This document shows, one piece after another, positions 1-43,494 of a stretch of DNA of 43,494 bases. Location: assembly GCA_002733355.1 (NCBI GenBank), contig NVVN01000005.1:66104-109597 (forward strand). Reading direction: 5' to 3'. Numbering within the stretch: position 1 is the stretch's first letter; each line of letters opens with the position of its first letter. The translations under genes and the position numbers were made by a program. The DNA is from Sulfurovum sp. (GTDB taxonomy: Bacteria > Campylobacterota > Campylobacteria > Campylobacterales > Sulfurovaceae). The notes under the pieces are model-generated. The model worked only from the letters and a program-made list of their open reading frames with translations. It was not told the origin of the DNA and made no database searches.

Positions 1-1085
1 ATGAAAGGCTCAACGATATTTTTACATCTATAACAGTGACCTACTTGATGAACGTGATCTTCTATTTTCACTATGTAACCAGCATCTTCAAGTGCTTTTA
101 CGATGACAGGACGTGCTTGAAGACGCTCTAGTCCTGCGAATTCTCCACAGTAGTCATTAAGTATTCCTTTTTCATCAAATACCTTAATGAATTCAAGGTC
201 ATGACGTTTGCCTACAGCATAGTCATTTTGATCATGTGCAGGTGTAACTTTTACTACACCTGTACCAAACTCCATATCTACATGTGTATCTGTAATGACT
301 TTTATTTTTCTATCGGTTAATGGTAGTAAAATTTCTTTACCTACGATGTCTGCATAGCGACTGTCATCAGGATGTACCATAATAGCAGTATCTCCAAAGT
401 AAGTCTCCGGTCTTGTTGTTGCTACTTCAAGCTCTCCAGAACCATCAGCAAACTTATAAACCATAGTGTAAAACTTGCCGTTTACCTCTTCATGTTCTAC
501 TTCGATGTCAGAGAGTGCGCCATCGTGTGTACACCAGTTTACCATGTAGGTATTTTGTGTGATATGTCCATCATTATAAAGAGATACAAAAGCCTCTTTT
601 ACTGCTTCTTTTAACCCCTCATCCATCGTAAAACGTTCACGCTTCCATGCAGGGGTAACGCCTAGCTTTCTCATTTGATGAACAATGTTCCCACCACTTG
701 TCTCTTTTTGAAGCCATGCGCGCTCTAAAAACTTCTCACGGCCCAGTTCTTCTTTGCTTGTGCCTTCAGCAAGTAACTGTTTCTCTACAATGTTCTGTGT
801 AGCAATCCCCGCATGGTCAGTCCCCGGTTGCCAAAGTGTCTTAAACCCATCCATACGCTTATAACGTGTAATGATGTCTTGAAGTGTAAAGGTGAGGGCA
901 TGTCCTATGTGTAGGCTACCGGTAACATTAGGTGGTGGCATCATAATAGAAAAGTTTTTACCGTCTTCCTGTATACTCTTATTCCCATCTATCTCAAAGT
1001 ACCCACGCTCTTCACAGAGTTTATAATACTTATCTTCTATAACTTTAGGGTTATATGTTGCTTTCTTTTCTACAGGTCCACTCAT
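1..1085 (-). CDS. valS: Valyl-tRNA synthetase, 5' part (runs off the window edge; not in the ORF track)
   Basis: Manual translation from ATG at 1085 (SD AGGA upstream): MSGPVEKKATYNPK...MMPPPNVTGSLHIGHALT (HIGH motif)...WQPGTDHAGIATQ...VATTRPET...GTGVVKVTPAHD...VGHCYRC, open to the window edge. Confidence 0.97.
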   Translation of the reverse strand, partial: MSGPVEKKATYNPKVIEDKYYKLCEERGYFEIDGNKSIQEDGKNFSIMMPPPNVTGSLHIGHALTFTLQDIITRYKRMDGFKTLWQPGTDHAGIATQNIVEKQLLAEGTSKEELGREKFLERAWLQKETSGGNIVHQMRKLGVTPAWKRERFTMDEGLKEAVKEAFVSLYNDGHITQNTYMVNWCTHDGALSDIEVEHEEVNGKFYTMVYKFADGSGELEVATTRPETYFGDTAIMVHPDDSRYADIVGKEILLPLTDRKIKVITDTHVDMEFGTGVVKVTPAHDQNDYAVGKRHDLEFIKVFDEKGILNDYCGEFAGLERLQARPVIVKALEDAGYIVKIEDHVHQVGHCYRCKNIVEPF

Positions 1086-1218
1086 CAAACTATCCTACAT
1101 GCTTATATATTATCGCGATTATAGCGTAATGGTGCTTTCTGTTTTATGGTAGATACCATTGTATATATTTTAGTGATTATATTCATAGTAAAAAAGGTGA
1201 TAAAGTCTTAAAATCGTG

Positions 1219-1247
1219 TTGACAAATAATGGAGATTGAACTAAAAT
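1219..1247 (+). promoter_or_regulatory. Near-consensus sigma70 promoter for the two small ORFs
   Basis: TTGACA (1219-1224), 17-nt spacer, TAAAAT (1242-1247), then SD AAGGAG just before ATG 1263/1266. Confidence 0.7.
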
Positions 1248-1262
1248 AACTAAAAGGAGTAA

Positions 1263-1460
1263 ATGATGAAAGAAAAAATAGAAGAACTCATACAAAAAGT
1301 AGAAACATCTGAAAAGATATCCGGTGAAAATAAACCGCTTATATTGGAAAAAATTAAAGAATGGAAAAGTGAAGACAATGCCATAGCCGATATTACCGTA
1401 CGTTTTGAAAACTGGTGGATGGAAATGGAGCCTATTTTTGCTGAACTTGGTTGGATTTAA
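1263..1460 (+). CDS. Small helical hypothetical protein (65 aa)
   Basis: Strong SD, charged amphipathic helical sequence ending WWMEMEPIFAELGWI; no family recognised. Confidence 0.75.
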   Translation: MMKEKIEELIQKVETSEKISGENKPLILEKIKEWKSEDNAIADITVRFENWWMEMEPIFAELGWI

Positions 1461-1462
1461 GT

Positions 1463-1651
1463 GTGGATATTTACACCCAATATAAGTATGAAAAGAAATG
1501 GACAAAAACCAGTGAAAAAGATGCCCTTCGTATTATAGAAGAAGAGATGCCTGAAACGGATGCCAGTGGTACACTTATGTATATCTTGGGAGAGATAGCA
1601 AAAGGTAAGACGGTTACCTTAGCAGAGTGTCGTTTTAAAGATTCTATTTAA
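1463..1651 (+). CDS. Small hypothetical protein (~62 aa)
   Basis: In-frame GTG 2 nt after the stop of the previous ORF, suggesting coupling; protein-like composition; overlaps the end of the convergent MBL gene by 8 bp. Confidence 0.65.
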   Translation: MDIYTQYKYEKKWTKTSEKDALRIIEEEMPETDASGTLMYILGEIAKGKTVTLAECRFKDSI

Positions 1652-2531
1652 GCATATAGTAACTCTTATCATTTGCAAACTTGATGTTGCCTTTATAGTA
1701 TTTTTTTATTTCACGTTTGCTTTCTGCTTCTTTTCCTAGAGTTCTTAACATCCGATGTGAAAGTATAAGCATTTTAGTTTTTGATTGTTTTGCAATTTGA
1801 CCGATGATATTAGGTGTCATATGTAATTTTGAAGCCACACCGGAAGCTCCTTTTGGTACTGCATTATGTGCGACTAAAATGTCTGTACCAGCTGCTAGTT
1901 TTTCTAATGTATGGTAGTCTCCATTCATATCTCCTGAAAAGGTAATGCTTTTATTGCCTATTTGCACCCTGTACGCAATAGCTGGTATAGGACCATGATG
2001 CACAGAAATGGCCGAGATATGTAGATTTCCTTGAGTATAAATAGACTTTACTGTACGAGTATCTTTAATAGTGTGGGTTTTAAGTTGTAGTCTTGCTTTA
2101 CAATCTAAGTGATCTCCAAGATAGTGCCATGCACCATGATTATCTTCAAAAAGCCTTTCTATAAATTCTTGGGTACTTGGCATAAAATCATTGTTACTAG
2201 GTCCATATATATGTAGGTTTCCAGAAGCTCTTGTAAAAAAACTGGATTTCAAAAGTACTGGTATATCAGCAGTATGATCAACATGTAAATGTGTAAGTAA
2301 GATGACATCAAGATCTTCAATCTTTGCATTTACTTCTTCAAATCGAAGTGATGCTCCTCCACCAAAGTCAATAAGTACCTTACTTTTACCATCTACCCAT
2401 ATAAGGTAGGATGATGAGGCGCGTTTATCACCACTTTCTGGACCACCAGAACCAAGTACTTGCAGTTTAATGTTTGGCTGAGAAAGGGCAAAAAGTGTAG
2501 TTATTGCTAGCATATAAAAATAATTTATCAT
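1644..2531 (-). CDS. Exported MBL-fold metallo-hydrolase (RNase Z/arylsulfatase-like)
   Basis: THLHVDH (HxHxDH) motif, VLGSGGP, FSGD, later His ligands. Start moved to ATG 2531 (SD AAGGA), giving a signal-peptide-like N-terminus MINYFYMLAITTLFALSQ. Confidence 0.85.
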   Translation of the reverse strand: MINYFYMLAITTLFALSQPNIKLQVLGSGGPESGDKRASSSYLIWVDGKSKVLIDFGGGASLRFEEVNAKIEDLDVILLTHLHVDHTADIPVLLKSSFFTRASGNLHIYGPSNNDFMPSTQEFIERLFEDNHGAWHYLGDHLDCKARLQLKTHTIKDTRTVKSIYTQGNLHISAISVHHGPIPAIAYRVQIGNKSITFSGDMNGDYHTLEKLAAGTDILVAHNAVPKGASGVASKLHMTPNIIGQIAKQSKTKMLILSHRMLRTLGKEAESKREIKKYYKGNIKFANDKSYYMLK

Positions 2532-2614
2532 AAATTCTATCCTTTGAGTGCGTGCATGAACTATACACATAAGATAGTGTATACTATATTTATGTAACAA
2601 TCGTGTACACAAAT

Positions 2615-2661
2615 AAGGAAGCATAATGACAAATATTATAATACACTACAAGGAAGCATAA
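2615..2661 (+). repeat. 12-bp direct repeat AAGGAAGCATAA (duplicated RBS) enclosing an 11-aa mini-ORF
   Basis: Copies at 2615-2626 and 2650-2661; ATG 2626 to TAA 2661 encodes MTNIIIHYKEA. Confidence 0.8.
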
Positions 2662-2662
2662 A

Positions 2663-3112
2663 ATGTCAAGTCTCAAAAAAATAATGGCTGAGATTTCGAT
2701 ACTTTTTGCCTACCCAAAAAATATTATATTTTTATTGAGTAGACTATTACTTGCTTATGGATTTGCAACACCAGCATTGCTTAAAATTAACAATATTGAA
2801 GCTACAGCAGTGTGGTTTGGAAGTGTGTCCATACCTTTTCCTCTCTTGTTTTCTTATCTTGTATCAGGTATTGAGGTATTAGGTATAGTACTTCTTATAC
2901 TAGGATTATTCACACGTCAAATCTCTGTCTTACTTTCTTTTATAATGTTTGGTGCAGTCTTTTTTGTGCATTGGGAACATGGTTTTGCAGTTGCCAATAA
3001 TGGTTTTGAAATTCCACTGTATTATTTAGCATTTTTACTACTTTTTGCAACATTTGGGGCGGGTAAGTACAGTTTAGATTATTTATTTTTTAAGGATGGC
3101 ACTCATGAATAA
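2663..3112 (+). CDS. DoxX family membrane protein
   Basis: Four hydrophobic segments; RLLLAYGF...E..G..L..GLFTR...VH...NGFE...GAGKYSLD signature. Confidence 0.9.
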   Translation: MSSLKKIMAEISILFAYPKNIIFLLSRLLLAYGFATPALLKINNIEATAVWFGSVSIPFPLLFSYLVSGIEVLGIVLLILGLFTRQISVLLSFIMFGAVFFVHWEHGFAVANNGFEIPLYYLAFLLLFATFGAGKYSLDYLFFKDGTHE

Positions 3113-4802
3113 TGAAAGTATATTTTTACATTTTCCACTTCTTGTAGCACACTGGGGTGTATTATTTAAAGTATTAACCATTTTACTTATTATTGTACTG
3201 ATTTCTATTGCTATTTATGATAGATTTATTCAAAGAAAAGATCAACTTCTTATAAATTACCCACTTGTAGGGCGTATGCGCTACCTTTTTTATATGTTAC
3301 GAAATCCAATGCGTCAATATTTTGGAGATGAAATCTATTATGATTCTTTTGAAAAAGTTGAATGGGTAAATAAGGTTTCTGATGGCGAAAACCCTTATCT
3401 TTCTTTTGCGCTGGCCAAACCCTATGGTAATCAAAAAACACTTTTTAAACATGCTAATTTTGTTAAAGAGATACACGAAGTGCAAAATGACTTTTCTGTT
3501 TTATTTGGTAAAGAAAGACTCAAACCATATAAAACTAGAAGTATTATTGGTCGTTCTGCCATGAGTGATGGTTCTATCTCTCCAGAAGGTACACGGGCAT
3601 TTGCCAGAGGTGCATTTAATGGTCATTTTCCTATCAATACGGGGGAAGGTGGTTTAACATCGAATTTTCTTGCAACGATGAACTTATGTGACTGTGATGA
3701 AAGATATATTGAAACAAGAGAAGGGAGCTGGTTTGCCAAGATAATTTATAGGATTACACACTTTTTAACAAACAGAGAAATTTCACAGAGACTTTATAGA
3801 AGTATGGTAGTACGTCAAAAAGACAAAGGATCTTTCGTCTTTGATAGAGGTGAATTGGTCTATTTTCGCATAGATTGGAAAAAGTCACTAGATCTGTTTC
3901 CGACAGAAGTACCATTTGGAGTTCCTGATATAACATTTCAAATGGGTTCTGGACTTTATGGTGTAAGAGATGAACAAGGTAAGTTTGATGACGTGAGGTA
4001 TCAAAAGGTCATGAGCTTTTGTCAAATGACTGAAATAAAGTTGGCTCAAGGAGCAAAACAAACAGGAGGAAAACTACTTGCTACTAAAGTAAGCGATGAT
4101 ATTGCTTATTATAGGGGTATCCCTGCGCATCAGGATCTTATCAGTCCTAACCGTTTTCCTTATGCTACTGATACAGAAACTTTGTTTGATTTTATAGAAC
4201 ATTTACAAGTAATATCTGAAAAACCTGTAGGTTTTAAAATTGTTATATCCTCAGTTGAAAACTTTGAAATTTTTACTAAAGCACTCAAAAAAAGACTCGA
4301 TGCAGGTAAAAGTATTGCTGATTTTATCACGATTGATGGAGGTGATGGTGGTTCTGCAACTGCACCATTGGAAATGATGTCGAAGATAGGACTACCTATC
4401 AGAGAAGCGCTGCTCCTTGTTAATAAATCACTTGAAGAGTATAAATTAAAAGAACATATAAAAATCATAGCCAGTGAAAAAGTACTTACACCAGATGATG
4501 TGGTTGAACTACTTTGTCATGGTGCAGATTTTATAAATATTGCTAGAGGATTTATGATTTCCGCAGGATGTATACGTGCAAGGGAATGTTCCGGAGCAAA
4601 TGGGAGAGACTGCCCTGTAGGGCTTGCAACCATGAACGAATCCAAAAGAAGTAGATTTCTCGTAATTGAAAAGTCTAAACATATTGCTTTTTATCATCAT
4701 CAACTCCTTTTAGGTGTGCGTGGCTTACTTGCAGTTATGGGTAAAACTAATGTAAATGAACTTTCAATGGATGATCTTACACCACGATTTAAATACCGTT
4801 AA
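3105..4802 (+). CDS. Membrane-anchored FMN-binding glutamate synthase family protein (YerD-like, stand-alone)
   Basis: SAMSDGS, NTGEGG, EIKLAQGAK, DFITIDGGDGGSA, IARGFM and a C-terminal Cys cluster; N-terminal TM helix; ATG 3105 with SD AAGGA overlaps the doxX stop. Confidence 0.9.
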   Translation: MNNESIFLHFPLLVAHWGVLFKVLTILLIIVLISIAIYDRFIQRKDQLLINYPLVGRMRYLFYMLRNPMRQYFGDEIYYDSFEKVEWVNKVSDGENPYLSFALAKPYGNQKTLFKHANFVKEIHEVQNDFSVLFGKERLKPYKTRSIIGRSAMSDGSISPEGTRAFARGAFNGHFPINTGEGGLTSNFLATMNLCDCDERYIETREGSWFAKIIYRITHFLTNREISQRLYRSMVVRQKDKGSFVFDRGELVYFRIDWKKSLDLFPTEVPFGVPDITFQMGSGLYGVRDEQGKFDDVRYQKVMSFCQMTEIKLAQGAKQTGGKLLATKVSDDIAYYRGIPAHQDLISPNRFPYATDTETLFDFIEHLQVISEKPVGFKIVISSVENFEIFTKALKKRLDAGKSIADFITIDGGDGGSATAPLEMMSKIGLPIREALLLVNKSLEEYKLKEHIKIIASEKVLTPDDVVELLCHGADFINIARGFMISAGCIRARECSGANGRDCPVGLATMNESKRSRFLVIEKSKHIAFYHHQLLLGVRGLLAVMGKTNVNELSMDDLTPRFKYR

Positions 4803-4822
4803 ACATTGCCTTTTATAATTTG
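4803..4822. repeat. 20-bp exact direct repeat, copy 1 (ACATTGCCTTTTATAATTTG)
   Basis: Identical to 21056-21075. Confidence 0.9.
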
Positions 4823-4842
4823 GTATAAACCAATTATAGGAG
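4810..4842 (+). promoter_or_regulatory. Inverted repeat upstream of hsp20 (SD-occluding fourU-like hairpin and/or TATAATT-N11-AATTATA operator)
   Basis: TATAATT 4814-4820, 11 nt, AATTATA 4832-4838; as RNA, CUUUU (4810-4814) can pair with AGGAG (4838-4842). Extended -10 TGGTATAAA lies at 4821-4829. Confidence 0.5.
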
Positions 4843-4848
4843 TAAAAC

Positions 4849-5442
4849 ATGTTTAGAAAAAAACTATCTCTTATTATATTGCCTCTAGTTTCTACATTTT
4901 CACTGCAAGCCAATGACCCTTTTGAGAATAATATATTTAAAGAGATGATGCAGATGCAAAAGGAAATGGATCAAGTCTTTAATCGTATGCAACAGCACTC
5001 ATCCAAACTGTTAATTCCCCTAAGTGGCTCTAAGATAAACCAAACACAAGAGTTTGTTGATAAAGGCAAATATTATGAATTTATTACCAATATCCCTGAA
5101 AATAAAGAAAATAAAATCAATATAAATGCTAAAAATTCCATGATGTCTATCACAGCAAAAATCATAGAGAAACATGAAAATAAAACAGCTAACAGCTTTA
5201 GTTCTTCAAGTTCTATGCAAATGTATCAAAAAAGTATACCTTTACCTAAAGATGCTGATGAGGGGAGTTTGAAAGCTGAGTATAAAAATAAAAAACTTGT
5301 TATTTATCTAAATAAGAAGATAAATATACAGAAAACTGTTCAAAATATAGATAGTAATACTTCAGAATCAAATAGAACAAAAGAGAATAATAATTCAAAG
5401 AATAAAATAATGATTAATTCTGATTTTCCGTCTGTAAGTTAA
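4849..5442 (+). CDS. Hsp20/alpha-crystallin family protein with predicted Sec signal peptide
   Basis: N-terminus MFRKKLSLIILPLVSTFSLQA; alpha-crystallin core ...YQKSIPLPKDADEGSLKAEYKNKKLVIYLNK; SD AGGAG. Confidence 0.85.
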   Translation: MFRKKLSLIILPLVSTFSLQANDPFENNIFKEMMQMQKEMDQVFNRMQQHSSKLLIPLSGSKINQTQEFVDKGKYYEFITNIPENKENKININAKNSMMSITAKIIEKHENKTANSFSSSSSMQMYQKSIPLPKDADEGSLKAEYKNKKLVIYLNKKINIQKTVQNIDSNTSESNRTKENNNSKNKIMINSDFPSVS

Positions 5443-5494
5443 CTTTTTTTATGCCACTTTTATCCTCTATAGCACTAATTTACTTTCCCTTCTT

Positions 5495-6349
5495 TTATGG
5501 TCTGTTAAAGGCAAGCCATTGCTTAGGAACAATCTCTATAGAATCTTTCGCTGTCATAAGATAAGCGATAACCATTGCACGTGCAGAACTATCACCTCCT
5601 GCTTTTGCATTTTGGATAAGAGCCTCCTTGAAGTTGTTGTACTTAAATAAAATATGCATAGTACTAGGGAAACTAGCCTCCGTAGGACAGGCAGAACCAA
5701 AACCAGCTATGGCTTCAAGAGTCTCTTTATCTTTAGAGTTATACCCTGCATCTATATATGCTTGTATCTTTGGTGGAGCTTGTACTTTTAGCTTTAAAAT
5801 ACTCTCTTGTATACCCTCACCATCAAGTACTTCAAGTAAAAGTTTAGAAAAAAAGTGCATAGCTCCTAATACGTCTTCATTATTGTGTGTAGCTTGTGCC
5901 AATAGTTTTGTATTTTCCATAAATTGATCTCTAGTTTGGGAAACTTTTAAAAGTGGAACAATACGTCCAATAACTGACATGTCTCCAGAGTTTGATCCAC
6001 ATGGGATGCTTAAGTTATTGTCTAAATTACTAAGTGTTTCTTTTGTAGAACCATCAATGTAACCTTTAAAGGTTTGCATTTTTTCTTTCCAGTAAGTCAT
6101 GTAATCAGTCACATTAAAAGTGTTCTTATCTTTTAAAAAATCATTTAAGATAAGAATTTGATCACCATAATGAGTGAAATCACCTTTTTCTTTGCCTTCG
6201 TGCCATGCTACATGTGGTGGATTCAGTGCTTCCCAGTCAATATCTAAGTTTTTTAACTCTTTAGCATCATGAACCCAGTGTGAACCTAGACAATAACTAT
6301 CTGCAGCCAATGTCGACAATAGTAGCTCTTCGTATTTTTTTTCATACAT
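5495..6349 (-). CDS. ADP-ribosylglycohydrolase (DraG/ARH) family protein, atypical subtype
   Basis: AADSYCLG, GDFTHYGDQ, THNN and GGDSSAR at the positions of the ARH motifs; SD AAGGAG favours ATG 6349 over 6352. Confidence 0.8.
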   Translation of the reverse strand: MYEKKYEELLLSTLAADSYCLGSHWVHDAKELKNLDIDWEALNPPHVAWHEGKEKGDFTHYGDQILILNDFLKDKNTFNVTDYMTYWKEKMQTFKGYIDGSTKETLSNLDNNLSIPCGSNSGDMSVIGRIVPLLKVSQTRDQFMENTKLLAQATHNNEDVLGAMHFFSKLLLEVLDGEGIQESILKLKVQAPPKIQAYIDAGYNSKDKETLEAIAGFGSACPTEASFPSTMHILFKYNNFKEALIQNAKAGGDSSARAMVIAYLMTAKDSIEIVPKQWLAFNRP

Positions 6350-6575
6350 CATGACTCCTTATTTACTAAGTGTATCTTTTTCTCTTAGAAATAGATATAG
6401 TAGTATCATAATCCAGAAGAATATGCTTGTTTAATTGTACATTTATTTTTTGAGTTTTCTTTTTAGTAAAGGAGTAGAAGAAGCTTAGATTTCCAAATTG
6501 TAGAATAACTTTTCTTTTAAAAAATATTCACGAACTCGTACTATCATAGCTTCTCGTTTAGAGACTAGACATGGA

Positions 6576-7496
6576 TTAAATTGGTATAACCCTTATGTTT
6601 GGATCAAGTTTGTCTTTGAGGGCATTTTCTATAGCAAAAAGTGTTCCTGTACCAGAACTTGAACAGCTACTACATGCACCAAGGTAAGAGATATAGACTT
6701 CATATTGCTCACCATTTTCTTTTACAGAAAGTACATCTATATCCCCACCATCCATAACGAGAAATTCTCTTACGGTATTGTCAATGGCAGTATCAACAGC
6801 AATAACTCTATGGTCTGGACTTAAATCTTTAAAAGGAACAGCATTTAGAGCGTCATCTGCTTCTTTTTGTTCTGCTACGGATTGCTTATTTAGTTCCATT
6901 AAATGTAAAAGGTTTTGTTGACAACTGTCTTCTGCAACACTTATTTTTGTATAGTTTTCAGCATCTTGTAGTGTTTGAATATTATGTGCAGCTATAGTAG
7001 ACTTAATGGCGGCAATACTCATAGGACTCTCAGCACAAGGTATCGTTGATTCTTCATGGCTAAGTGATGCCTTGATATACTCTTTTACGGCTACTTTTAC
7101 AGCTTCGAGTGCAAAAGTGACAGCATATGCTTCATTTGCAGGTAAAGCCTCTATGCTAGGGTTGTCACGCAGTAAACGTTCCAAAGCAGAGTAAGTAAGG
7201 CTCTCCATCTCTGGCATCGTTTTGTTTGTAGATATGAGTGCTAACATATGATTAACAGCAATACCTGAAAGTACACCTTCATAACTATAACGTGCTAATT
7301 TGATAGTATCTTCATGTGTATCGATAGCCCAGTGTAATGTCAACTTGTAGCCTACTTCATCACTTCCATAAGTATAACTAAATACAGATGCACCTAACTC
7401 TTTTGCTTCTTCATTAGAAATCGTCCCCATATATTTGGGGTTTTCTATAAACATAGCAACTTTTATGCCATATTCATTTTTTTTATCTAAATCCAT
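6576..7496 (-). CDS. NifU-like three-domain protein with degenerate scaffold domains and intact C-terminal Nfu CxxC
   Basis: Collinear with epsilonproteobacterial NifU (LRDNP...LP; YTK; DGGDI.V...YLGACSSC...GTLFAIENAL...IRVIPI), but the IscU-like domain has no Cys. Confidence 0.85.
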   Translation of the reverse strand: MDLDKKNEYGIKVAMFIENPKYMGTISNEEAKELGASVFSYTYGSDEVGYKLTLHWAIDTHEDTIKLARYSYEGVLSGIAVNHMLALISTNKTMPEMESLTYSALERLLRDNPSIEALPANEAYAVTFALEAVKVAVKEYIKASLSHEESTIPCAESPMSIAAIKSTIAAHNIQTLQDAENYTKISVAEDSCQQNLLHLMELNKQSVAEQKEADDALNAVPFKDLSPDHRVIAVDTAIDNTVREFLVMDGGDIDVLSVKENGEQYEVYISYLGACSSCSSSGTGTLFAIENALKDKLDPNIRVIPI

Positions 7497-7516
7497 ATTG
7501 TTCCTTTGGGTATATG

Positions 7517-7550
7517 AGCCTACTTTAGCATGCTAAACTAAAAGTAGGCT
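7517..7550. promoter_or_regulatory. Nested inverted repeats between czcA1 and the nifU-like gene
   Basis: AGCCTACTTT (7517-7526) / AAAGTAGGCT (7541-7550), overlapping the perfect palindrome TTTAGCATGCTAAA (7524-7537); a minus-strand TGcTAAAGT extended -10 lies inside. Confidence 0.5.
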
Positions 7551-7571
7551 AAAAGAAAAAGAAAAAATATT

Positions 7572-10500
7572 TTACTCTATTTCTTCTTCTTCAAAATCAC
7601 TCTTTTTTGAGAACTTTAGATAGAGTATAGGAAGAATGATAAGTGTGAGTAGTGTTGAACTTACAAGACCATTTATTACCACAATAGCCAGTGGCCGTTG
7701 TATCTCGGAACCGGGTCCTGTGGCAAAAAGAAGAGGCAAGAGTCCAAAAGCTGCGATACTAGCTGTCATAAGTACGGGTCTTAGTCTTTTAATTGCTCCC
7801 TCCATTACAGCCTCTTTAATGGAAATACCATTTTTTACAAGATAGTTGAAGTAGTTGACCAACACCACCCCATTAAGCACAGCTATACCAAGCAATGCGA
7901 TGAAGCCTACGGAAGCGGGAACTGACATATATTCACCACTAACATATAATCCTATAAACCCACCAATGAGAGCCAAGGGCACGTTAATAAGCACAATAAT
8001 AGCTTGTTTAAGTGAACCAAACGAAACAAATAATAAGATAAAGACCAACAAAAGTGCTAAAGGTACAATGATAGCAAGTCTATCTGCAGCACGTTGCTGA
8101 TTTTCAAATTCTCCACCAAATGTGAGGTAGTAACCTGCGGGAAGTTTTACCTCTTTTTCTATTTTGGCTTTAGCTTCTTCAACAAAACTAACAAGATCAC
8201 GTCCTTCTACATTGGTTTGTACAATAGTTTTTCTATATCCATGTTCATGTACTATCTGCACTGGTCCTGCACTGGATACAAATTTTACAAGCGTGCTTAA
8301 AGGGACAAATTTCCCATTTTTCAGAGGATAATAAAGTTTTTTTAACTTACTTATAGAGTTTTGTAGACTTGCATCTCCTTTGACCATAAGATTGATCCGT
8401 CTCATACCTTCTTGTATAATCCCAACCTGTACACCTGTAACCATGACTTTTAAAAAGTCATTTATTTCTTGTTGATCTATGTCATGGTATGCCATAGCTT
8501 TTTTATCAAAGCTCAGTTCTAAATACTCTACACCTTCGTTGGCTTTTTTATAGACATCTGAACTACCTGGTATAATTTCTAATATATCTTTGATTGTAAC
8601 GGCTATTTTTTCAAGTTCATCATTGTCACTACCAAAAATATCTATAGCCAAGTCACCCCGTACACCTGTGAGCATCTCAGACACTCTCATCTCTATAGGT
8701 TGAGTAAACCCATACTCTATTCCTACAAACTCATCAAATACTTTACGTATTTCATTAATCACAAACTCTTTCGAAGGCTCTCTCCACTGACTTTTATCTT
8801 TGAGTACCAAGAAAGTATCTGTGTCATTAAGTCCCATTGGGTCAAGTCCTAGTTCATCACTTCCTGTCCTGGCTATAATATCTTTAATTTCAGGTACAGA
8901 TGCTATGAGTTTTTGTTGTACTTTGAGGTTAAGTGCCAAACTTTCTTTAAGTGAAATAGATGGCAACATCTCTACTCCTATAATAATACTTCCCTCATCC
9001 ATAGTTGGCATAAATGACTTTCCTGTTTTAGATGCCATAAAGAGTGAAGCAGCAAAAAGTATGAGAACAACAGTAATAGTGGTTTTCCAGTGTTTTATAC
9101 AGGTAACTAAGATAGGTCTATACCTTTTAGTAAGTACCCTGATGAGCCATGACTCTTTGTCTGGTCTTTTACTCAGGATAAATGAACTAAGCACTGGTAT
9201 CAGTGTCAGTGCTAGTACTAACGATGAAAAAAGTGCAAAAATAATACTTAGTGCCACAGGTCTAAAAAGTTTTCCTTCAAGTCCTTCAAGTGTAAGTAAT
9301 GGCATAAAAACAATGATAATAATAAGAACACCCGTGATGATAGACGGTGCCATCTCAACTGTTGCCTCATATATGATGTGCAGTTTATTTACATTTTTGT
9401 GTTTTTCATTTCCCAATTCTGCTGTAATATGTTCCACTACCACTACAGCAGAATCGACAAGTATACCTATGGCAATAGCAAGTCCACCTAAGCTCATTAG
9501 GTTAGCTGTGAGTCCGAAATATTGCATAGCTATAAAACTCATTAGAAGTGCAAAAGGCAAGATAAGTGCTACTGAAAGTGCAGAAGCTAAATTGCCAAGC
9601 ATCACAAGTAATATTATCATGATGAGAACTATGGCTTCATAAAGTGCATTTTTAACAGTACTTGTAGCAAGGTTTACGAGGTCTGAACGATCATAAAATA
9701 TATCTATTTTAGTGCCTTCTGGGAGCATAGGCTCTAGTTTAGCTAGCTCTACTTTAACCTGTGCTAGTACTTTTTCAGTATTACTCCCTTTAAGTCCAAG
9801 AACCAATCCTTGCACAGCTTCACCTTTACCATTTTTACTTACAAAGCCTGCACGTGTCAAATACCCAAATTTAACAGTAGCTATGTCTCTAATAGTGATG
9901 ATTTTATCACCACGTTTTGTTACTGGAAGCGCTTTTATTTCATCTAATGAATTGAGTTTACCCACTGACCGTACTAAGATGCTTTCTACACCTTGAGAGA
10001 CACGTCCTGCACCATCATTTTGATTGTTGTTTTCTAAACTAGTAAAGATATCCTCTAAGCTGACACCCATCGCACGCATCTTATTAAGATCAGGCATTAC
10101 TTCATAGGTTTTGACTTTCCCCCCAAGTGCATTCACTTCTGCAACACCGGATACAGAACGAATTTTAGGTGAAATGATCCAATCAAGCAATGAACGTTTC
10201 TCTTCCAAAGAAAGAGTATCTGATTCTATAGTAAACATCAAAATATCACTAAGCGGTGTAGAAATAGGGGCAAGTCCACCCTCCATATTTTTTGGAAGTT
10301 CTCCTCTAATATCAGTAAGACGTTCAGTGACTTGCTGTCTTGCCCAGTAAATATCCGTACCATCTTCAAAGTCAATGGTAATATCACAAAGCCCATACTT
10401 CGCTATACTCCGCATCATTTTTTCATGAGGGATACCTAACATTTTCATCTCTATAGGTGTAACAATACGAGATTCTATCTCCGCAGGTGTCATTCCACTT

Positions 10501-10655
10501 GACTTGATGATTATCTTAACTTGAGTAGGTGAGATATCTGGAAAAGCATCCACAGGTAATTCTTGATAGGCTTTTATACCAAACCCAAGTATAACCAAAG
10601 CAAGTAATGATAGAAATAACCTTTGTGCAAGGGCAAATCCTATAATTTTATTCAT
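7572..10655 (-). CDS. CusA/CzcA family heavy-metal efflux RND permease (system 1)
   Basis: PVDAFPDI, AIAIGILVDSAVVVVE, VLNGVVL and RLRPVLMTA motifs; ~1027 aa; ATG 10655 with SD AGGTG overlaps the adaptor stop. Confidence 0.95.
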   Translation of the reverse strand: MNKIIGFALAQRLFLSLLALVILGFGIKAYQELPVDAFPDISPTQVKIIIKSSGMTPAEIESRIVTPIEMKMLGIPHEKMMRSIAKYGLCDITIDFEDGTDIYWARQQVTERLTDIRGELPKNMEGGLAPISTPLSDILMFTIESDTLSLEEKRSLLDWIISPKIRSVSGVAEVNALGGKVKTYEVMPDLNKMRAMGVSLEDIFTSLENNNQNDGAGRVSQGVESILVRSVGKLNSLDEIKALPVTKRGDKIITIRDIATVKFGYLTRAGFVSKNGKGEAVQGLVLGLKGSNTEKVLAQVKVELAKLEPMLPEGTKIDIFYDRSDLVNLATSTVKNALYEAIVLIMIILLVMLGNLASALSVALILPFALLMSFIAMQYFGLTANLMSLGGLAIAIGILVDSAVVVVEHITAELGNEKHKNVNKLHIIYEATVEMAPSIITGVLIIIIVFMPLLTLEGLEGKLFRPVALSIIFALFSSLVLALTLIPVLSSFILSKRPDKESWLIRVLTKRYRPILVTCIKHWKTTITVVLILFAASLFMASKTGKSFMPTMDEGSIIIGVEMLPSISLKESLALNLKVQQKLIASVPEIKDIIARTGSDELGLDPMGLNDTDTFLVLKDKSQWREPSKEFVINEIRKVFDEFVGIEYGFTQPIEMRVSEMLTGVRGDLAIDIFGSDNDELEKIAVTIKDILEIIPGSSDVYKKANEGVEYLELSFDKKAMAYHDIDQQEINDFLKVMVTGVQVGIIQEGMRRINLMVKGDASLQNSISKLKKLYYPLKNGKFVPLSTLVKFVSSAGPVQIVHEHGYRKTIVQTNVEGRDLVSFVEEAKAKIEKEVKLPAGYYLTFGGEFENQQRAADRLAIIVPLALLLVFILLFVSFGSLKQAIIVLINVPLALIGGFIGLYVSGEYMSVPASVGFIALLGIAVLNGVVLVNYFNYLVKNGISIKEAVMEGAIKRLRPVLMTASIAAFGLLPLLFATGPGSEIQRPLAIVVINGLVSSTLLTLIILPILYLKFSKKSDFEEEEIE

Positions 10656-11721
10656 TACTTTCACCTAATATATTTTTTAAAATAGCCACAGAGGAACTTG
10701 CAATAGTCCCACTTATATGAGGGTTTATTTTGATGTAATAGGCTTCATTATCTTCTGCAAGAATTTCTATGGGAACATCAAGATAGCCTTTGCTATTTTT
10801 AACAAAAATAATTTGTCGCTCCCCGTCTTTTATAACAGAATTTTTACTCACTTTCATACTCTTTGAAGTTATAGAAATGTGTGCATTCTCCCGTAATCCT
10901 GCAACGATATTTACTTCTTTTGGTATAATGAATCGGACTTGTCTGGTTTGGTTTTCTCGGTTAATTACTGGAGAAATTTGTAAGATATTACTCTCAAAAG
11001 TTTTGCCATACATTTTGATGGTTACAGCTTGCCCCTCTTTAAGATTTTTTGTACGCTTAGCTTCTATGTTAGTTTCCAGCCAGAGCTTACCTTTTTTTTG
11101 TATGACAAAGAGTGCACCACCTACAGTTGTACTTTTCCCTGGTGATGCATGAAGAATAATAATTCTGCCTTCTACATCACTTTTTACATCAAGAGTAGGG
11201 CTAAGTATAAGTTGATTAAAAAGTGTATCTATCATGGTATCACTTGCTCCATAACTCTTAAGTAGTGCCTTCGAGGCGACTACTCTTATCTTGTCTGTTC
11301 TAAGTTCTGCATTGGCAGCAATACACTCCTTTTTAGGAATAATTTCTTCTTTACAAAGTATGTTTTTACGTTCAGTAAGATGAGAATGATGTTTAAACTC
11401 TATCGCTTCTGAAATGGCTTTTTGCTGTATAGCTATCCACTCTGTTCCTGTAACGTTTGCAAGTATATCACCCTTGTGTACCATTTGATACTGGGCAACA
11501 TTAAGGGTTTTTACATTGGCTTCAAAAGGAAGTGAAATAGTATGAAGTAGTGTAGGTGGGGTCACTACTTCTGCTACAAAATCACCCAAAGGAAGTTGCT
11601 CAAAGAGCTTAGGCTTTTCTAATGTAATTTGCCAATTTTTTTCTTGTTCTTCACTCAATATAATCTCTCCAGAATGAGAAAAGGTTAAGAGTATACTGAG
11701 CATCATAATATGTTTTTTCAT
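10648..11721 (-). CDS. RND periplasmic adaptor (CzcB/CusB-like), system 1
   Basis: Signal peptide, barrel-sandwich hybrid motifs (V.KGD.LA; VKSDVEGRI), located between TolC and RND pump; start ATG 11721 with SD AGGA. Confidence 0.9.
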   Translation of the reverse strand: MKKHIMMLSILLTFSHSGEIILSEEQEKNWQITLEKPKLFEQLPLGDFVAEVVTPPTLLHTISLPFEANVKTLNVAQYQMVHKGDILANVTGTEWIAIQQKAISEAIEFKHHSHLTERKNILCKEEIIPKKECIAANAELRTDKIRVVASKALLKSYGASDTMIDTLFNQLILSPTLDVKSDVEGRIIILHASPGKSTTVGGALFVIQKKGKLWLETNIEAKRTKNLKEGQAVTIKMYGKTFESNILQISPVINRENQTRQVRFIIPKEVNIVAGLRENAHISITSKSMKVSKNSVIKDGERQIIFVKNSKGYLDVPIEILAEDNEAYYIKINPHISGTIASSSVAILKNILGESNE

Positions 11722-11725
11722 TGTT

Positions 11726-12919
11726 TTAGTCCTTTTTTTCACTCAAACTGTAGAGTCTAAAGAGTGTATTGTAATATGCTTTTTTATGTGTATGAAGTTC
11801 TTGGCTTAGTGTATAAAGTTGTTGACGGTTCAGTAAGTACTCAATAACAGAGGTTTCACCTAAACTATAGCTTTTTTTGATAAGTGGTAATAACTTTTTT
11901 TTGTAATTCCTGTAGTTTTTTGAAAGACTTTGTATTATCAAGGCTTGACTGTAAAGTTGCGCTTTAAATTCTTTCAGTAAAGATGTTTTTTCTAGCATTG
12001 CTTGTTCAAATCCATATTCAATAGCAGATGCCTTATGCATAGCTGCAGCACGTGCATGTTCATTACGTTCAGAGGTGAAATTAAGTGGTAAAGATATACC
12101 TATAGTGTATCTGTCTACATCCAACTCTTTTCCGTACTGACCATTAATAGTAACCGACTCTAATGCATTGTCGTAACGTATTAAGCTCTTTTTAGCACTC
12201 TGAAGACGCTTTTCTTTGGCTTCTTTTGAAAGTGAAAAAGAATGATCAAGTTTTATTTTACTACGGATAGGATAGACATCTTTACAAGAAAGATTTGTAT
12301 TATTTCCGTATCCTATACGGCTAAGCATCAAAATCTTCTGTTTAGAAATGTCTTGCATCATTTTCATCTTTTTTACTTGAGCAAGAAGTCTGTTTTTTTC
12401 ATTTTCAAGTTGCATAAGTTCTACTTTTGAAACCTCTTGGTATTTATAAGCTTTTTCTTTCTTTTTGTAGAGTATAAGCAAGTCATTGTAGCTTTGTTTT
12501 ATATTTCTATAGTTTTGTACATCCAGACAGTGTGTATGATAGAGATTTTTTAATCCATTTCTAAAATCAATTAAAACTTTTTCACTCTCTATACGTGAAG
12601 CTTCTGTTTGAAGATTGGCTATAGTACGTTCTTGGCTTTGAATATTTCCAAGTTTTATATTCTTTGAAATGCCTATGGCATATTCATATCCATCTGTTCC
12701 AAATTTTGGTCTGGCTCTGCTACCTTCAAGATAAAGTCCAAATGGGTTATCGGATGTATCAGATAGGCTTTGAGCTCTCATCGCTAAAGCTTGTTGATCA
12801 AATGATTTTGACATTACATTATGCTCGTCAGCAGAAAGCAGTAGTTTATGAAGCGTAAGTGTTGAAGCATAGGTAAAATTAAGACTTAAACCTATTAGTA
12901 TCCAAAATAGGATTTTCAT
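11726..12919 (-). CDS. TolC/CzcC family outer-membrane efflux protein, system 1
   Basis: Signal peptide, coiled-coil repeats, IGISLPL and SYSLGETSVIEYL OMF motifs. Confidence 0.9.
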   Translation of the reverse strand: MKILFWILIGLSLNFTYASTLTLHKLLLSADEHNVMSKSFDQQALAMRAQSLSDTSDNPFGLYLEGSRARPKFGTDGYEYAIGISKNIKLGNIQSQERTIANLQTEASRIESEKVLIDFRNGLKNLYHTHCLDVQNYRNIKQSYNDLLILYKKKEKAYKYQEVSKVELMQLENEKNRLLAQVKKMKMMQDISKQKILMLSRIGYGNNTNLSCKDVYPIRSKIKLDHSFSLSKEAKEKRLQSAKKSLIRYDNALESVTINGQYGKELDVDRYTIGISLPLNFTSERNEHARAAAMHKASAIEYGFEQAMLEKTSLLKEFKAQLYSQALIIQSLSKNYRNYKKKLLPLIKKSYSLGETSVIEYLLNRQQLYTLSQELHTHKKAYYNTLFRLYSLSEKKD

Positions 12920-12922
12920 ATG

Positions 12923-12973
12923 TAACCTTTATTATAAAATTTTAAGTGTATTAGGGTGTAAAAATAAAGGTTA
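12923..12973 (-). promoter_or_regulatory. 11-bp RNA stem pairing the leader-ORF stop region with the tolC SD
   Basis: mRNA UAACCUUUAUU (12973-12963) is the exact reverse complement of AAUAAAGGUUA (12933-12923), which contains the tolC SD AAAGG. Confidence 0.75.
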
Positions 12974-13273
12974 AGCTATAGGGGGTTTGATACTTGTTTT
13001 TTGAAAAGGAGGGGTATAAAAAGTCTTTTGATGAAGTACTTTACTTTTGAGAGTAGGAGTTGAGAGAGATAAATAAGTCTTTTCTATAATTGCCATAAAA
13101 TGAAATATGTGGTGATAGTCACAAATATCGCTAGATTGTGAAAATGAAATTTGTTCTTGTACATAAGTATGTATGGAGGTACTAGTATCCATTTCTTCTG
13201 CAAGTACAGTATCATGTACTATATGAAAAAAGAGTGTAAACAATAGTAAAAACTGTAAGAGTTTCTTTTTCAA
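12971..13273 (-). CDS. CzcI/DUF2946-like small leader protein, copy 1 (100 aa)
   Basis: TTG start with SD AAAGG; hydrophobic N-terminus, DICDYHHIFHFMAI, C-terminal YTPPFQKTSIKPPIA; clear paralog of 20749-21054. Confidence 0.8.
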   Translation of the reverse strand: MKKKLLQFLLLFTLFFHIVHDTVLAEEMDTSTSIHTYVQEQISFSQSSDICDYHHIFHFMAIIEKTYLSLSTPTLKSKVLHQKTFYTPPFQKTSIKPPIA

Positions 13274-13508
13274 CACCGTACCTTTATACATTTTGTGTAG
13301 TGTATCTAAAAATAGTTAACAACTAAAAGAAATCTTTTATCTAGTAGAGTTAAATATTTATTTCTTCTTCTACTCACATATACCAACAAAATAGAATCAT
13401 TTTGGAGTTATGCTAAAATAGGATTAGTTTAGTTTTATAGTACGTGTAAAAATTTTTAACCAATATCTACAATCCAATGCTAAACATCATAGATAAGGTT
13501 TTAATAAA

Positions 13509-14405
13509 ATGGAAAATTATATAGAGTTAATTCAAAATCTCGTAAATAAAATTGAGGAAGATGTAGCATTTGACGTGAGTATAGCTTTGCTTGCAAAAGA
13601 GTTCCATCTTTCTCCTTGGCATTTTCAGCGTATGTTTAAAAGTATTGTGGGTGATTCTTTAGGTGCTTATATACGAGGTCGTAGGCTTACAAAGGCATCC
13701 AAGTTATTGCTAAATAGCCAAGATACAATTATCCAAATTGCTTTTGATGTAGGGTTTAGTTCACATGAAGCATTTACCCGATCATTTAAAGCCTATTTCT
13801 CATTTTCACCAAAAGAATTTCGGAAAGTAAAACCTAAAGTTATTTTGAATGAAAAGCCTTTATTAACACAAGATTTATTAGAGCATATTAGCCATGGCAT
13901 GAACCAAGAACCTACTATTATTACACTACCAGAACGTATACTAGTTGGGGTAAAAACACATATACCTTCGCCATTTGTTACAACGCAACATACTTGTGAT
14001 TTTGTATATAAGTCGTGGATGACATTATTTGAAAAACAAGTACATTTAAAACATAAAGTTGAGAAAAATTATTTTGGATTAACCATAAGCCCTTCAGGTA
14101 ATTTTACTGAAGAAAAATTAGACTATATCGCAGGTATACAGGTGGTCAATAAAAGTGAAATTCCTGAAGATATGGTACAGTATATTTTACCAAAAACGCA
14201 AGTAGCTATCTTTAGTATCAAAAGTGATTTAGATAGTGACTTGGTTAAGAAAACAATAGACTATATTTATGGGTATTGGTTACTAAATAGTGAATATACT
14301 CGAGGTATTGGTGATGACTACGAGTACTTTGAAGATGTAGTTAGTTTTATGGAACCCACCTTCAAATCATTTTATGTGTTACCTGTAGTAAAAAAAACTA
14401 GTTAG
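13509..14405 (+). CDS. AraC family (Rob-like) transcriptional regulator with C-terminal GyrI-like effector domain
   Basis: SPWHFQRMFK...GAYIRGRRLTKA...IAFDVGFSSHEAFTRSFK dual HTH; GyrI-like domain ending YIYGYWL...RG.GDDYEYF. Confidence 0.9.
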   Translation: MENYIELIQNLVNKIEEDVAFDVSIALLAKEFHLSPWHFQRMFKSIVGDSLGAYIRGRRLTKASKLLLNSQDTIIQIAFDVGFSSHEAFTRSFKAYFSFSPKEFRKVKPKVILNEKPLLTQDLLEHISHGMNQEPTIITLPERILVGVKTHIPSPFVTTQHTCDFVYKSWMTLFEKQVHLKHKVEKNYFGLTISPSGNFTEEKLDYIAGIQVVNKSEIPEDMVQYILPKTQVAIFSIKSDLDSDLVKKTIDYIYGYWLLNSEYTRGIGDDYEYFEDVVSFMEPTFKSFYVLPVVKKTS

Positions 14406-15102
14406 CATTTACCTTTTCCCATGCATCTTGATTAATACCTTTAAATAAAAACCAAAATACTAATGATAGTTCAGCCGGAATGGTTAGTAAAACAATAGTA
14501 TTTAATATATCTGCATAGTGTGGTAGCAAGAATAATCCCATACTATTTATAAAATATCCTGCACTTGCAAAGAAAAAAAGTGCAGCAAATATTTTTGGTA
14601 CAAAGTTTGAAGTACAGATGAGTCGTGACATAATGAATAGATGCAATGCGAAGAATAGTCCCCAAATGAGTGATCCATACCCATAGGCTTGTAGAAATAT
14701 ATAAGCTAAGGCTTCTTGTTGCTGGAGTGTGAAGTGAGTTAAGTAACTAGCTCCACTTAGTAATTCAAGTACTATAAGTTTGTTTAAAATATTTATACCG
14801 ATAAGTGCCGTCATCGCAAAACGTGCGGCAGCTGCTATTTGAGCCTGTGTTTTGTTTACAGGTTTAAATAGTTTATATAAAAGTACAGTAACGATAATCT
14901 CACTTAACAAGAGCAAGCCATCAGCTACTATCCCTAACCTAAAGGTAAAGATATCGCTTAGAATGTTGGTTGTTGTTGCATGTATATCATTTGAAACGAC
15001 TAAAGCTTCAAAGCCCACAAAAAATGCAAATCCTCCACATAATGCTATAAAAAGGTACAGTAGAGCAATGCTTTTGACAGTTGTTTGTATATTTGATTTC
15101 AT
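14398..15102 (-). CDS. DUF4386-like polytopic membrane protein
   Basis: About six TM helices; FRLGIVAD, LYKLFKPVNK, FFALHL, PAELSLVFWFLFKG pattern recalled for DUF4386. Confidence 0.7.
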   Translation of the reverse strand: MKSNIQTTVKSIALLYLFIALCGGFAFFVGFEALVVSNDIHATTTNILSDIFTFRLGIVADGLLLLSEIIVTVLLYKLFKPVNKTQAQIAAAARFAMTALIGINILNKLIVLELLSGASYLTHFTLQQQEALAYIFLQAYGYGSLIWGLFFALHLFIMSRLICTSNFVPKIFAALFFFASAGYFINSMGLFLLPHYADILNTIVLLTIPAELSLVFWFLFKGINQDAWEKVNAN

Positions 15103-15125
15103 ATATAATCCTTATATTTTATGTT

Positions 15126-15169
15126 AGTTTAGCAGGTATAAGCATTGTATATTTGATAGTTTGTGCTAT
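15126..15169 (-). promoter_or_regulatory. Mar/Sox/Rob box with class II promoter geometry upstream of the DUF4386 gene
   Basis: ATAGCACAAACTATCAAAT (15169-15151) matches AYNGCACNNWNNRYYAAAY at all specified positions; 19 nt downstream is TAAACT (15131-15126), preceded by TGC. Confidence 0.7.
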
Positions 15170-15257
15170 GTAGATAATGCCCTGTACTGTGCAATTATCA
15201 TATAATCTTGTATGGTAGCTACATAAGTGTAATGTAACTATCATTGAAATATTGAAT

Positions 15258-18200
15258 TTACTCCTTCTTGCTAAAAAACAAAACATACAGGCCAGGTAAA
15301 ACCAAGAGCGTGAGTATGGTTGAGGAGATGATACCACCAGTTACTACTACTGAAAGTGGGTATTGAATCTCAGAACCAACGCCACTTGCAAAGAGTAGAG
15401 GCAAAATACCAAAAAGCGTGGTAAAAGCTGTCATCAGTACAGGTCTAAGGCGTAGTAGCGTAGCATCTTTTACGAGAACTACGGTTTTCACTGTAGGGAA
15501 TTTTTTTCTCAACTCATCTATAAATGAAACCAAAACTATGCCATTGAGTATGGCAATGGCAAAGATGGCTATGAATCCAACAATCGCTGAGACTGAGAGG
15601 TAGATATCTGCTACCAAAAGTGCGACTATCCCCCCCATAAGTCCTAAAGGAACACCCAGTAAGATGAGGAATGCCTTTTTAAATGAGTTAAATGCTGTGT
15701 AGAGTAGTAGCAAGATAAGTAACAGTGTAATAGGAATAATCATAACAAGTGTTTCTGTAGCCTCTTGCATATTTTTAAAATCACCAGCCCACGTGAAGTA
15801 GTAACCATCGGGTATTTTTACATTTTTACGTATTTTTTCATCTGCTTCTTCTACAAAAGTAGCAATGTCACGTCCTTCAACTTCCATAGAGAGTACCATA
15901 TAACGACTCAAGTTTGCACGCTTAATGAATGCAGGACCTTGTATAGTACTTATATCACATACTTCATCTAGTGAGACCACTTTTCCTGAGCTTGAGCGTA
16001 GAATGAGAGACTTTAGTGTATTTATATCTTGTTTTGCATTTGCTAATTTAGCAACAATCCCAAAACGCTTGACGCCTTCTATCTTTTGGGTGACTGCTTC
16101 CTCACCTATGCCATAACGAATGACTTGCATTATATCTTCAACCGTCAAACCATAACGAGAGAGTGCTAAATAGTTTGGTTTGATGTTGATTTGTGCTTGT
16201 CCAAGTTGTGTTTCTACCTCTGCGTGAGAAAGTCCTTCAATGCCTTGTACTGTAGCAGAAATACCTGTGGCTATCTCAGACATAACTTTCTGATCTTCAC
16301 CATATATTTTAACGGCAAGTTCAGCTGATACACCTTCTAGCAACTCTTCTATACGCATGGCTATAGGTTGCGTAGAAATGAACTGTAGGTAGTTAAACTT
16401 CTCTTTTAGTTTTGCTGTCATCTCTTTATCTAAACGAGGAATTTCAGTAAATTCTGGGTTTAGGGTAAGGAGAACTTCCATATAATTAGCTTGAGCTGTC
16501 TCACCTTTTTCACTACGTCCTATCATGGAGAGTACAGAAAGTACTTCATCTGGGTAAGTTTTGAGTAAAAAGTTTTCTATGGCTTGGGCATTCTCTACAT
16601 TTTGTGTAAGTGCCGTCCCCGGAATGGCAATAACTCGATACATAATCGTTTCTTCATTAAGTTTAGGCATAAACTCTCTACCTTGTTGACTAAGTAATCC
16701 TGCTAAAAGAAAAAATATTAAAAAAGTCACAGCCACAAGTTTTTTAGCATGTTTCAGTGAGAAAATAAGCATAGGTGTATAAAAAGTCTTAATCGCAGTC
16801 ATGAGTGGGCTGGTCATTGTAGCCGGTTTAAGCAACATAAACGAAAGCACAGGCACAAGTAAAAGAGCTACAGCCAAAGAACCAAGCATTACAAAGACAA
16901 TGTCTAGTGCCATAGGTGTGTAGAGTTTTCCAGCAAGTCCTTCAAGACTAAGAAGTGGTATGAATACTGTAGCAATGATAAGTAGGGCAAAGAGTACAGG
17001 TTTTGCTACTTCTGCTGTAGCATCCGAGATAACTTCAGAACGTGATGCTTCAGGATTTTCCTGCAGTAATCTAAATGAGTTTTCTACCACAACGATGGTA
17101 CCATCGACTATCATTCCTATGGCTATGGCGAGTCCGGAAAGAGACATAAGGTTAGCCGATATACCATACTCTTGCATAAGTAAAAATGCGATAAGCAAAG
17201 ATACGGGTAACGAAAGTATCACGATAAATGCTGAACGTAACTCAAAGAGAAACAAAAAGAGGACAATTGCTACAAGTATAGACCCTGTAGTTAAGGCAGA
17301 GGTCATGGTACTCACTGCTTTATGCGTGATTTCTGTTCGGTCATAAATAATGTCTAAACTTACCCCTTTAGGGAGTGAAGCATTCACTAGAGGCATTTTA
17401 GCTTTAATAAGCTCGACAACCTTTGCAGCATTCGTACCTGAACGCTGGAGTACCATACCAAATACTCGTTCCTTACCATCGACTGAGACTGCACCAAAAC
17501 GTGGTGCTTTCCCCTCTTGTACTGTTGCTACGTCGTTAATCGTTACGGCTTTGGCATTTTTTGTTCTTATTACGGTATTACGTATATCATCCATATCTTT
17601 ATAGAGTCCTGCTCCACGTATAAGATACTGTTCACGGTTAAACTCTAAGTATTGGCCACCTACAGACTGATTGGATCTTTCTAAGGCTAGAATAATTTCA
17701 TTGTAAGTTACATCAACATTTTGTAGACGTTTAGAGTCTATGAGTACTTCATATTGCTTCTCATAGCCTCCCCAAGAGATGACCTCTTCTACACCATCTA
17801 CAGACTTGAGTAGCGGGGTAACTGTATACTCATGCATTTGGCGAAGCGCACTTGGAGTATATTTTTTATTTTCATCTTTGAGTGCATACCAAAGTACTTG
17901 CCCAAGACCTGTCGTGTTAGGACCCATGACAGGTACGCCCCATCCTTTAGGGATATCAACTGTATTCAGTCTTTCAGTCACTAACTGACGAAGCAGGTAT
18001 GTATCATACTCATCTTCAAAAAATATAGAGACATAGGATAATCCAAAGATAGAGTTTGAGAGTATCATTTTAACACCGGGTAGTCCAGACATCGCAGCTT
18101 CTATAGGGTAGGTGATAAGTTTTTCGATGTCTTCTGCAGAGTTACCTGAGCTCTCTGTATAGATAACCACTTGTTTAGGCGTGATATCTGGAAAAGCATC

Positions 18201-18305
18201 TACAGGTATATCTTTATAAGCTTTATAACCAAATCCGGAGATAGCTATAAATAAAGCAAGCACGAGAAATTTATACTGAATGAGTATACTAAAAAAACGA
18301 TTCAT
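15258..18305 (-). CDS. CusA/CzcA family heavy-metal efflux RND permease (system 2)
   Basis: PVDAFPDI, AIAIGMIVDGTIVVVEN, ILNGIVL and RLRPVLMTA; 1015 aa. Confidence 0.95.
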   Translation of the reverse strand: MNRFFSILIQYKFLVLALFIAISGFGYKAYKDIPVDAFPDITPKQVVIYTESSGNSAEDIEKLITYPIEAAMSGLPGVKMILSNSIFGLSYVSIFFEDEYDTYLLRQLVTERLNTVDIPKGWGVPVMGPNTTGLGQVLWYALKDENKKYTPSALRQMHEYTVTPLLKSVDGVEEVISWGGYEKQYEVLIDSKRLQNVDVTYNEIILALERSNQSVGGQYLEFNREQYLIRGAGLYKDMDDIRNTVIRTKNAKAVTINDVATVQEGKAPRFGAVSVDGKERVFGMVLQRSGTNAAKVVELIKAKMPLVNASLPKGVSLDIIYDRTEITHKAVSTMTSALTTGSILVAIVLFLFLFELRSAFIVILSLPVSLLIAFLLMQEYGISANLMSLSGLAIAIGMIVDGTIVVVENSFRLLQENPEASRSEVISDATAEVAKPVLFALLIIATVFIPLLSLEGLAGKLYTPMALDIVFVMLGSLAVALLLVPVLSFMLLKPATMTSPLMTAIKTFYTPMLIFSLKHAKKLVAVTFLIFFLLAGLLSQQGREFMPKLNEETIMYRVIAIPGTALTQNVENAQAIENFLLKTYPDEVLSVLSMIGRSEKGETAQANYMEVLLTLNPEFTEIPRLDKEMTAKLKEKFNYLQFISTQPIAMRIEELLEGVSAELAVKIYGEDQKVMSEIATGISATVQGIEGLSHAEVETQLGQAQINIKPNYLALSRYGLTVEDIMQVIRYGIGEEAVTQKIEGVKRFGIVAKLANAKQDINTLKSLILRSSSGKVVSLDEVCDISTIQGPAFIKRANLSRYMVLSMEVEGRDIATFVEEADEKIRKNVKIPDGYYFTWAGDFKNMQEATETLVMIIPITLLLILLLLYTAFNSFKKAFLILLGVPLGLMGGIVALLVADIYLSVSAIVGFIAIFAIAILNGIVLVSFIDELRKKFPTVKTVVLVKDATLLRLRPVLMTAFTTLFGILPLLFASGVGSEIQYPLSVVVTGGIISSTILTLLVLPGLYVLFFSKKE

Positions 18306-18314
18306 ATTATACTC

Positions 18315-19514
18315 CTAGTGACCATGCTCGCCAAGAGAAGACTTGAGCAGCATTGACTTCACAAAGTAAACTCCATCACTCACATACTCTTCATCTACTT
18401 TAAGACCTTTAATTGCTACATAGTCACCCACATAGGCAATAATTTCAATCACTTGTGCTTCGTAAGGTGCTTCCTCTTCTTCATGTTCATCGTGTTTACC
18501 TTCACCGTGAGTATCTTCATCTTTATCATTTCCTTTCTCGGCTTTGTGCGCATCATGGTCATGCTCATCATGTTCTGACTTTTCTTTTTCGTGATCATGA
18601 TCAGACTTTTCTTCATGGTGTCCAGCCTCTTCATGTTCTTTTTCTGTAAAAACAACCCATTCTCCCTTGTAAAGTGTGATGGCAGATTTTTTAACCATAA
18701 CCACATTTTTTGTAGGAGCAAGAGAAATATCTATCTCTGTAAATGCACCTAAAAGAAGATTTGATGGACTATTTTCTATTTGAAAAAGTACCTTAGCACG
18801 CTGTGTCTCAGGGTCAATGTTTGGTAAAAGTTGCATAAAAGAGGCATCATAACTTTTACCTAAAAGATTGATATAACCTTTTGTATCTTTAGATACATGC
18901 AATGCATGCTTGGTTGAGAGATACGCTGTAGCATAGTAAGTATTTTGATTTACCAATGTAACTAAAGGTGTCTGGGCACCTACATTTGTATGCAATGGTG
19001 CAAGGATGTTACCTACAGTTCCATCTGCATGAGCATAGAGTATAAATTGATCTGTTGCGGCTGTAAGTGATTTTGGCTTTAAGCCTAAAGAGTTCAACTG
19101 TGAAGCCAAAGTATTTAGTTGACTACGTATATTTTCTAAAGCAATAATGGCATTACTCACATCATTTTGTGAAGCTATACCTTTTTTATGTAAAGTCTTT
19201 GCTGTATTTTTCTGTGTTTTGGCAGCTTTTAGTTGTTTAACCAGTGCTAAATATTCTGCAGTCATTTTTGAAAGTTCTATGGACTCTATGAGTACAACTT
19301 TATCATCTTTAGAAACATGTTGTCCAGGTTTTACATAATAGGCTTCCAAATGTCCAGAGAGACGTGAAACAATGGTTTGTTTTTGGTCTGAGAGTTGTGT
19401 AATTTGAGCGTTTGTTTTGATAATCTTACCTAATGGTTTAAGTTCTGCATGTTCCATCTTTATAGCAGAAGAGAAGCCCAAAAGGGGTAAAAGTAAAAGT
19501 AAATATTTAGTCAT
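18315..19514 (-). CDS. RND periplasmic adaptor with a His/acid-rich insert, system 2
   Basis: Signal peptide, SRLSGHLEAYYVKPGQHV, IDPETQRAKV; ~60-aa His/Glu/Asp/Lys insert near the C-terminus; ends GEHGH. Confidence 0.92.
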   Translation of the reverse strand: MTKYLLLLLPLLGFSSAIKMEHAELKPLGKIIKTNAQITQLSDQKQTIVSRLSGHLEAYYVKPGQHVSKDDKVVLIESIELSKMTAEYLALVKQLKAAKTQKNTAKTLHKKGIASQNDVSNAIIALENIRSQLNTLASQLNSLGLKPKSLTAATDQFILYAHADGTVGNILAPLHTNVGAQTPLVTLVNQNTYYATAYLSTKHALHVSKDTKGYINLLGKSYDASFMQLLPNIDPETQRAKVLFQIENSPSNLLLGAFTEIDISLAPTKNVVMVKKSAITLYKGEWVVFTEKEHEEAGHHEEKSDHDHEKEKSEHDEHDHDAHKAEKGNDKDEDTHGEGKHDEHEEEEAPYEAQVIEIIAYVGDYVAIKGLKVDEEYVSDGVYFVKSMLLKSSLGEHGH

Positions 19515-20682
19515 TGTAGTCTCCTTGAATGAAACGTAATTCTATTTTTTGATTGTTAATCATTTTTTGTGTTTGTAGCAATGTTTTTCGTGTTTGTATG
19601 AGTTTATTTTTAGTATTCATCATCACAAATATCGAACCCTGTGCTATTCTGTAGCCCTCTTGAAGTAAATCATTAAGTAATTGCTGCTCTTTTTTAAGAG
19701 TTTTGAGGCTGTAGTATTGATTGTTTAGCTCTTTAAGAGATACTTTTATCATCTGTTTTTGTGTATAAAGATCTATAGACAATTGTTCATTATCAAGTAA
19801 GAGCTGTTGTTTTTGTAATTTTGCCAACATCTTCTCTTCTGATTTGTCATTAAAAATAGGAAGAGGGATTGAAACACCCAGTCTGATAATAGACTGATCT
19901 GGCTCATTCTCTATACTGCTATACACACTATAACTGTTGATACTGCTCTCATTCATACGAATTTGACTATCCAAAATTTTTGCTTTGGCTGCAAGTATCT
20001 GTTGTTTTGAATTACTTTTACTACTACTTTTAACCATAGAAGAGACAGGATAGATAAAACTTTTTACTAAACTAACTTTTTTTGTCAATCCTGCAATGGC
20101 TAAAAGTTGATAATATAAACTGTTCATTTGTTGTTTTGTTGTAAACATTTGTGACTTAAGTGAGATGGTGTTCGTTTTCGCCTGCAAATAAGATATCTTG
20201 TTTTCAGAGCCACTTTCATAACGTTCTTCTACTATACTTGTAACTTTGGTAGAGAGTTTATATTCCTCTTTTAAAAGTAAAAGTAACTTACTTTGATACA
20301 CATATTCAGTATAAAGTACTTCAAGTGTTCGTATATATCCTGCTTTTCCATCTTTTACGTAAGCTTGCTGAAGTAATGTATTTGCATTTGCCTGATCTTC
20401 CAATCCACCATAGTAGTTAAATGTACGTATATTTTGAGTAATACTGGCAGCATACTGAAAACTTGAATTTAAAGTATCTGGGTTAAAACGCGATGCTTCA
20501 AGCCCTAGCATGGGGTTTTTTGAGCGTAGAAGTATTTTGTTTTTTTCTTGTATTGTTTGTATCGAAAGTGCTTGACTTTGAAGTACTTTCGCATTTTTTT
20601 GTGTATATTTTTTGAACTGTTCATAACTCATTCCAAAAGCAGTTATAGATAAGCCCAAAAAAAATATAAATATTTTTTTCAT
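19507..20682 (-). CDS. TolC/CzcC family outer-membrane efflux protein, system 2
   Basis: Signal peptide, ERYESGSENKISYLQAK and LGVSIPLPIF OMF motifs. Confidence 0.9.
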   Translation of the reverse strand: MKKIFIFFLGLSITAFGMSYEQFKKYTQKNAKVLQSQALSIQTIQEKNKILLRSKNPMLGLEASRFNPDTLNSSFQYAASITQNIRTFNYYGGLEDQANANTLLQQAYVKDGKAGYIRTLEVLYTEYVYQSKLLLLLKEEYKLSTKVTSIVEERYESGSENKISYLQAKTNTISLKSQMFTTKQQMNSLYYQLLAIAGLTKKVSLVKSFIYPVSSMVKSSSKSNSKQQILAAKAKILDSQIRMNESSINSYSVYSSIENEPDQSIIRLGVSIPLPIFNDKSEEKMLAKLQKQQLLLDNEQLSIDLYTQKQMIKVSLKELNNQYYSLKTLKKEQQLLNDLLQEGYRIAQGSIFVMMNTKNKLIQTRKTLLQTQKMINNQKIELRFIQGDYND

Positions 20683-20748
20683 ACGGATTCCTGTAATTTA
20701 ATATTGTAGATTTGTGCTCTATAGAGAGCTAGGGTGTGGTGACGCGTT

Positions 20749-21054
20749 TTAAGCTATAGGGGGTTTAATGTTTGTCTCTTGAAATGGAGGGGTATAACAT
20801 ACTACTTTATGTATAAGTTTTGTTTTACTCATTAATCTATCTGCGCTAAGTAAAGGTGTATCTAAGATTGCCATAAAATGGAAGAAATGATGTATATCAC
20901 ATAAATCACCACACTCAGCTGTATTACTTTGTTCTAATACATATTCATGTACAGATTCATGATGGCACTCATCTCCTACAGCGATGATAGAAGCATGAGC
21001 AATATTAAAAAAAAGTGCACATAACAATATAAAGTATATCAAACCTTTTTTCAA
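20749..21054 (-). CDS. CzcI/DUF2946-like small leader protein, copy 2 (101 aa)
   Basis: TTG start, SD AAAGG; hydrophobic N-terminus, CHHESVH, CGDLCDIHHFFHFMAI, C-terminal YTPPFQETNIKPPIA. Confidence 0.8.
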   Translation of the reverse strand: MKKGLIYFILLCALFFNIAHASIIAVGDECHHESVHEYVLEQSNTAECGDLCDIHHFFHFMAILDTPLLSADRLMSKTKLIHKVVCYTPPFQETNIKPPIA

Positions 21055-21055
21055 T

Positions 21056-21075
21056 ACATTGCCTTTTATAATTTG
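21056..21075. repeat. 20-bp exact direct repeat, copy 2
   Basis: Identical to 4803-4822; on the minus strand it is the 5' UTR/RBS of leader ORF 2. Confidence 0.9.
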
Positions 21076-21109
21076 CGTAAGTGTAGCCTATTATATTAAA
21101 TAAGTAAAG

Positions 21110-22015
21110 TTATCGTCTAAAAGTTACTTTATTCAAATCACATACATAACTATCTATAGCATGTTCCATCTGTATAGTAATATGCTCTATTTTGTAGTTA
21201 TCATGTAAAAAACCTTGAACTTCATCTAAAAATTCATTGTCTATCTTTTTATTGTTACTGACTAGATGGACACTAAAAGCAATTTCTGTAGTACTAAGTG
21301 CCCACACATGTAAAGCATGTATTTCTTTAATATTTGGAAGATTTAAAAGATACTCTTTAATTTCTTCCATATCTATATCCTTAGGTACTGCATCCATTGC
21401 TAAATTCACAGAATCACGGAAAAGTCCCCAAGTACCTAGAAGAATGACTAAGACAATAAGTAAACTAAGTACAGGATCTAACCAAAGCCAACCTGTATAC
21501 ATAATGACGATACCCGCAATAACAACACCCAATGATACACCGGCATCTGCTGCCATATGTAAGTATGCTCCTCTAATATTCAAGTCATCTTTTTGACCAT
21601 CCATAAATAGCAAGGCTGTAATAGTGTTAATAACTACTCCTATACCTGCCACAATGATGACAATTAATCCATCAACAGGTTGTGGGTCTGCAAAACGTCC
21701 TATTGCCTCCCAAGCTATAGCACCAAGTGCAATAAGAAGTAAGATAGAAGAGGTTAGTGAGGCTAAAATAGTTACTTTTTTAAGCCCATAAGTGCGTTTT
21801 AATGATGGATCCTTCTTTGCTAAGTAAAAAGCACCCCAAGCCAAGATAAGACTTACTACATCACTTAGATTATGCCCAGCATCTGCAATAAGTGCCAACG
21901 AATCAGCCATTACCCCATAAGCAGCCTCTATAATGACGAAGATAATATTAAGTGTTATTCCTATTGAGAAAGCTTTATTATAATTTTTTACTTCATGACT
22001 ATGGTCGTGTCCCAT
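21110..22015 (-). CDS. czcD: Cation diffusion facilitator (CzcD/ZitB-like Zn/Co/Cd exporter)
   Basis: N-terminal MGHDHSH, SLALIADAGHNLSD (HxxxD), NIRGAYLHMAAD, LHVWALS, HITIQME. Confidence 0.92.
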   Translation of the reverse strand: MGHDHSHEVKNYNKAFSIGITLNIIFVIIEAAYGVMADSLALIADAGHNLSDVVSLILAWGAFYLAKKDPSLKRTYGLKKVTILASLTSSILLLIALGAIAWEAIGRFADPQPVDGLIVIIVAGIGVVINTITALLFMDGQKDDLNIRGAYLHMAADAGVSLGVVIAGIVIMYTGWLWLDPVLSLLIVLVILLGTWGLFRDSVNLAMDAVPKDIDMEEIKEYLLNLPNIKEIHALHVWALSTTEIAFSVHLVSNNKKIDNEFLDEVQGFLHDNYKIEHITIQMEHAIDSYVCDLNKVTFRR

Positions 22016-22040
22016 ATTTTACCTTTATGTTTCTATAGAG

Positions 22041-22109
22041 TTATGAACAACAGCTCGAACCGCTGCAACTATCTTTCTTTTCAAAATAGGGCTTTGCCAT
22101 AAAAACAAT
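22041..22109 (-). pseudogene. Cys-rich short ORF or orphan 3' gene remnant (IVF-MAKPYFEKKDSCSGSSCCS*)
   Basis: ATG 22100 to TAA 22041; frame closed upstream by TAG at 22110-22112; no close SD; ends 25 nt before czcD. Confidence 0.5.
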
Positions 22110-22159
22110 CTAGAACCTTGGTATATATTTTTTTTCGATAATACCATATCTATTTGATA

Positions 22160-23044
22160 TTAACAAGCACTACAAAAAAGGGGTGTTTTGTTTTTTTCAT
22201 GCCAATGGAGTATGTTTTCCCATGCTTCCTCTGAGGTATCAACATAAGTCAAAATATCAAGATCATTTGTTTCAATAACATCTTCTTCCTCTAAGAACTC
22301 AAAATTAATGACATTCTCCCAATACTTTTTTCCAAGTAGTATGATAGGGATTGCCGGACTTTTATTTGTTTGTATGAGGGTCAAAATATCAAAAAGTTCA
22401 TCCAGTGTTCCAAAACCACCAGGAAAAATAACCAAAGCTTTCGCCCTTTGCATAAAATGTAGTTTACGTATAGCAAAATAACGAAATTGAAAACAAAGCT
22501 CTGGTGTAATGTATGGATTTGGAAATTGTTCATGGGCTAGTTCTATATTGAGACCTATAGATTTTGCACCGACATCCATAGCACCGCGGTTCGCAGCTTC
22601 CATGATACCTGGACCTCCACCTGTCATAAGTGTAACATGACAGTCACTTGGACTTTCACCACTTTTTCCTACCAATTTACCAAATTTACGTGCTTCATCA
22701 TAATATATACTTTTATGCAGCAAACTTTCTGCTTTTTTAAGTCCTTTTAAATATAAGGGATTCTGCGGAGACCCCTCCAGCTTTTTTTCCGCTTTTTTTA
22801 AATTTTTAATAGCTTCATCAAATTCTACAATACGGGCACTTCCAAAAACAACAACGGTGTGCTGTATACCTTGTTCACGCATTTTAACTTCGGCTTTAAG
22901 ATAGTCAAGTTGGAGTCTTACTCCTCGGGCATCATCAGAATATAAAAATATTTTATCATCTTCTGCAACTTTAAAAGCAGGAGCATCAATAATCGTTTTA
23001 ATATGTTCTAAGGTTTTAGAATTTTGTTTAGACTCTTTTTTCAT
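22160..23044 (-). CDS. LOG family (TIGR00730) nucleotide phosphoribohydrolase
   Basis: VFGSAR, TGGGPGIMEAANRGA, GLNI, PGGFGTLDE; SD AAGGAG favours ATG 23044. Confidence 0.9.
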   Translation of the reverse strand: MKKESKQNSKTLEHIKTIIDAPAFKVAEDDKIFLYSDDARGVRLQLDYLKAEVKMREQGIQHTVVVFGSARIVEFDEAIKNLKKAEKKLEGSPQNPLYLKGLKKAESLLHKSIYYDEARKFGKLVGKSGESPSDCHVTLMTGGGPGIMEAANRGAMDVGAKSIGLNIELAHEQFPNPYITPELCFQFRYFAIRKLHFMQRAKALVIFPGGFGTLDELFDILTLIQTNKSPAIPIILLGKKYWENVINFEFLEEEDVIETNDLDILTYVDTSEEAWENILHWHEKNKTPLFCSAC

Positions 23045-23142
23045 TATCAATCTCCTTATAAATATTATACATATTTTTTTATCTTTTATACAGTGTGCAA
23101 TATAATGTTATAATTTTTATACAAACTCTAAAGAGGAAAGAT

Positions 23143-24093
23143 ATGAAGAATATAGCTATCGTATGCTCAGGTGGTGATGTATCAGGTATGAATGCGGCAC
23201 TCAAACGGTTTGTCGAATATAGTATAGCCAAAGGCCTTACGCCGTATTTTGTGCAAAATGGATATGAAGGGCTCATAGACAACAATATAATCAAAGCCAA
23301 ATACAGTGATGTAGCAGGTATTATCTCAAAAGGTGGAACCAAGATACAAACATCACGCTCAAAACGATTTCTTGAAAAGCACTATCGAATACAGGCCATT
23401 AAGAATTTAAAATCACATAATATTTCATATCTTATTGTTCTTGGTGGAGACGGTTCCTTTAAAGGAATGCAAAAACTCTCCAATGAGTGTAACAACATAT
23501 CATTTTCCGGTATTCCTGCTACTATAGACAATGACATCGCAGGTACCCAATACTGTCTAGGTGTTGATACTGCACTCAATGTCATAAAGTATGCTATAGA
23601 TGCCATTCGCGATACTGCCTCTTCATTTGAGCGTGCTTTTGTTGTAGAGACTATGGGAAGAGAGTGTGGCTATCTTGCTTTAGTCTCAGCCATCACTTCA
23701 GGCGCTGAGATGTGTTTAATACCAGAGATACCCTATCAACTAGACCACCATAAAGCATCTTTTAAAAAACAGATAAATAAAGGTAGAAATTATTTTATCG
23801 CAGTTGTTTCTGAAGCGTTAGACAAATCAGAAGAAGTTTCTAAGTGGTTTGAAGAAGAACTTGGTGTAGAGTCCCGCATCACAGTATTGGGTCATATTCA
23901 ACGAGGTGGAAATACAAGTGTACATGACAGACTTATGGCTTTTAAATTTGTTACACATGCCATAGACGGTTTGCTAGACGGAAAAGAGTGCTCTGTAATA
24001 TGTTACAGTGATTGTAGATTTAAACATAAAAAGATAGAAGATGTGGCTTTTAAGAAGTATTACATTGACCCCGATTTGTTAGATTTAGTATAA
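23143..24093 (+). CDS. pfkA: ATP-dependent 6-phosphofructokinase
   Basis: SGGDVSGMNAA, GGDGS (Gly type, i.e. ATP-dependent), PATIDND, ETMGR, LGHIQRGG; SD GAGGA before ATG 23143. Confidence 0.93.
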   Translation: MKNIAIVCSGGDVSGMNAALKRFVEYSIAKGLTPYFVQNGYEGLIDNNIIKAKYSDVAGIISKGGTKIQTSRSKRFLEKHYRIQAIKNLKSHNISYLIVLGGDGSFKGMQKLSNECNNISFSGIPATIDNDIAGTQYCLGVDTALNVIKYAIDAIRDTASSFERAFVVETMGRECGYLALVSAITSGAEMCLIPEIPYQLDHHKASFKKQINKGRNYFIAVVSEALDKSEEVSKWFEEELGVESRITVLGHIQRGGNTSVHDRLMAFKFVTHAIDGLLDGKECSVICYSDCRFKHKKIEDVAFKKYYIDPDLLDLV

Positions 24094-24174
24094 TCAATAG
24101 CATAATAAAAATTTATAGAAAGTCGTAAATTATTATACTAATCACTTGTCAGAAAAAAATGAAAGGTCTTAAAA

Positions 24175-26885
24175 ATGAAAGATCATGAAGATTTAAAATT
24201 AAAAAAATGGCATAATGAGAAAATAGAATCAGTTTTTAACTTCCTTAAGACAAAAGAGGGTGGTCTTTCAGAAACAGAGGTAAAGTCAAGACAAAAAATT
24301 ATGGCTTAAATAAGCTTCCAGAGATACAAAATCACAATCTCTTTATTCGTTTTATATATCAATTCCATAATATCTTAATATATGTATTACTCGCAGCCTC
24401 AATAATTACAGCCATGTTGGGTCACTTAATTGACTCAGGAGTTATTTTTGCTGTCATTATTCTTAATGCAGTTATAGGCTTTATACAAGAAGGAAAAGCT
24501 GAAAATGCTTTAAAAGAGATACAACATATGCTCTCTTTGCATGCTACTGTAATCCGTGATTCTCGACACAAAAAAATAGATGCTCAAGAATTGATACCTG
24601 GAGATATTGTTCTCTTACAATCAGGAGATAAAATTCCAGCAGATTTAAGATTATTTCATGTAAAAGGTCTTCAGGTTCAGGAGTCTGCACTTACGGGTGA
24701 ATCCATAGCTGTTGAAAAGTATATAGATTCTGTGCCACAAGAGAGCGTGATAGGTGATCGACAATGTATGGCATATTCCGGTACGATTGTTACACATGGT
24801 AAAGGCAGCGGAATTGTGACTGCAACGGGGGCAAATACAGAAATAGGTCGTATCAGCACACTTGTCTCAGAAGTGGAATCTGTGACAACCCCGTTATTGC
24901 GCCAAATGGCTCAATTTGGACGTTGGCTTACATTTGCCATACTCATTGTAGCTATTATAACTTTTATTTTTGGCATATTGATTAGGGAATATACCGCTTC
25001 TGAAATGTTCCTTGTAGCAGTAAGCTTAGCTGTTGCTGCAATTCCCGAGGGATTACCCGCTATTATGACTATAACACTGGCTCTTGGTGTACAACGCATG
25101 GCAAGTCGTAATGCGATAATCAGAAAGTTACCTGCAGTTGAAACATTAGGTGCGGTTTCTGTTATTTGCTCAGATAAAACAGGTACTCTGACACGTAATG
25201 AAATGACTGTTCGTGCAATTACAACTATGACCAATACCTATGAACTTAGTGGTACTGGATATAATCCTCATGGTAAAATAACTTTAGCTAAAAATGACAT
25301 TACGATAGAAGAAAATATACTTTTAGAAAAATTAAGTAGAGCGCTAATACTTTGTAATGATGCTAAAATAGATGAGAAAAATTCTGAATGGTCTGTACAT
25401 GGTGACCCCATGGAAGGCGCACTACTTATAGCTGCTTTAAAGATGGGGCTACATATAGATACAGAAACAGAACTTTATCCACGTACAGATTTTATTCCCT
25501 TTGAATCAGAACACCGGTTTATGGCAACACTTCATCATAATCAATCTTCTGAAAATTATATCTTTATTAAAGGTGCTCCTGAACAGATTTTAGAGATGTG
25601 TATATCCCAAGAAGATCTCAATGATACGACACAACCTTTAGATAAAGATTACTGGAAAAATTCTATAGAAAAGTTGGCTGAAAAGGGTCAACGTATATTG
25701 GCTATTGCCTATAAACGAACAAATAGTCAACAGATGAAACTTGAATTTGATGATGTTACAAGTGACTTAACTATTTTAGGTATCTTGGGTTTAATTGATC
25801 CTCCTAGGGAAGAAGCAATAGATGCTATTTCTGTATGTCATAAAGCAGGGATTAGTGTTAAAATGATTACAGGAGATCATGGTCTGACAGCACGTGCAAT
25901 TGCAAAAAGGTTAAAACTTAATAATACAAAAGATGTATTGACCGGTATAGAATTAGAGTCAATGAGTGATACTGAGTTACAAGATTGTGTCTTAGATATT
26001 GATATTTATGCTCGGGTAAACCCTGAGCATAAACTGCGCTTGGTAAAGCAATTGCAAAAACATGGTCTGATTGTTGCTATGACAGGTGATGGCGTGAATG
26101 ATGCTCCAGCTTTAAAGCGTGCTGACGTCGGTACGGCTATGGGTCATAATGGAACAGAGGCCGCGAAAGAAGCCGCAGAAATGGTTTTGGTAGATGATAA
26201 TTTTGCTTCTATTACTCATGCTGTTGAAGAAGGTCGTACTGTCTACGATAATATTAAAAAAGCAATTTTATTTATTCTCCCAACAAATGGTGGAGAAGCA
26301 TTAATTATTCTTGCTGCTATTGCATTTGGTTTTGAACAAATGCCGTTGACACCTGTACAAATACTTTGGGTAAATATGGTAACTGCTGTGACTTTAGCCC
26401 TGTCCTTAGCATTTGAACCCTCTGAAAAAAATATTATGAGTAGATGTCCTCGTGAAGAGAAAGAACCTATACTCACAACATATCTCATCTGGCGTGTTGC
26501 CTATGTCTCTATCATATTGATGGGTGGCACATTTGGACTTTTTATGTGGGAGATGTCACAAGGTACGAGTATTGAGTATGCTAGAACTGTGGCTGTAAAT
26601 ACACTTATAATGTTTGAAATTTTTTATTTATTTAATTCTCGTTATATAACAAACTCTGTTTTAAATTGGGATGGGATAACAGGCAATCGCTATGTATTAA
26701 TCGCTATTGGTATATTGATTATACTACAGCTTTGTTTTACCTATCTATCACCTATGCAACATCTTTTTGGTACAACAGGTATTTCTTTCTTAGTATGGTT
26801 TCACATAACACTGGTTGCTTCTTCTGCACTGTTTCTTGTTGAACTTGAAAAGTATATAGTACTATATAGACAGAAAGTAAAGTGA
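24175..26885 (+). pseudogene. Type II cation-transporting P-type ATPase (PacL/CtpF-like) with a 1-bp frameshift near the 5' end
   Basis: TGES, PEGL, DKTGTLT, TGD, GDGVNDAP. The N-terminal domain (KWH...GLSETEVKSRQK) starts at ATG 24175 with SD AAAGG but stops at 24309; the family continuation YGLNKLP starts at 24300 in another frame, right after an A6 run. Confidence 0.85.
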
Positions 26886-26916
26886 TTTTTTATACTACTT
26901 CACCCTTTCTTTATAT

Positions 26917-28317
26917 TTAAAGAAAAGGTATCTCTAAAATACCTTCTTTTTTATTTTCAAGCTTTCTTATACAGTCTAGTAACAGAGCATAAAGGCCTTC
27001 TTCCAATGTAGGATGATAAAATGGAAACTCAATCATTTGATATACAGTCAGTTCCTGTTCTATTGCCCATGCAATTTGATGTGCAAGATGTTCTCCACCA
27101 GGTACTGCTATTTGTGCACCCAATATTTTTCCGTCACTTTTTTGCACATAAAGATTTGCTATACCCTTATTGATATTCATCAGCATGGCTCTTGCTTGTT
27201 TACTAAAGTCATAGCTTCCTATAAGGACACTCACATCATCTTTAATCTCTTTATATTCTTTACCTACAAAAGCGATATTTGGATCAGTGAATACAATGGC
27301 TAAAGGTACCTTTCTTTTGAAAGATTTTTGTTGATTTACAACATTATACCCTGCTATACGACCTTCATCTGCAGCCTCATGAAGTAGGGGTCTATCTGCA
27401 TTGACATCTCCTGCTATATAAATAGGAAGATCTTCTATCTGCATCGTTTGTCGGTTAAACTTTGGCATACCTTTTTTGTCTAATGTAATGCCAATATTTT
27501 CTAGTTTTAAGCTTTTAAGGTTTGGTTTTCTTCCTATGGATACTAAGACTTTGTCTACAAGTACTTCACGTTTACCACTTGTCATTTGTATTTTATCACC
27601 TACTTTTTCTAGACTTGCACGCTCGCCACCTCGCCACATTTCGAACTCTTTTTCGCAAAGTGAAACCATCACTTTATTGATGTCAGGATCACTTAGTCCG
27701 CCTATAAACTCTTTCGAATGTACACAAGTCACTTTTATACCAAGTTTTGAAAGTGCCTGACCTATTTCAAGTCCTATAATACCTAGTCCTAGTATACCTA
27801 GCGTAGGGGGAAGATCTTTTTGTTCGAAGAGTTCGTCTGTTGTCAGTATATATTCTCTAAAATCATTCCAAGCAATATCATACACTGGCGTAGAACCCGT
27901 AGCAATAATAATCTTTTGAGCATGTATCTCATCATCACCTACCTTAAGAGTATTCACATCTATAAATTCTGCTTTACCCGATAATGCTTTATCTCCAAGA
28001 GTAGTAATACTTTTTTTGATATTATAGTTAACAAGAATATCTCTGTGTTTTCTTACTCTTTGTAGCACATCGGGGATACATATTTCCAATTTATCTGCAT
28101 TTCGTATACCACTTTTCTCAAAATCATGTCGGTCAGAATAATACTCAGCTATGTGTATAAGAGATTTTGATGGCATACATCCAACTCGAGCACAGGTTGT
28201 TCCATAAGGTCCATCATTAATAAGAATAAAATTATCAGTCTCTTTTTTTACTTGAGAAAGGGCATATAAGCCTGCTGAACCTGCACCGATTATAGCAACA
28301 TCCACTTTTTTTTTCAT
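26917..28317 (-). CDS. Dihydrolipoyl dehydrogenase-like FAD-dependent disulfide oxidoreductase (orphan)
   Basis: GAGSAG, GTTCARVGCMPSK redox disulfide, GLGIIGLE, AGD, YHPTLEE; no E1/E2 genes adjacent. Confidence 0.88.
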   Translation of the reverse strand: MKKKVDVAIIGAGSAGLYALSQVKKETDNFILINDGPYGTTCARVGCMPSKSLIHIAEYYSDRHDFEKSGIRNADKLEICIPDVLQRVRKHRDILVNYNIKKSITTLGDKALSGKAEFIDVNTLKVGDDEIHAQKIIIATGSTPVYDIAWNDFREYILTTDELFEQKDLPPTLGILGLGIIGLEIGQALSKLGIKVTCVHSKEFIGGLSDPDINKVMVSLCEKEFEMWRGGERASLEKVGDKIQMTSGKREVLVDKVLVSIGRKPNLKSLKLENIGITLDKKGMPKFNRQTMQIEDLPIYIAGDVNADRPLLHEAADEGRIAGYNVVNQQKSFKRKVPLAIVFTDPNIAFVGKEYKEIKDDVSVLIGSYDFSKQARAMLMNINKGIANLYVQKSDGKILGAQIAVPGGEHLAHQIAWAIEQELTVYQMIEFPFYHPTLEEGLYALLLDCIRKLENKKEGILEIPFL

Positions 28318-28414
28318 TTTGGATCCTTATTTCATATTTAGGCATTAATATTTTATGAGTATAATCTAATTAGAGTCTAAAAACAAGATTTTTTATGTAT
28401 AGAGAGGTAGAAAG

Positions 28415-29278
28415 ATGATAAAAAAATTAAAAAGAATTGTAGTAGGAATAGATATCTTTTCAAAATCAAATATTGCACTTGAGAGAGCATTAATGATTGC
28501 AAAAAATAATAATTCCGAATTATATATTGTGCATATTGTTGAAACGCCTTGGCTGTCATTACCAAGTTATTTTGGAGGTGAAGAAATTATGATTGATACA
28601 CAGATATTAAAAAAGAAAATAACTAAAAAACTCAAAGATTTTAACAAAAATAATGATATACCTTGTACCATTTTTGTAAAAGAGGGAAGTGTTGTAGACA
28701 CTTTACTTCATGAAGCTAATTTACTTAAAGCTGATATATTGGTGATTGGAGCGAATACAAAAAAACAAAAAAAAGTTTTGGGTACAAGTGCAGAAAAAAT
28801 AATACATCAAAGTAAACTACCTGTCCTTGTAGTCAAAAACAATGTGAAAAAGACATATCAAAATATTGTTGCACCCACAGACTTCCAATCACAATCAATT
28901 CAGGGAATTAAATTCGCTCAAAATATTTTTCCGAAAGCAGAAATATGTGCGGTACATAGTATTGAAATGATATATTATATGTATGATATGCACATATCTG
29001 TAGGTTATGATTTACCCCAATACAATGAATTGTCAAAAGAAAATGCAGAAGCGAGCATGAAAAAACTTATCAAAGATCTTTCTCTTCATAAAGGTAAAAA
29101 TCTTGATAGTGACTTTGAAAGTAAAAAAGCATTACTAAATTATATCAAAAATGCATCTTATGACTTAACCGTAGTGGGTTCTAGAAGTATTGAAGGTTTT
29201 GCATCATTATTGTTAGGGAGTGTAAGCTCAACTATTCTAAGAAAAGTCAAAACAGATGTTTTAGTTTATGTAGCATAA
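28415..29278 (+). CDS. Tandem-domain universal stress protein
   Basis: IVVGIDIF...ADILVIG...GTSAEKII; second domain IVAPTDF...LTVVGSR...LLGSVSSTIL...DVLV. Confidence 0.93.
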   Translation: MIKKLKRIVVGIDIFSKSNIALERALMIAKNNNSELYIVHIVETPWLSLPSYFGGEEIMIDTQILKKKITKKLKDFNKNNDIPCTIFVKEGSVVDTLLHEANLLKADILVIGANTKKQKKVLGTSAEKIIHQSKLPVLVVKNNVKKTYQNIVAPTDFQSQSIQGIKFAQNIFPKAEICAVHSIEMIYYMYDMHISVGYDLPQYNELSKENAEASMKKLIKDLSLHKGKNLDSDFESKKALLNYIKNASYDLTVVGSRSIEGFASLLLGSVSSTILRKVKTDVLVYVA

Positions 29279-29287
29279 TAAAAAATT

Positions 29288-29431
29288 TGATATACCAATT
29301 TTTTCCCCGTATTTATCGATATGTGATTTTTTATGCAAACGTTTTTCAATCCCTGTTTGGAAATTTTCCTGCTTATCTCTTTCTCCATGAATGAGAAAAA
29401 TATTCTCTATTTTTTTAAACTTTTCGACGTA
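29288..29431 (-). pseudogene. 3' remnant of an MBL-fold beta-CASP ribonuclease gene
   Basis: Manual translation YVEKFKKIENIFLIHGERDKQENFQTGIEKRLHKKSHIDKYGEKIGI matches the C-terminal (I/V)FL(V/I)HGE RNA-specificity segment of beta-CASP nucleases; the rest of the gene is absent. Confidence 0.7.
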
Positions 29432-29899
29432 ATAAAATAAAATCCTTGGCTTGAATACGATGCTGCTTCATTTATTACCATCACCATCGATAATGGTAAA
29501 TTAAGAGGATGTATAGGTTCTCTCATTTCACATCGTAAATTATATATAGATGTCATGCAAAACACTAAAGGTGCAGCTATGAATGACCCAAGGTTTCCTT
29601 CTTTAAGTGTAAAAGAATTTGAGGATATAAAAATATAAGTATCTATATTAATACAACCAAAAAAGATTATTTATAATTCTCTTGAAATGTTAAAATCAAA
29701 AATACGTATTGGTGTTGATGGTGTCATCTTGAAGCATTGTAGTTATCAAGCTACACCTTTACCACAGGTCTGGAAAGAGTTGCCTACATTTTACATTTTT
29801 TTCTCACATCTTTGTCAAAAAGCTGGTATGTACAAAGATGGTTTAAGTAGCAACCTTCAGACTTTCACATATCAAGTTAACAAATACAGTGAAATTTAA
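29426..29899 (+). pseudogene. AMMECR1-domain (AmmeMemoRadiSam protein A) pseudogene, 5'-truncated with in-frame stops
   Basis: One frame reads DVIK*NPWLEYDAASFITI...LRGCIGSL...NDPRF...IKI*VSIL...GVDGVIL...ATPLPQVW...HLCQKAG; stops at 29438-29440 and 29636-29638. Confidence 0.88.
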
Positions 29900-29953
29900 C
29901 AAAAGAAAGTATTAACCCCGAATTTAAATGTAAAATAAATGAAAGGATATAAA

Positions 29954-32359
29954 ATGTCTAAGTATATCAAGTGGTTTAATGAATTAGGTATTGAGGATGT
30001 TGATCTTGTCGGTGGCAAAAATGCTTCATTGGGCGAAATGTACCAAAAGCTTACCCATAAAGGCATACGCATACCCAATGGCTTTGCAATAACTGCTGAG
30101 GCTTACCGTTATATCTTAGACAGTAATGAAGTCTGGGGATCATTGCATAAAGAACTTGACTCCTTAAACCCAGATGATGTGACACAGTTACAGCAAAGGG
30201 GTAAAAACTGTAGAAGTATCATTCAAAACTGTACATTACCCGACGACCTGATTTCTGAAGTCCACATTGCCTATGAAGCACTTAAATACGAATATGGTAA
30301 CAAAGTTACTTTTGCAGTACGCAGTTCTGCGACTGCGGAAGATTCACCTGAAGCTTCATTTGCAGGGCAAAATGACAGTTATCTCAACATATCTGACCTG
30401 GAGGCATTACTGGACACGTATAAACGATGTTTAGCTTCTAATTTTACAGATCGTTCTTTGCATTATAAATATGATCATGGTTTTGATTACTTAAAAGTAC
30501 ATGTCAGTGTTGTTGTGATGAAAATGGTAAGAAGCGACATTGGGCAAAGCGGGGTAATGTTTTCCATTGATTCGGAGACAGGATTTAAAGATGTTGTATT
30601 TATCAATGCTGCTTATGGCTTGGGTGAAAACATTGTACAGGGGAGTATTGCACCAGACAGTTTTTACGTTCATAAACCAACTTTTAAAAAAGGCTACCGT
30701 TCAGTACTTAAACGAAGGCTTGGAGACAAAGCGCTTACAATGGTTTTTTCAGATACTGTGACTACAGATATAGAGTATACAAAAAATATACCTACACCTT
30801 TAGAAATGCAAAAAAAGTTTTCTATTACCGATAAAGATGTTTTAGAGTTGGCTGACTATGCTATAAAAATAGAAGAACATTACTCTCAACAAGCAGGATA
30901 TGCAAAACCTATGGACATGGAATGGGCCAAAGACGGGTTAGATGGGAAACTTTACATTGTTCAAGCTCGCCCTGAAACTGTAGAATCCAGAAAAGAAGGC
31001 AATATTTTAAAAATGTATACTTTGCTTCAACATAGTAAAATATTGCTGGAAGGTCGGGCTGTTGGAACCAAAATAGGTTCTGGAAAAATACGTAAAATTA
31101 CAGATATAAGTAAATTGAACGAGTTTCAAACAGGTGACGTACTGGTTGCAACGACTACCAACCCTGATTGGGAACCTATCATGAAAATGGCTTCTGCTAT
31201 AGTAACAGACAGTGGTGGAAGAACCTGCCATGCTGCAATTGTCTCTAGAGAACTAGGAATACCTGCTATTGTTGGTGCAAAAAATGCTACGAACATTTTA
31301 AGGGATTCACGTGAGGTGACAGTGAGTTGTTCTGAGGGTGAAACAGGCTTAGTATACGAAGGATTACTTGATTTTGAAATTATAGAAACGAACCTTAGTA
31401 GTATGCCAAGTACAAAAACACAAATCATGATGAACCTCGGTAATCCTGACCTTGCATTTTCTCTTGCATCACTTCCTGTAGACGGCATAGGTCTTGCACG
31501 TATGGAATTTATTATTAATACATCTATCAAAGCACATCCCATGGCACTACTACATCCTGAGAAACTCGATACTCTAACTCAAGATAAAATAAGTAAACTG
31601 ATATTTGGACATAAAAGTGCCAAAAGTTTTTTTATGTATACACTTTCAGAAGGTGTGGCAAGTATTGCTTCAGCAGTGTATCCCAAACCTTGCATTGTAA
31701 GAATGAGTGACTTTAAAAGCAATGAATATGCCACGCTTATAGGTGGAGCATTTTTTGAGAAAGATGAACCCAATCCTATGATAGGTTTTCGTGGTGCATC
31801 ACGTTATACACATCCTGCCTATGAGGAAGCATTCGCCCTAGAGTGTGCAGCCATGAAGCGTGTAAGAGATGAAATGGGATTTGATAATGTAATTTTGATG
31901 ATACCTTTTTGTCGCAGAGTGGATGAAGGTAAAAAAGTACTTGAAGTCATGGAAAAGTATGGTTTGAAGCAAGGAGAAAATGGCTTAAAAGTCTATGTCA
32001 TGTGTGAGATACCAAATAATGTGATACTCATCGATGAATTTTGTAAATATTTTGATGGTATCAGTATAGGTTCAAATGATTTGACACAGCTCACACTTGG
32101 TGTGGACAGGGATTCTGAAATTGTTGCTTTTGATTATGATGAACGTGACCCAGGCGTTATGAAAATGATAGAAATGGCAGTTGAGGGTGCAAAACGCAAC
32201 CATCGCCATAGTAGTATATGCGGGCAGGGACCTTCTGATTACCCTGAAATGGCAGAAGCACTTGTAGATATGGGGATAGACTCCATAAGCCTTAACCCAG
32301 ATACTGTTTTAGAAACTATACAACTTATTAGTAAACTGGAGTCAAGAAAGAAGAGATAA
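29954..32359 (+). CDS. ppsA: Phosphoenolpyruvate synthase
   Basis: VGGKNASLGEM, AVRSSATAED...SFAGQ, IVQARPET, GGRTCHAAIVSRELG (phospho-His), IGSNDLTQLTLG; SD AAGGA before ATG 29954. Confidence 0.96.
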   Translation: MSKYIKWFNELGIEDVDLVGGKNASLGEMYQKLTHKGIRIPNGFAITAEAYRYILDSNEVWGSLHKELDSLNPDDVTQLQQRGKNCRSIIQNCTLPDDLISEVHIAYEALKYEYGNKVTFAVRSSATAEDSPEASFAGQNDSYLNISDLEALLDTYKRCLASNFTDRSLHYKYDHGFDYLKVHVSVVVMKMVRSDIGQSGVMFSIDSETGFKDVVFINAAYGLGENIVQGSIAPDSFYVHKPTFKKGYRSVLKRRLGDKALTMVFSDTVTTDIEYTKNIPTPLEMQKKFSITDKDVLELADYAIKIEEHYSQQAGYAKPMDMEWAKDGLDGKLYIVQARPETVESRKEGNILKMYTLLQHSKILLEGRAVGTKIGSGKIRKITDISKLNEFQTGDVLVATTTNPDWEPIMKMASAIVTDSGGRTCHAAIVSRELGIPAIVGAKNATNILRDSREVTVSCSEGETGLVYEGLLDFEIIETNLSSMPSTKTQIMMNLGNPDLAFSLASLPVDGIGLARMEFIINTSIKAHPMALLHPEKLDTLTQDKISKLIFGHKSAKSFFMYTLSEGVASIASAVYPKPCIVRMSDFKSNEYATLIGGAFFEKDEPNPMIGFRGASRYTHPAYEEAFALECAAMKRVRDEMGFDNVILMIPFCRRVDEGKKVLEVMEKYGLKQGENGLKVYVMCEIPNNVILIDEFCKYFDGISIGSNDLTQLTLGVDRDSEIVAFDYDERDPGVMKMIEMAVEGAKRNHRHSSICGQGPSDYPEMAEALVDMGIDSISLNPDTVLETIQLISKLESRKKR

Positions 32360-32364
32360 TTAAA

Positions 32365-32540
32365 TTATTTCTTCTTAGCGTTCTTTTTCTTTTTAGTATT
32401 CTTTTTTTGCTCGGCTTTTTCTTTTTTCTTATAGTCTTTAATATGCTTTTTAATTTCTTGCTTTAACTCTTTTTTCAGCATATTATCCATTTATTTTTTA
32501 ATATATTTTCTTATTTTCTTATTTTCTTTTTTTCACTCAT
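32365..32540 (-). pseudogene. Disrupted Lys-rich small basic protein gene (~55 aa when restored)
   Basis: SD AAGGA and ATG 32540; removing one of three 8-bp repeats gives MSEKKKIRKYIKK*MDNMLKKELKQEIKKHIKDYKKKEKAEQKKNTKKKKNAKKK. Confidence 0.55.
32505..32528. repeat. Tandem repeat (ATTTTCTT)x3
   Basis: Exact copies at 32505-32512, 32513-32520 and 32521-32528. Confidence 0.9.
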
Positions 32541-32607
32541 AGTAGTCCTTTTAAATTATTCATTAATTATATCATAGGACAAAAAAACTTCAGAAACTTT
32601 AAAGTTA

Positions 32608-32868
32608 CTAGTTACAGATTGCCTGTTTTGTCTTTTCCTGATTAAGTTTTTTAATAAGTTTACTTGAAAGTTCAGCATATCGTTCTTCATCAAGACTTAA
32701 TTGTGACTGTATCGCTTCCATATCTGTTCCTGCCGCCCATGCTTTAAGCAATTTTAATTCTTTTTTAGTGAGTTTTAATTTTAATGCTTCATGTAATGCA
32801 TCTTCTTCTTTGAGTGGGTTTACTAATTTGTTGATGTGTTTTTCGATTTCCATATTAAGTGTTAACAA
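32608..32868 (-). CDS. Hypothetical protein (86 aa), possible LuxR-like helical DNA-binding fold
   Basis: TTG start with SD AGGA directly after crcB; KLTKKELKLL...IQSQLSLDEERY...LIKKLN pattern. Confidence 0.7.
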   Translation of the reverse strand: MLTLNMEIEKHINKLVNPLKEEDALHEALKLKLTKKELKLLKAWAAGTDMEAIQSQLSLDEERYAELSSKLIKKLNQEKTKQAICN

Positions 32869-32876
32869 TGTTTTTC

Positions 32877-33266
32877 CTATTTTGTAAGATGTAAGACCAT
32901 AGTGTACCCAATACCAGCAAACAAAATGGTTCCAAAAAGACTAAGTGCCATATTTGCAAATGCCTGTCCATAATGACCGGCTTCGAGTAAAAAGAAACTT
33001 TCTATAGCAAATGTGGAGTAAGTTGTGAGTGCTCCCAATATCCCTGTCACCATAAAAGTTTTAAGGTGAGGGGAGAGCGTTGTGTTAAAATGAAAATAGG
33101 CAAACAGCATACCTATCAACAAAGAACCTATTAGATTTACCACCAATGTTCCTAAAGGCAGAGCATGGATAAAGTTTTTATTGACCGCAGTATTGATAAG
33201 TAGTCTCAGTGTTGCACCAATTGCACCACCGCTAGCGACTGCGAGAATGGTTAGAGAGCTCGTCAT
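32877..33266 (-). CDS. crcB: Fluoride channel CrcB/Fluc
   Basis: GGAIGATLR, GTLVVNLIG, TGILGALTTYSTF. Confidence 0.95.
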   Translation of the reverse strand: MTSSLTILAVASGGAIGATLRLLINTAVNKNFIHALPLGTLVVNLIGSLLIGMLFAYFHFNTTLSPHLKTFMVTGILGALTTYSTFAIESFFLLEAGHYGQAFANMALSLFGTILFAGIGYTMVLHLTK

Positions 33267-33942
33267 CTATCGCCTTTTGCATGTCTTCACGTAAAACTTC
33301 AAACCACTTTTCATCCGTATTTTCAATATTTATAGTTGCTAAAAATTTATAATGTACTGTACCTGAATGTGCCGTTTTATCATGCTCATTAAGTACCCAT
33401 TTACTACCTGTAATCACAATGGGTTGAACCTTTAAACCCAATCTATTCGCTATGATTTTTGTACCTTGTTTAAAAGGAAGCAATGTTTGTTTGTCTGTTC
33501 TAGTTCCCTCAGGAAAAATAGCAACAGGACGATGTAAACTTTCTTTAGATATTTTCACATCTTTAATAAGCTTAATGAGTCCTGCTTTATTGGCCCGGTC
33601 TAGCGAAATCATCTCTCCATGACGTAAAAGATTACCAAACCACAATGCATCAAAAAGTTCTTTTTTTGCTACCCAACGTACATGATTATTTTGTAAAGCT
33701 TCCAGTCCAATGATATCGACGATACCTTGATGATTCATCACATACATATCTGCATCCGTATCCATAGTACCTGTCCTGGCCAACTTTCCACCCATCATAA
33801 AGAGTGTCAGACTGTTAATGTGGTGGACAATTGTACTCTTGTATTTTCCAAATAGCATCAGTGCAGGTATCATAAAAACAGCCGTATTAAAAGAGATGAT
33901 AAAAGCACCCCAGTAAAATCTAATCGTCGCAAAGATCTTCAT
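33232..33942 (-). CDS. plsC: 1-acyl-sn-glycerol-3-phosphate acyltransferase
   Basis: NHQGIVD (HxxxxD), FPEGTR, FKQG; conserved position next to crcB. Confidence 0.9.
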   Translation of the reverse strand: MKIFATIRFYWGAFIISFNTAVFMIPALMLFGKYKSTIVHHINSLTLFMMGGKLARTGTMDTDADMYVMNHQGIVDIIGLEALQNNHVRWVAKKELFDALWFGNLLRHGEMISLDRANKAGLIKLIKDVKISKESLHRPVAIFPEGTRTDKQTLLPFKQGTKIIANRLGLKVQPIVITGSKWVLNEHDKTAHSGTVHYKFLATINIENTDEKWFEVLREDMQKAIDDELSNHSRSR

Positions 33943-34960
33943 TTTTGATCCATCCTATGATTCCTTTTTTATATTCTACTTTTTTATACTCTCCGTGTTC
34001 AGCCAACAACATCGTATCTAATTCTTTCTCAATCCTCGTACCAATAGTGCTTATAGTGGTAGGTATAATATACAGTGGTGCACCTTGTTTTACGCATATT
34101 TTTTTATGAGGTATATAAAATGTTAGAAGTGTTATGATCGAAATAACACCCAGAACAAGATACAAAAAATCCCTTTTCCATATAAACATCAATAAAAAGA
34201 AGATAGCGAATGTAATCAGAGTATATCGTTTAAGTCTTTTAAATGCATCCACTTTTGGGTTAAGGTCTGACTGTGTTGTTACAGAGGCATTGGCTACTTC
34301 TACAGAGACACTAATAGGGATATAACGTTGTTTAATCGTATTGAAATATGTAAATGTTAGTTCTTTTTGATCACGTGGTAGAACAGCATAAAATTCAGCT
34401 ATTACTTTTGCGTTATCACGTTTTATATCTTCTATTCCATATTCATTAATATTTTTTAAACTCATATCTTCAATATTAGCTTCATATGCCTCAATAGACA
34501 GTGTAACCATATGGCTACTTTCATCAAAATTTGAAACTTGATAATTTTTTATTTTCATATCAGCAGCCAAAACACCTGAAAAGTCTTTTTGTGGTTTCAA
34601 TGTGGCAAGTGATATGTAATGTTTATCTAAAGAGAGTTCATGTGTATCAGATGATATAAAAAGTATTGGGATACGTACATCTGATTTTCCAGCTTTAAAA
34701 TAGTAGGTATAGAAAGTATCATTACCATTTTTAACTTGTAAAGGAATTTCAAATAAGGGTTGAGTAGGGCTGGAACTATCAAACACTAAAGTAGGGTTTT
34801 CATCGCTACTGTCAACACCGACAACTGTGACAGGAAAAAGTTGGTTTTCATATACTTTTTTAGGCATATAGCTATATTCATATTCACTCTGTGCACTTAG
34901 ATAGCTAGTAAAAGTAAGGACCAATACTACACAAAACCATACAGACCGAAGTATTGACAT
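33920..34960 (-). CDS. Conserved Campylobacterota exported/membrane protein with C-terminal SH3-like segment (Cj0515-like)
   Basis: Signal peptide, late TM pair, KGIIGWIK; occupies the purQ-plsC slot known from Campylobacter. Confidence 0.75.
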   Translation of the reverse strand: MSILRSVWFCVVLVLTFTSYLSAQSEYEYSYMPKKVYENQLFPVTVVGVDSSDENPTLVFDSSSPTQPLFEIPLQVKNGNDTFYTYYFKAGKSDVRIPILFISSDTHELSLDKHYISLATLKPQKDFSGVLAADMKIKNYQVSNFDESSHMVTLSIEAYEANIEDMSLKNINEYGIEDIKRDNAKVIAEFYAVLPRDQKELTFTYFNTIKQRYIPISVSVEVANASVTTQSDLNPKVDAFKRLKRYTLITFAIFFLLMFIWKRDFLYLVLGVISIITLLTFYIPHKKICVKQGAPLYIIPTTISTIGTRIEKELDTMLLAEHGEYKKVEYKKGIIGWIKNEDLCDD

Positions 34961-35631
34961 TAGGCACTAAAGCCTTTTAACATACGTATGCCATCAACTG
35001 AGCCTAAGATAACCTCTAAAGCACGTTCAGGGTGTGGCATAAGACCAAAGACATTTTTAGCTTCATTACAAACACCTGCGATGGATGTAACTGATCCATT
35101 TACTACAACTGGATTACCTTGTGTATCACAATAACGAAGAAGTATTTGACCATTGGCTTCTATCTGTTTGAAGTCTTCCTCATCAATATAATAATTTCCA
35201 TCAGCATGCGCAATAGGAATATTGAGGACTTCACCTTTTTCACATTGATTCAAAAATGCATTGTCATTGTTGATAACACAAAGGTTTTGATGCTTAGAGA
35301 TAAAATGTAGATTGTTGTTACGTTTGAGTGCGCCAGGTAGGAGACCTGCTTCGGTAAGGATTTGAAAACCATTACAAATACCAAGTACTTTCCCACCATT
35401 ATGTGCAAACTGGATAACCGTTTTCATAATAGGTGAGAATCTTGCGATAGAACCAGAACGTAAATAATCGCCATAAGAAAATCCGCCAGGTACTACTACA
35501 AGGTCAATATCTGATGGAAGGGTATCTTCTTCATGCCATATAAGTTCAGTCGTATAACCTAACTTTTCAAAAGCATACTGTGTGTCGAACTCACAGTTTG
35601 TTCCCGGAAATCTTAATACAGCTACTTTCAT
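34960..35631 (-). CDS. purQ: Phosphoribosylformylglycinamidine synthase glutaminase subunit
   Basis: FPGTNC, PGGFSYGDYLR, GICNGFQIL, MPHPER. Confidence 0.97.
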   Translation of the reverse strand: MKVAVLRFPGTNCEFDTQYAFEKLGYTTELIWHEEDTLPSDIDLVVVPGGFSYGDYLRSGSIARFSPIMKTVIQFAHNGGKVLGICNGFQILTEAGLLPGALKRNNNLHFISKHQNLCVINNDNAFLNQCEKGEVLNIPIAHADGNYYIDEEDFKQIEANGQILLRYCDTQGNPVVVNGSVTSIAGVCNEAKNVFGLMPHPERALEVILGSVDGIRMLKGFSA

Positions 35632-35632
35632 A

Positions 35633-35872
35633 TTAGTTAATCTCTATTGTGTAGTCTTCGATGACAGTATTCGCCAGTAGTGTTTCACACATCTCTTTGG
35701 CTTCAGCTTCAGCCTTCACTTTATCATCTGTATCAAGCTTAATAATAATTTGTTTACCAATACGCACATCATCCACTCCTGCAAAGCCTAAAGAATCAAG
35801 TGCGTGGTGTGCTGCTTTTCCTTGAGGGTCTAATACCCCATCTTTTAAAAATATGTTTACTACTGCTGTCAT
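35633..35872 (-). CDS. purS: Phosphoribosylformylglycinamidine synthase subunit PurS
   Basis: VLDPQG, VRIGK, LLANTVIEDY. Confidence 0.96.
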   Translation of the reverse strand: MTAVVNIFLKDGVLDPQGKAAHHALDSLGFAGVDDVRIGKQIIIKLDTDDKVKAEAEAKEMCETLLANTVIEDYTIEIN

Positions 35873-35883
35873 TCGTTTATCCC

Positions 35884-36597
35884 TTATCTGTTTTTAATTC
35901 TGTCAAGTACTTTTTTGTATGCTTCTGTAAGACCACCAAGTCCTTGTCTAAATCTGTCTTTGTCTAGTTTTTCATCTGTATTCGCATCCCAAAGCCTAAA
36001 GTTATCAGGACTTAATTCATCAATAAGGATAATATTTCCATCTTTATCTCTACCAAACTCTAATTTGAAATCTACAACCTTAATATCAAGACCGATATAA
36101 AATTCACTAAGCAGCGTATTGATACGTCTAGCCATAAATCTTATATAATCAAGTTCATCGGTATTTTTAACAAGGTTCAATATGAGACAATGTTGGTCGT
36201 TTAGCTTAGGATCACCCAGTGCATCATTTTTATAGTCAAATTCTACAAGTGTAAAGGGAAGTACCGTTTTATCTGCAATACCTAAGTTTCTACTCAAAGA
36301 ACCTGTAGCGATATTTCTTACAATGACTTCCAAGTAGATGACTTCAGCTGCTTTATGTAACATATGATTATCATCAATCGTATCTACATAATGCGTAGCG
36401 ATACCCTTTTCATTCAAGTATTTGAAAAGCTCTGTCGAAATTTGATTATTAAGTGCACCTTTACCTTCTTCACTTGATTTCTTTTCTCCATTAAATGCAG
36501 TTAAAGAGTCTTTAAATTCCGAAATTAGTAAATACTTGTCTTCTGTTTTCCAAATTTTCTTAGCTTTTCCTTCATACAAGAGTTCTGTTTTTCTCAT
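35884..36597 (-). CDS. purC: SAICAR synthase
   Basis: [51 protein letters not shown]. Confidence 0.97.
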
Positions 36598-36599
36598 GC

Positions 36600-37955
36600 T
36601 TATTTTCCCTTGTTTGTGATGATAAGTGCTTTTAAGATATCTACAGCTGATTTGAGTTGTGCATCTTTATAAAGTTGCTTCTCAGTGATAATGCTCTCAT
36701 CAATTTCAGTTTCATTGTTTTCTGATGTAGAATTTATATCTATAGGTTTAACCTCTTTCTTATCTATTTTTGTGAGCTCTTCTTCAAGATGCTTTTTAAG
36801 ATTACTCTCCTTAAAAAGTACAGGGTCTTCCTGATATTCTATTTTCCCTAAATGCACAATGATGTCTGGAGTAACACCTACAGCCTGAATAGTACGACCA
36901 CTTGGTAAATAATATCTTGCTACAGTCAGTTTTAATGCTTCATCTGTACCTATAGGCATTACCACCTGTACAGAACCTTTTCCAAATGTTTTTTCACCTA
37001 TAACGATAGAACGATTAAAGTCTTGTAATGCACCAGCAACGATTTCAGAAGCTGAAGCAGAGCCACCATCCACTAGTACTACTATTGGTGTACTAGTATC
37101 CGTTCCTTCTTTATGTGCATCATAATGTGTATTTTCACTTTTGAGCTTACCTTTTTGGCTAACGATGACACCTTTTTCAACAAATAAGTCTACTAATCCA
37201 ACAGCTTGATCCAATAAGCCTCCAGGGTTACTTCTGAGGTCAAGGATAATACCTTGCGTATTATTATGATCATTTATAGCTTTTTTAATATTTTTCACCA
37301 CTTTTTGGTCAAATGATGTTACAAGAAGATAGAGTAATTTTTCTTCAATGGTTTTTGCATAGACAGATTGAATCTTGATAATATCTCTAACTATTTTAAT
37401 TCTCAGTGGCTTGAGTTCTTTTTTTCTAATAATAGTGAGAGTGACAGAAGTTTTGGGTTTTCCTCTCATAAGTTTGACAGACTCATCAATGTTCATACCA
37501 ATCGTTGCTGTATTGTCTATCTTTAAAATAATATCACCAGATTTTACTCCTGCTCTGTAGGCAGGAGTTTCCTTAATTGGAGCAATAACAGTTAATGCTC
37601 CCTCTTTCATACCTATCGAGATACCAAGCCCACCAAACTGACCTTTTGTTTGTACAGTAAGATCTTTAAATGCTTTGGTATCCATAAAGCTAGAGTGTGC
37701 ATCAAGATTCGACATAAGGCCTTTTAATGCTTTATCTACAAGCGCTGTAGTATTTACGTCATCAACATATTGCTTCTCTATGACATTGAGGATTTGTGTA
37801 AACTTAATGTATGCAGCCATTTTTTCTTTAGCTGTCGAAGGTGTATACTTTTTTACGCTCGTGTCTTTTGCTACAGCAGAAGATCCAAAGAGATATGCAA
37901 CTACTAGAGTCGATACCAATCCGGCAAGAATTATTTTTTTACTTTTTTTAATCAT
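36600..37955 (-). CDS. ctpA: S41 family carboxyl-terminal processing protease
   Basis: PDZ domain (FGGLGI), [19 protein letters not shown] (catalytic Ser), TFGKGSVQ (catalytic Lys). Confidence 0.95.
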
Positions 37956-37959
37956 ATGA

Positions 37960-38167
37960 TAGTCTCTCCATTGAGAATTAGTTTATAATTTTATTGAAAA
38001 ACGTCTAAGAGATTGCTTTTATAGTTTATTATAAGTTAATGGATATTAATATGCTATGCAATGTTAAAATTAAAATGACCATATAAACTAATACTCTAGT
38101 AATACTTTATACATATAATTATAGTAAGTTCGTGGGCTATCATACATTGAACTTTATGGAGAGACTA
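37960..38167. repeat. 12-bp perfect inverted repeat bracketing the ctpA/GGDEF divergent intergenic region
   Basis: TAGTCTCTCCAT (37960-37971) and ATGGAGAGACTA (38156-38167); each arm contains the SD of the adjacent gene. Confidence 0.8.
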
Positions 38168-38168
38168 C

Positions 38169-39281
38169 ATGAAACCAAAGTTAAAAGAACTGCTGTTAGC
38201 ATCATATGAGTTTGAAGTATATAACCCGGTACAAACAAAAATAGTAATCTTACATACAATGTTTTTTATTAGTATTTTCATGAATATAGTCTTTATCTTT
38301 CTTCATTTATTCCTTACATATTCATATTCAATCATATACATAAATATTTTTATTCTGTCTTTATCTCTATATTCACTTTACATACTAAGAGAAAAAGGAC
38401 AATATAAACTTGCTGTATACATAGGGAACAGTGTCTTTTTTATAGCTTTCATTGCTTTACCCATGGTAAAATATGGTGAAGGATATACCCTTATTTGGAC
38501 ATATTTCTTTGCCCCTTTTGCTATAGCTACATTGGGAGCTAAACGTGGTCTTATAATCTCAATATTTTTTATAACTATTGTACTTTTACTTACATACTTT
38601 GGTATGGAGCCTTGGTTAAATGGTTCGTTTACTATGGAATCATATATAAGATTCGCGCTTTCTCATTTTGTAATGCTTTATATTATTTATGCAATTCAAA
38701 ACAATAGTGAATATGCAGAGAAAAAAGTTGAGCAATTACGAGAAAAAGAGCAGTTAGAAATAGAAGTACTCAAAAAACTAGCTATAACAGATTCTTTGAC
38801 TCCTCTTTATAATAAACGTTTTTTTGAAGAGATATTTCCAAAACAAATAGAAAAGTCTAAAGAAAGCCAAGTATTACTTACATTTTTTATACTAGATTTA
38901 GATTATTTTAAACAGTACAATGACACATATGGACACCTAAAAGGTGATTATACGCTCATAGAAATGGCGAAGATACTACAAGAAGTTTTTTATCATAATA
39001 ATACCTATCTTTTTCGAATTGGAGGAGAAGAGTTTGCAGGGATATTCTTACATAAAAACATAACTGAAGCACATAAACTCAGTAAAAATATTCTCACAAC
39101 CCTAAAAGAAAGAAAAATAGAACATCATGGCAATCCAGATGGTGGGTTACTCACGGCATCTATAGGTATGTATGTGAAACACTTTAATGACAATTTAGAT
39201 TGTAAAGAAATCTATGAACTAGCTGATAAAGCGCTTTATAAAGCAAAAAATAATGGTCGAGACCAAATAAAATATGCTTAA
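38169..39281 (+). CDS. Membrane-bound diguanylate cyclase (GGDEF)
   Basis: About six TM helices, TDSLTPLYNKR, DLDYFKQYNDTYGH, RIGGEEF active site; no RxxD I-site. Confidence 0.93.
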   Translation: MKPKLKELLLASYEFEVYNPVQTKIVILHTMFFISIFMNIVFIFLHLFLTYSYSIIYINIFILSLSLYSLYILREKGQYKLAVYIGNSVFFIAFIALPMVKYGEGYTLIWTYFFAPFAIATLGAKRGLIISIFFITIVLLLTYFGMEPWLNGSFTMESYIRFALSHFVMLYIIYAIQNNSEYAEKKVEQLREKEQLEIEVLKKLAITDSLTPLYNKRFFEEIFPKQIEKSKESQVLLTFFILDLDYFKQYNDTYGHLKGDYTLIEMAKILQEVFYHNNTYLFRIGGEEFAGIFLHKNITEAHKLSKNILTTLKERKIEHHGNPDGGLLTASIGMYVKHFNDNLDCKEIYELADKALYKAKNNGRDQIKYA

Positions 39282-39288
39282 AAAAATT

Positions 39289-41244
39289 TTATATTTTCTT
39301 AAACTTTTTAACCAATTTTTTTAATCCTTTTAGTAACTCCTTTGTATTCATATTCCCATAGACAATCAATTCATAGATTTTGTCTATTTCTTTTATAATC
39401 ATAGTTAGTTCTATTTTTTCTTGATTTTCTTCAACATAATGCATAAAATATTGATGTAAACTTTCACTTTTTTTACGAACAAAACCTTTTTTCTTTAAAA
39501 ATTGTAACAAGGGTTGTAAAATAGCCAATGCTTCAGAACTATATGTAGGGCGTCTAAAATATGAAATAAGCAGAAAGCTAATCATCACTAGAAAAATTAA
39601 ACTGACTACAAAAGTAAAAATAAATTTCGGGTTGTCTTTTGCGTACTGTAAGAGTTGTTTTTGACGTATGTTGGAGTAGTAGAGTATCCATGTTTCTACT
39701 TGATATTTGGCATACATAAGATATAGATTGACTTTTTTTACCAAAGGATTTTTTGTACTCTTAACTGATTCACCATCTTCATCTGTTTGTTGTTGTGACT
39801 CTATATGGGATGCTGTACTCGTAGTTTCATACCTAACCCAATGTTGATTTATGTACAGTTCAGCCCATGCATGGGCATTTTTCTCTTTAACAGCGAGATA
39901 ATTATTTAAAGCATTGCTCACATCTCCTTTATACCCTGTAACTATACGTGAAGGAATACCTGTCATACGTGCCATAGTTACAAAAGAAGAAGCAAAATGA
40001 ACACAGTAACCACGTCGTTTATCAAATAGAAAGCTGTCAGTTGTATGGTTGATGTCCAGAGGTTCCGGTTTTAAAGTATAGGTAAGGGATTTAGATTTGA
40101 AAAACTTTATAATTTCTTTTGCTCTTTTTTCTATTGAAGGATATAAGTCTTTTATTTTCATGGCTTCTGCATAAGTTTGAGGATTGTGTTTTGGGTTAAC
40201 ACGTGATGAAACCTTTAAAGTATATCTATCAAGTTCATCATAAAATCTAGAGCTCAATGCAGATGTGGCAGCATAATGCATGGGCTCTTTGATGGAATGT
40301 TTAACTGTACTGATAAGATCTCTATCAAGTTTACTTTCTTTTACCGGTTTTACAGGTACATCAAGTAAATAAATCCAACGTTTTTGAGTAGGGTAAAGTG
40401 TCACCTTATACTCTATCGTATCGACATTTATTTTACGTAAAACTTGCTTCTTTCTTTTAACAAATGACGGGATGGGTTCCCAGTGATCTTTGTTATCTAT
40501 GTACAATATGCTTCCACGAAAATAAAGTAAATTTGAAGGAGGTACTTTTTTTTCAAATCCCACTTCCATCACGATGCGATCTGAGGGTACCAGTAAAGCT
40601 TTATTGTCCAAGAACATTGTACCGTCATGTCCCATACGCTGTACCGTCTCGCCTCTAAATCCATAAGAGGCATGCTCAAAGGAAATACGAGGGAAAAAGA
40701 TGAAAAGTACTACCACCCAAGGCAACGAGTACATAAACATTACGATGGAGGAGCGGAAACTTTCTACAATATCTCCTTCCATACGATGTGACAAGATCAT
40801 CCAAAGTAAGAAAAATATTTCAAATATAACATAAATAAGCATCAACATACCATGAAAAAAGAACAACGAAAGTGCTAAAAATAAAAATGGTGAAAGCAAC
40901 AGATAAATATTTATCTGCTGTGTGAGCCTTTGCATACTTACAACGATGAGCAAAACATAGACAAGCAGTTCAAGAAAAAGTTTCAAACGCGAAAGCCCAC
41001 GAAAAGAAAATGCCCCATAAAGTGAAAGATATAGCGCAAAAATTCCCAGTACAAATATCAAAATAATAAGCCACGTTTTAGCAGGCTTTTTTGTAAAGAA
41101 CACAATACCCAAAACCATCACAACAAACACAAGCATAGGGACTTTAAGCATCAGAAATAGTGGTAAGAGAACGATAATAAAAGCTAAATCTAAAAGTTTG
41201 AGAGGAGTCAGGTTAGTATTTTGAAAGATATTCAAGAATTTCAT
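39289..41244 (-). CDS. DUF3488/transglutaminase-like (TgpA-type) membrane protein
   Basis: N-terminal TM bundle; RGYCVHFASS, GIPSRIVTGY, HAWAE. Confidence 0.9.
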   Translation of the reverse strand: MKFLNIFQNTNLTPLKLLDLAFIIVLLPLFLMLKVPMLVFVVMVLGIVFFTKKPAKTWLIILIFVLGIFALYLSLYGAFSFRGLSRLKLFLELLVYVLLIVVSMQRLTQQINIYLLLSPFLFLALSLFFFHGMLMLIYVIFEIFFLLWMILSHRMEGDIVESFRSSIVMFMYSLPWVVVLFIFFPRISFEHASYGFRGETVQRMGHDGTMFLDNKALLVPSDRIVMEVGFEKKVPPSNLLYFRGSILYIDNKDHWEPIPSFVKRKKQVLRKINVDTIEYKVTLYPTQKRWIYLLDVPVKPVKESKLDRDLISTVKHSIKEPMHYAATSALSSRFYDELDRYTLKVSSRVNPKHNPQTYAEAMKIKDLYPSIEKRAKEIIKFFKSKSLTYTLKPEPLDINHTTDSFLFDKRRGYCVHFASSFVTMARMTGIPSRIVTGYKGDVSNALNNYLAVKEKNAHAWAELYINQHWVRYETTSTASHIESQQQTDEDGESVKSTKNPLVKKVNLYLMYAKYQVETWILYYSNIRQKQLLQYAKDNPKFIFTFVVSLIFLVMISFLLISYFRRPTYSSEALAILQPLLQFLKKKGFVRKKSESLHQYFMHYVEENQEKIELTMIIKEIDKIYELIVYGNMNTKELLKGLKKLVKKFKKI

Positions 41245-42085
41245 CGATACTCTCCTTTTTTGAACTTAGTTTTCTCTTTGGCATTTGTATCTCAAAAGCC
41301 AAACGTTCTTTTTCACACGCCAACACCCATAGACAAAGTTGTGACAATCTACTTTCGTCACCTTTCCCTGCGCTATTAAAATGAAATACGAGATTGGCTG
41401 ATTCAGTCTCTTTTATAAATGTTTTTACGGCCATATCACCTTTAGCAACTGATGCCCAATGAATATGTGAAAGTTTTTGCGAGCCATCATATGCTCTAAG
41501 TCCATCAAACTCTTTTTCCTCACCAAAATGATTTTCCACCTCATTTAGAAACGCATGTAAAGACTTACCTTTGGGTTGAGGATATGCAATATCTTCATAT
41601 GTTTCAGATATATTTTTTGTTAAGCGTGCCGTTGAAAGAGGATATTTACTTTCTAAATAAGCCCCATCATAAGAAAATAAACCCCGTTTTTCAGGGATAT
41701 ACGGAAGATGTACTAGCATATTTTTTTCTGCTTTTATGTGCTTTATGGGTACAGAAGCATCTTTACCATGAACAGTTATAGCCCACGCGGTCGTTGTAGA
41801 ATTATTGTAGATTTGAAGAGTGATTTTCCCTTCAACTTGTGCAAAAAATCTACCTTTTTTTAGAAATTTGGTTTCTAAGTTTCCTAGATTTAATACTCCA
41901 ATGGGTCCAGCTGAAAAGGCAAGAGAAAAAACAAAAAACAGTGTGATGTACACAAGGTTAAAGTCATGCATATATGCTTCAAGAAAAAGTCCAAAAAGAA
42001 GTACAACTACCACTGCCGAAAAGCGTGTAGCATGTTGTTTAATACTCCTATGTATCTGAATGAATTTGCGTAAAGATTTCATCAT
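41213..42085 (-). CDS. DUF58 domain protein
   Basis: EFDGLRAY...IHWASVAK; lies between MoxR and the transglutaminase gene. Confidence 0.85.
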   Translation of the reverse strand: MMKSLRKFIQIHRSIKQHATRFSAVVVVLLFGLFLEAYMHDFNLVYITLFFVFSLAFSAGPIGVLNLGNLETKFLKKGRFFAQVEGKITLQIYNNSTTTAWAITVHGKDASVPIKHIKAEKNMLVHLPYIPEKRGLFSYDGAYLESKYPLSTARLTKNISETYEDIAYPQPKGKSLHAFLNEVENHFGEEKEFDGLRAYDGSQKLSHIHWASVAKGDMAVKTFIKETESANLVFHFNSAGKGDESRLSQLCLWVLACEKERLAFEIQMPKRKLSSKKESIDEILEYLSKY

Positions 42086-42971
42086 GTATACGTTTTGCTG
42101 TAGTTTTGCCTTCTATAAAGACCAGACGATGTGAACAGACTATGGAAGTAACCATCTGTACATCATCTGCAGTTGCGTAGTTTCTACCTTGTAACATCGC
42201 CCATGATTTAACCATAGCTGTCAAGGCAAGCGCACCACGTATTGAAAGTCCATATTCAAATACTTCACTCTCTCTTGTGTATGCGATGATAGCTTGTAAA
42301 AAATCCAGTAATGCATCGCTAAGAGTCACTTTTATAACTTTTTTCATATACATTTCTACCTCTGACGAGGTAAGTAAAGCTTGAGATACTGTATTGCTGT
42401 CTTCCTTATCACCTTTTAATATAGCCCGTTCAGATGCGCTGTCTGGATACCCTATGCCAAAAGAGCACATAAAACGATCTAACTGGGAATTAGGTAGAGG
42501 GAATGTACCTACCTCTTCATGTGGGTTTTGTGTACCAATGACAAAAAAAGGTTCAGGTAGCGTGTACGCTACAGAGTCTATAGTTACTACACCTTCTTCC
42601 ATAGCTTGCAGCAGGGCAGACTGTGTTTTAGGCATGGAACGGTTTATCTCGTCTGCTAGTAAAAAAGAGGTGAAAATAGGTCCTTGTTTAAAGACAAAAG
42701 ATCCTTCTTTTTGATTGTAGTAGTTTAAACCTAGTATGTCAGAGGGCAACATATCAGAAGTAAATTGTATTCGTCCAAAGTCAAGGCCCAGTACTTGTGA
42801 AAGGTATTTTGCCAGCGTAGTTTTACCCACGCCTGGTATATCTTCTAGGAGTAAGTGACCTCCTGCAAAAAAAGTAGCCAATGAAAGTGCTATGGTTTCT
42901 CTCTTTCCTACAAGATGTTTTTCTATAGCATTGATAGTGGGTATAAATTCTGAAGAAATTTTGTAATTCAT
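42048..42971 (-). CDS. MoxR family AAA+ ATPase
   Basis: LLEDIPGVGKT, RIQFTSDMLPSDI, LLADEINR, LLQAMEE, TQNP...GTFPLP.SQLDRF. Confidence 0.95.
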   Translation of the reverse strand: MNYKISSEFIPTINAIEKHLVGKRETIALSLATFFAGGHLLLEDIPGVGKTTLAKYLSQVLGLDFGRIQFTSDMLPSDILGLNYYNQKEGSFVFKQGPIFTSFLLADEINRSMPKTQSALLQAMEEGVVTIDSVAYTLPEPFFVIGTQNPHEEVGTFPLPNSQLDRFMCSFGIGYPDSASERAILKGDKEDSNTVSQALLTSSEVEMYMKKVIKVTLSDALLDFLQAIIAYTRESEVFEYGLSIRGALALTAMVKSWAMLQGRNYATADDVQMVTSIVCSHRLVFIEGKTTAKRIHDEIFTQIHSDT

Positions 42972-43029
42972 AGGGTATCTTAGCGTAAGTTTTATGTAAT
43001 GTATATGTAATAAAAATTTATATATCTAA

Positions 43030-43494
43030 TTAAATTTATTAAATAAAACAAAAAGTGACACCTTGTTCTTTAAAACGGAAGTTCTTGGCGGTAAGGAGAA
43101 AACGGAATCCTTTAAAATAGACTTTTATCATACCATTGATCCATTAAATAATTCTGTTTTTGGTTTAGAGAAATCAATACTTAATATTAAAAAGAACAAA
43201 TGGACTATAAATGCAAGTTCAAATGGCAGTAATAGAGTTATTTATAACAATAGTAAGGAAGCGTTTTTATTCGAAAATTTTTCTTTAGAGTCTAGAGGAC
43301 AACAAATAAAATTTCATGGTTTTATCAAGGATTCCACAACTACGGATGTGACTTTTGAATTTAAAAATGTAAAACTGAATGAGATTACTCCACATATTGA
43401 TAGTTTGGAACTCAAAGGACTATTAAATGGTCAAGTACGTTACCTTAAAACTAAATATCAGTTACGGCCTACAGTGGAAATGGAAATTGAGGAT
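43030..43494 (+). other. Start-less open frame resembling an internal segment of a Flavobacteriia TamB (translocation/assembly module) protein
   Basis: 155 stop-free codons to the window edge: LNLLNKTKSDTLFFKTEVLGGKEKTESFKIDFYHTIDPLNNSVFGLEKS...FHGFIKDSTTTDVTFEFKNVKLNEITPHIDSLELKGLLNG. Assignment is from recalled similarity only. Confidence 0.6.

Follow-up and report, generated by a model that had tools for sequence, protein, structure and literature searches.

In SecM-secA, VemP-secDF2 and MifM-yidC2, the C-terminal arrest peptide of an exported leader holds the ribosome by a stem that occludes the next gene's Shine-Dalgarno sequence (SD), and the duration of the arrest sets downstream translation. 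These leaders monitor the secretion or insertion machinery. Metal-sensing arrest peptides that act across a membrane are, to our knowledge, a recent idea that rests on two studied DUF2946 proteins, both from Pseudomonadota. The first is CutF of Rhodobacter capsulatus, a small exported protein whose gene directly precedes one for metal detoxification, the multicopper oxidase gene cutO (PMC9973294). The intergenic region is short and contains a stem-loop that covers the SD of cutO, and the signal peptide, the CxxxC motif and the Pro motif are all required (PMC9973294; bioRxiv 10.1101/2025.02.05.636593). According to the model put forward for it, the stem melts when a ribosome is held up at the Pro motif. 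The second is CruR, encoded upstream of bfrG in Bordetella pertussis (PMC9426467, PMC12992588). In CruR/DUF2946 the spacing between CXXC and RAPP is 45 residues and is conserved, give or take one or two (PMC9426467), and toeprints place the two Pro codons of RAPP in the P and A sites of the arrested ribosome (PMC12992588). CruR acts through a C>G bubble over the leader 3' end and the intergenic region (PMC9426467). Its output is Rho-dependent termination over a 162-nt intergenic region, without an SD hairpin, and metal relieves the arrest and switches the importer off.

Two further systems are useful for comparison. TnaC, upstream of tnaA, is a cytoplasmic peptide of 24 aa and detects tryptophan within the ribosomal tunnel. 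The ribosome stalls at or next to the leader stop, a C-rich tract follows directly after the stop, and the output is Rho antitermination only. CzcI, encoded upstream of czcCBA in Cupriavidus metallidurans, is a small signal-peptide protein whose gene immediately precedes that for the OMP in a heavy-metal RND operon. It lacks a Pro motif at the C-terminus (PMC9973294) and presumably functions in the periplasm as a mature regulator.

The locus analysed here lies in a stretch of Sulfurovum DNA of 43,494 nucleotides and 35% GC; 'the window' refers to this whole stretch. The relevant genes are all on the minus strand:

12971-13291, minus strand: leader ORF 1, 106 aa from the ATG at 13291, or 100 aa (P0001) from a TTG
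12980-12988, minus strand: AAA CCC CCU codons of leader 1 (K102, P103, P104), putative arrest site from the sequence and by analogy with RAPP
11726-12919, minus strand: OMP1, TolC-like outer-membrane efflux protein (OEP family), 397 aa (PF02321, 3.4e-12), AUG at 12919-12917
7572-11742, minus strand: remainder of operon 1, a CzcB-type periplasmic adaptor and an RND pump, as in the next two lines
10648-11742, minus strand: CzcB-type periplasmic adaptor (TIGR00999)
7572-10664, minus strand: CusA/CzcA heavy-metal RND pump (TIGR00914, 2.8e-300)
20749-21054, minus strand: leader ORF 2, a 101-aa paralogue with a TTG start, carrying ECGDLCDIHHFFHFMA and ending in IKPPIA-UAA

Operon 1 has the gene order leader-OMP-adaptor-CzcA/CusA, with a spacer of 51 nt from the leader 1 stop to the OMP1 start. 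The true start of leader ORF 1 is likely to be the TTG at 13273-13271, which stands behind an AAAGGU SD and gives a protein of 100 aa. Leader 1 has a signal-like N-terminus, the motif DICDYHHIFHFMA (C57, H60, H61, H64), the sequence YTPPF and the ending IKPPIA-UAA (its C-terminal end reads ...YTPPFQKTSIKPPIA-UAA). If it undergoes arrest, the toeprints obtained with RAPP (PMC12992588) suggest by analogy that the P site would be occupied by P103 and the A site by P104. Leader 2 is 47% identical to leader 1, has the identical IKPPIA-UAA ending, and stands ahead of a second OMP-adaptor-RND operon (system 2). The genes of operon 1 are presumably co-transcribed, and the efflux genes downstream of OMP1 may follow it by coupling. 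As in CutF-cutO and CzcI, a small protein with export features is encoded immediately upstream of a gene for metal handling. The target here is, however, an OMP-adaptor-RND efflux operon and not a multicopper oxidase, and the host belongs to the Campylobacterota.

A hairpin fills most of the leader 1-OMP1 spacer and is composed of the following parts:

12963-12973, minus strand: 5' arm, UAACCUUUAUU, consisting of the leader stop UAA (12973-12971) and the anti-SD ACCUUU
12934-12962, minus strand: loop, 29 nt and G-free, with the family-wide box ACACCCUA (12959-12952) and a conserved TACACT (12950-12945)
12923-12933, minus strand: 3' arm, AAUAAAGGUUA, with the OMP1 SD AAAGG inside (12930-12926)

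The original prediction, made from the sequence, had described a perfect 11-bp stem with a 29-nt loop that joins the leader UAA to the tolC SD, and had likened its geometry to the cutF-cutO junction. Both the repeat search and RNAfold agree with this description, and the cutF-cutO precedent is as it was described there (PMC9973294; bioRxiv 10.1101/2025.02.05.636593). The two arms (12973-12963 and 12933-12923) are 11 nt long, 100% complementary and 29 nt apart, so that on the mRNA strand the order is UAACCUUUAUU-29 nt-AAUAAAGGUUA-CAU-AUG. The hairpin is real: its stem begins with the leader UAA, stops 3 nt short of the OMP1 AUG and buries the SD, whose AAAGG core lies 6 nt before the AUG. When the RNA is folded, as had been proposed as a check, this stem is both the minimum free energy (MFE) and the centroid structure (-12.5 kcal/mol, z = -2.8), and only two of 200 shuffles are as stable. 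A difference from CutF is that the 5' arm here includes the stop codon itself.

The length of the repeat alone proves nothing, since the window contains four perfect 11-bp inverted repeats with a loop of up to 60 nt, compared with 1.66 expected from first-order Markov simulations; placement and comparative data have to carry the case. This count is also the first point in favour of a neutral explanation, in which an A-U-rich palindrome in a 35% GC genome joins a stop codon and an SD by chance and is shared by close relatives through ancestry. The exact placement of the stem argues against this, as do the energetics. We calculated the free-energy cost of opening 12 nt around the SD for 33 gene starts in the window. 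OMP1 requires 9.4 kcal/mol and ranks first of the 33 (median about 3.3, OMP2 1.7). We also derived from the Boltzmann ensemble the expected number of pairs that join the leader end (from 8 nt before to 13 nt after the stop) to the SD region (from 17 to 3 nt before the AUG). The OMP1 junction gives 10.9 expected pairs; 124 mock junctions in the same window, upstream of the other 31 genes, served as controls and gave a median of 0.05, a 95th percentile of 5.7 and a maximum of 6.67.

For comparison, 84 loci were collected from GTDB genomes, JGI metagenomes and contig look-ups, providing 48 distinct leader-to-next-gene spacers. Those loci that carry a name are all from Sulfurovum or other Epsilonproteobacteria. 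Seven of the distinct spacers are of the system-1 type ('T1-like': W1, which is system 1 itself, L001, L018, L020, L031, L075 and L077), and their leaders range in identity from 90% down to about 45%. The pairing of leader end and SD is kept in all seven, with 8.6 to 11.0 expected pairs, and RNAalifold recovers the helix from the seven spacers. At least 6.8 expected pairs are found in 11 of the 48 distinct spacers (most of the remainder have fewer than 3) and in none of the 124 controls. When the T1-like spacers are aligned in the W1 register, 85.7% of cells pair, compared with 39-49% if the partner is slid by one to three columns; a shuffle control for pairing is flat and uninformative because the alignment columns barely vary. 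Conservation or covariation of the stem among relatives had been named in advance as the way to judge it. The pairing itself persists in 7/7 T1-like spacers; compensatory double changes in the W1 register occur at none of the 11 pairs, where the only changes seen are C-to-U, giving G-U. In addition, the 3' arm is the SD itself, which is conserved in any case, and the 5' arm is conserved no better than the adjoining first half of the loop. The identical stem in L001 carries little weight because the leader is 90% identical. The lack of covariation in register and the closeness of L001 count in favour of a neutral origin.

What such an origin does not explain is that the lock has been rebuilt with different nucleotides. 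Three substitutions have changed the 5' arm in L075 and L077, and one more has changed the 3' arm in L077; both refold so that UAGCCU, from the Ile and Ala codons and the U of the stop, pairs with AGGUUA or AGGCUA, together with a second helix of UUAUUUUAA with UUAAAAUAA. Their fold z-scores are -2.66 (L075) and -4.43 (L077), and none of 200 shuffles matches L077. L018 pairs by UAGUUUAA with UUAAACUA plus CC with GG, and its MFE structure is in another register than that of W1. L031 folds no better than its own shuffles (z = -0.79). In L020, L031, L075 and L077 the next gene encodes a signal-bearing protein of 107-109 aa instead of the OMP, and the lock is still kept; Pfam contains no match to the 108-aa protein that relatives encode between the leader and the OMP. 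Among spacers of the system-2 type, L058 has a lock of CCUAAUAAU with AUUAUUAGG and related locks occur in L048 and L063. In these three, (AU)UAUUAGG is paired with CCUAAUA(AU) or UCCUA..UUGUUU, which overlaps the stop, and the entire box and hairpin described below lie inside the lock. The distant L079 (order ArsP-leader-OEP-adaptor-RND, leader ending ...KPPILL) pairs UAUCCU..UAUAAU with AUUAUA..AGGAUA. A search of sequencing runs for this sequence gave no RNA run; population variants are seen in the DNA runs, and a metagenome variant, X5, appears to keep just ACCUU with AAGGU (a 30-nt loose-end consensus). The spacer sequences are related, so this recurrence is given no formal probability. 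Recurrence of the lock through different nucleotides nevertheless provides, at the level of sequence, the strongest argument that the architecture has been selected: since a stop-to-SD lock appears to have been re-invented in several registers across the family, selection on the architecture itself is plausible. With the 11 family spacers reaching values that none of the controls attains, we consider the neutral explanation very unlikely.

The same alignment bears on whether the element acts as DNA. It might be an operator for a divergent regulator, for which a candidate exists:

13509-14405, divergent to operon 1: AraC-family gene, AraC/GyrI-type regulator (Pfam search)

Alternatively, the loop might contain an internal promoter, with TACACT as its -10 element, that drives OMP1 independently of the leader. 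The TACACT had been pointed out in the original prediction and is present at 12950-12945; all seven T1-like loops retain TAC(A/T)(C/T)T, and a TATAAT occurs at 12936-12931. The latter is not conserved (it is TACAAT in L001 and absent in L018), and a sigma-70 scan of the spacer on the mRNA strand showed no promoter-like site. The regulators found nearby vary from locus to locus (L070, for instance, has a HisKA kinase and L079 one of the ArsR type). We rejected the operator reading, as arm spacing and register vary among relatives, unlike those of a fixed-spacing operator, and a DNA-level role in either form has, in our view, hardly any chance of being correct. No terminator was predicted in the leader 1-OMP1 spacer. 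A search of the whole window against Rfam gave no family at the gathering score, and in this region only a chance match to LhrC (E = 7.2).

We therefore interpret the hairpin as a selected translational lock of the CutF/SecM type, placed where a regulatory leader gene meets the first structural gene of an operon for heavy-metal RND efflux and opened by the leader ribosome, and put the probability of this reading at roughly 0.55. It is the best-supported reading of system 1; placement, energetics and recurrence in relatives, and not covariation or experiment, are what it rests on. In the free mRNA a stem would bury the OMP1 SD, and the strand opposite the SD starts with the leader stop codon. 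A ribosome on the last leader codons would force the base of the stem open, and the leftover A-U pairs, with a long loop closing them, would fall apart and leave the SD free for a second or a terminating ribosome. Because the leader-end ribosome would open the stem that buries the SD, translation of OMP1 would be conditional on translation of the leader, and the yield of OMP1 would scale with the time that the ribosome dwells at the leader end.

The original prediction had proposed that a ribosome paused on the last codons covers the 5' arm and so frees the SD. We modelled a stalled ribosome whose P and A sites contain the two Pro codons and whose leading edge lies at about +16 from the first P-site nucleotide, forcing all covered positions to be unpaired. 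With this ribosome on the KPP codons, the opening energy of the OMP1 SD falls from 9.4 to 2.8 kcal/mol, and across the T1-like spacers from 5.3-10.8 kcal/mol in the free RNA to 1.5-4.2 in the stalled state; in system 2 and most T2 and T3 spacers it is unchanged. The SD is thus freed in the model. The 5' arm is not covered as a whole, however: a ribosome at KP-P reaches only to about stop+4, where it abuts the stem and forces open the first four to five pairs, so that opening relies on destabilisation and not on full coverage. A ribosome on the Ala or the stop codon would cover the 5' arm in full.

This last point leads to a simpler possibility. As the stop codon is inside the stem, any ribosome that reaches the UAA must melt the 5' arm, and since every terminating ribosome must do so briefly, simple translational coupling would be a sufficient minimal function, on top of which a regulated arrest would add gain. 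The stem might then only tie OMP1 to leader translation, for a fixed stoichiometry or for hand-off of the terminating ribosome, the base of the stem placing SD and AUG only a few nucleotides from the UAA. The leader would be an ordinary periplasmic metal binder of the CzcI/CusF type, with neither arrest nor sensing, and its KPPI(A/V) tail would have a role in the mature protein, such as that of a recognition tag at the C-terminus. Hydrophobic C-termini of the I-A and I-V kind are typical of such tags. CzcI-like proteins without the Pro motif do occur upstream of czcCBA (PMC9973294). The leader family, however, has properties that are difficult to reconcile with this.

An exhaustive profile search recovered approximately 130 clusters at 50% identity, nearly all of about 100 aa and annotated throughout as 'hypothetical' or not named. 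Two long, low-complexity matches (P0010 and P0073) lack the His motif and were rejected as spurious. Members are built of three parts: the N-terminus is basic-hydrophobic and has an invariant His, (C)xDxCDxHHxFH(F) lies in the centre, and [KR]PP[I/K/R]x-stop forms the C-terminal end. Nearly all members have CDxHHxFH, and its H60 and H64 are present in at least 90%. Of 120 members, 102 have a distance of exactly 43 residues from the first motif His (H60) to the first Pro (P103) and 116 have one of 42-44, and the sequence between them is essentially unconserved. Exactly two residues separate PP from the stop in 104/120. The residue before PP is basic (K in 93 and R in 23 of the 120), with no A or G between it and the prolines. 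In 28/120 members a CxxxC lies just upstream of CDxHHxFH; leader 2 is one of them and leader 1 is not. An AlphaFold2 model from the family alignment shows helices at 6-34, 40-48 and 57-64 and no secondary structure for residues 65-106. Features resembling a signal peptide include a KKK n-region, a hydrophobic stretch (the modelled helix 6-34) and, in many members, AHA-type sites, where leader 1 has VHD.

An invariant [KR]PP, a fixed distance of 43 residues and two fixed end residues are hard to explain for a mature folded protein, particularly when residues 65-106 are predicted to be unstructured. Moreover, the same type of leader works without the lock in most relatives. Plain coupling with no sensing is consequently, in our judgement, unlikely. 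The fact that most family members, including the paralogous system 2, have an open SD also means that the lock is not required for leader function.

The lock reading, on the other hand, accommodates these features: the leader looks built to tune dwell time, with its signal-like N-terminus, its CDxHHxFH, an unstructured and non-conserved 43-residue ruler and a [KR]PP two codons before the stop. On the model of CutF and CruR, binding of metal by the nascent exported chain would alter an arrest at the C-terminal Pro-Pro. A fixed ruler from metal motif to PP, constant within one or two residues, is the published hallmark of DUF2946, and on paper the leader therefore works like a sensor of the CutF/CruR type (43 residues from H60 here, 45 in CruR). 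It also agrees with the rule-based description of CutF-like proteins (PMC9973294), being 100-106 aa long with PP three to four residues from its end and a 51-nt spacer to a metal-efflux OMP gene, and in both the window and the relatives that carry a lock a stem pairs the downstream SD with the region of the putative leader arrest site. With RAPP-like peptides it shares the position of the motif near the C-terminus and the character of a small exported-type protein; the RAPP-like core (R-[A/G]-P-P, RAPG or RAGP) is not found in these [KR]-P-P leaders. Neither leader matches DUF2946 (Pfam PF11162) at E <= 1, nor does any of the 97 family members scanned; the leaders match no Pfam or NCBIfam model, and the 97 members no Pfam model. 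Unlike CutF, then, this family is known from its sequence alone, lies outside the DUF2946 HMM, carries [KR]PPIx-stop instead of a motif of the PPP/RAPP type, and has CDxHHxFH as its sensor motif, with CxxxC in only about a quarter of members. With SecM, VemP and MifM the lock reading shares a leader ribosome beside a stem that occludes the downstream SD, but those proteins do not monitor metal and their arrest motifs are unrelated in sequence. From the family architecture and the DUF2946 precedents we propose, by analogy, that the ribosome would arrest at KPP and that the leader would be exported; which metal acts, and in which direction, would be suggested by the same analogy.

System 2 differs in the following element of its spacer:

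20716-20738, minus strand: box CACACCCUA (20738-20730) followed by the hairpin GCUCU-CUAU-AGAGC (20729-20716)

The original prediction had noted this small hairpin, had seen no equally strong SD-occluding stem in system 2 and had guessed that the output there might differ. This proved correct. The element does not touch the OMP2 SD, AGGAA (20692-20688), which is open (1.6-1.7 kcal/mol; 2.0 expected pairs with the leader end). The 28 distinct T2 spacers have in common (U)ACC(A/C)CACCCU(A/C)GUUCUCU and an open SD (CAGGAA). Their small hairpin begins at a constant +21/+22 from the stop, with a loop that ranges from a few nucleotides to well over ten; because loop lengths differ, RNAalifold finds no consensus structure for the 28. 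Pairing in this hairpin is 91%, and there is one double change, a compensatory replacement of U-A by C-G carried by W2 (system 2), with G-U intermediates in L033 and L058. We rejected an anti-SD role in system 2 (CCCU with AGGA/AGGG, or GUUCU with AGGAA), which would involve only three to four weak pairs, and likewise read-through or coding of the spacer, as its reading frame is not preserved among relatives.

The core of the box, ACACCCUA, is the same as that in the loop of the system-1 hairpin, and a C-rich box is present 4-20 nt after the stop in all spacer types, including T3, L069 and those that are free of a lock. No conserved AGGGU or GGGUG that could pair with CACCCU was found between -450 and +900 nt at any locus; with no conserved complement nearby, the box is probably single-stranded. 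This, together with the base composition, introduces a further explanation:

12920-13080, minus strand: C>G bubble of rut-like composition, from base counts on the mRNA

Rho-dependent attenuation, as in CruR and TnaC, might be the main output. The C-rich, G-poor tract over the last third of the leader and the spacer, with the conserved CACCCU box in it, would be a rut site, the leader-end ribosome would decide whether Rho loads, and the SD hairpin would be an accessory limited to some lineages. Positions 12936-13015 of the bubble contain 23 C and 2 G, a skew that exceeds the 99.5th percentile for stretches of 80 nt across the window, and the tract is among the window's strongest with C>G; system 2 has a similar bubble, and the box recurs with or without a lock. 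Part of the C skew is, however, forced by Pro and Thr codons, the box lies downstream of a KPP-stalled ribosome and so would not be masked by it, and its sequence is far more conserved than is usual for rut sites. This strong conservation, and the T2 hairpin at its fixed +21/+22, suggest a more specific partner for the box. As the main output we regard Rho-dependent attenuation as improbable. Since the C>G stretch resembles the rut-containing bubble of cruR (PMC9426467), it is nonetheless a serious candidate for a complementary output in both systems. The likeness to CruR would then extend to the bubble and, by analogy, to the Pro codons in the P and A sites, and that to TnaC to a stall at or next to the stop with a C-rich tract directly after it.

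An SD lock at a leader-gene junction of the CutF/SecM type is an already known kind of arrangement. What is new here is a different, unannotated leader family, in a different phylum and with a different target, and two alternative output modules behind one leader ending in one genome. Taking both systems together, we suggest, with a confidence that falls slightly short of even, that the window holds two paralogous nascent-chain metal sensors of a previously undescribed Campylobacterota family (no Pfam match; CDxHHxFH, 43-residue ruler, [KR]PPIx-stop) that gate heavy-metal RND efflux operons post-transcriptionally. Their output modules would be interchangeable: either the stop-codon-to-SD lock, invented several times with different sequences, or the CACCCU box with a hairpin at a fixed +22, which may involve Rho or pausing.

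The two paralogous sensor-pump systems in one genome constitute a natural experiment. Since the leader ending (IKPPIA-UAA) is the same and the spacers differ, with one SD locked and the other not, the relation between arrest and output is directly testable. The combination of [KR]PPIx-stop with the 43-residue ruler also provides an annotation handle on the approximately 130 clusters of 'hypothetical proteins' upstream of metal pumps. If the interpretation is true, it would extend the principle of metal sensing by arrest peptides to an unannotated family, to another phylum, the vent-dwelling Campylobacterota, and to RND pumps of the CzcCBA/Cus type.

The leader stop codon is followed, in 28 distinct spacers of the system 2 type, by a conserved element, (U)ACCACACCCU(A/C)GUUCUCU, and then by a small hairpin, which invariably starts 21-22 nt past the stop and whose loop is variable. 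In system 2 itself these occupy the following positions:

20716-20738, minus strand, conserved element and hairpin (recurring in relatives' loci L002-L074)

The core of the element, ACACCCUA, is also found in the loop of the system 1 hairpin (12952-12959, minus strand). No complement to the element was found nearby. It may be a rut site, a pause site or a protein site. The system 1 loop also retains TAC(A/T)(C/T)T in all seven spacers of its type (12945-12950, minus strand; columns 36-41 of their alignment, A3). This motif could belong to the conserved box, or it could serve an internal start as a weak -10 element. In addition, a strong excess of C over G on the mRNA strand extends over the 3' third of both leaders and their spacers (12920-13080 and 20700-20800, both minus strand). 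In system 1, 80 nt contain 23 C against 2 G, which places this stretch with the most extreme of the window.

The mechanically called ORF of leader 1 starts at an ATG (13291, minus strand) that lacks a Shine-Dalgarno sequence. A TTG at 13273 (minus strand), with AAAGGU just before it, gives a leader of 100 aa with the same form as the database protein P0001, and agrees with leader 2, whose start is also TTG (leader 1 region 13271-13291, minus strand). Another database protein, P0104 (198 aa), includes the full leader N-terminus and His motif followed by a permease-like C-terminal half, with neither the 43-residue 'ruler' nor the KPP tail. It is either a fusion or an artefact of gene calling or frameshift.

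Many relatives have an additional gene inserted between leader and OMP gene, encoding a protein of approximately 102-109 aa that has a signal-like N-terminus and gave no match in Pfam. Copies of the gene are located as follows (locus: positions):

L020: 592-918
L031 and L072: 790-1119
L070: 869-1195
L075: 331-654
L082: 2871-3179

The protein is reduced to a 22-codon remnant in L074, and system 1 of the window does not include the gene.

The two systems of the window have these neighbours:

13509-14405, plus strand, AraC/GyrI-like regulator, divergent to leader 1
14398-15102, minus strand, DUF4386 membrane protein, between systems 1 and 2
21110-22015, minus strand, CDF (CzcD-type) cation efflux gene, immediately upstream of leader 2 (gap of 55 nt)

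The system 1 periplasmic adaptor has no His/Asp/Glu-rich insert; that of system 2 (18315-19514, minus strand) carries one of approximately 70 residues (EKEHEEAGHHEEKSDHDHEKEKSEHDEHDHDAH...), which is probably a metal-binding loop.

Follow-up and report, generated by a model that had tools for sequence, protein, structure and literature searches.

Two leader ORFs precede the heavy-metal pump operons

The window, a stretch of 43,494 nucleotides from Sulfurovum sp., contains two operons encoding CusA/CzcA-family heavy-metal RND pumps, each with genes for an outer-membrane factor (OEP) and a membrane-fusion protein (MFP) (Table 1). As a sequence-only reading of this DNA had claimed, each operon starts with an ORF of about 100 codons, L1 at 12971..13273 and L2 at 20749..21054. 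Both are encoded on the minus strand, and the plus-strand translation is stop-ridden. Both start with TTG, as do 40 of 66 homologs at the aligned position, and the ribosome-binding site upstream of the leader ORFs is kept. An in-frame alternative ATG of L1 at 13291 has no ribosome-binding site.

Table 1. Features of the two pump operons, their leader ORFs and neighbouring genes
Feature	Position	Strand	Remarks
CusA/CzcA-family heavy-metal RND pump, operon 1	7572..10664	-	TIGR00914, 999 bits
Membrane-fusion protein, operon 1	10648..11742	-	HlyD_D23; CzcB/NccB family
Outer-membrane factor (OEP/TolC-like), operon 1	11726..12919	-	PF02321; ATG at 12919
Helix 3' arm AAUAAAGGUUA, operon 1	12923..12933	-	Includes Shine-Dalgarno of tolC-like gene
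Helix 5' arm UAACCUUUAUU, operon 1	12963..12973	-	Begins at first base of L1 stop codon
Leader 1 (L1)	12971..13273	-	100 aa, TTG start, AAAGG about 7-8 nt upstream
L1 C-terminal motif YTPPFQKTSIKPPIA	12974..13018	-	K96-P97-P98 at 12980-12988
L1 central predicted metal-ligand motif DIC51DYH54H55IFH58FMAI	13088..13129	-	Segment dN/dS 0.07
L1 Sec-type N-terminus	13199..13273	-	KKK, hydrophobic core, then ...HIVH20DTVLA
AraC/Rob-like regulator	13509..14405	+	Divergent from operon 1
CusA/CzcA-family RND pump, operon 2	15258..18305	-	TM4 motif AIGMIVDGTIVVVEN
Membrane-fusion protein, operon 2	18315..19514	-	Carries His/Asp/Glu-rich insert
Outer-membrane factor, operon 2	19507..20682	-	
Conserved post-stop element ACCACACCCUAGCUCUCU and possible 5-bp hairpin, operon 2	20716..20740	-	9 nt past L2 stop
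Leader 2 (L2)	20749..21054	-	101 aa, TTG start, AAAGG about 7-8 nt upstream
L2 C-terminal motif YTPPFQETNIKPPIA	20752..20796	-	K97-P98-P99 at 20758-20766
L2 central motif DLC52DIH55H56FFH59FMAI	20866..20907	-	
Sigma-70-like promoter match ahead of L2 (TAGACG-18-TATAAT)	21090..21119	-	Consensus match only
ZitB-like CDF metal exporter	21110..22015	-	Directly upstream of L2

L1 and L2 are paralogs (47% identity, E 1e-32, BLASTP). They share the motifs described earlier, including the positions C51/P98 in L1 and C52/P99 in L2, and L2 has an N-terminal ligand cluster, EC30HHESVH36EY, upstream of its central motif. The pump genes have diverged more strongly, as had been noted: the leaders are 47.5% identical, compared with 37% for the RNDs and 22% for the OEPs (over 249 aa, E 0.016), and the MFPs gave no significant alignment to each other. 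The AlphaFold model of L1 has a helix at residues 2-27 and no fold in residues 69-100 (mean pLDDT 62.8, pTM 0.29).

The earlier statement on missing regulators needs a correction in one point. There is no two-component, MerR or ArsR gene within about 8 kb, but an AraC/Rob-like regulator adjoins operon 1; the closest relative (L001) has no such gene there. ArsR or two-component genes lie near some homolog loci.

The leaders belong to a large family with conserved synteny

Database relatives of L1 and L2 form a Campylobacterota family of 193 proteins (192 clusters at 50% identity). This leader family is large, found in Sulfurovum-like bacteria and previously unannotated, and no Pfam or NCBIfam model matches any of its proteins. 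The assignment of the leaders to the DUF2946 type is not supported: Pfam DUF2946 matches 0 of 138 family members at E ≤ 1. Linkage to downstream metal genes had been proposed as a check; among 102 family loci retrieved, the leader ORF precedes OEP-MFP-RND in essentially all, and this gene order is kept in very distant family members as well. L1 and L2 follow all rules for CutF-like leaders: they are shorter than 150 aa, have an N-terminal Sec-type signal, a central Cys/His motif and PP within 15 residues of the C-terminus, and the gap to the following gene, which has the same orientation, is below 100 nt. Both ORFs also qualify under the criteria of an arrest-peptide search.

Spacing and tail are fixed while the linker varies

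The equal Cys-to-Pro distance reported for L1 and L2 extends to the family: it is 47 residues in all 120 proteins compared, and of 89 unique loci, 86 have this value. From the His of FH to the last Pro, 113 of 136 divergent representatives have 40 residues, and 131 fall within 38-41. The exit-tunnel geometry proposed earlier fits these values, as HxxFH and Cys lie 40 and 47 residues from the last Pro, which is about the length of the exit tunnel. The linker between motif and PP is hypervariable in sequence and almost never altered in length; its dN/dS of 0.62 is nearly neutral, compared with 0.07-0.17 in the motif segments (0.30 for the whole leader, 0.07 for the central motif). The C-terminal KPP, whose conservation was another proposed check, is part of a conserved tail, [KR]PPIx-stop, with 100% conservation of Pro-4 and Pro-3 and 99% of Ile-2. 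In 87 of 89 loci, PP is followed by exactly 2 residues, and L1 likewise has exactly two codons between K96-P97-P98 and the stop.

The leader-tolC spacers differ between the operons

In operon 1, an 11-bp helix connects the L1 stop codon with the tolC ribosome-binding site (-9.2 kcal/mol, z -2.2; z -4.1 as a duplex). This design occurs in 18 of 78 loci (pairing z<-2), and L040 carries a compensating change. In operon 2 and its clade, the ribosome-binding site is not covered by a helix, and RNAalifold found no consensus structure. Here, the post-stop element sits within a C-rich, G-poor tract that is itself conserved, and a possible hairpin (GCUCU at 20729-20725, AGAGC at 20720-20716) shows weak covariation. 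A C>G bubble is present at the 3' end of both L1 and L2, and type B spacers contain on average 26% C and 6% G, like the Rho-dependent CruR locus. An internal tolC promoter had been named as an argument against leader function; we found neither promoter-like nor terminator-like sites in either leader-tolC spacer, and the leader loci had no Rfam match. Since only operon 1 has the helix, the way in which the leader is read out probably differs between the two operons, and without a helix, a consensus structure or more than weak covariation in the hairpin, the read-out in operon 2 and its clade is conjecture.

Probable metal-sensing leader peptides, possibly pump accessories

We think it rather likely that L1 and L2 act in cis as metal-sensing leader peptides of the CutF/CruR design, exported during their translation, and that they belong to a separate, unannotated Campylobacterota family. 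What the sequences show is the family itself with its pattern of selection and its synteny, the constant spacing, the helix and the C>G bubble. By analogy with CutF and CruR, the leaders most likely sense metal while being made and switch the pump genes on. The sequence-only reading had suggested leaders of this type, and the CutF-like rules, tail selection, spacing and synteny bear it out; a kinship to DUF2946 is not supported, and a read-out shared by both operons is improbable.

From these data we infer pausing at PP, metal binding, the part played by Sec, in which direction regulation works and any involvement of Rho, according to the following model. The Sec-type N-terminus would bring the nascent chain to the translocon. 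With the ribosome at the K-P-P codons, 40-47 residues would separate the invariant HxxFH/Cys motif from the peptidyl-transferase centre, so that the motif would lie where the tunnel ends or the translocon begins, and the N-terminal His/Cys cluster would already be periplasmic. Metal binding could then alter the pull on the chain and hence the dwell time of the ribosome on the last five codons (KPPIA-stop), which would set the level of pump-gene expression. In operon 1, the 11-bp helix would be melted by a ribosome positioned on the stop codon, which would open it and free the tolC ribosome-binding site. In operon 2, a lingering ribosome would more likely cover the conserved C-rich, G-poor post-stop tract, a candidate entry site for Rho or RNase by analogy with CruR and TnaC. 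Several points count against leader peptides of this kind. In E. coli, even without EF-P, only about 2.8% of PPX motifs pause (PMC4140641), and KPPI is not a documented strong staller. Comparisons with DUF2946, SilD and CzcI gave no significant sequence link, operon 2 and its clade lack the helix, some homolog loci have regulator genes nearby, and the invariant His20 is oddly placed for a cleaved signal.

Alternatively, the leaders could be mature periplasmic or membrane-anchored metal-binding accessories of the pump, such as a chaperone or regulator as proposed for CzcI or CusF, with [KR]PPIx as a docking, sorting or protease tag, no regulatory pausing and ordinary translational coupling to tolC. 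We consider this unlikely but well worth keeping in mind. Three residues, His20, His55 and His59, do not vary among 138 divergent family members and resemble the three-His metal site of a finished protein. Signal cleavage at AHA would remove His20, and the position of His20 at the end of the hydrophobic core of the signal, odd for a cleaved signal, could mean a mature membrane-anchored metal binder. Most of the leader protein is under purifying selection, a binding site for the carboxyl end would likewise need the motif at the very C-terminus, and the motif order is CzcI-like (CxHE just past the signal, then CG..C..H). However, a near-neutral linker of almost constant length is unusual for a disordered tether, the leader has no confident predicted fold and its C-terminal third is unstructured, and the paralogous leaders are far more similar than the pump parts to be bound. 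Further points against it are the stop codon that one clade builds into the helix hiding the ribosome-binding site, the C>G bubble at the leader 3' end and the majority of TTG starts.

It is very improbable that the last ~50 nt are conserved as an RNA or DNA element (an anti-Shine-Dalgarno, an operator or an internal tolC promoter) and that the peptide tail is incidental. The conservation of the leader ends at the DNA level that had been pointed out is real (86% identity between L1 and L2 over the last 51 nt), the dS of the last 16 codons is reduced (0.74 vs 1.1-1.6 elsewhere in the leader), the Ile-2 codon is ATA in 79% of loci vs 42% in the window's genes, and sequence after the stop codon is conserved. 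Yet the invariant tail residues are encoded by varying synonymous codons, CCT, CCC, CCA and CCG for Pro and ATA, ATC and ATT for Ile, and Arg, via AGA or CGC, is the sole replacement of Lys; therefore, selection acts on the peptide. Frame and stop position are kept in 87 of 89 loci and the conserved post-stop motif falls outside the ORF, which together with the absence of an Rfam match and of promoter-like or terminator-like sites in the spacers argues against a nucleic-acid element. That L1 and L2 are chance or decayed frames without function, for which their missing annotation and Pfam match is the sole point, is refuted by the comparative data (paralog E 1e-32, 192 clusters of relatives, the dN/dS values overall and in the central motif, and conservation of both the upstream ribosome-binding site and synteny) and can practically be discarded.

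Comparison with known systems

One of the closest known designs is that of CutF from the Rhodobacter capsulatus cutFOG operon, for which stalling was demonstrated experimentally (PMC8456105, PMC9973294, bioRxiv 10.1101/2025.02.05.636593). Like L1 and L2, CutF heads a metal-detoxification operon, has about 100-120 aa and a Sec signal, and contains a central C-x-x-H-(C/H) motif (C69xxH72C73 in CutF, C51DxH54H55 here). According to the published CutF coordinates (PPP114-116-R-L-stop), it also has 47 residues from the first Cys to the last Pro and a 2-residue tail. CutF's intergenic helix, which masks the ribosome-binding site of the next gene, has a counterpart in operon 1 but not in operon 2. 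The leaders differ from CutF in the tail (PPP-R-L in CutF, K-P-P-I-A here), in their mainly His ligands (the three invariant residues, vs Cys pairs in CutF) and in the target, which is a multicopper oxidase for CutF and an OEP-MFP-RND pump here; they come from another phylum and have no detectable sequence homology to CutF.

In CruR (BP2923) of Bordetella pertussis, Rho-dependent termination in a C>G bubble was demonstrated, and copper relieves the arrest, turning off an uptake gene (PMC9426467). CruR, too, is an upstream ORF that combines a metal motif with a conserved Pro motif at the C-terminus, and a C>G bubble extends from its 3' part into the spacer; our loci show this compositional signature as well. 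Unlike the leaders, CruR has CxxC and RAPP motifs, a dispensable lipoprotein-type signal and a 162-nt spacer, and belongs to Pfam DUF2946.

CzcI, encoded on pMOL30 of Cupriavidus metallidurans, takes the corresponding place immediately ahead of the OEP gene in the Co/Zn/Cd RND operon czcCBA, with a signal peptide and a 75-nt spacer. It shares the C-x-H-E cluster past the signal (YCQHE in CzcI, DCHHE here) and the central CG..C..H motif (CGVCH in CzcI, CGDLCDxHH here). However, its C-terminus (...NARAPDRPQWQRLA) is without PP, with 43 residues from Cys to Pro and a 9-residue tail, it matches DUF2946 weakly (E 0.026) where the leader family does not, and the czc operon additionally comes with the two-component system CzcRS; hhalign of the leader family with CzcI was insignificant (E 0.063). 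SilD/CusD of C. metallidurans, classed among CutF-like proteins (PMC9973294), is a small signal-bearing ORF 72 nt ahead of the OEP gene of the metal RND operon silCBA/cusCBA and has an L-C-x-x-H-C motif and, close to its C-terminus, a poly-Pro stretch. This stretch reads PRPPPRP and is followed by a 12-residue tail, with 54 residues from Cys to the last Pro of PPP, and hhalign found no significant profile match between SilD and the leader family. As the 47+2 geometry is missing from SilD (54+12) and CzcI (43+9), the match with CutF could be a coincidence.

Sec-monitoring arrest peptides (SecM, VemP, MifM, ApdA/ApdP, RAPP-type uORFs; bioRxiv 10.1101/2023.09.02.556018) also have a basic residue and Pro-Pro at the arrest site, with the motif R-A-P-P instead of [KR]PP. 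These peptides sense export capacity and regulate sec or yidC genes, whereas the ligand motifs and RND targets of L1 and L2 point to metal sensing.

Two paralogous leader ORFs head the RND operons

Both OEP-MFP-RND operons of the window lie on the minus strand, and each is headed by a small leader ORF, here called L1 (operon 1) and L2 (operon 2). The sequence-only reading had described a pair of ORFs with shared motifs at these places. Both exist as clean ORFs on the minus strand; reading the same coordinates on the plus strand gave stop-filled sequence in every frame. L1 and L2 are paralogs with 47% identity (47.5%; E 1e-32) and have in common an N-terminal hydrophobic segment, the motif D(I/L)CDxHHxFHFMAI and the tail YTPPFQxTxIKPPIA. 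As had been claimed, the Cys lies 47 residues before the last Pro in both (Cys51-Pro98 in L1, Cys52-Pro99 in L2), and conservation at the leader 3' end extends to the DNA, with the last 51 nt 86% identical. The claim that the pump genes have diverged strongly also held: the two OEPs share 22% identity over 249 aa (E 0.016) and the two RND proteins 37%, and comparison of the two MFPs gave no significant alignment. Judged by these alignments, the pumps of operons 1 and 2 are old paralogs.

The start codons of L1 and L2 have AAAGG 7-8 nt upstream. An in-frame ATG at 13291 is also available to L1, without a ribosome-binding site (RBS). Of 66 aligned leaders, 40 begin with TTG, 12 with ATG and 8 with GTG, in every case with an AAAGG-like site 7-9 nt upstream; this weak TTG start is favoured unusually strongly among the leaders. 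In both operons the genes after the leader are, in order, the TolC-like OEP gene, the MFP gene and an RND gene of the CusA/CzcA family. The spacer between leader and OEP gene is 51 nt in operon 1 and 66 nt in operon 2. The His/Asp/Glu-rich insert in the MFP of operon 2 is absent from that of operon 1 and points to divalent-metal binding by the adaptor. Together with a ZitB-like CDF gene that precedes L2, it suggests divalent cations as the presumptive metals of operon 2.

Features of the leader regions and their surroundings in the window
Feature	Position	Strand	Remarks
RND gene, operon 1	7572-10664	minus	
OEP/TolC-like gene, operon 1	11726-12919	minus	
Type A 3' arm	12933-12923	minus	AAUAAAGGUUA; contains tolC Shine-Dalgarno
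Type A 5' arm	12973-12963	minus	UAACCUUUAUU; begins at L1 stop codon
C>G bubble, operon 1	13050-12960		C 0.22-0.30, G 0.02-0.07; centred on leader 3' end
Leader ORF L1	12971-13273	minus	100 aa; TTG start at 13271-13273
Two codons before the stop (with Ile-2), L1	12974-12979		
His20, L1	13214-13216		
AraC/Rob-like gene	13509-14405	plus	HTH_18 and GyrI-like
AraC/Rob-like (plus) and DUF4386 (minus) block	13509-15102		between the RND operons
RND gene, operon 2	15258-18305	minus	
MFP gene, operon 2	18315-19514	minus	insert of ~55 residues (~300-355), very rich in His, Asp and Glu (HEEAGHHEEKSDHDHEKEKSEHDEHDHDAH...)
Type B element	20740-20723		ACCACACCCUAGUUCUCU; fixed place, 8-12 nt after stop
Post-stop element, L2	20716-20748		
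C>G bubble, operon 2	20790-20715		C 0.27-0.37, G 0.08-0.10; centred on leader 3' end
Leader ORF L2	20749-21054	minus	101 aa; TTG start at 21052-21054
Two codons before the stop (with Ile-2), L2	20752-20757		
A-E-C-G-D codons, L2	20899-20925		
His20, L2	20995-20997		

The leaders form a family linked to RND operons in Campylobacterota

Searches of L1 and L2 against Pfam and NCBIfam models returned sub-threshold noise only. A profile search found 193 relatives, all of about 100 aa, unnamed or labelled 'hypothetical' and from Epsilonproteobacteria where an organism is named; precomputed Pfam domains on the relatives were none. An exhaustive HMMER scan of 1.84 billion representatives gave 192 clusters at 50% identity, nearly all with cluster representatives of ~100 aa, and a further search, with a 138-sequence profile, yielded neither an outgroup nor any protein carrying a Pfam domain. 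Scans of genomes and metagenome contigs yielded 102 loci, for which organism names come from the genome scan only: mostly Sulfurovum, plus Sulfurimonas, Hydrogenimonas and other Campylobacterales. A search of sequencing runs found the locus in DNA metagenomes only and in no RNA or ribosome-profiling run. With ~190 clusters labelled 'hypothetical proteins', from Campylobacterota of vents and the subsurface, the family fills a gap in annotation.

This homolog survey had been proposed along with the sequence-only reading and agrees with it: the leader tail is conserved, and across the 102 loci the OEP-MFP-RND genes follow the leader in essentially every one with enough sequence. The variations are two loci in which the OEP is missing and about a dozen with an ORF inserted before it (see below); even very distant family members keep the gene order. 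The spacer from the leader to the next gene is 50-90 nt in most of 89 loci. In the nearest relative, a Sulfurovum MAG (locus L001), the operon 1 pump proteins are 85-95% identical to those of the window, and leader 1 with operon 1 comes directly after operon 2.

The surroundings had been described as free of two-component, MerR and ArsR regulators. We found no such gene within ~8 kb, but an AraC/Rob-like gene does sit between the operons. It forms a block with the DUF4386 gene that is missing at that place in L001, so the block is probably an insertion unrelated to the pumps. Upstream of the homologous leaders the gene content is variable; judged by N-terminal sequences, a few loci carry ArsR-like or response-regulator-plus-kinase-like genes and most do not.

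Several loci carry further small or composite ORFs. About a dozen (L023, L026, L030, L032, L035, L038, L040, L047, L053, L063, L065 and L106) have an ORF of 107-111 aa with a signal inserted between leader and OEP gene. It has motifs including ..H..LHTY or LLVDS, starts where the OEP gene starts elsewhere relative to the leader stop, and has no counterpart in the window. One family member, P0194 (198 aa), joins leader-like residues 1-64 (signal plus CGDLCEVHHFFH) to a permease-like C-terminal part, either as a true fusion or through a frameshift. In four loci (L002, L009, L012 and L031) similar permease genes (MEITYFFEALWQLS...) are found a short way upstream of the leader. Locus L019 has another type of small His-rich, signal-bearing ORF (L019:2347-2637, 96 aa, ...GATHIHHDALESHANCKV...) at a few kb from the leader, on its upstream side. 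It precedes putative outer-membrane and ZnuA/ZnuB-type genes, assigned by their N-termini only, and may be a further leader-type ORF, for an uptake system.

Putative ligand residues, spacing and tail are conserved

Five positions are invariant or nearly so in 138 divergent members (L2 numbering): His20, the two His of the HxxFH motif (His55 and His59), Pro98 and Pro99. By inspection, the N-terminus has a KKK n-region, a hydrophobic core of 12-15 residues closed by His20, and sites of the form AHA-S or VLA-E; His20 is atypical there. That a residue in this place should be invariant in 138 very divergent members is unexpected for a cleaved signal peptide. His20 may be a metal ligand, or the N-terminal segment may be an uncleaved membrane anchor.

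The spacing is close to constant. From Cys to the last Pro there are 47 residues in 120/120 proteins and in 86 of 89 unique loci, the remaining three having 46. Of 136 representatives, 113 have a distance of 40 from the His of FH to the last Pro and 131 one of 38-41; about 75 residues separate the signal from PP. We calculated dN/dS by segment for 174 pairs. The central motif had the lowest value (0.07), followed by the signal (0.12), the N-terminal motif (0.17) and the last 16 codons (0.26), while the linker of ~22 residues between the motifs evolved fastest (0.62). Given the fixed spacing, the linker appears to be a spacer whose length matters and whose sequence does not.

The tail of the family is [KR]-P-P-I-x-stop. 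The last six residues are IKPPIA in 102 of 120 close relatives, and two residues follow PP in all 120; likewise, two residues follow KPP in 87 of 89 loci. Among 136 divergent representatives, PP is preceded by K in 98 and by R in 31 and followed by I in 107, and the tail has two residues in 113. A second PP (YTPPF) lies 12-13 residues from the stop in 74-79% of loci. Pro-4 and Pro-3 (counted from the stop) are 100% and Ile-2 99% conserved, and Arg is the only replacement for Lys, while all synonymous codons are present. Hence, selection acts on the peptide rather than on the nucleotides. An AlphaFold model from a 38-sequence alignment was too poor for annotation by fold (pLDDT 62.8, pTM 0.29), with helices at 2-27 and 34-68; residues 69-100 were without structure, so the conserved tail behaves as a short linear motif and not as part of a fold.

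At the leader end, dS is 0.74 in the last 16 codons against 1.1-1.6 elsewhere, and the Ile-2 codon is ATA in 79% of loci compared with ~19% for other leader Ile codons and 42% in window genes. At 42% of the window's Ile codons ATA is not rare, which disposes of a rare-codon explanation, though it is enriched at Ile-2. Some secondary constraint at the nucleotide level (CCU AUA G) is thus superimposed on that of the peptide.

Two designs follow the leader stop codon

The loci show two designs after the stop codon, and the window holds one of each. In operon 1 (type A), an arm at the stop codon and an arm at the tolC RBS fold into a helix of -9.2 kcal/mol (z -2.2). A duplex between stop region and RBS reached z<-2 in 18 of 78 unique loci, against ~2 expected by chance from composition-preserving shuffles. 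These 18 include L1-type loci and the distant clades L030, L032, L035, L101, L102 and L106. In locus L040 the pairing is kept by two-sided changes (AGGCUA with UAGCCU).

Type B comprises operon 2 and its clade, 52 loci. These have no RBS-hiding helix (duplex z ~0-1), and RNAalifold on operon-2-type spacers gave 0 pairs. We rejected such a helix here as the best RBS partners are both weak and inconsistent; in roughly one third of loci the PP-Ile codons (CUCCUAU) pair best, at ~-6.6 kcal/mol. These loci carry instead a motif at a fixed place after the stop codon (Table). It occurs once per locus and solely after leader stop codons, which speaks against a general operator. Its 5-bp hairpin was discarded as a conserved structure: it is 83% paired, but two-sided changes are limited to two pairs, and its covariation score is reached by 35 of 500 shuffles. 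In L2 the post-stop element can also form a 17-bp duplex with the A-E-C-G-D codons (-21 kcal/mol). This duplex, too, was rejected as a conserved structure (cognate pairs -10.0, non-cognate -10.4 kcal/mol; 4779 of 5000 permutations as good), and it is probably a by-product of the conserved UGUGGUGA codons.

Type B spacers have on average 26% C and 6% G, and their first 40 nt 32% C and 8% G, compared with ~22% C and 15% G in flanking coding sequence. Both operons of the window have such a C>G bubble. Neither leader-tolC spacer contained a sigma-70-like promoter, an intrinsic terminator or an Rfam match.

Proposed mode of action

Overall, the observation behind the sequence-only reading is real, and the reading, which took the leaders for metal-sensing arrest peptides that pause at KPP, is largely right in kind. 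The leaders are probably of the CutF/CruR type, named after two published copper-sensing leaders, and would act in operon 1 by melting of the RBS helix and in operon 2, more tentatively, by blocking an entry site for Rho or an RNase. In operon 1, the 5' arm of the helix would be unwound by a ribosome whose A site contains the stop codon, and by the presumed geometry a ribosome paused at K-P-P would reach only the first bases of this arm. What we say of pausing and of metal binding, metal specificity and the sign of regulation is a proposal from sequence. In Escherichia coli only a small minority of PPX motifs pause (PMC4140641).

We favour the CutF/CruR type because the features occur in the combination expected of a co-translational sensor that talks to both ribosome and translocon. 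These are a predicted export signal, strongly selected putative ligand motifs and an apparently neutral spacer of fixed length; a basic-Pro-Pro tail that seems to be selected as a peptide, fixed two codons from the stop; and a candidate RNA element whose first base is at the stop codon or a little downstream of it, in leaders more conserved than the adjoining pump parts. Such a combination is hard to explain for an ordinary small periplasmic protein. The main alternative, which we regard as rather unlikely, is that the leaders are mature metal-binding accessory proteins with the tail as a docking or degradation tag. This would fit the invariant His20 at the end of the signal core and the purifying selection that acts over most of the protein. 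A leader could have both roles.

If the CutF/CruR-type assignment is true, the family would explain the control of these metal pumps in places without a dedicated regulator nearby. As a natural example it is unusually clean, with near-invariant spacing, a six-residue tail selected as a peptide and a neutral spacer, and the presence of two diverged leader copies with different downstream architectures in one genome makes experiments on ruler, tail and read-out straightforward.

Comparison with known systems

Leader peptides that sense periplasmic metal during their synthesis were described only between 2022 and 2025, the two cases being CutF, which serves a copper oxidase, and CruR, which serves a TonB-dependent transporter. 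Surveys predict RND efflux operons as the commonest neighbours, and no RND-linked case is known to have been tested. The leaders had been likened to DUF2946-type proteins; here the sequence-only reading was not supported. Pfam DUF2946 (PF11162) matched neither L1 nor L2 nor any of 138 diverse members at E<=1, with CzcI, a small ORF before an RND operon of Cupriavidus metallidurans, as positive control (E 0.026). The motifs differ as well: the DUF2946 HMM logo shows CxxC together with RAPP at the C-terminus (PMC9426467), the leaders CGDLCDxHH (CxxxC, then HH) and [KR]PPIx.

The CutF-like rule set of Ozturk et al. 2023 (PMC9973294) considers length, a Sec signal peptide cleaved by signal peptidase I as called by SignalP, C-terminal PP and a close downstream gene, typically one for metal homeostasis. 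L1 and L2 are shorter than 150 aa, have PP within the last 15 residues and are followed by a same-strand gene after a spacer of <1000 nt. The text of that survey reports 5,334 CutF-like proteins, with OEP genes of RND systems as the commonest neighbour and modes of action that probably differ; it names mainly Pseudomonadota and Bacteroidota and, including the supplement text, does not mention Campylobacterota. The leader sequences also have all the features by which Fujiwara et al. searched for regulatory arrest peptides (bioRxiv 10.1101/2023.09.02.556018).

CutF of Rhodobacter capsulatus, a Sec-exported protein of 118 aa, is encoded by the first gene of cutFOG. Copper induces CutO only if CutF has, in cis, both the C69xxH72C73 motif and the tail P109EPEGPPPRL118; according to the proposed mechanism, a stem-loop over the cutO RBS melts when the ribosome stalls at PPP, and loss of EF-P mimics copper (PMC8456105, PMC9973294, bioRxiv 10.1101/2025.02.05.636593). 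The published coordinates place its first Cys 47 residues before the last Pro (116-69), followed by two residues, as in L1 and L2, and the motif C-x-x-H-(C/H) is common to CutF and the family. We lean somewhat against, but would entertain, the more far-reaching proposal of a transmembrane 'molecular ruler' arrest peptide. The 40/47 spacer and two-codon tail would put the His/Cys metal site at the ribosome-translocon junction when K-P-P is decoded, and periplasmic divalent metal would set RND pump synthesis directly, without a transcription factor. The same sensor would have two outputs in one genome: in operon 1 the RBS helix would melt, and in operon 2 a Rho-type C-rich entry site would be covered. 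The 47+2 geometry shared with CutF would stem from a physical constraint of ribosome and SecYEG, not from common descent. The likeness raises the question of whether the ribosome-translocon complex sets a fixed sensing distance.

CruR of Bordetella pertussis, a DUF2946 protein with CxxC and RAPP, works through Rho-dependent termination; the C>G bubble where this takes place extends from the 3' part of the ORF into the spacer (PMC9426467). For further comparison we took the sequences of SilD (L110:20024-20419) and CzcI (L111:15177-15524) from C. metallidurans pMOL30, where the CzcI record is mis-annotated as 'CDF family transporter'; a Cupriavidus oxalaticus plasmid RND neighbourhood contained no comparison leader. 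Like CzcI, the family leaders lie just ahead of the OEP gene in HME-RND operons, and YCQHE directly after the signal of CzcI resembles their DCHHE. CzcI, itself only a marginal DUF2946 match, has CGVCH and, in its C-terminus ...NARAPDRPQWQRLA, a degenerate RAPP (RAPD); its Cys lies 43 residues before the Pro, with a 9-residue tail. SilD, which does not match DUF2946 at E<=1, has LCQAHCH, PRPPPRP, a distance of 54 and a 12-residue tail. With 54+12 and 43+9 against 47+2 in the family, the 47+2 geometry is not general, and a universal ruler among CutF-like proteins is ruled out. We used both proteins in hhalign as stand-ins for the 29 published clusters of CutF-like proteins, and neither match was significant: alignment A2 against CzcI gave E 0.063 (probability 0.9%) and aligned only EDDCHHESV with AARYCQHEKA; the family against SilD gave E 0.49, with only the metal motifs aligned.

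The kind of leader described here is already published, and it is no conceptual surprise; the coincidence of 47+2 with CutF is noteworthy. What is new is a well-delimited, unannotated family in a phylum new for this kind, and it stands out by a tail motif of its own, ligands based on His, a ruler of unusual strictness and two downstream architectures.

Follow-up and report, generated by a model that had tools for sequence, protein, structure and literature searches.

How a Rob-like transcriptional regulator is connected to the DUF4386 gene that converges on it is the question raised by this locus of Sulfurovum sp. The locus lies within a window of 43,494 nucleotides, the whole stretch of DNA analysed here, and is flanked on both sides by czc-type efflux operons. 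Its features are as follows.

13509–14405, + strand: regulator gene, 298 amino acids (Pfam, phmmer, AF2, family alignment)
14398–15102, − strand: DUF4386 gene, 234 amino acids, the putative regulated target (Pfam, AF2)
14398–14405: the two convergent genes overlap here by 8 bp across their stop codons, ACTAGTTAG (sequence, ORFs)
15151–15169, − strand: putative operator, a 19-nt marbox-type site, ATAGCACAAACTATCAAAT (consensus, orthologous loci, PWM)
15166–15153, − strand: family core within the operator, GCACAAACTATCAA
15126–15134, − strand: −10 element, TGcTAAACT (sequence, fixed spacing in orthologous loci)
15109–15113, − strand: Shine-Dalgarno sequence, AAGGA (sequence)
15189–15195, − strand: ATTGCAC, proposed as a second half-site and judged a chance match
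13292–13508: intergenic region between the regulator and the leader of the divergent czc operon 1
12971–7572, divergent from the regulator: czc operon 1, consisting of leader, OEP, MFP and RND (ORFs, Pfam)
15258–21054, same strand as DUF4386: upstream czc RND operon (operon 2)

The two reading frames and their 8-bp convergent overlap are as an earlier, sequence-only reading of this DNA had described them (ORF list, Pfam). The DUF4386 gene starts at an ATG at 15102–15100, with AAGGA 8 nt ahead of it, and follows the czc RND gene in the same orientation after a gap of 155 nt. A scan of 12900–15400 gave no terminator-like site, neither between the regulator and DUF4386 genes nor in the gap ahead of DUF4386. 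Owing to the convergent overlap, transcription of DUF4386, once induced, would pass into the regulator gene in antisense. This layout is unlike that of nearly all other loci, in which the target is divergent from the regulator or downstream of it. The regulator's own promoter must sit in 13292–13508, a stretch free of the box (no site of at least 8 bits in the PWM scan).

Architecture of the regulator

The regulator consists of an N-terminal MarA-type double helix-turn-helix (HTH) domain (residues ~8–107) and a C-terminal GyrI-like effector domain (~134–295). Residues 28–106 match Pfam HTH_18 (9.7e-24), with HTH_AraC also found (2.2e-12), while residues 134–274 match GyrI-like (1.1e-13) and Cass2 (1.9e-10). 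The AF2 model has a pLDDT of 88 and places seven helices in residues 2–107. Among solved structures, phmmer gives MarA (3.9e-17), STM3175, SoxS, Rob and RamA as nearest to the DNA-binding domain; in a full-length Foldseek search with the AF2 model, STM3175 and Rob are the best matches, and the matches include Rob 1d5y, STM3175 7r3w, SbmC 1jyh and SAV2435. Together with the shared helix 3, these results bear out the earlier description of an AraC-GyrI protein with a Rob-like HTH.

Helix 3 of the regulator, SPWHFQRMFK, corresponds to SKWHLQRMFK of MarA, and an alignment to 1bl0 equates W37, Q40 and R41 with W42, Q45 and R46. In MarA, these three helix-3 residues reportedly contact bases and read the GCAC half-site, as Rhee et al. 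described in 1998. The SPWHFQR motif is invariant across the 30 family members of our alignment. AraC-GyrI paralogues in the same genome carry FHMHK in helix 3; the regulator adjacent to DUF4386 alone has the MarA-type W-QR recognition helix. Helix 6 differs: of the MarA contacts Q91, Q92, T93 and R96, the regulator keeps only the arginine (R91), the others being H86, E87 and A88. Within the family this helix is invariant as SHE(A/S)F(T/S)R, and the altered helix fits a family-specific 3′ half-site, TATCAA. Because helix 6 lacks most of the MarA contacts, it is presumed to read the 3′ half-site only on the ground that protein and box are conserved together. The invariant columns of the family alignment include W37, Q40, R41 and R91 in the HTH domain together with C163 and E201; the invariant pocket-type residues of the GyrI-like domain are C163, E201, W170, Y254, W257 and R265.

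The regulator has the architecture of Rob, yet it is not a Rob orthologue. Its score against RobA_TF (NF012228) is 95.3 bits, with an equivalog cut-off of 380 and an alignment that spans both domains (residues 6–275), and its PRK15121 score is 85.7 against a cut-off of 426. Rob (PDB 1d5y, 7vwy) shares the domain order, a MarA-type double HTH and then a GyrI-like domain, and the W, Q and R of helix 3, and Rob class II sites such as micF share the asymmetric box of ~19 bp, starting AYnGCAC, in forward orientation and 19 nt from the −10. In contrast to Rob, the regulator is only 22% identical over its full length, well below the RobA cut-off; its helix 6 differs, the 3′ half of its box reads TATCAA throughout, in place of RYYAAA, and it occurs outside Enterobacteria. 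Rob governs a global regulon jointly with MarA and SoxS, whereas here one site per genome accompanies one adjacent target. MarA, SoxS and RamA (1bl0, 7w5w, 7bef) provide the best match for the DNA-binding domain (~36% identity, E 4e-17) and share the marbox logic and class II architecture. They lack a ligand domain and are controlled through their own synthesis, whereas the regulator has a sensor domain and appears to be dedicated and local. The top full-length structural match, STM3175 of Salmonella (PDB 7r3w), has the same two-domain architecture; its phmmer similarity, however, is confined to the HTH domain, and the entry title names an albicidin-resistance protein. We know of no operator, class II promoter or link to DUF4386 for STM3175. 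The MerR-GyrI multidrug sensors BmrR, BrlR and EcmrR, also among the structural matches, have a GyrI-like domain too, which in their case binds lipophilic or aromatic ligands. They are one-component regulators that switch on an adjacent defence gene, but with a MerR DNA-binding domain and by distortion of a 19-bp promoter spacer.

Operator, promoter and their conservation

Upstream of DUF4386, the operator at 15169–15151 (− strand) fits the marbox consensus AYnGCACnnWnnRYYAAAY at every specified position. The 19/19 match claimed by the sequence-only reading is thus confirmed, and the window contains no other exact match; the number expected per window is 0.02 (2 in 100 shuffles). With one mismatch allowed, two sites are found against 1.07 expected, which is chance level, and the exact match taken alone is therefore suggestive rather than decisive. 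A spacer of 19 nt (15150–15132) separates the box from TAAACT (15131–15126), which is directly preceded by TGc at 15134–15132 (the TG at 15134–15133). Since −10-like hexamers are common in DNA of 32% G+C, the window by itself makes the promoter call a weak one. From this geometry, transcription of DUF4386 would start near 15119, with the box centred at about −41 of that start.

Comparison with the class II promoter micF, which Rob and SoxS activate and which was read from an E. coli genome, reveals the same spacing between box and −10: ACAGCACTGAATGTCAAAA, 19 nt, TAGAAT, 7 nt and +1. Class II sites are defined by a forward marbox that overlaps the −35 element and is centred between −36 and −55 (PMC12052159). 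The spacing looked for between such a box and the −10 was 18–19 nt.

To place the site in a wider setting, we fetched 36 orthologous regulator loci, with regulators 43–55% identical, from several phyla; members of the family occur in Pseudomonadota, Bdellovibrionota, Spirochaetota, Bacteroidota and Campylobacterota. Beside the regulator, all 36 carry the core GCAC-AAA-Y-TATCAA, either exactly or with one mismatch. The exact core is present in 29, always adjoining the regulator, and the remaining seven carry one mismatch in the same place. The box was found in five further loci as well (L063 and L105–L108). A search with the generic marbox consensus ranks the same motif top in 12/12 intergenic regions between divergent DUF4386 and regulator genes. 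The box always has the same orientation as the adjacent gene and points towards it. Its distance from the −10 is fixed: TAnnnT follows exactly 21 nt past the core (19 nt past the 19-nt box) in 25 of 28 non-redundant promoters and at any other offset in at most 2 of 28 loci. Position by position, the three A residues within the core recur in 28, 27 and 31 of 31 sites, and the T, A and T of the −10 in 29, 30 and 28; these bases lay outside the positions fixed by the search, yet they are conserved too. No locus contains a −35-like (TTGACA-like) hexamer. The TG ahead of the −10, the extended −10 of the earlier reading, is a feature of the window alone and is not conserved in the other orthologous loci.

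The controls comprised 42 loci (339 kb), of which 41 hold distant AraC relatives and one (L066) is orthologous. They contain one match of at least 19 bits outside the family, the only other match coming from L066. At DUF4386 loci lacking the regulator (L002, L023–25, L124–126) no box was found; the box belongs to the regulator and not to DUF4386. In homologous cassettes the box is conserved, as the earlier reading required. The orthologous loci are not recent copies of one mobile element, as their flanks and targets differ. Only 12–40 nt separate the box from the start codon of the regulator in many divergent loci, which probably means that the regulator is autoregulated there too.

In a PWM scan of the 1.94-Mb genome, the window box scores 29.8 bits, near the top of the family matrix (30.8 bits), and the next-best site scores 18.9. 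The rest of the window holds no site of at least 8 bits. An exact copy of the 14-nt core occurs at C19:7212, inside the coding sequence of a 592-amino-acid gene; it is probably a chance occurrence and was discarded as a second genomic site. The second half-site suggested at 15195–15189 (ATTGCAC) exists, but it does not stand up as an element of the promoter: AYNGCAC occurs 39 times in the window, a chance frequency, GCAC is found at that offset in 0 of 28 other loci, and the PWM score is below 8 bits.

Activation model and its alternatives

We postulate that the regulator and the DUF4386 gene form a one-component sensor-output module, in which the Rob-like sensor binds the box and switches on DUF4386 by ligand-dependent class II activation. 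Taken as a whole, we consider this explanation probable. The double-HTH regulator would bind a single asymmetric operator as a monomer, with W37, Q40 and R41 of helix 3 reading GCAC and helix 6 reading the family-specific TATCAA. Located 19 nt from the −10 and centred near −41, the box would stand in for the −35 element, and the regulator, once it has bound its ligand, would recruit RNA polymerase or stabilise it there. The signal would be a lipophilic redox-active or electrophilic small molecule, and DUF4386 the membrane-level part of the response. The mechanism is a conventional one, that of a local member of the MarA/SoxS/Rob kind. The genes, domains, box, spacing and conservation are observed; that the regulator binds the box, that its effect is positive, that transcription starts near 15119 and that a ligand is needed are inferred. 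The earlier proposal that the regulator drives DUF4386 from a class II marbox gains support from the comparative evidence, namely the conserved pair, the spacing and the genome-unique site.

An opposite sign of control, in which the regulator represses the DUF4386 promoter or acts both ways by occluding the −35 region until a ligand frees it, appears unlikely. The site does overlap the core promoter region and is close to the regulator start codon in many divergent loci, and negative control does occur at some AraC-family and MarA sites; MarA, for instance, represses pbpG (PMC12052159). A repressor site, however, needs neither a fixed orientation nor base-pair-exact spacing. The forward orientation, the strict 19-nt distance and the lack of a −35-like hexamer in any locus are the pattern of an activator-dependent class II promoter such as micF, which disfavours repression. 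Still less probable is that read-through from the czc RND operon accounts for most DUF4386 expression in this genome, with the box promoter left as a relic carried in by the cassette. The 3′ side of the czc RND gene has no convincing terminator (its sole hairpin has z = −1.4 and is without a U tract), so read-through could contribute to DUF4386 expression across the short same-strand gap, and the genes have been rearranged compared with all other loci. A relic should show decay, whereas the near-maximal box, the spacer length, the −10 and the Shine-Dalgarno sequence are all intact. The regulator is intact as well, and an independent metagenome contig has the same arrangement, with 97% identity of the locus DNA and 95% identity of the regulator protein.

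That the regulator really controls czc operon 1, its divergent neighbour, and thereby metal efflux, seems very improbable to us. The divergent neighbour is the regulated gene in most orthologous loci, and here that neighbour is operon 1, but no box of at least 8 bits lies in 13292–13508 or anywhere else in the window apart from the operator, and the operon 1 orthologues of congeners have no such regulator adjacent to them. We give scarcely any credence to the notion that the 19/19 match arose by chance in AT-rich DNA and that the two genes are unrelated neighbours. The chance-level frequency of one-mismatch sites and the identical core within a coding region at C19:7212 speak for it; it is opposed by the small number of exact matches expected, by the core beside the orthologous regulator in 36/36 loci with a fixed promoter geometry, and by the near-complete absence of the core from the control loci.

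DUF4386, exchanged targets and genomic context

The DUF4386 protein matches PF14329 with 141.8 bits (cut-off 27.6) over profile positions 4–210 of 210. Its AF2 model (pLDDT 96.5) is made up entirely of helices, and the protein is predicted to be a polytopic membrane protein. Among its 74 homologues, the nearest is 59% identical. A fold search against the PDB gave no relative (best E 0.3, TM < 0.3), and our literature search found no papers that name DUF4386 or PF14329. The conserved link to the regulator would thus be the first regulatory context for DUF4386, and the inducer would reveal the stress that is answered.

Across the orthologous loci, the adjacent target is DUF4386 in ~20 and a quinone-oxidoreductase-like dehydrogenase in ~15, and the target has changed at least six to seven times along the regulator tree. 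In other genomes, DUF4386 shares operons with the same enzyme families. As this pair of sensor and promoter serves DUF4386 in some bacteria and NAD(P)H quinone-oxidoreductase-like or NmrA-like enzymes in others, the signal is most likely lipophilic and redox-active or electrophilic. This signal class, together with the role of DUF4386 in the response, is the weakest step of the mechanism and one of guilt by association. The detoxification or export role suggested earlier for DUF4386 is a lead only, sharpened by the quinone-oxidoreductase-like alternative targets, and the interchange with these enzymes narrows the candidate functions. In the literature, a search found nothing relevant on AraC-GyrI regulators that are coupled to quinone oxidoreductases; a GloR preprint was set aside as a precedent, as it describes a LysR regulator. 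By description, the electrophile-responsive AraC protein CmrA/PA2048 of P. aeruginosa (PMC11129675) is a possible analogue.

A broader and more tentative proposal is that regulator, box and fixed −10 may constitute a portable ‘sensor plus promoter’ unit whose outputs are swapped, with DUF4386 as a membrane-embedded participant in defence against a lipophilic quinone-like or electrophilic compound and Cys163 and Glu201 acting as the chemical sensor; we regard this as possible, though doubtful. The outputs exchanged would be DUF4386, quinone-oxidoreductase-like dehydrogenases, NmrA-like reductases and hydrolases, and DUF4386 would be a functional equivalent of those enzymes or a partner to them. 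The marbox code and the base-pair-exact class II spacing of E. coli micF hold in this separate and widely transferred family. Since operator, promoter and regulator are fully set by sequence, the module should be portable to E. coli as a reporter for ligand screening.

A search of a plasmid collection gave no homologue at E < 1e-40. DUF4386 is present in 2 of 37 genomes of the genus, which makes the cassette accessory. Its suggested insertion between the two czc operons fares less well. In congeners, the orthologues of operon 2 (RND 86–89% identical) are followed by unrelated DNA, and those of operon 1 are either missing or separated from operon 2 by 160 kb (G016) or 1.2 Mb (G021). With the two operons far apart or only one present, an empty site could not be reconstructed, and a clean insertion was rejected. 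The evidence supports no more than an accessory cassette at a synteny break.

Regulator, DUF4386 gene and box promoter

The regulator and DUF4386 genes of the Sulfurovum window are convergent, with an 8-bp overlap at the stop codons. The sequence-only reading had described this pair together with a 19/19 marbox-type site, its spacer and a -10 element, and every detail is confirmed from the sequence and from domain matches.

Features of the cassette, in window coordinates
13509-14405, + strand: regulator gene, 298 aa, with an AraC-type double helix-turn-helix (HTH_18, 9.7e-24) and a GyrI-like effector domain (1.1e-13)
14398-15102, - strand: DUF4386 gene, 234 aa, 141.8 bits against a cut-off of 27.6
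15169-15151, - strand (that of DUF4386): box ATAGCACAAACTATCAAAT, upstream of DUF4386
15134-15126, - strand: -10 element TGcTAAACT, with a 19-nt spacer between box and -10
15102, - strand: ATG of DUF4386, preceded by AAGGA, read from the sequence

The box agrees with AYnGCACnnWnnRYYAAAY at all specified positions and is the sole exact match in the window (0.02 expected). With one mismatch allowed, the pattern occurs at chance frequency, so the exact match needed outside evidence. One such mismatched site, ACTGCATCCATTGCTAAAT at 21387-21405 (+), is of this chance class, and the family matrix gives it less than 8 bits. No intrinsic terminator was found in 15103-15257, between the end of the czc RND gene, whose stop is at 15258, and the same-strand DUF4386 gene; the sole hairpin there (15244-15212) has no U tract and a z of -1.4.

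The nearest solved relatives of the regulator are MarA, STM3175, SoxS, Rob and RamA, and STM3175 and Rob are the structures that its AF2 model (pLDDT 88) resembles most across the two domains. Alignment to the NCBIfam RobA profile spans residues 6-275 but scores 95 bits, short of the cut-off of 380; the regulator thus has Rob architecture, yet is no Rob orthologue. MarA uses W, Q and R of helix 3 on GCAC, and comparison of SPWHFQRMFK in the regulator with SKWHLQRMFK in MarA shows these residues to be retained; in helix 6, the arginine alone is kept. The regulator family is well conserved: protein-collection matches show 47-59% identity, and both SPWHFQR and SHE(A/S)F(T/S)RSFK are invariant. 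Cys163, at the start of a long helix in the GyrI-like domain, is likewise invariant in the 30 members of the family alignment A1, alongside E201, W170, Y254, W257 and R265; it may contact the ligand or be redox-reactive.

Conservation and geometry of the box

Scanning one genome per species yielded 36 orthologous loci, with regulators 43-55% identical to that of the window; in many of them, a DUF4386 HMM search places DUF4386 directly beside the regulator. When the generic marbox consensus was applied to 12 divergent DUF4386-regulator intergenic regions, the same motif came first in every one of them and lay on the coding strand of DUF4386. The core GCAC-NNN-Y-TATCAA (15166-15153 in the window) adjoins the regulator in 29/36 loci. 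In the remaining seven, a weight matrix picks up variants with one mismatch at the equivalent position; it also locates the box in five additional loci, from close relatives. Positions unfixed by the search are retained too: three A's within the core in 28, 27 and 31 of 31 sites, and T, A and T of a TAnnnT hexamer in 29, 30 and 28 of 31. This hexamer starts exactly 21 nt past the core (19 nt past the 19-nt box) in 25 of the 28 non-redundant promoters, and at any other offset in at most two. The family promoters examined contain no -35-like hexamer, and the TG extension of the -10 is peculiar to the window among those compared.

The control set comprised 42 loci (339 kb), 41 of them from more distant AraC relatives and one the orthologous locus L066. 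Sites of at least 19 bits occurred once outside the family (locus L079) and otherwise solely in L066. These essentially box-free controls, together with the lack of a box in all seven DUF4386 loci without regulator (0/7), show that the box goes with the regulator and not with DUF4386.

The E. coli micF promoter reads, in the genome record, ACAGCACTGAATGTCAAAA, 19 nt, TAGAAT, 7 nt and the first base of micF RNA, its 5' end being placed by the known micF sequence, a 100% match to the genome. Orientation and 19-nt spacing are identical in the window. By their entry titles, the structures of activation complexes with Rob and SoxS have micF as their class II promoter; class II denotes a forward marbox that overlaps the -35 and is centred at -36 to -55 (PMC12052159). 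An assumed start site near 15119, about 7 nt past the -10, would place the window box centre at -41.

The earlier proposal that the regulator drives DUF4386 from a class II marbox is thus supported by the conserved box and spacing in orthologous loci and by the micF geometry. As judged from sequence, the regulator probably activates DUF4386 from the box promoter; that it acts there as a repressor, or in a dual role, seems improbable beside this shared arrangement. The module joins the MarA/SoxS/Rob kind as a new, local member whose 3' half-site is specific to its family and which has one output, next to it.

Across the 1.94 Mb of the genome, no site but the box is strong (29.8 bits, where the maximum is 30.8; runner-up 18.9), and the remaining AraC-GyrI paralogues carry FHMHK instead of WHFQR in helix 3. 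The exact 14-nt core GCACAAACTATCAA recurs on another contig (C19:7212-7225), within coding sequence towards the 5' end of a 592-aa ORF, where the flanks bring it to only 15.3 bits and promoter context is lacking; this copy is probably due to chance, at an estimated expectation of ~0.03 per genome. The regulator's own upstream region (13292-13508) holds no box. Elsewhere in the family, 12-100 nt between box and regulator start codon is usual, and there the box may serve autoregulation as well; unlike these loci, the window lacks such coupling of box and regulator promoter, and induced DUF4386 transcription would pass antisense through the regulator gene.

Targets across the family

Genes faced by the box
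~20 loci: DUF4386
~15 loci: MDR-superfamily dehydrogenase (nearest NCBIfam model PIG3-type NAD(P)H quinone oxidoreductase, score below cut-off)
Two Arcobacteraceae-type loci: NmrA/NAD_binding_10 protein
One locus: alpha/beta hydrolase, then dehydrogenase
L032 (Kangiella sp. MAG), boxes 3854-3867 and 5002-5015 flanking the regulator: one faces a divergent DUF4386, the downstream one a beta-lactamase-fold gene
L063 (Arcobacter sp. contig), boxes 3560-3579 and 1134-1153 (30.2 and 26.0 bits): the genes faced are one of 691 aa, with an N-terminus resembling a methyl-accepting chemotaxis protein, and one of 303 aa

The L063 regulator is a close relative (59% over the first 87 residues, on a contig that is cut), and its two high-scoring boxes indicate that the family can have two targets, also beyond the enzyme/DUF4386 set. 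Even with only the well-supported branches of the regulator maximum-likelihood tree counted, the DUF4386 label requires at least seven changes and the dehydrogenase label at least six. The window DUF4386 is 58-59% identical to regulator-less homologues, against at most 37% to regulator-linked ones, a closer kinship that likewise fits target swapping.

DUF4386 genes without regulator share operons with members of the enzyme families found among the box targets: overlapped by a dehydrogenase gene; followed by a beta-lactamase-fold gene and then NAD_binding_10; or preceded by NmrA. By guilt by association, and nothing more, DUF4386 is tied to reductases of quinone-like or electrophilic compounds. 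Its model is confident (pLDDT 96.5) and all-helical, but no related fold was found for it in the PDB, and our literature search found no paper naming DUF4386.

Origin of the cassette

DUF4386 occurs in 2/37 genomes of the genus, and congeners have no regulator orthologue, the best candidates being 25-30% identical over full length. An independent metagenome contig (97% DNA identity) carries the leader, the regulator and the 3' end of DUF4386 in the same arrangement. Orthologues of the flanking czc operons in congeners are never adjacent to each other and never beside the cassette. The cassette is accessory and located at a synteny break. These comparisons do not support the earlier suggestion of a module inserted between two czc operons in the sense of a simple insertion between formerly adjacent ones.

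Two short ORFs heading the czc-type operons (12971-13291 and 20749-21054, both on the - strand; 106 and 101 aa) are mutually homologous. They are conserved, at 29-55% identity, at the head of orthologous operons in congeners, and are thus real genes rather than spurious ORFs.
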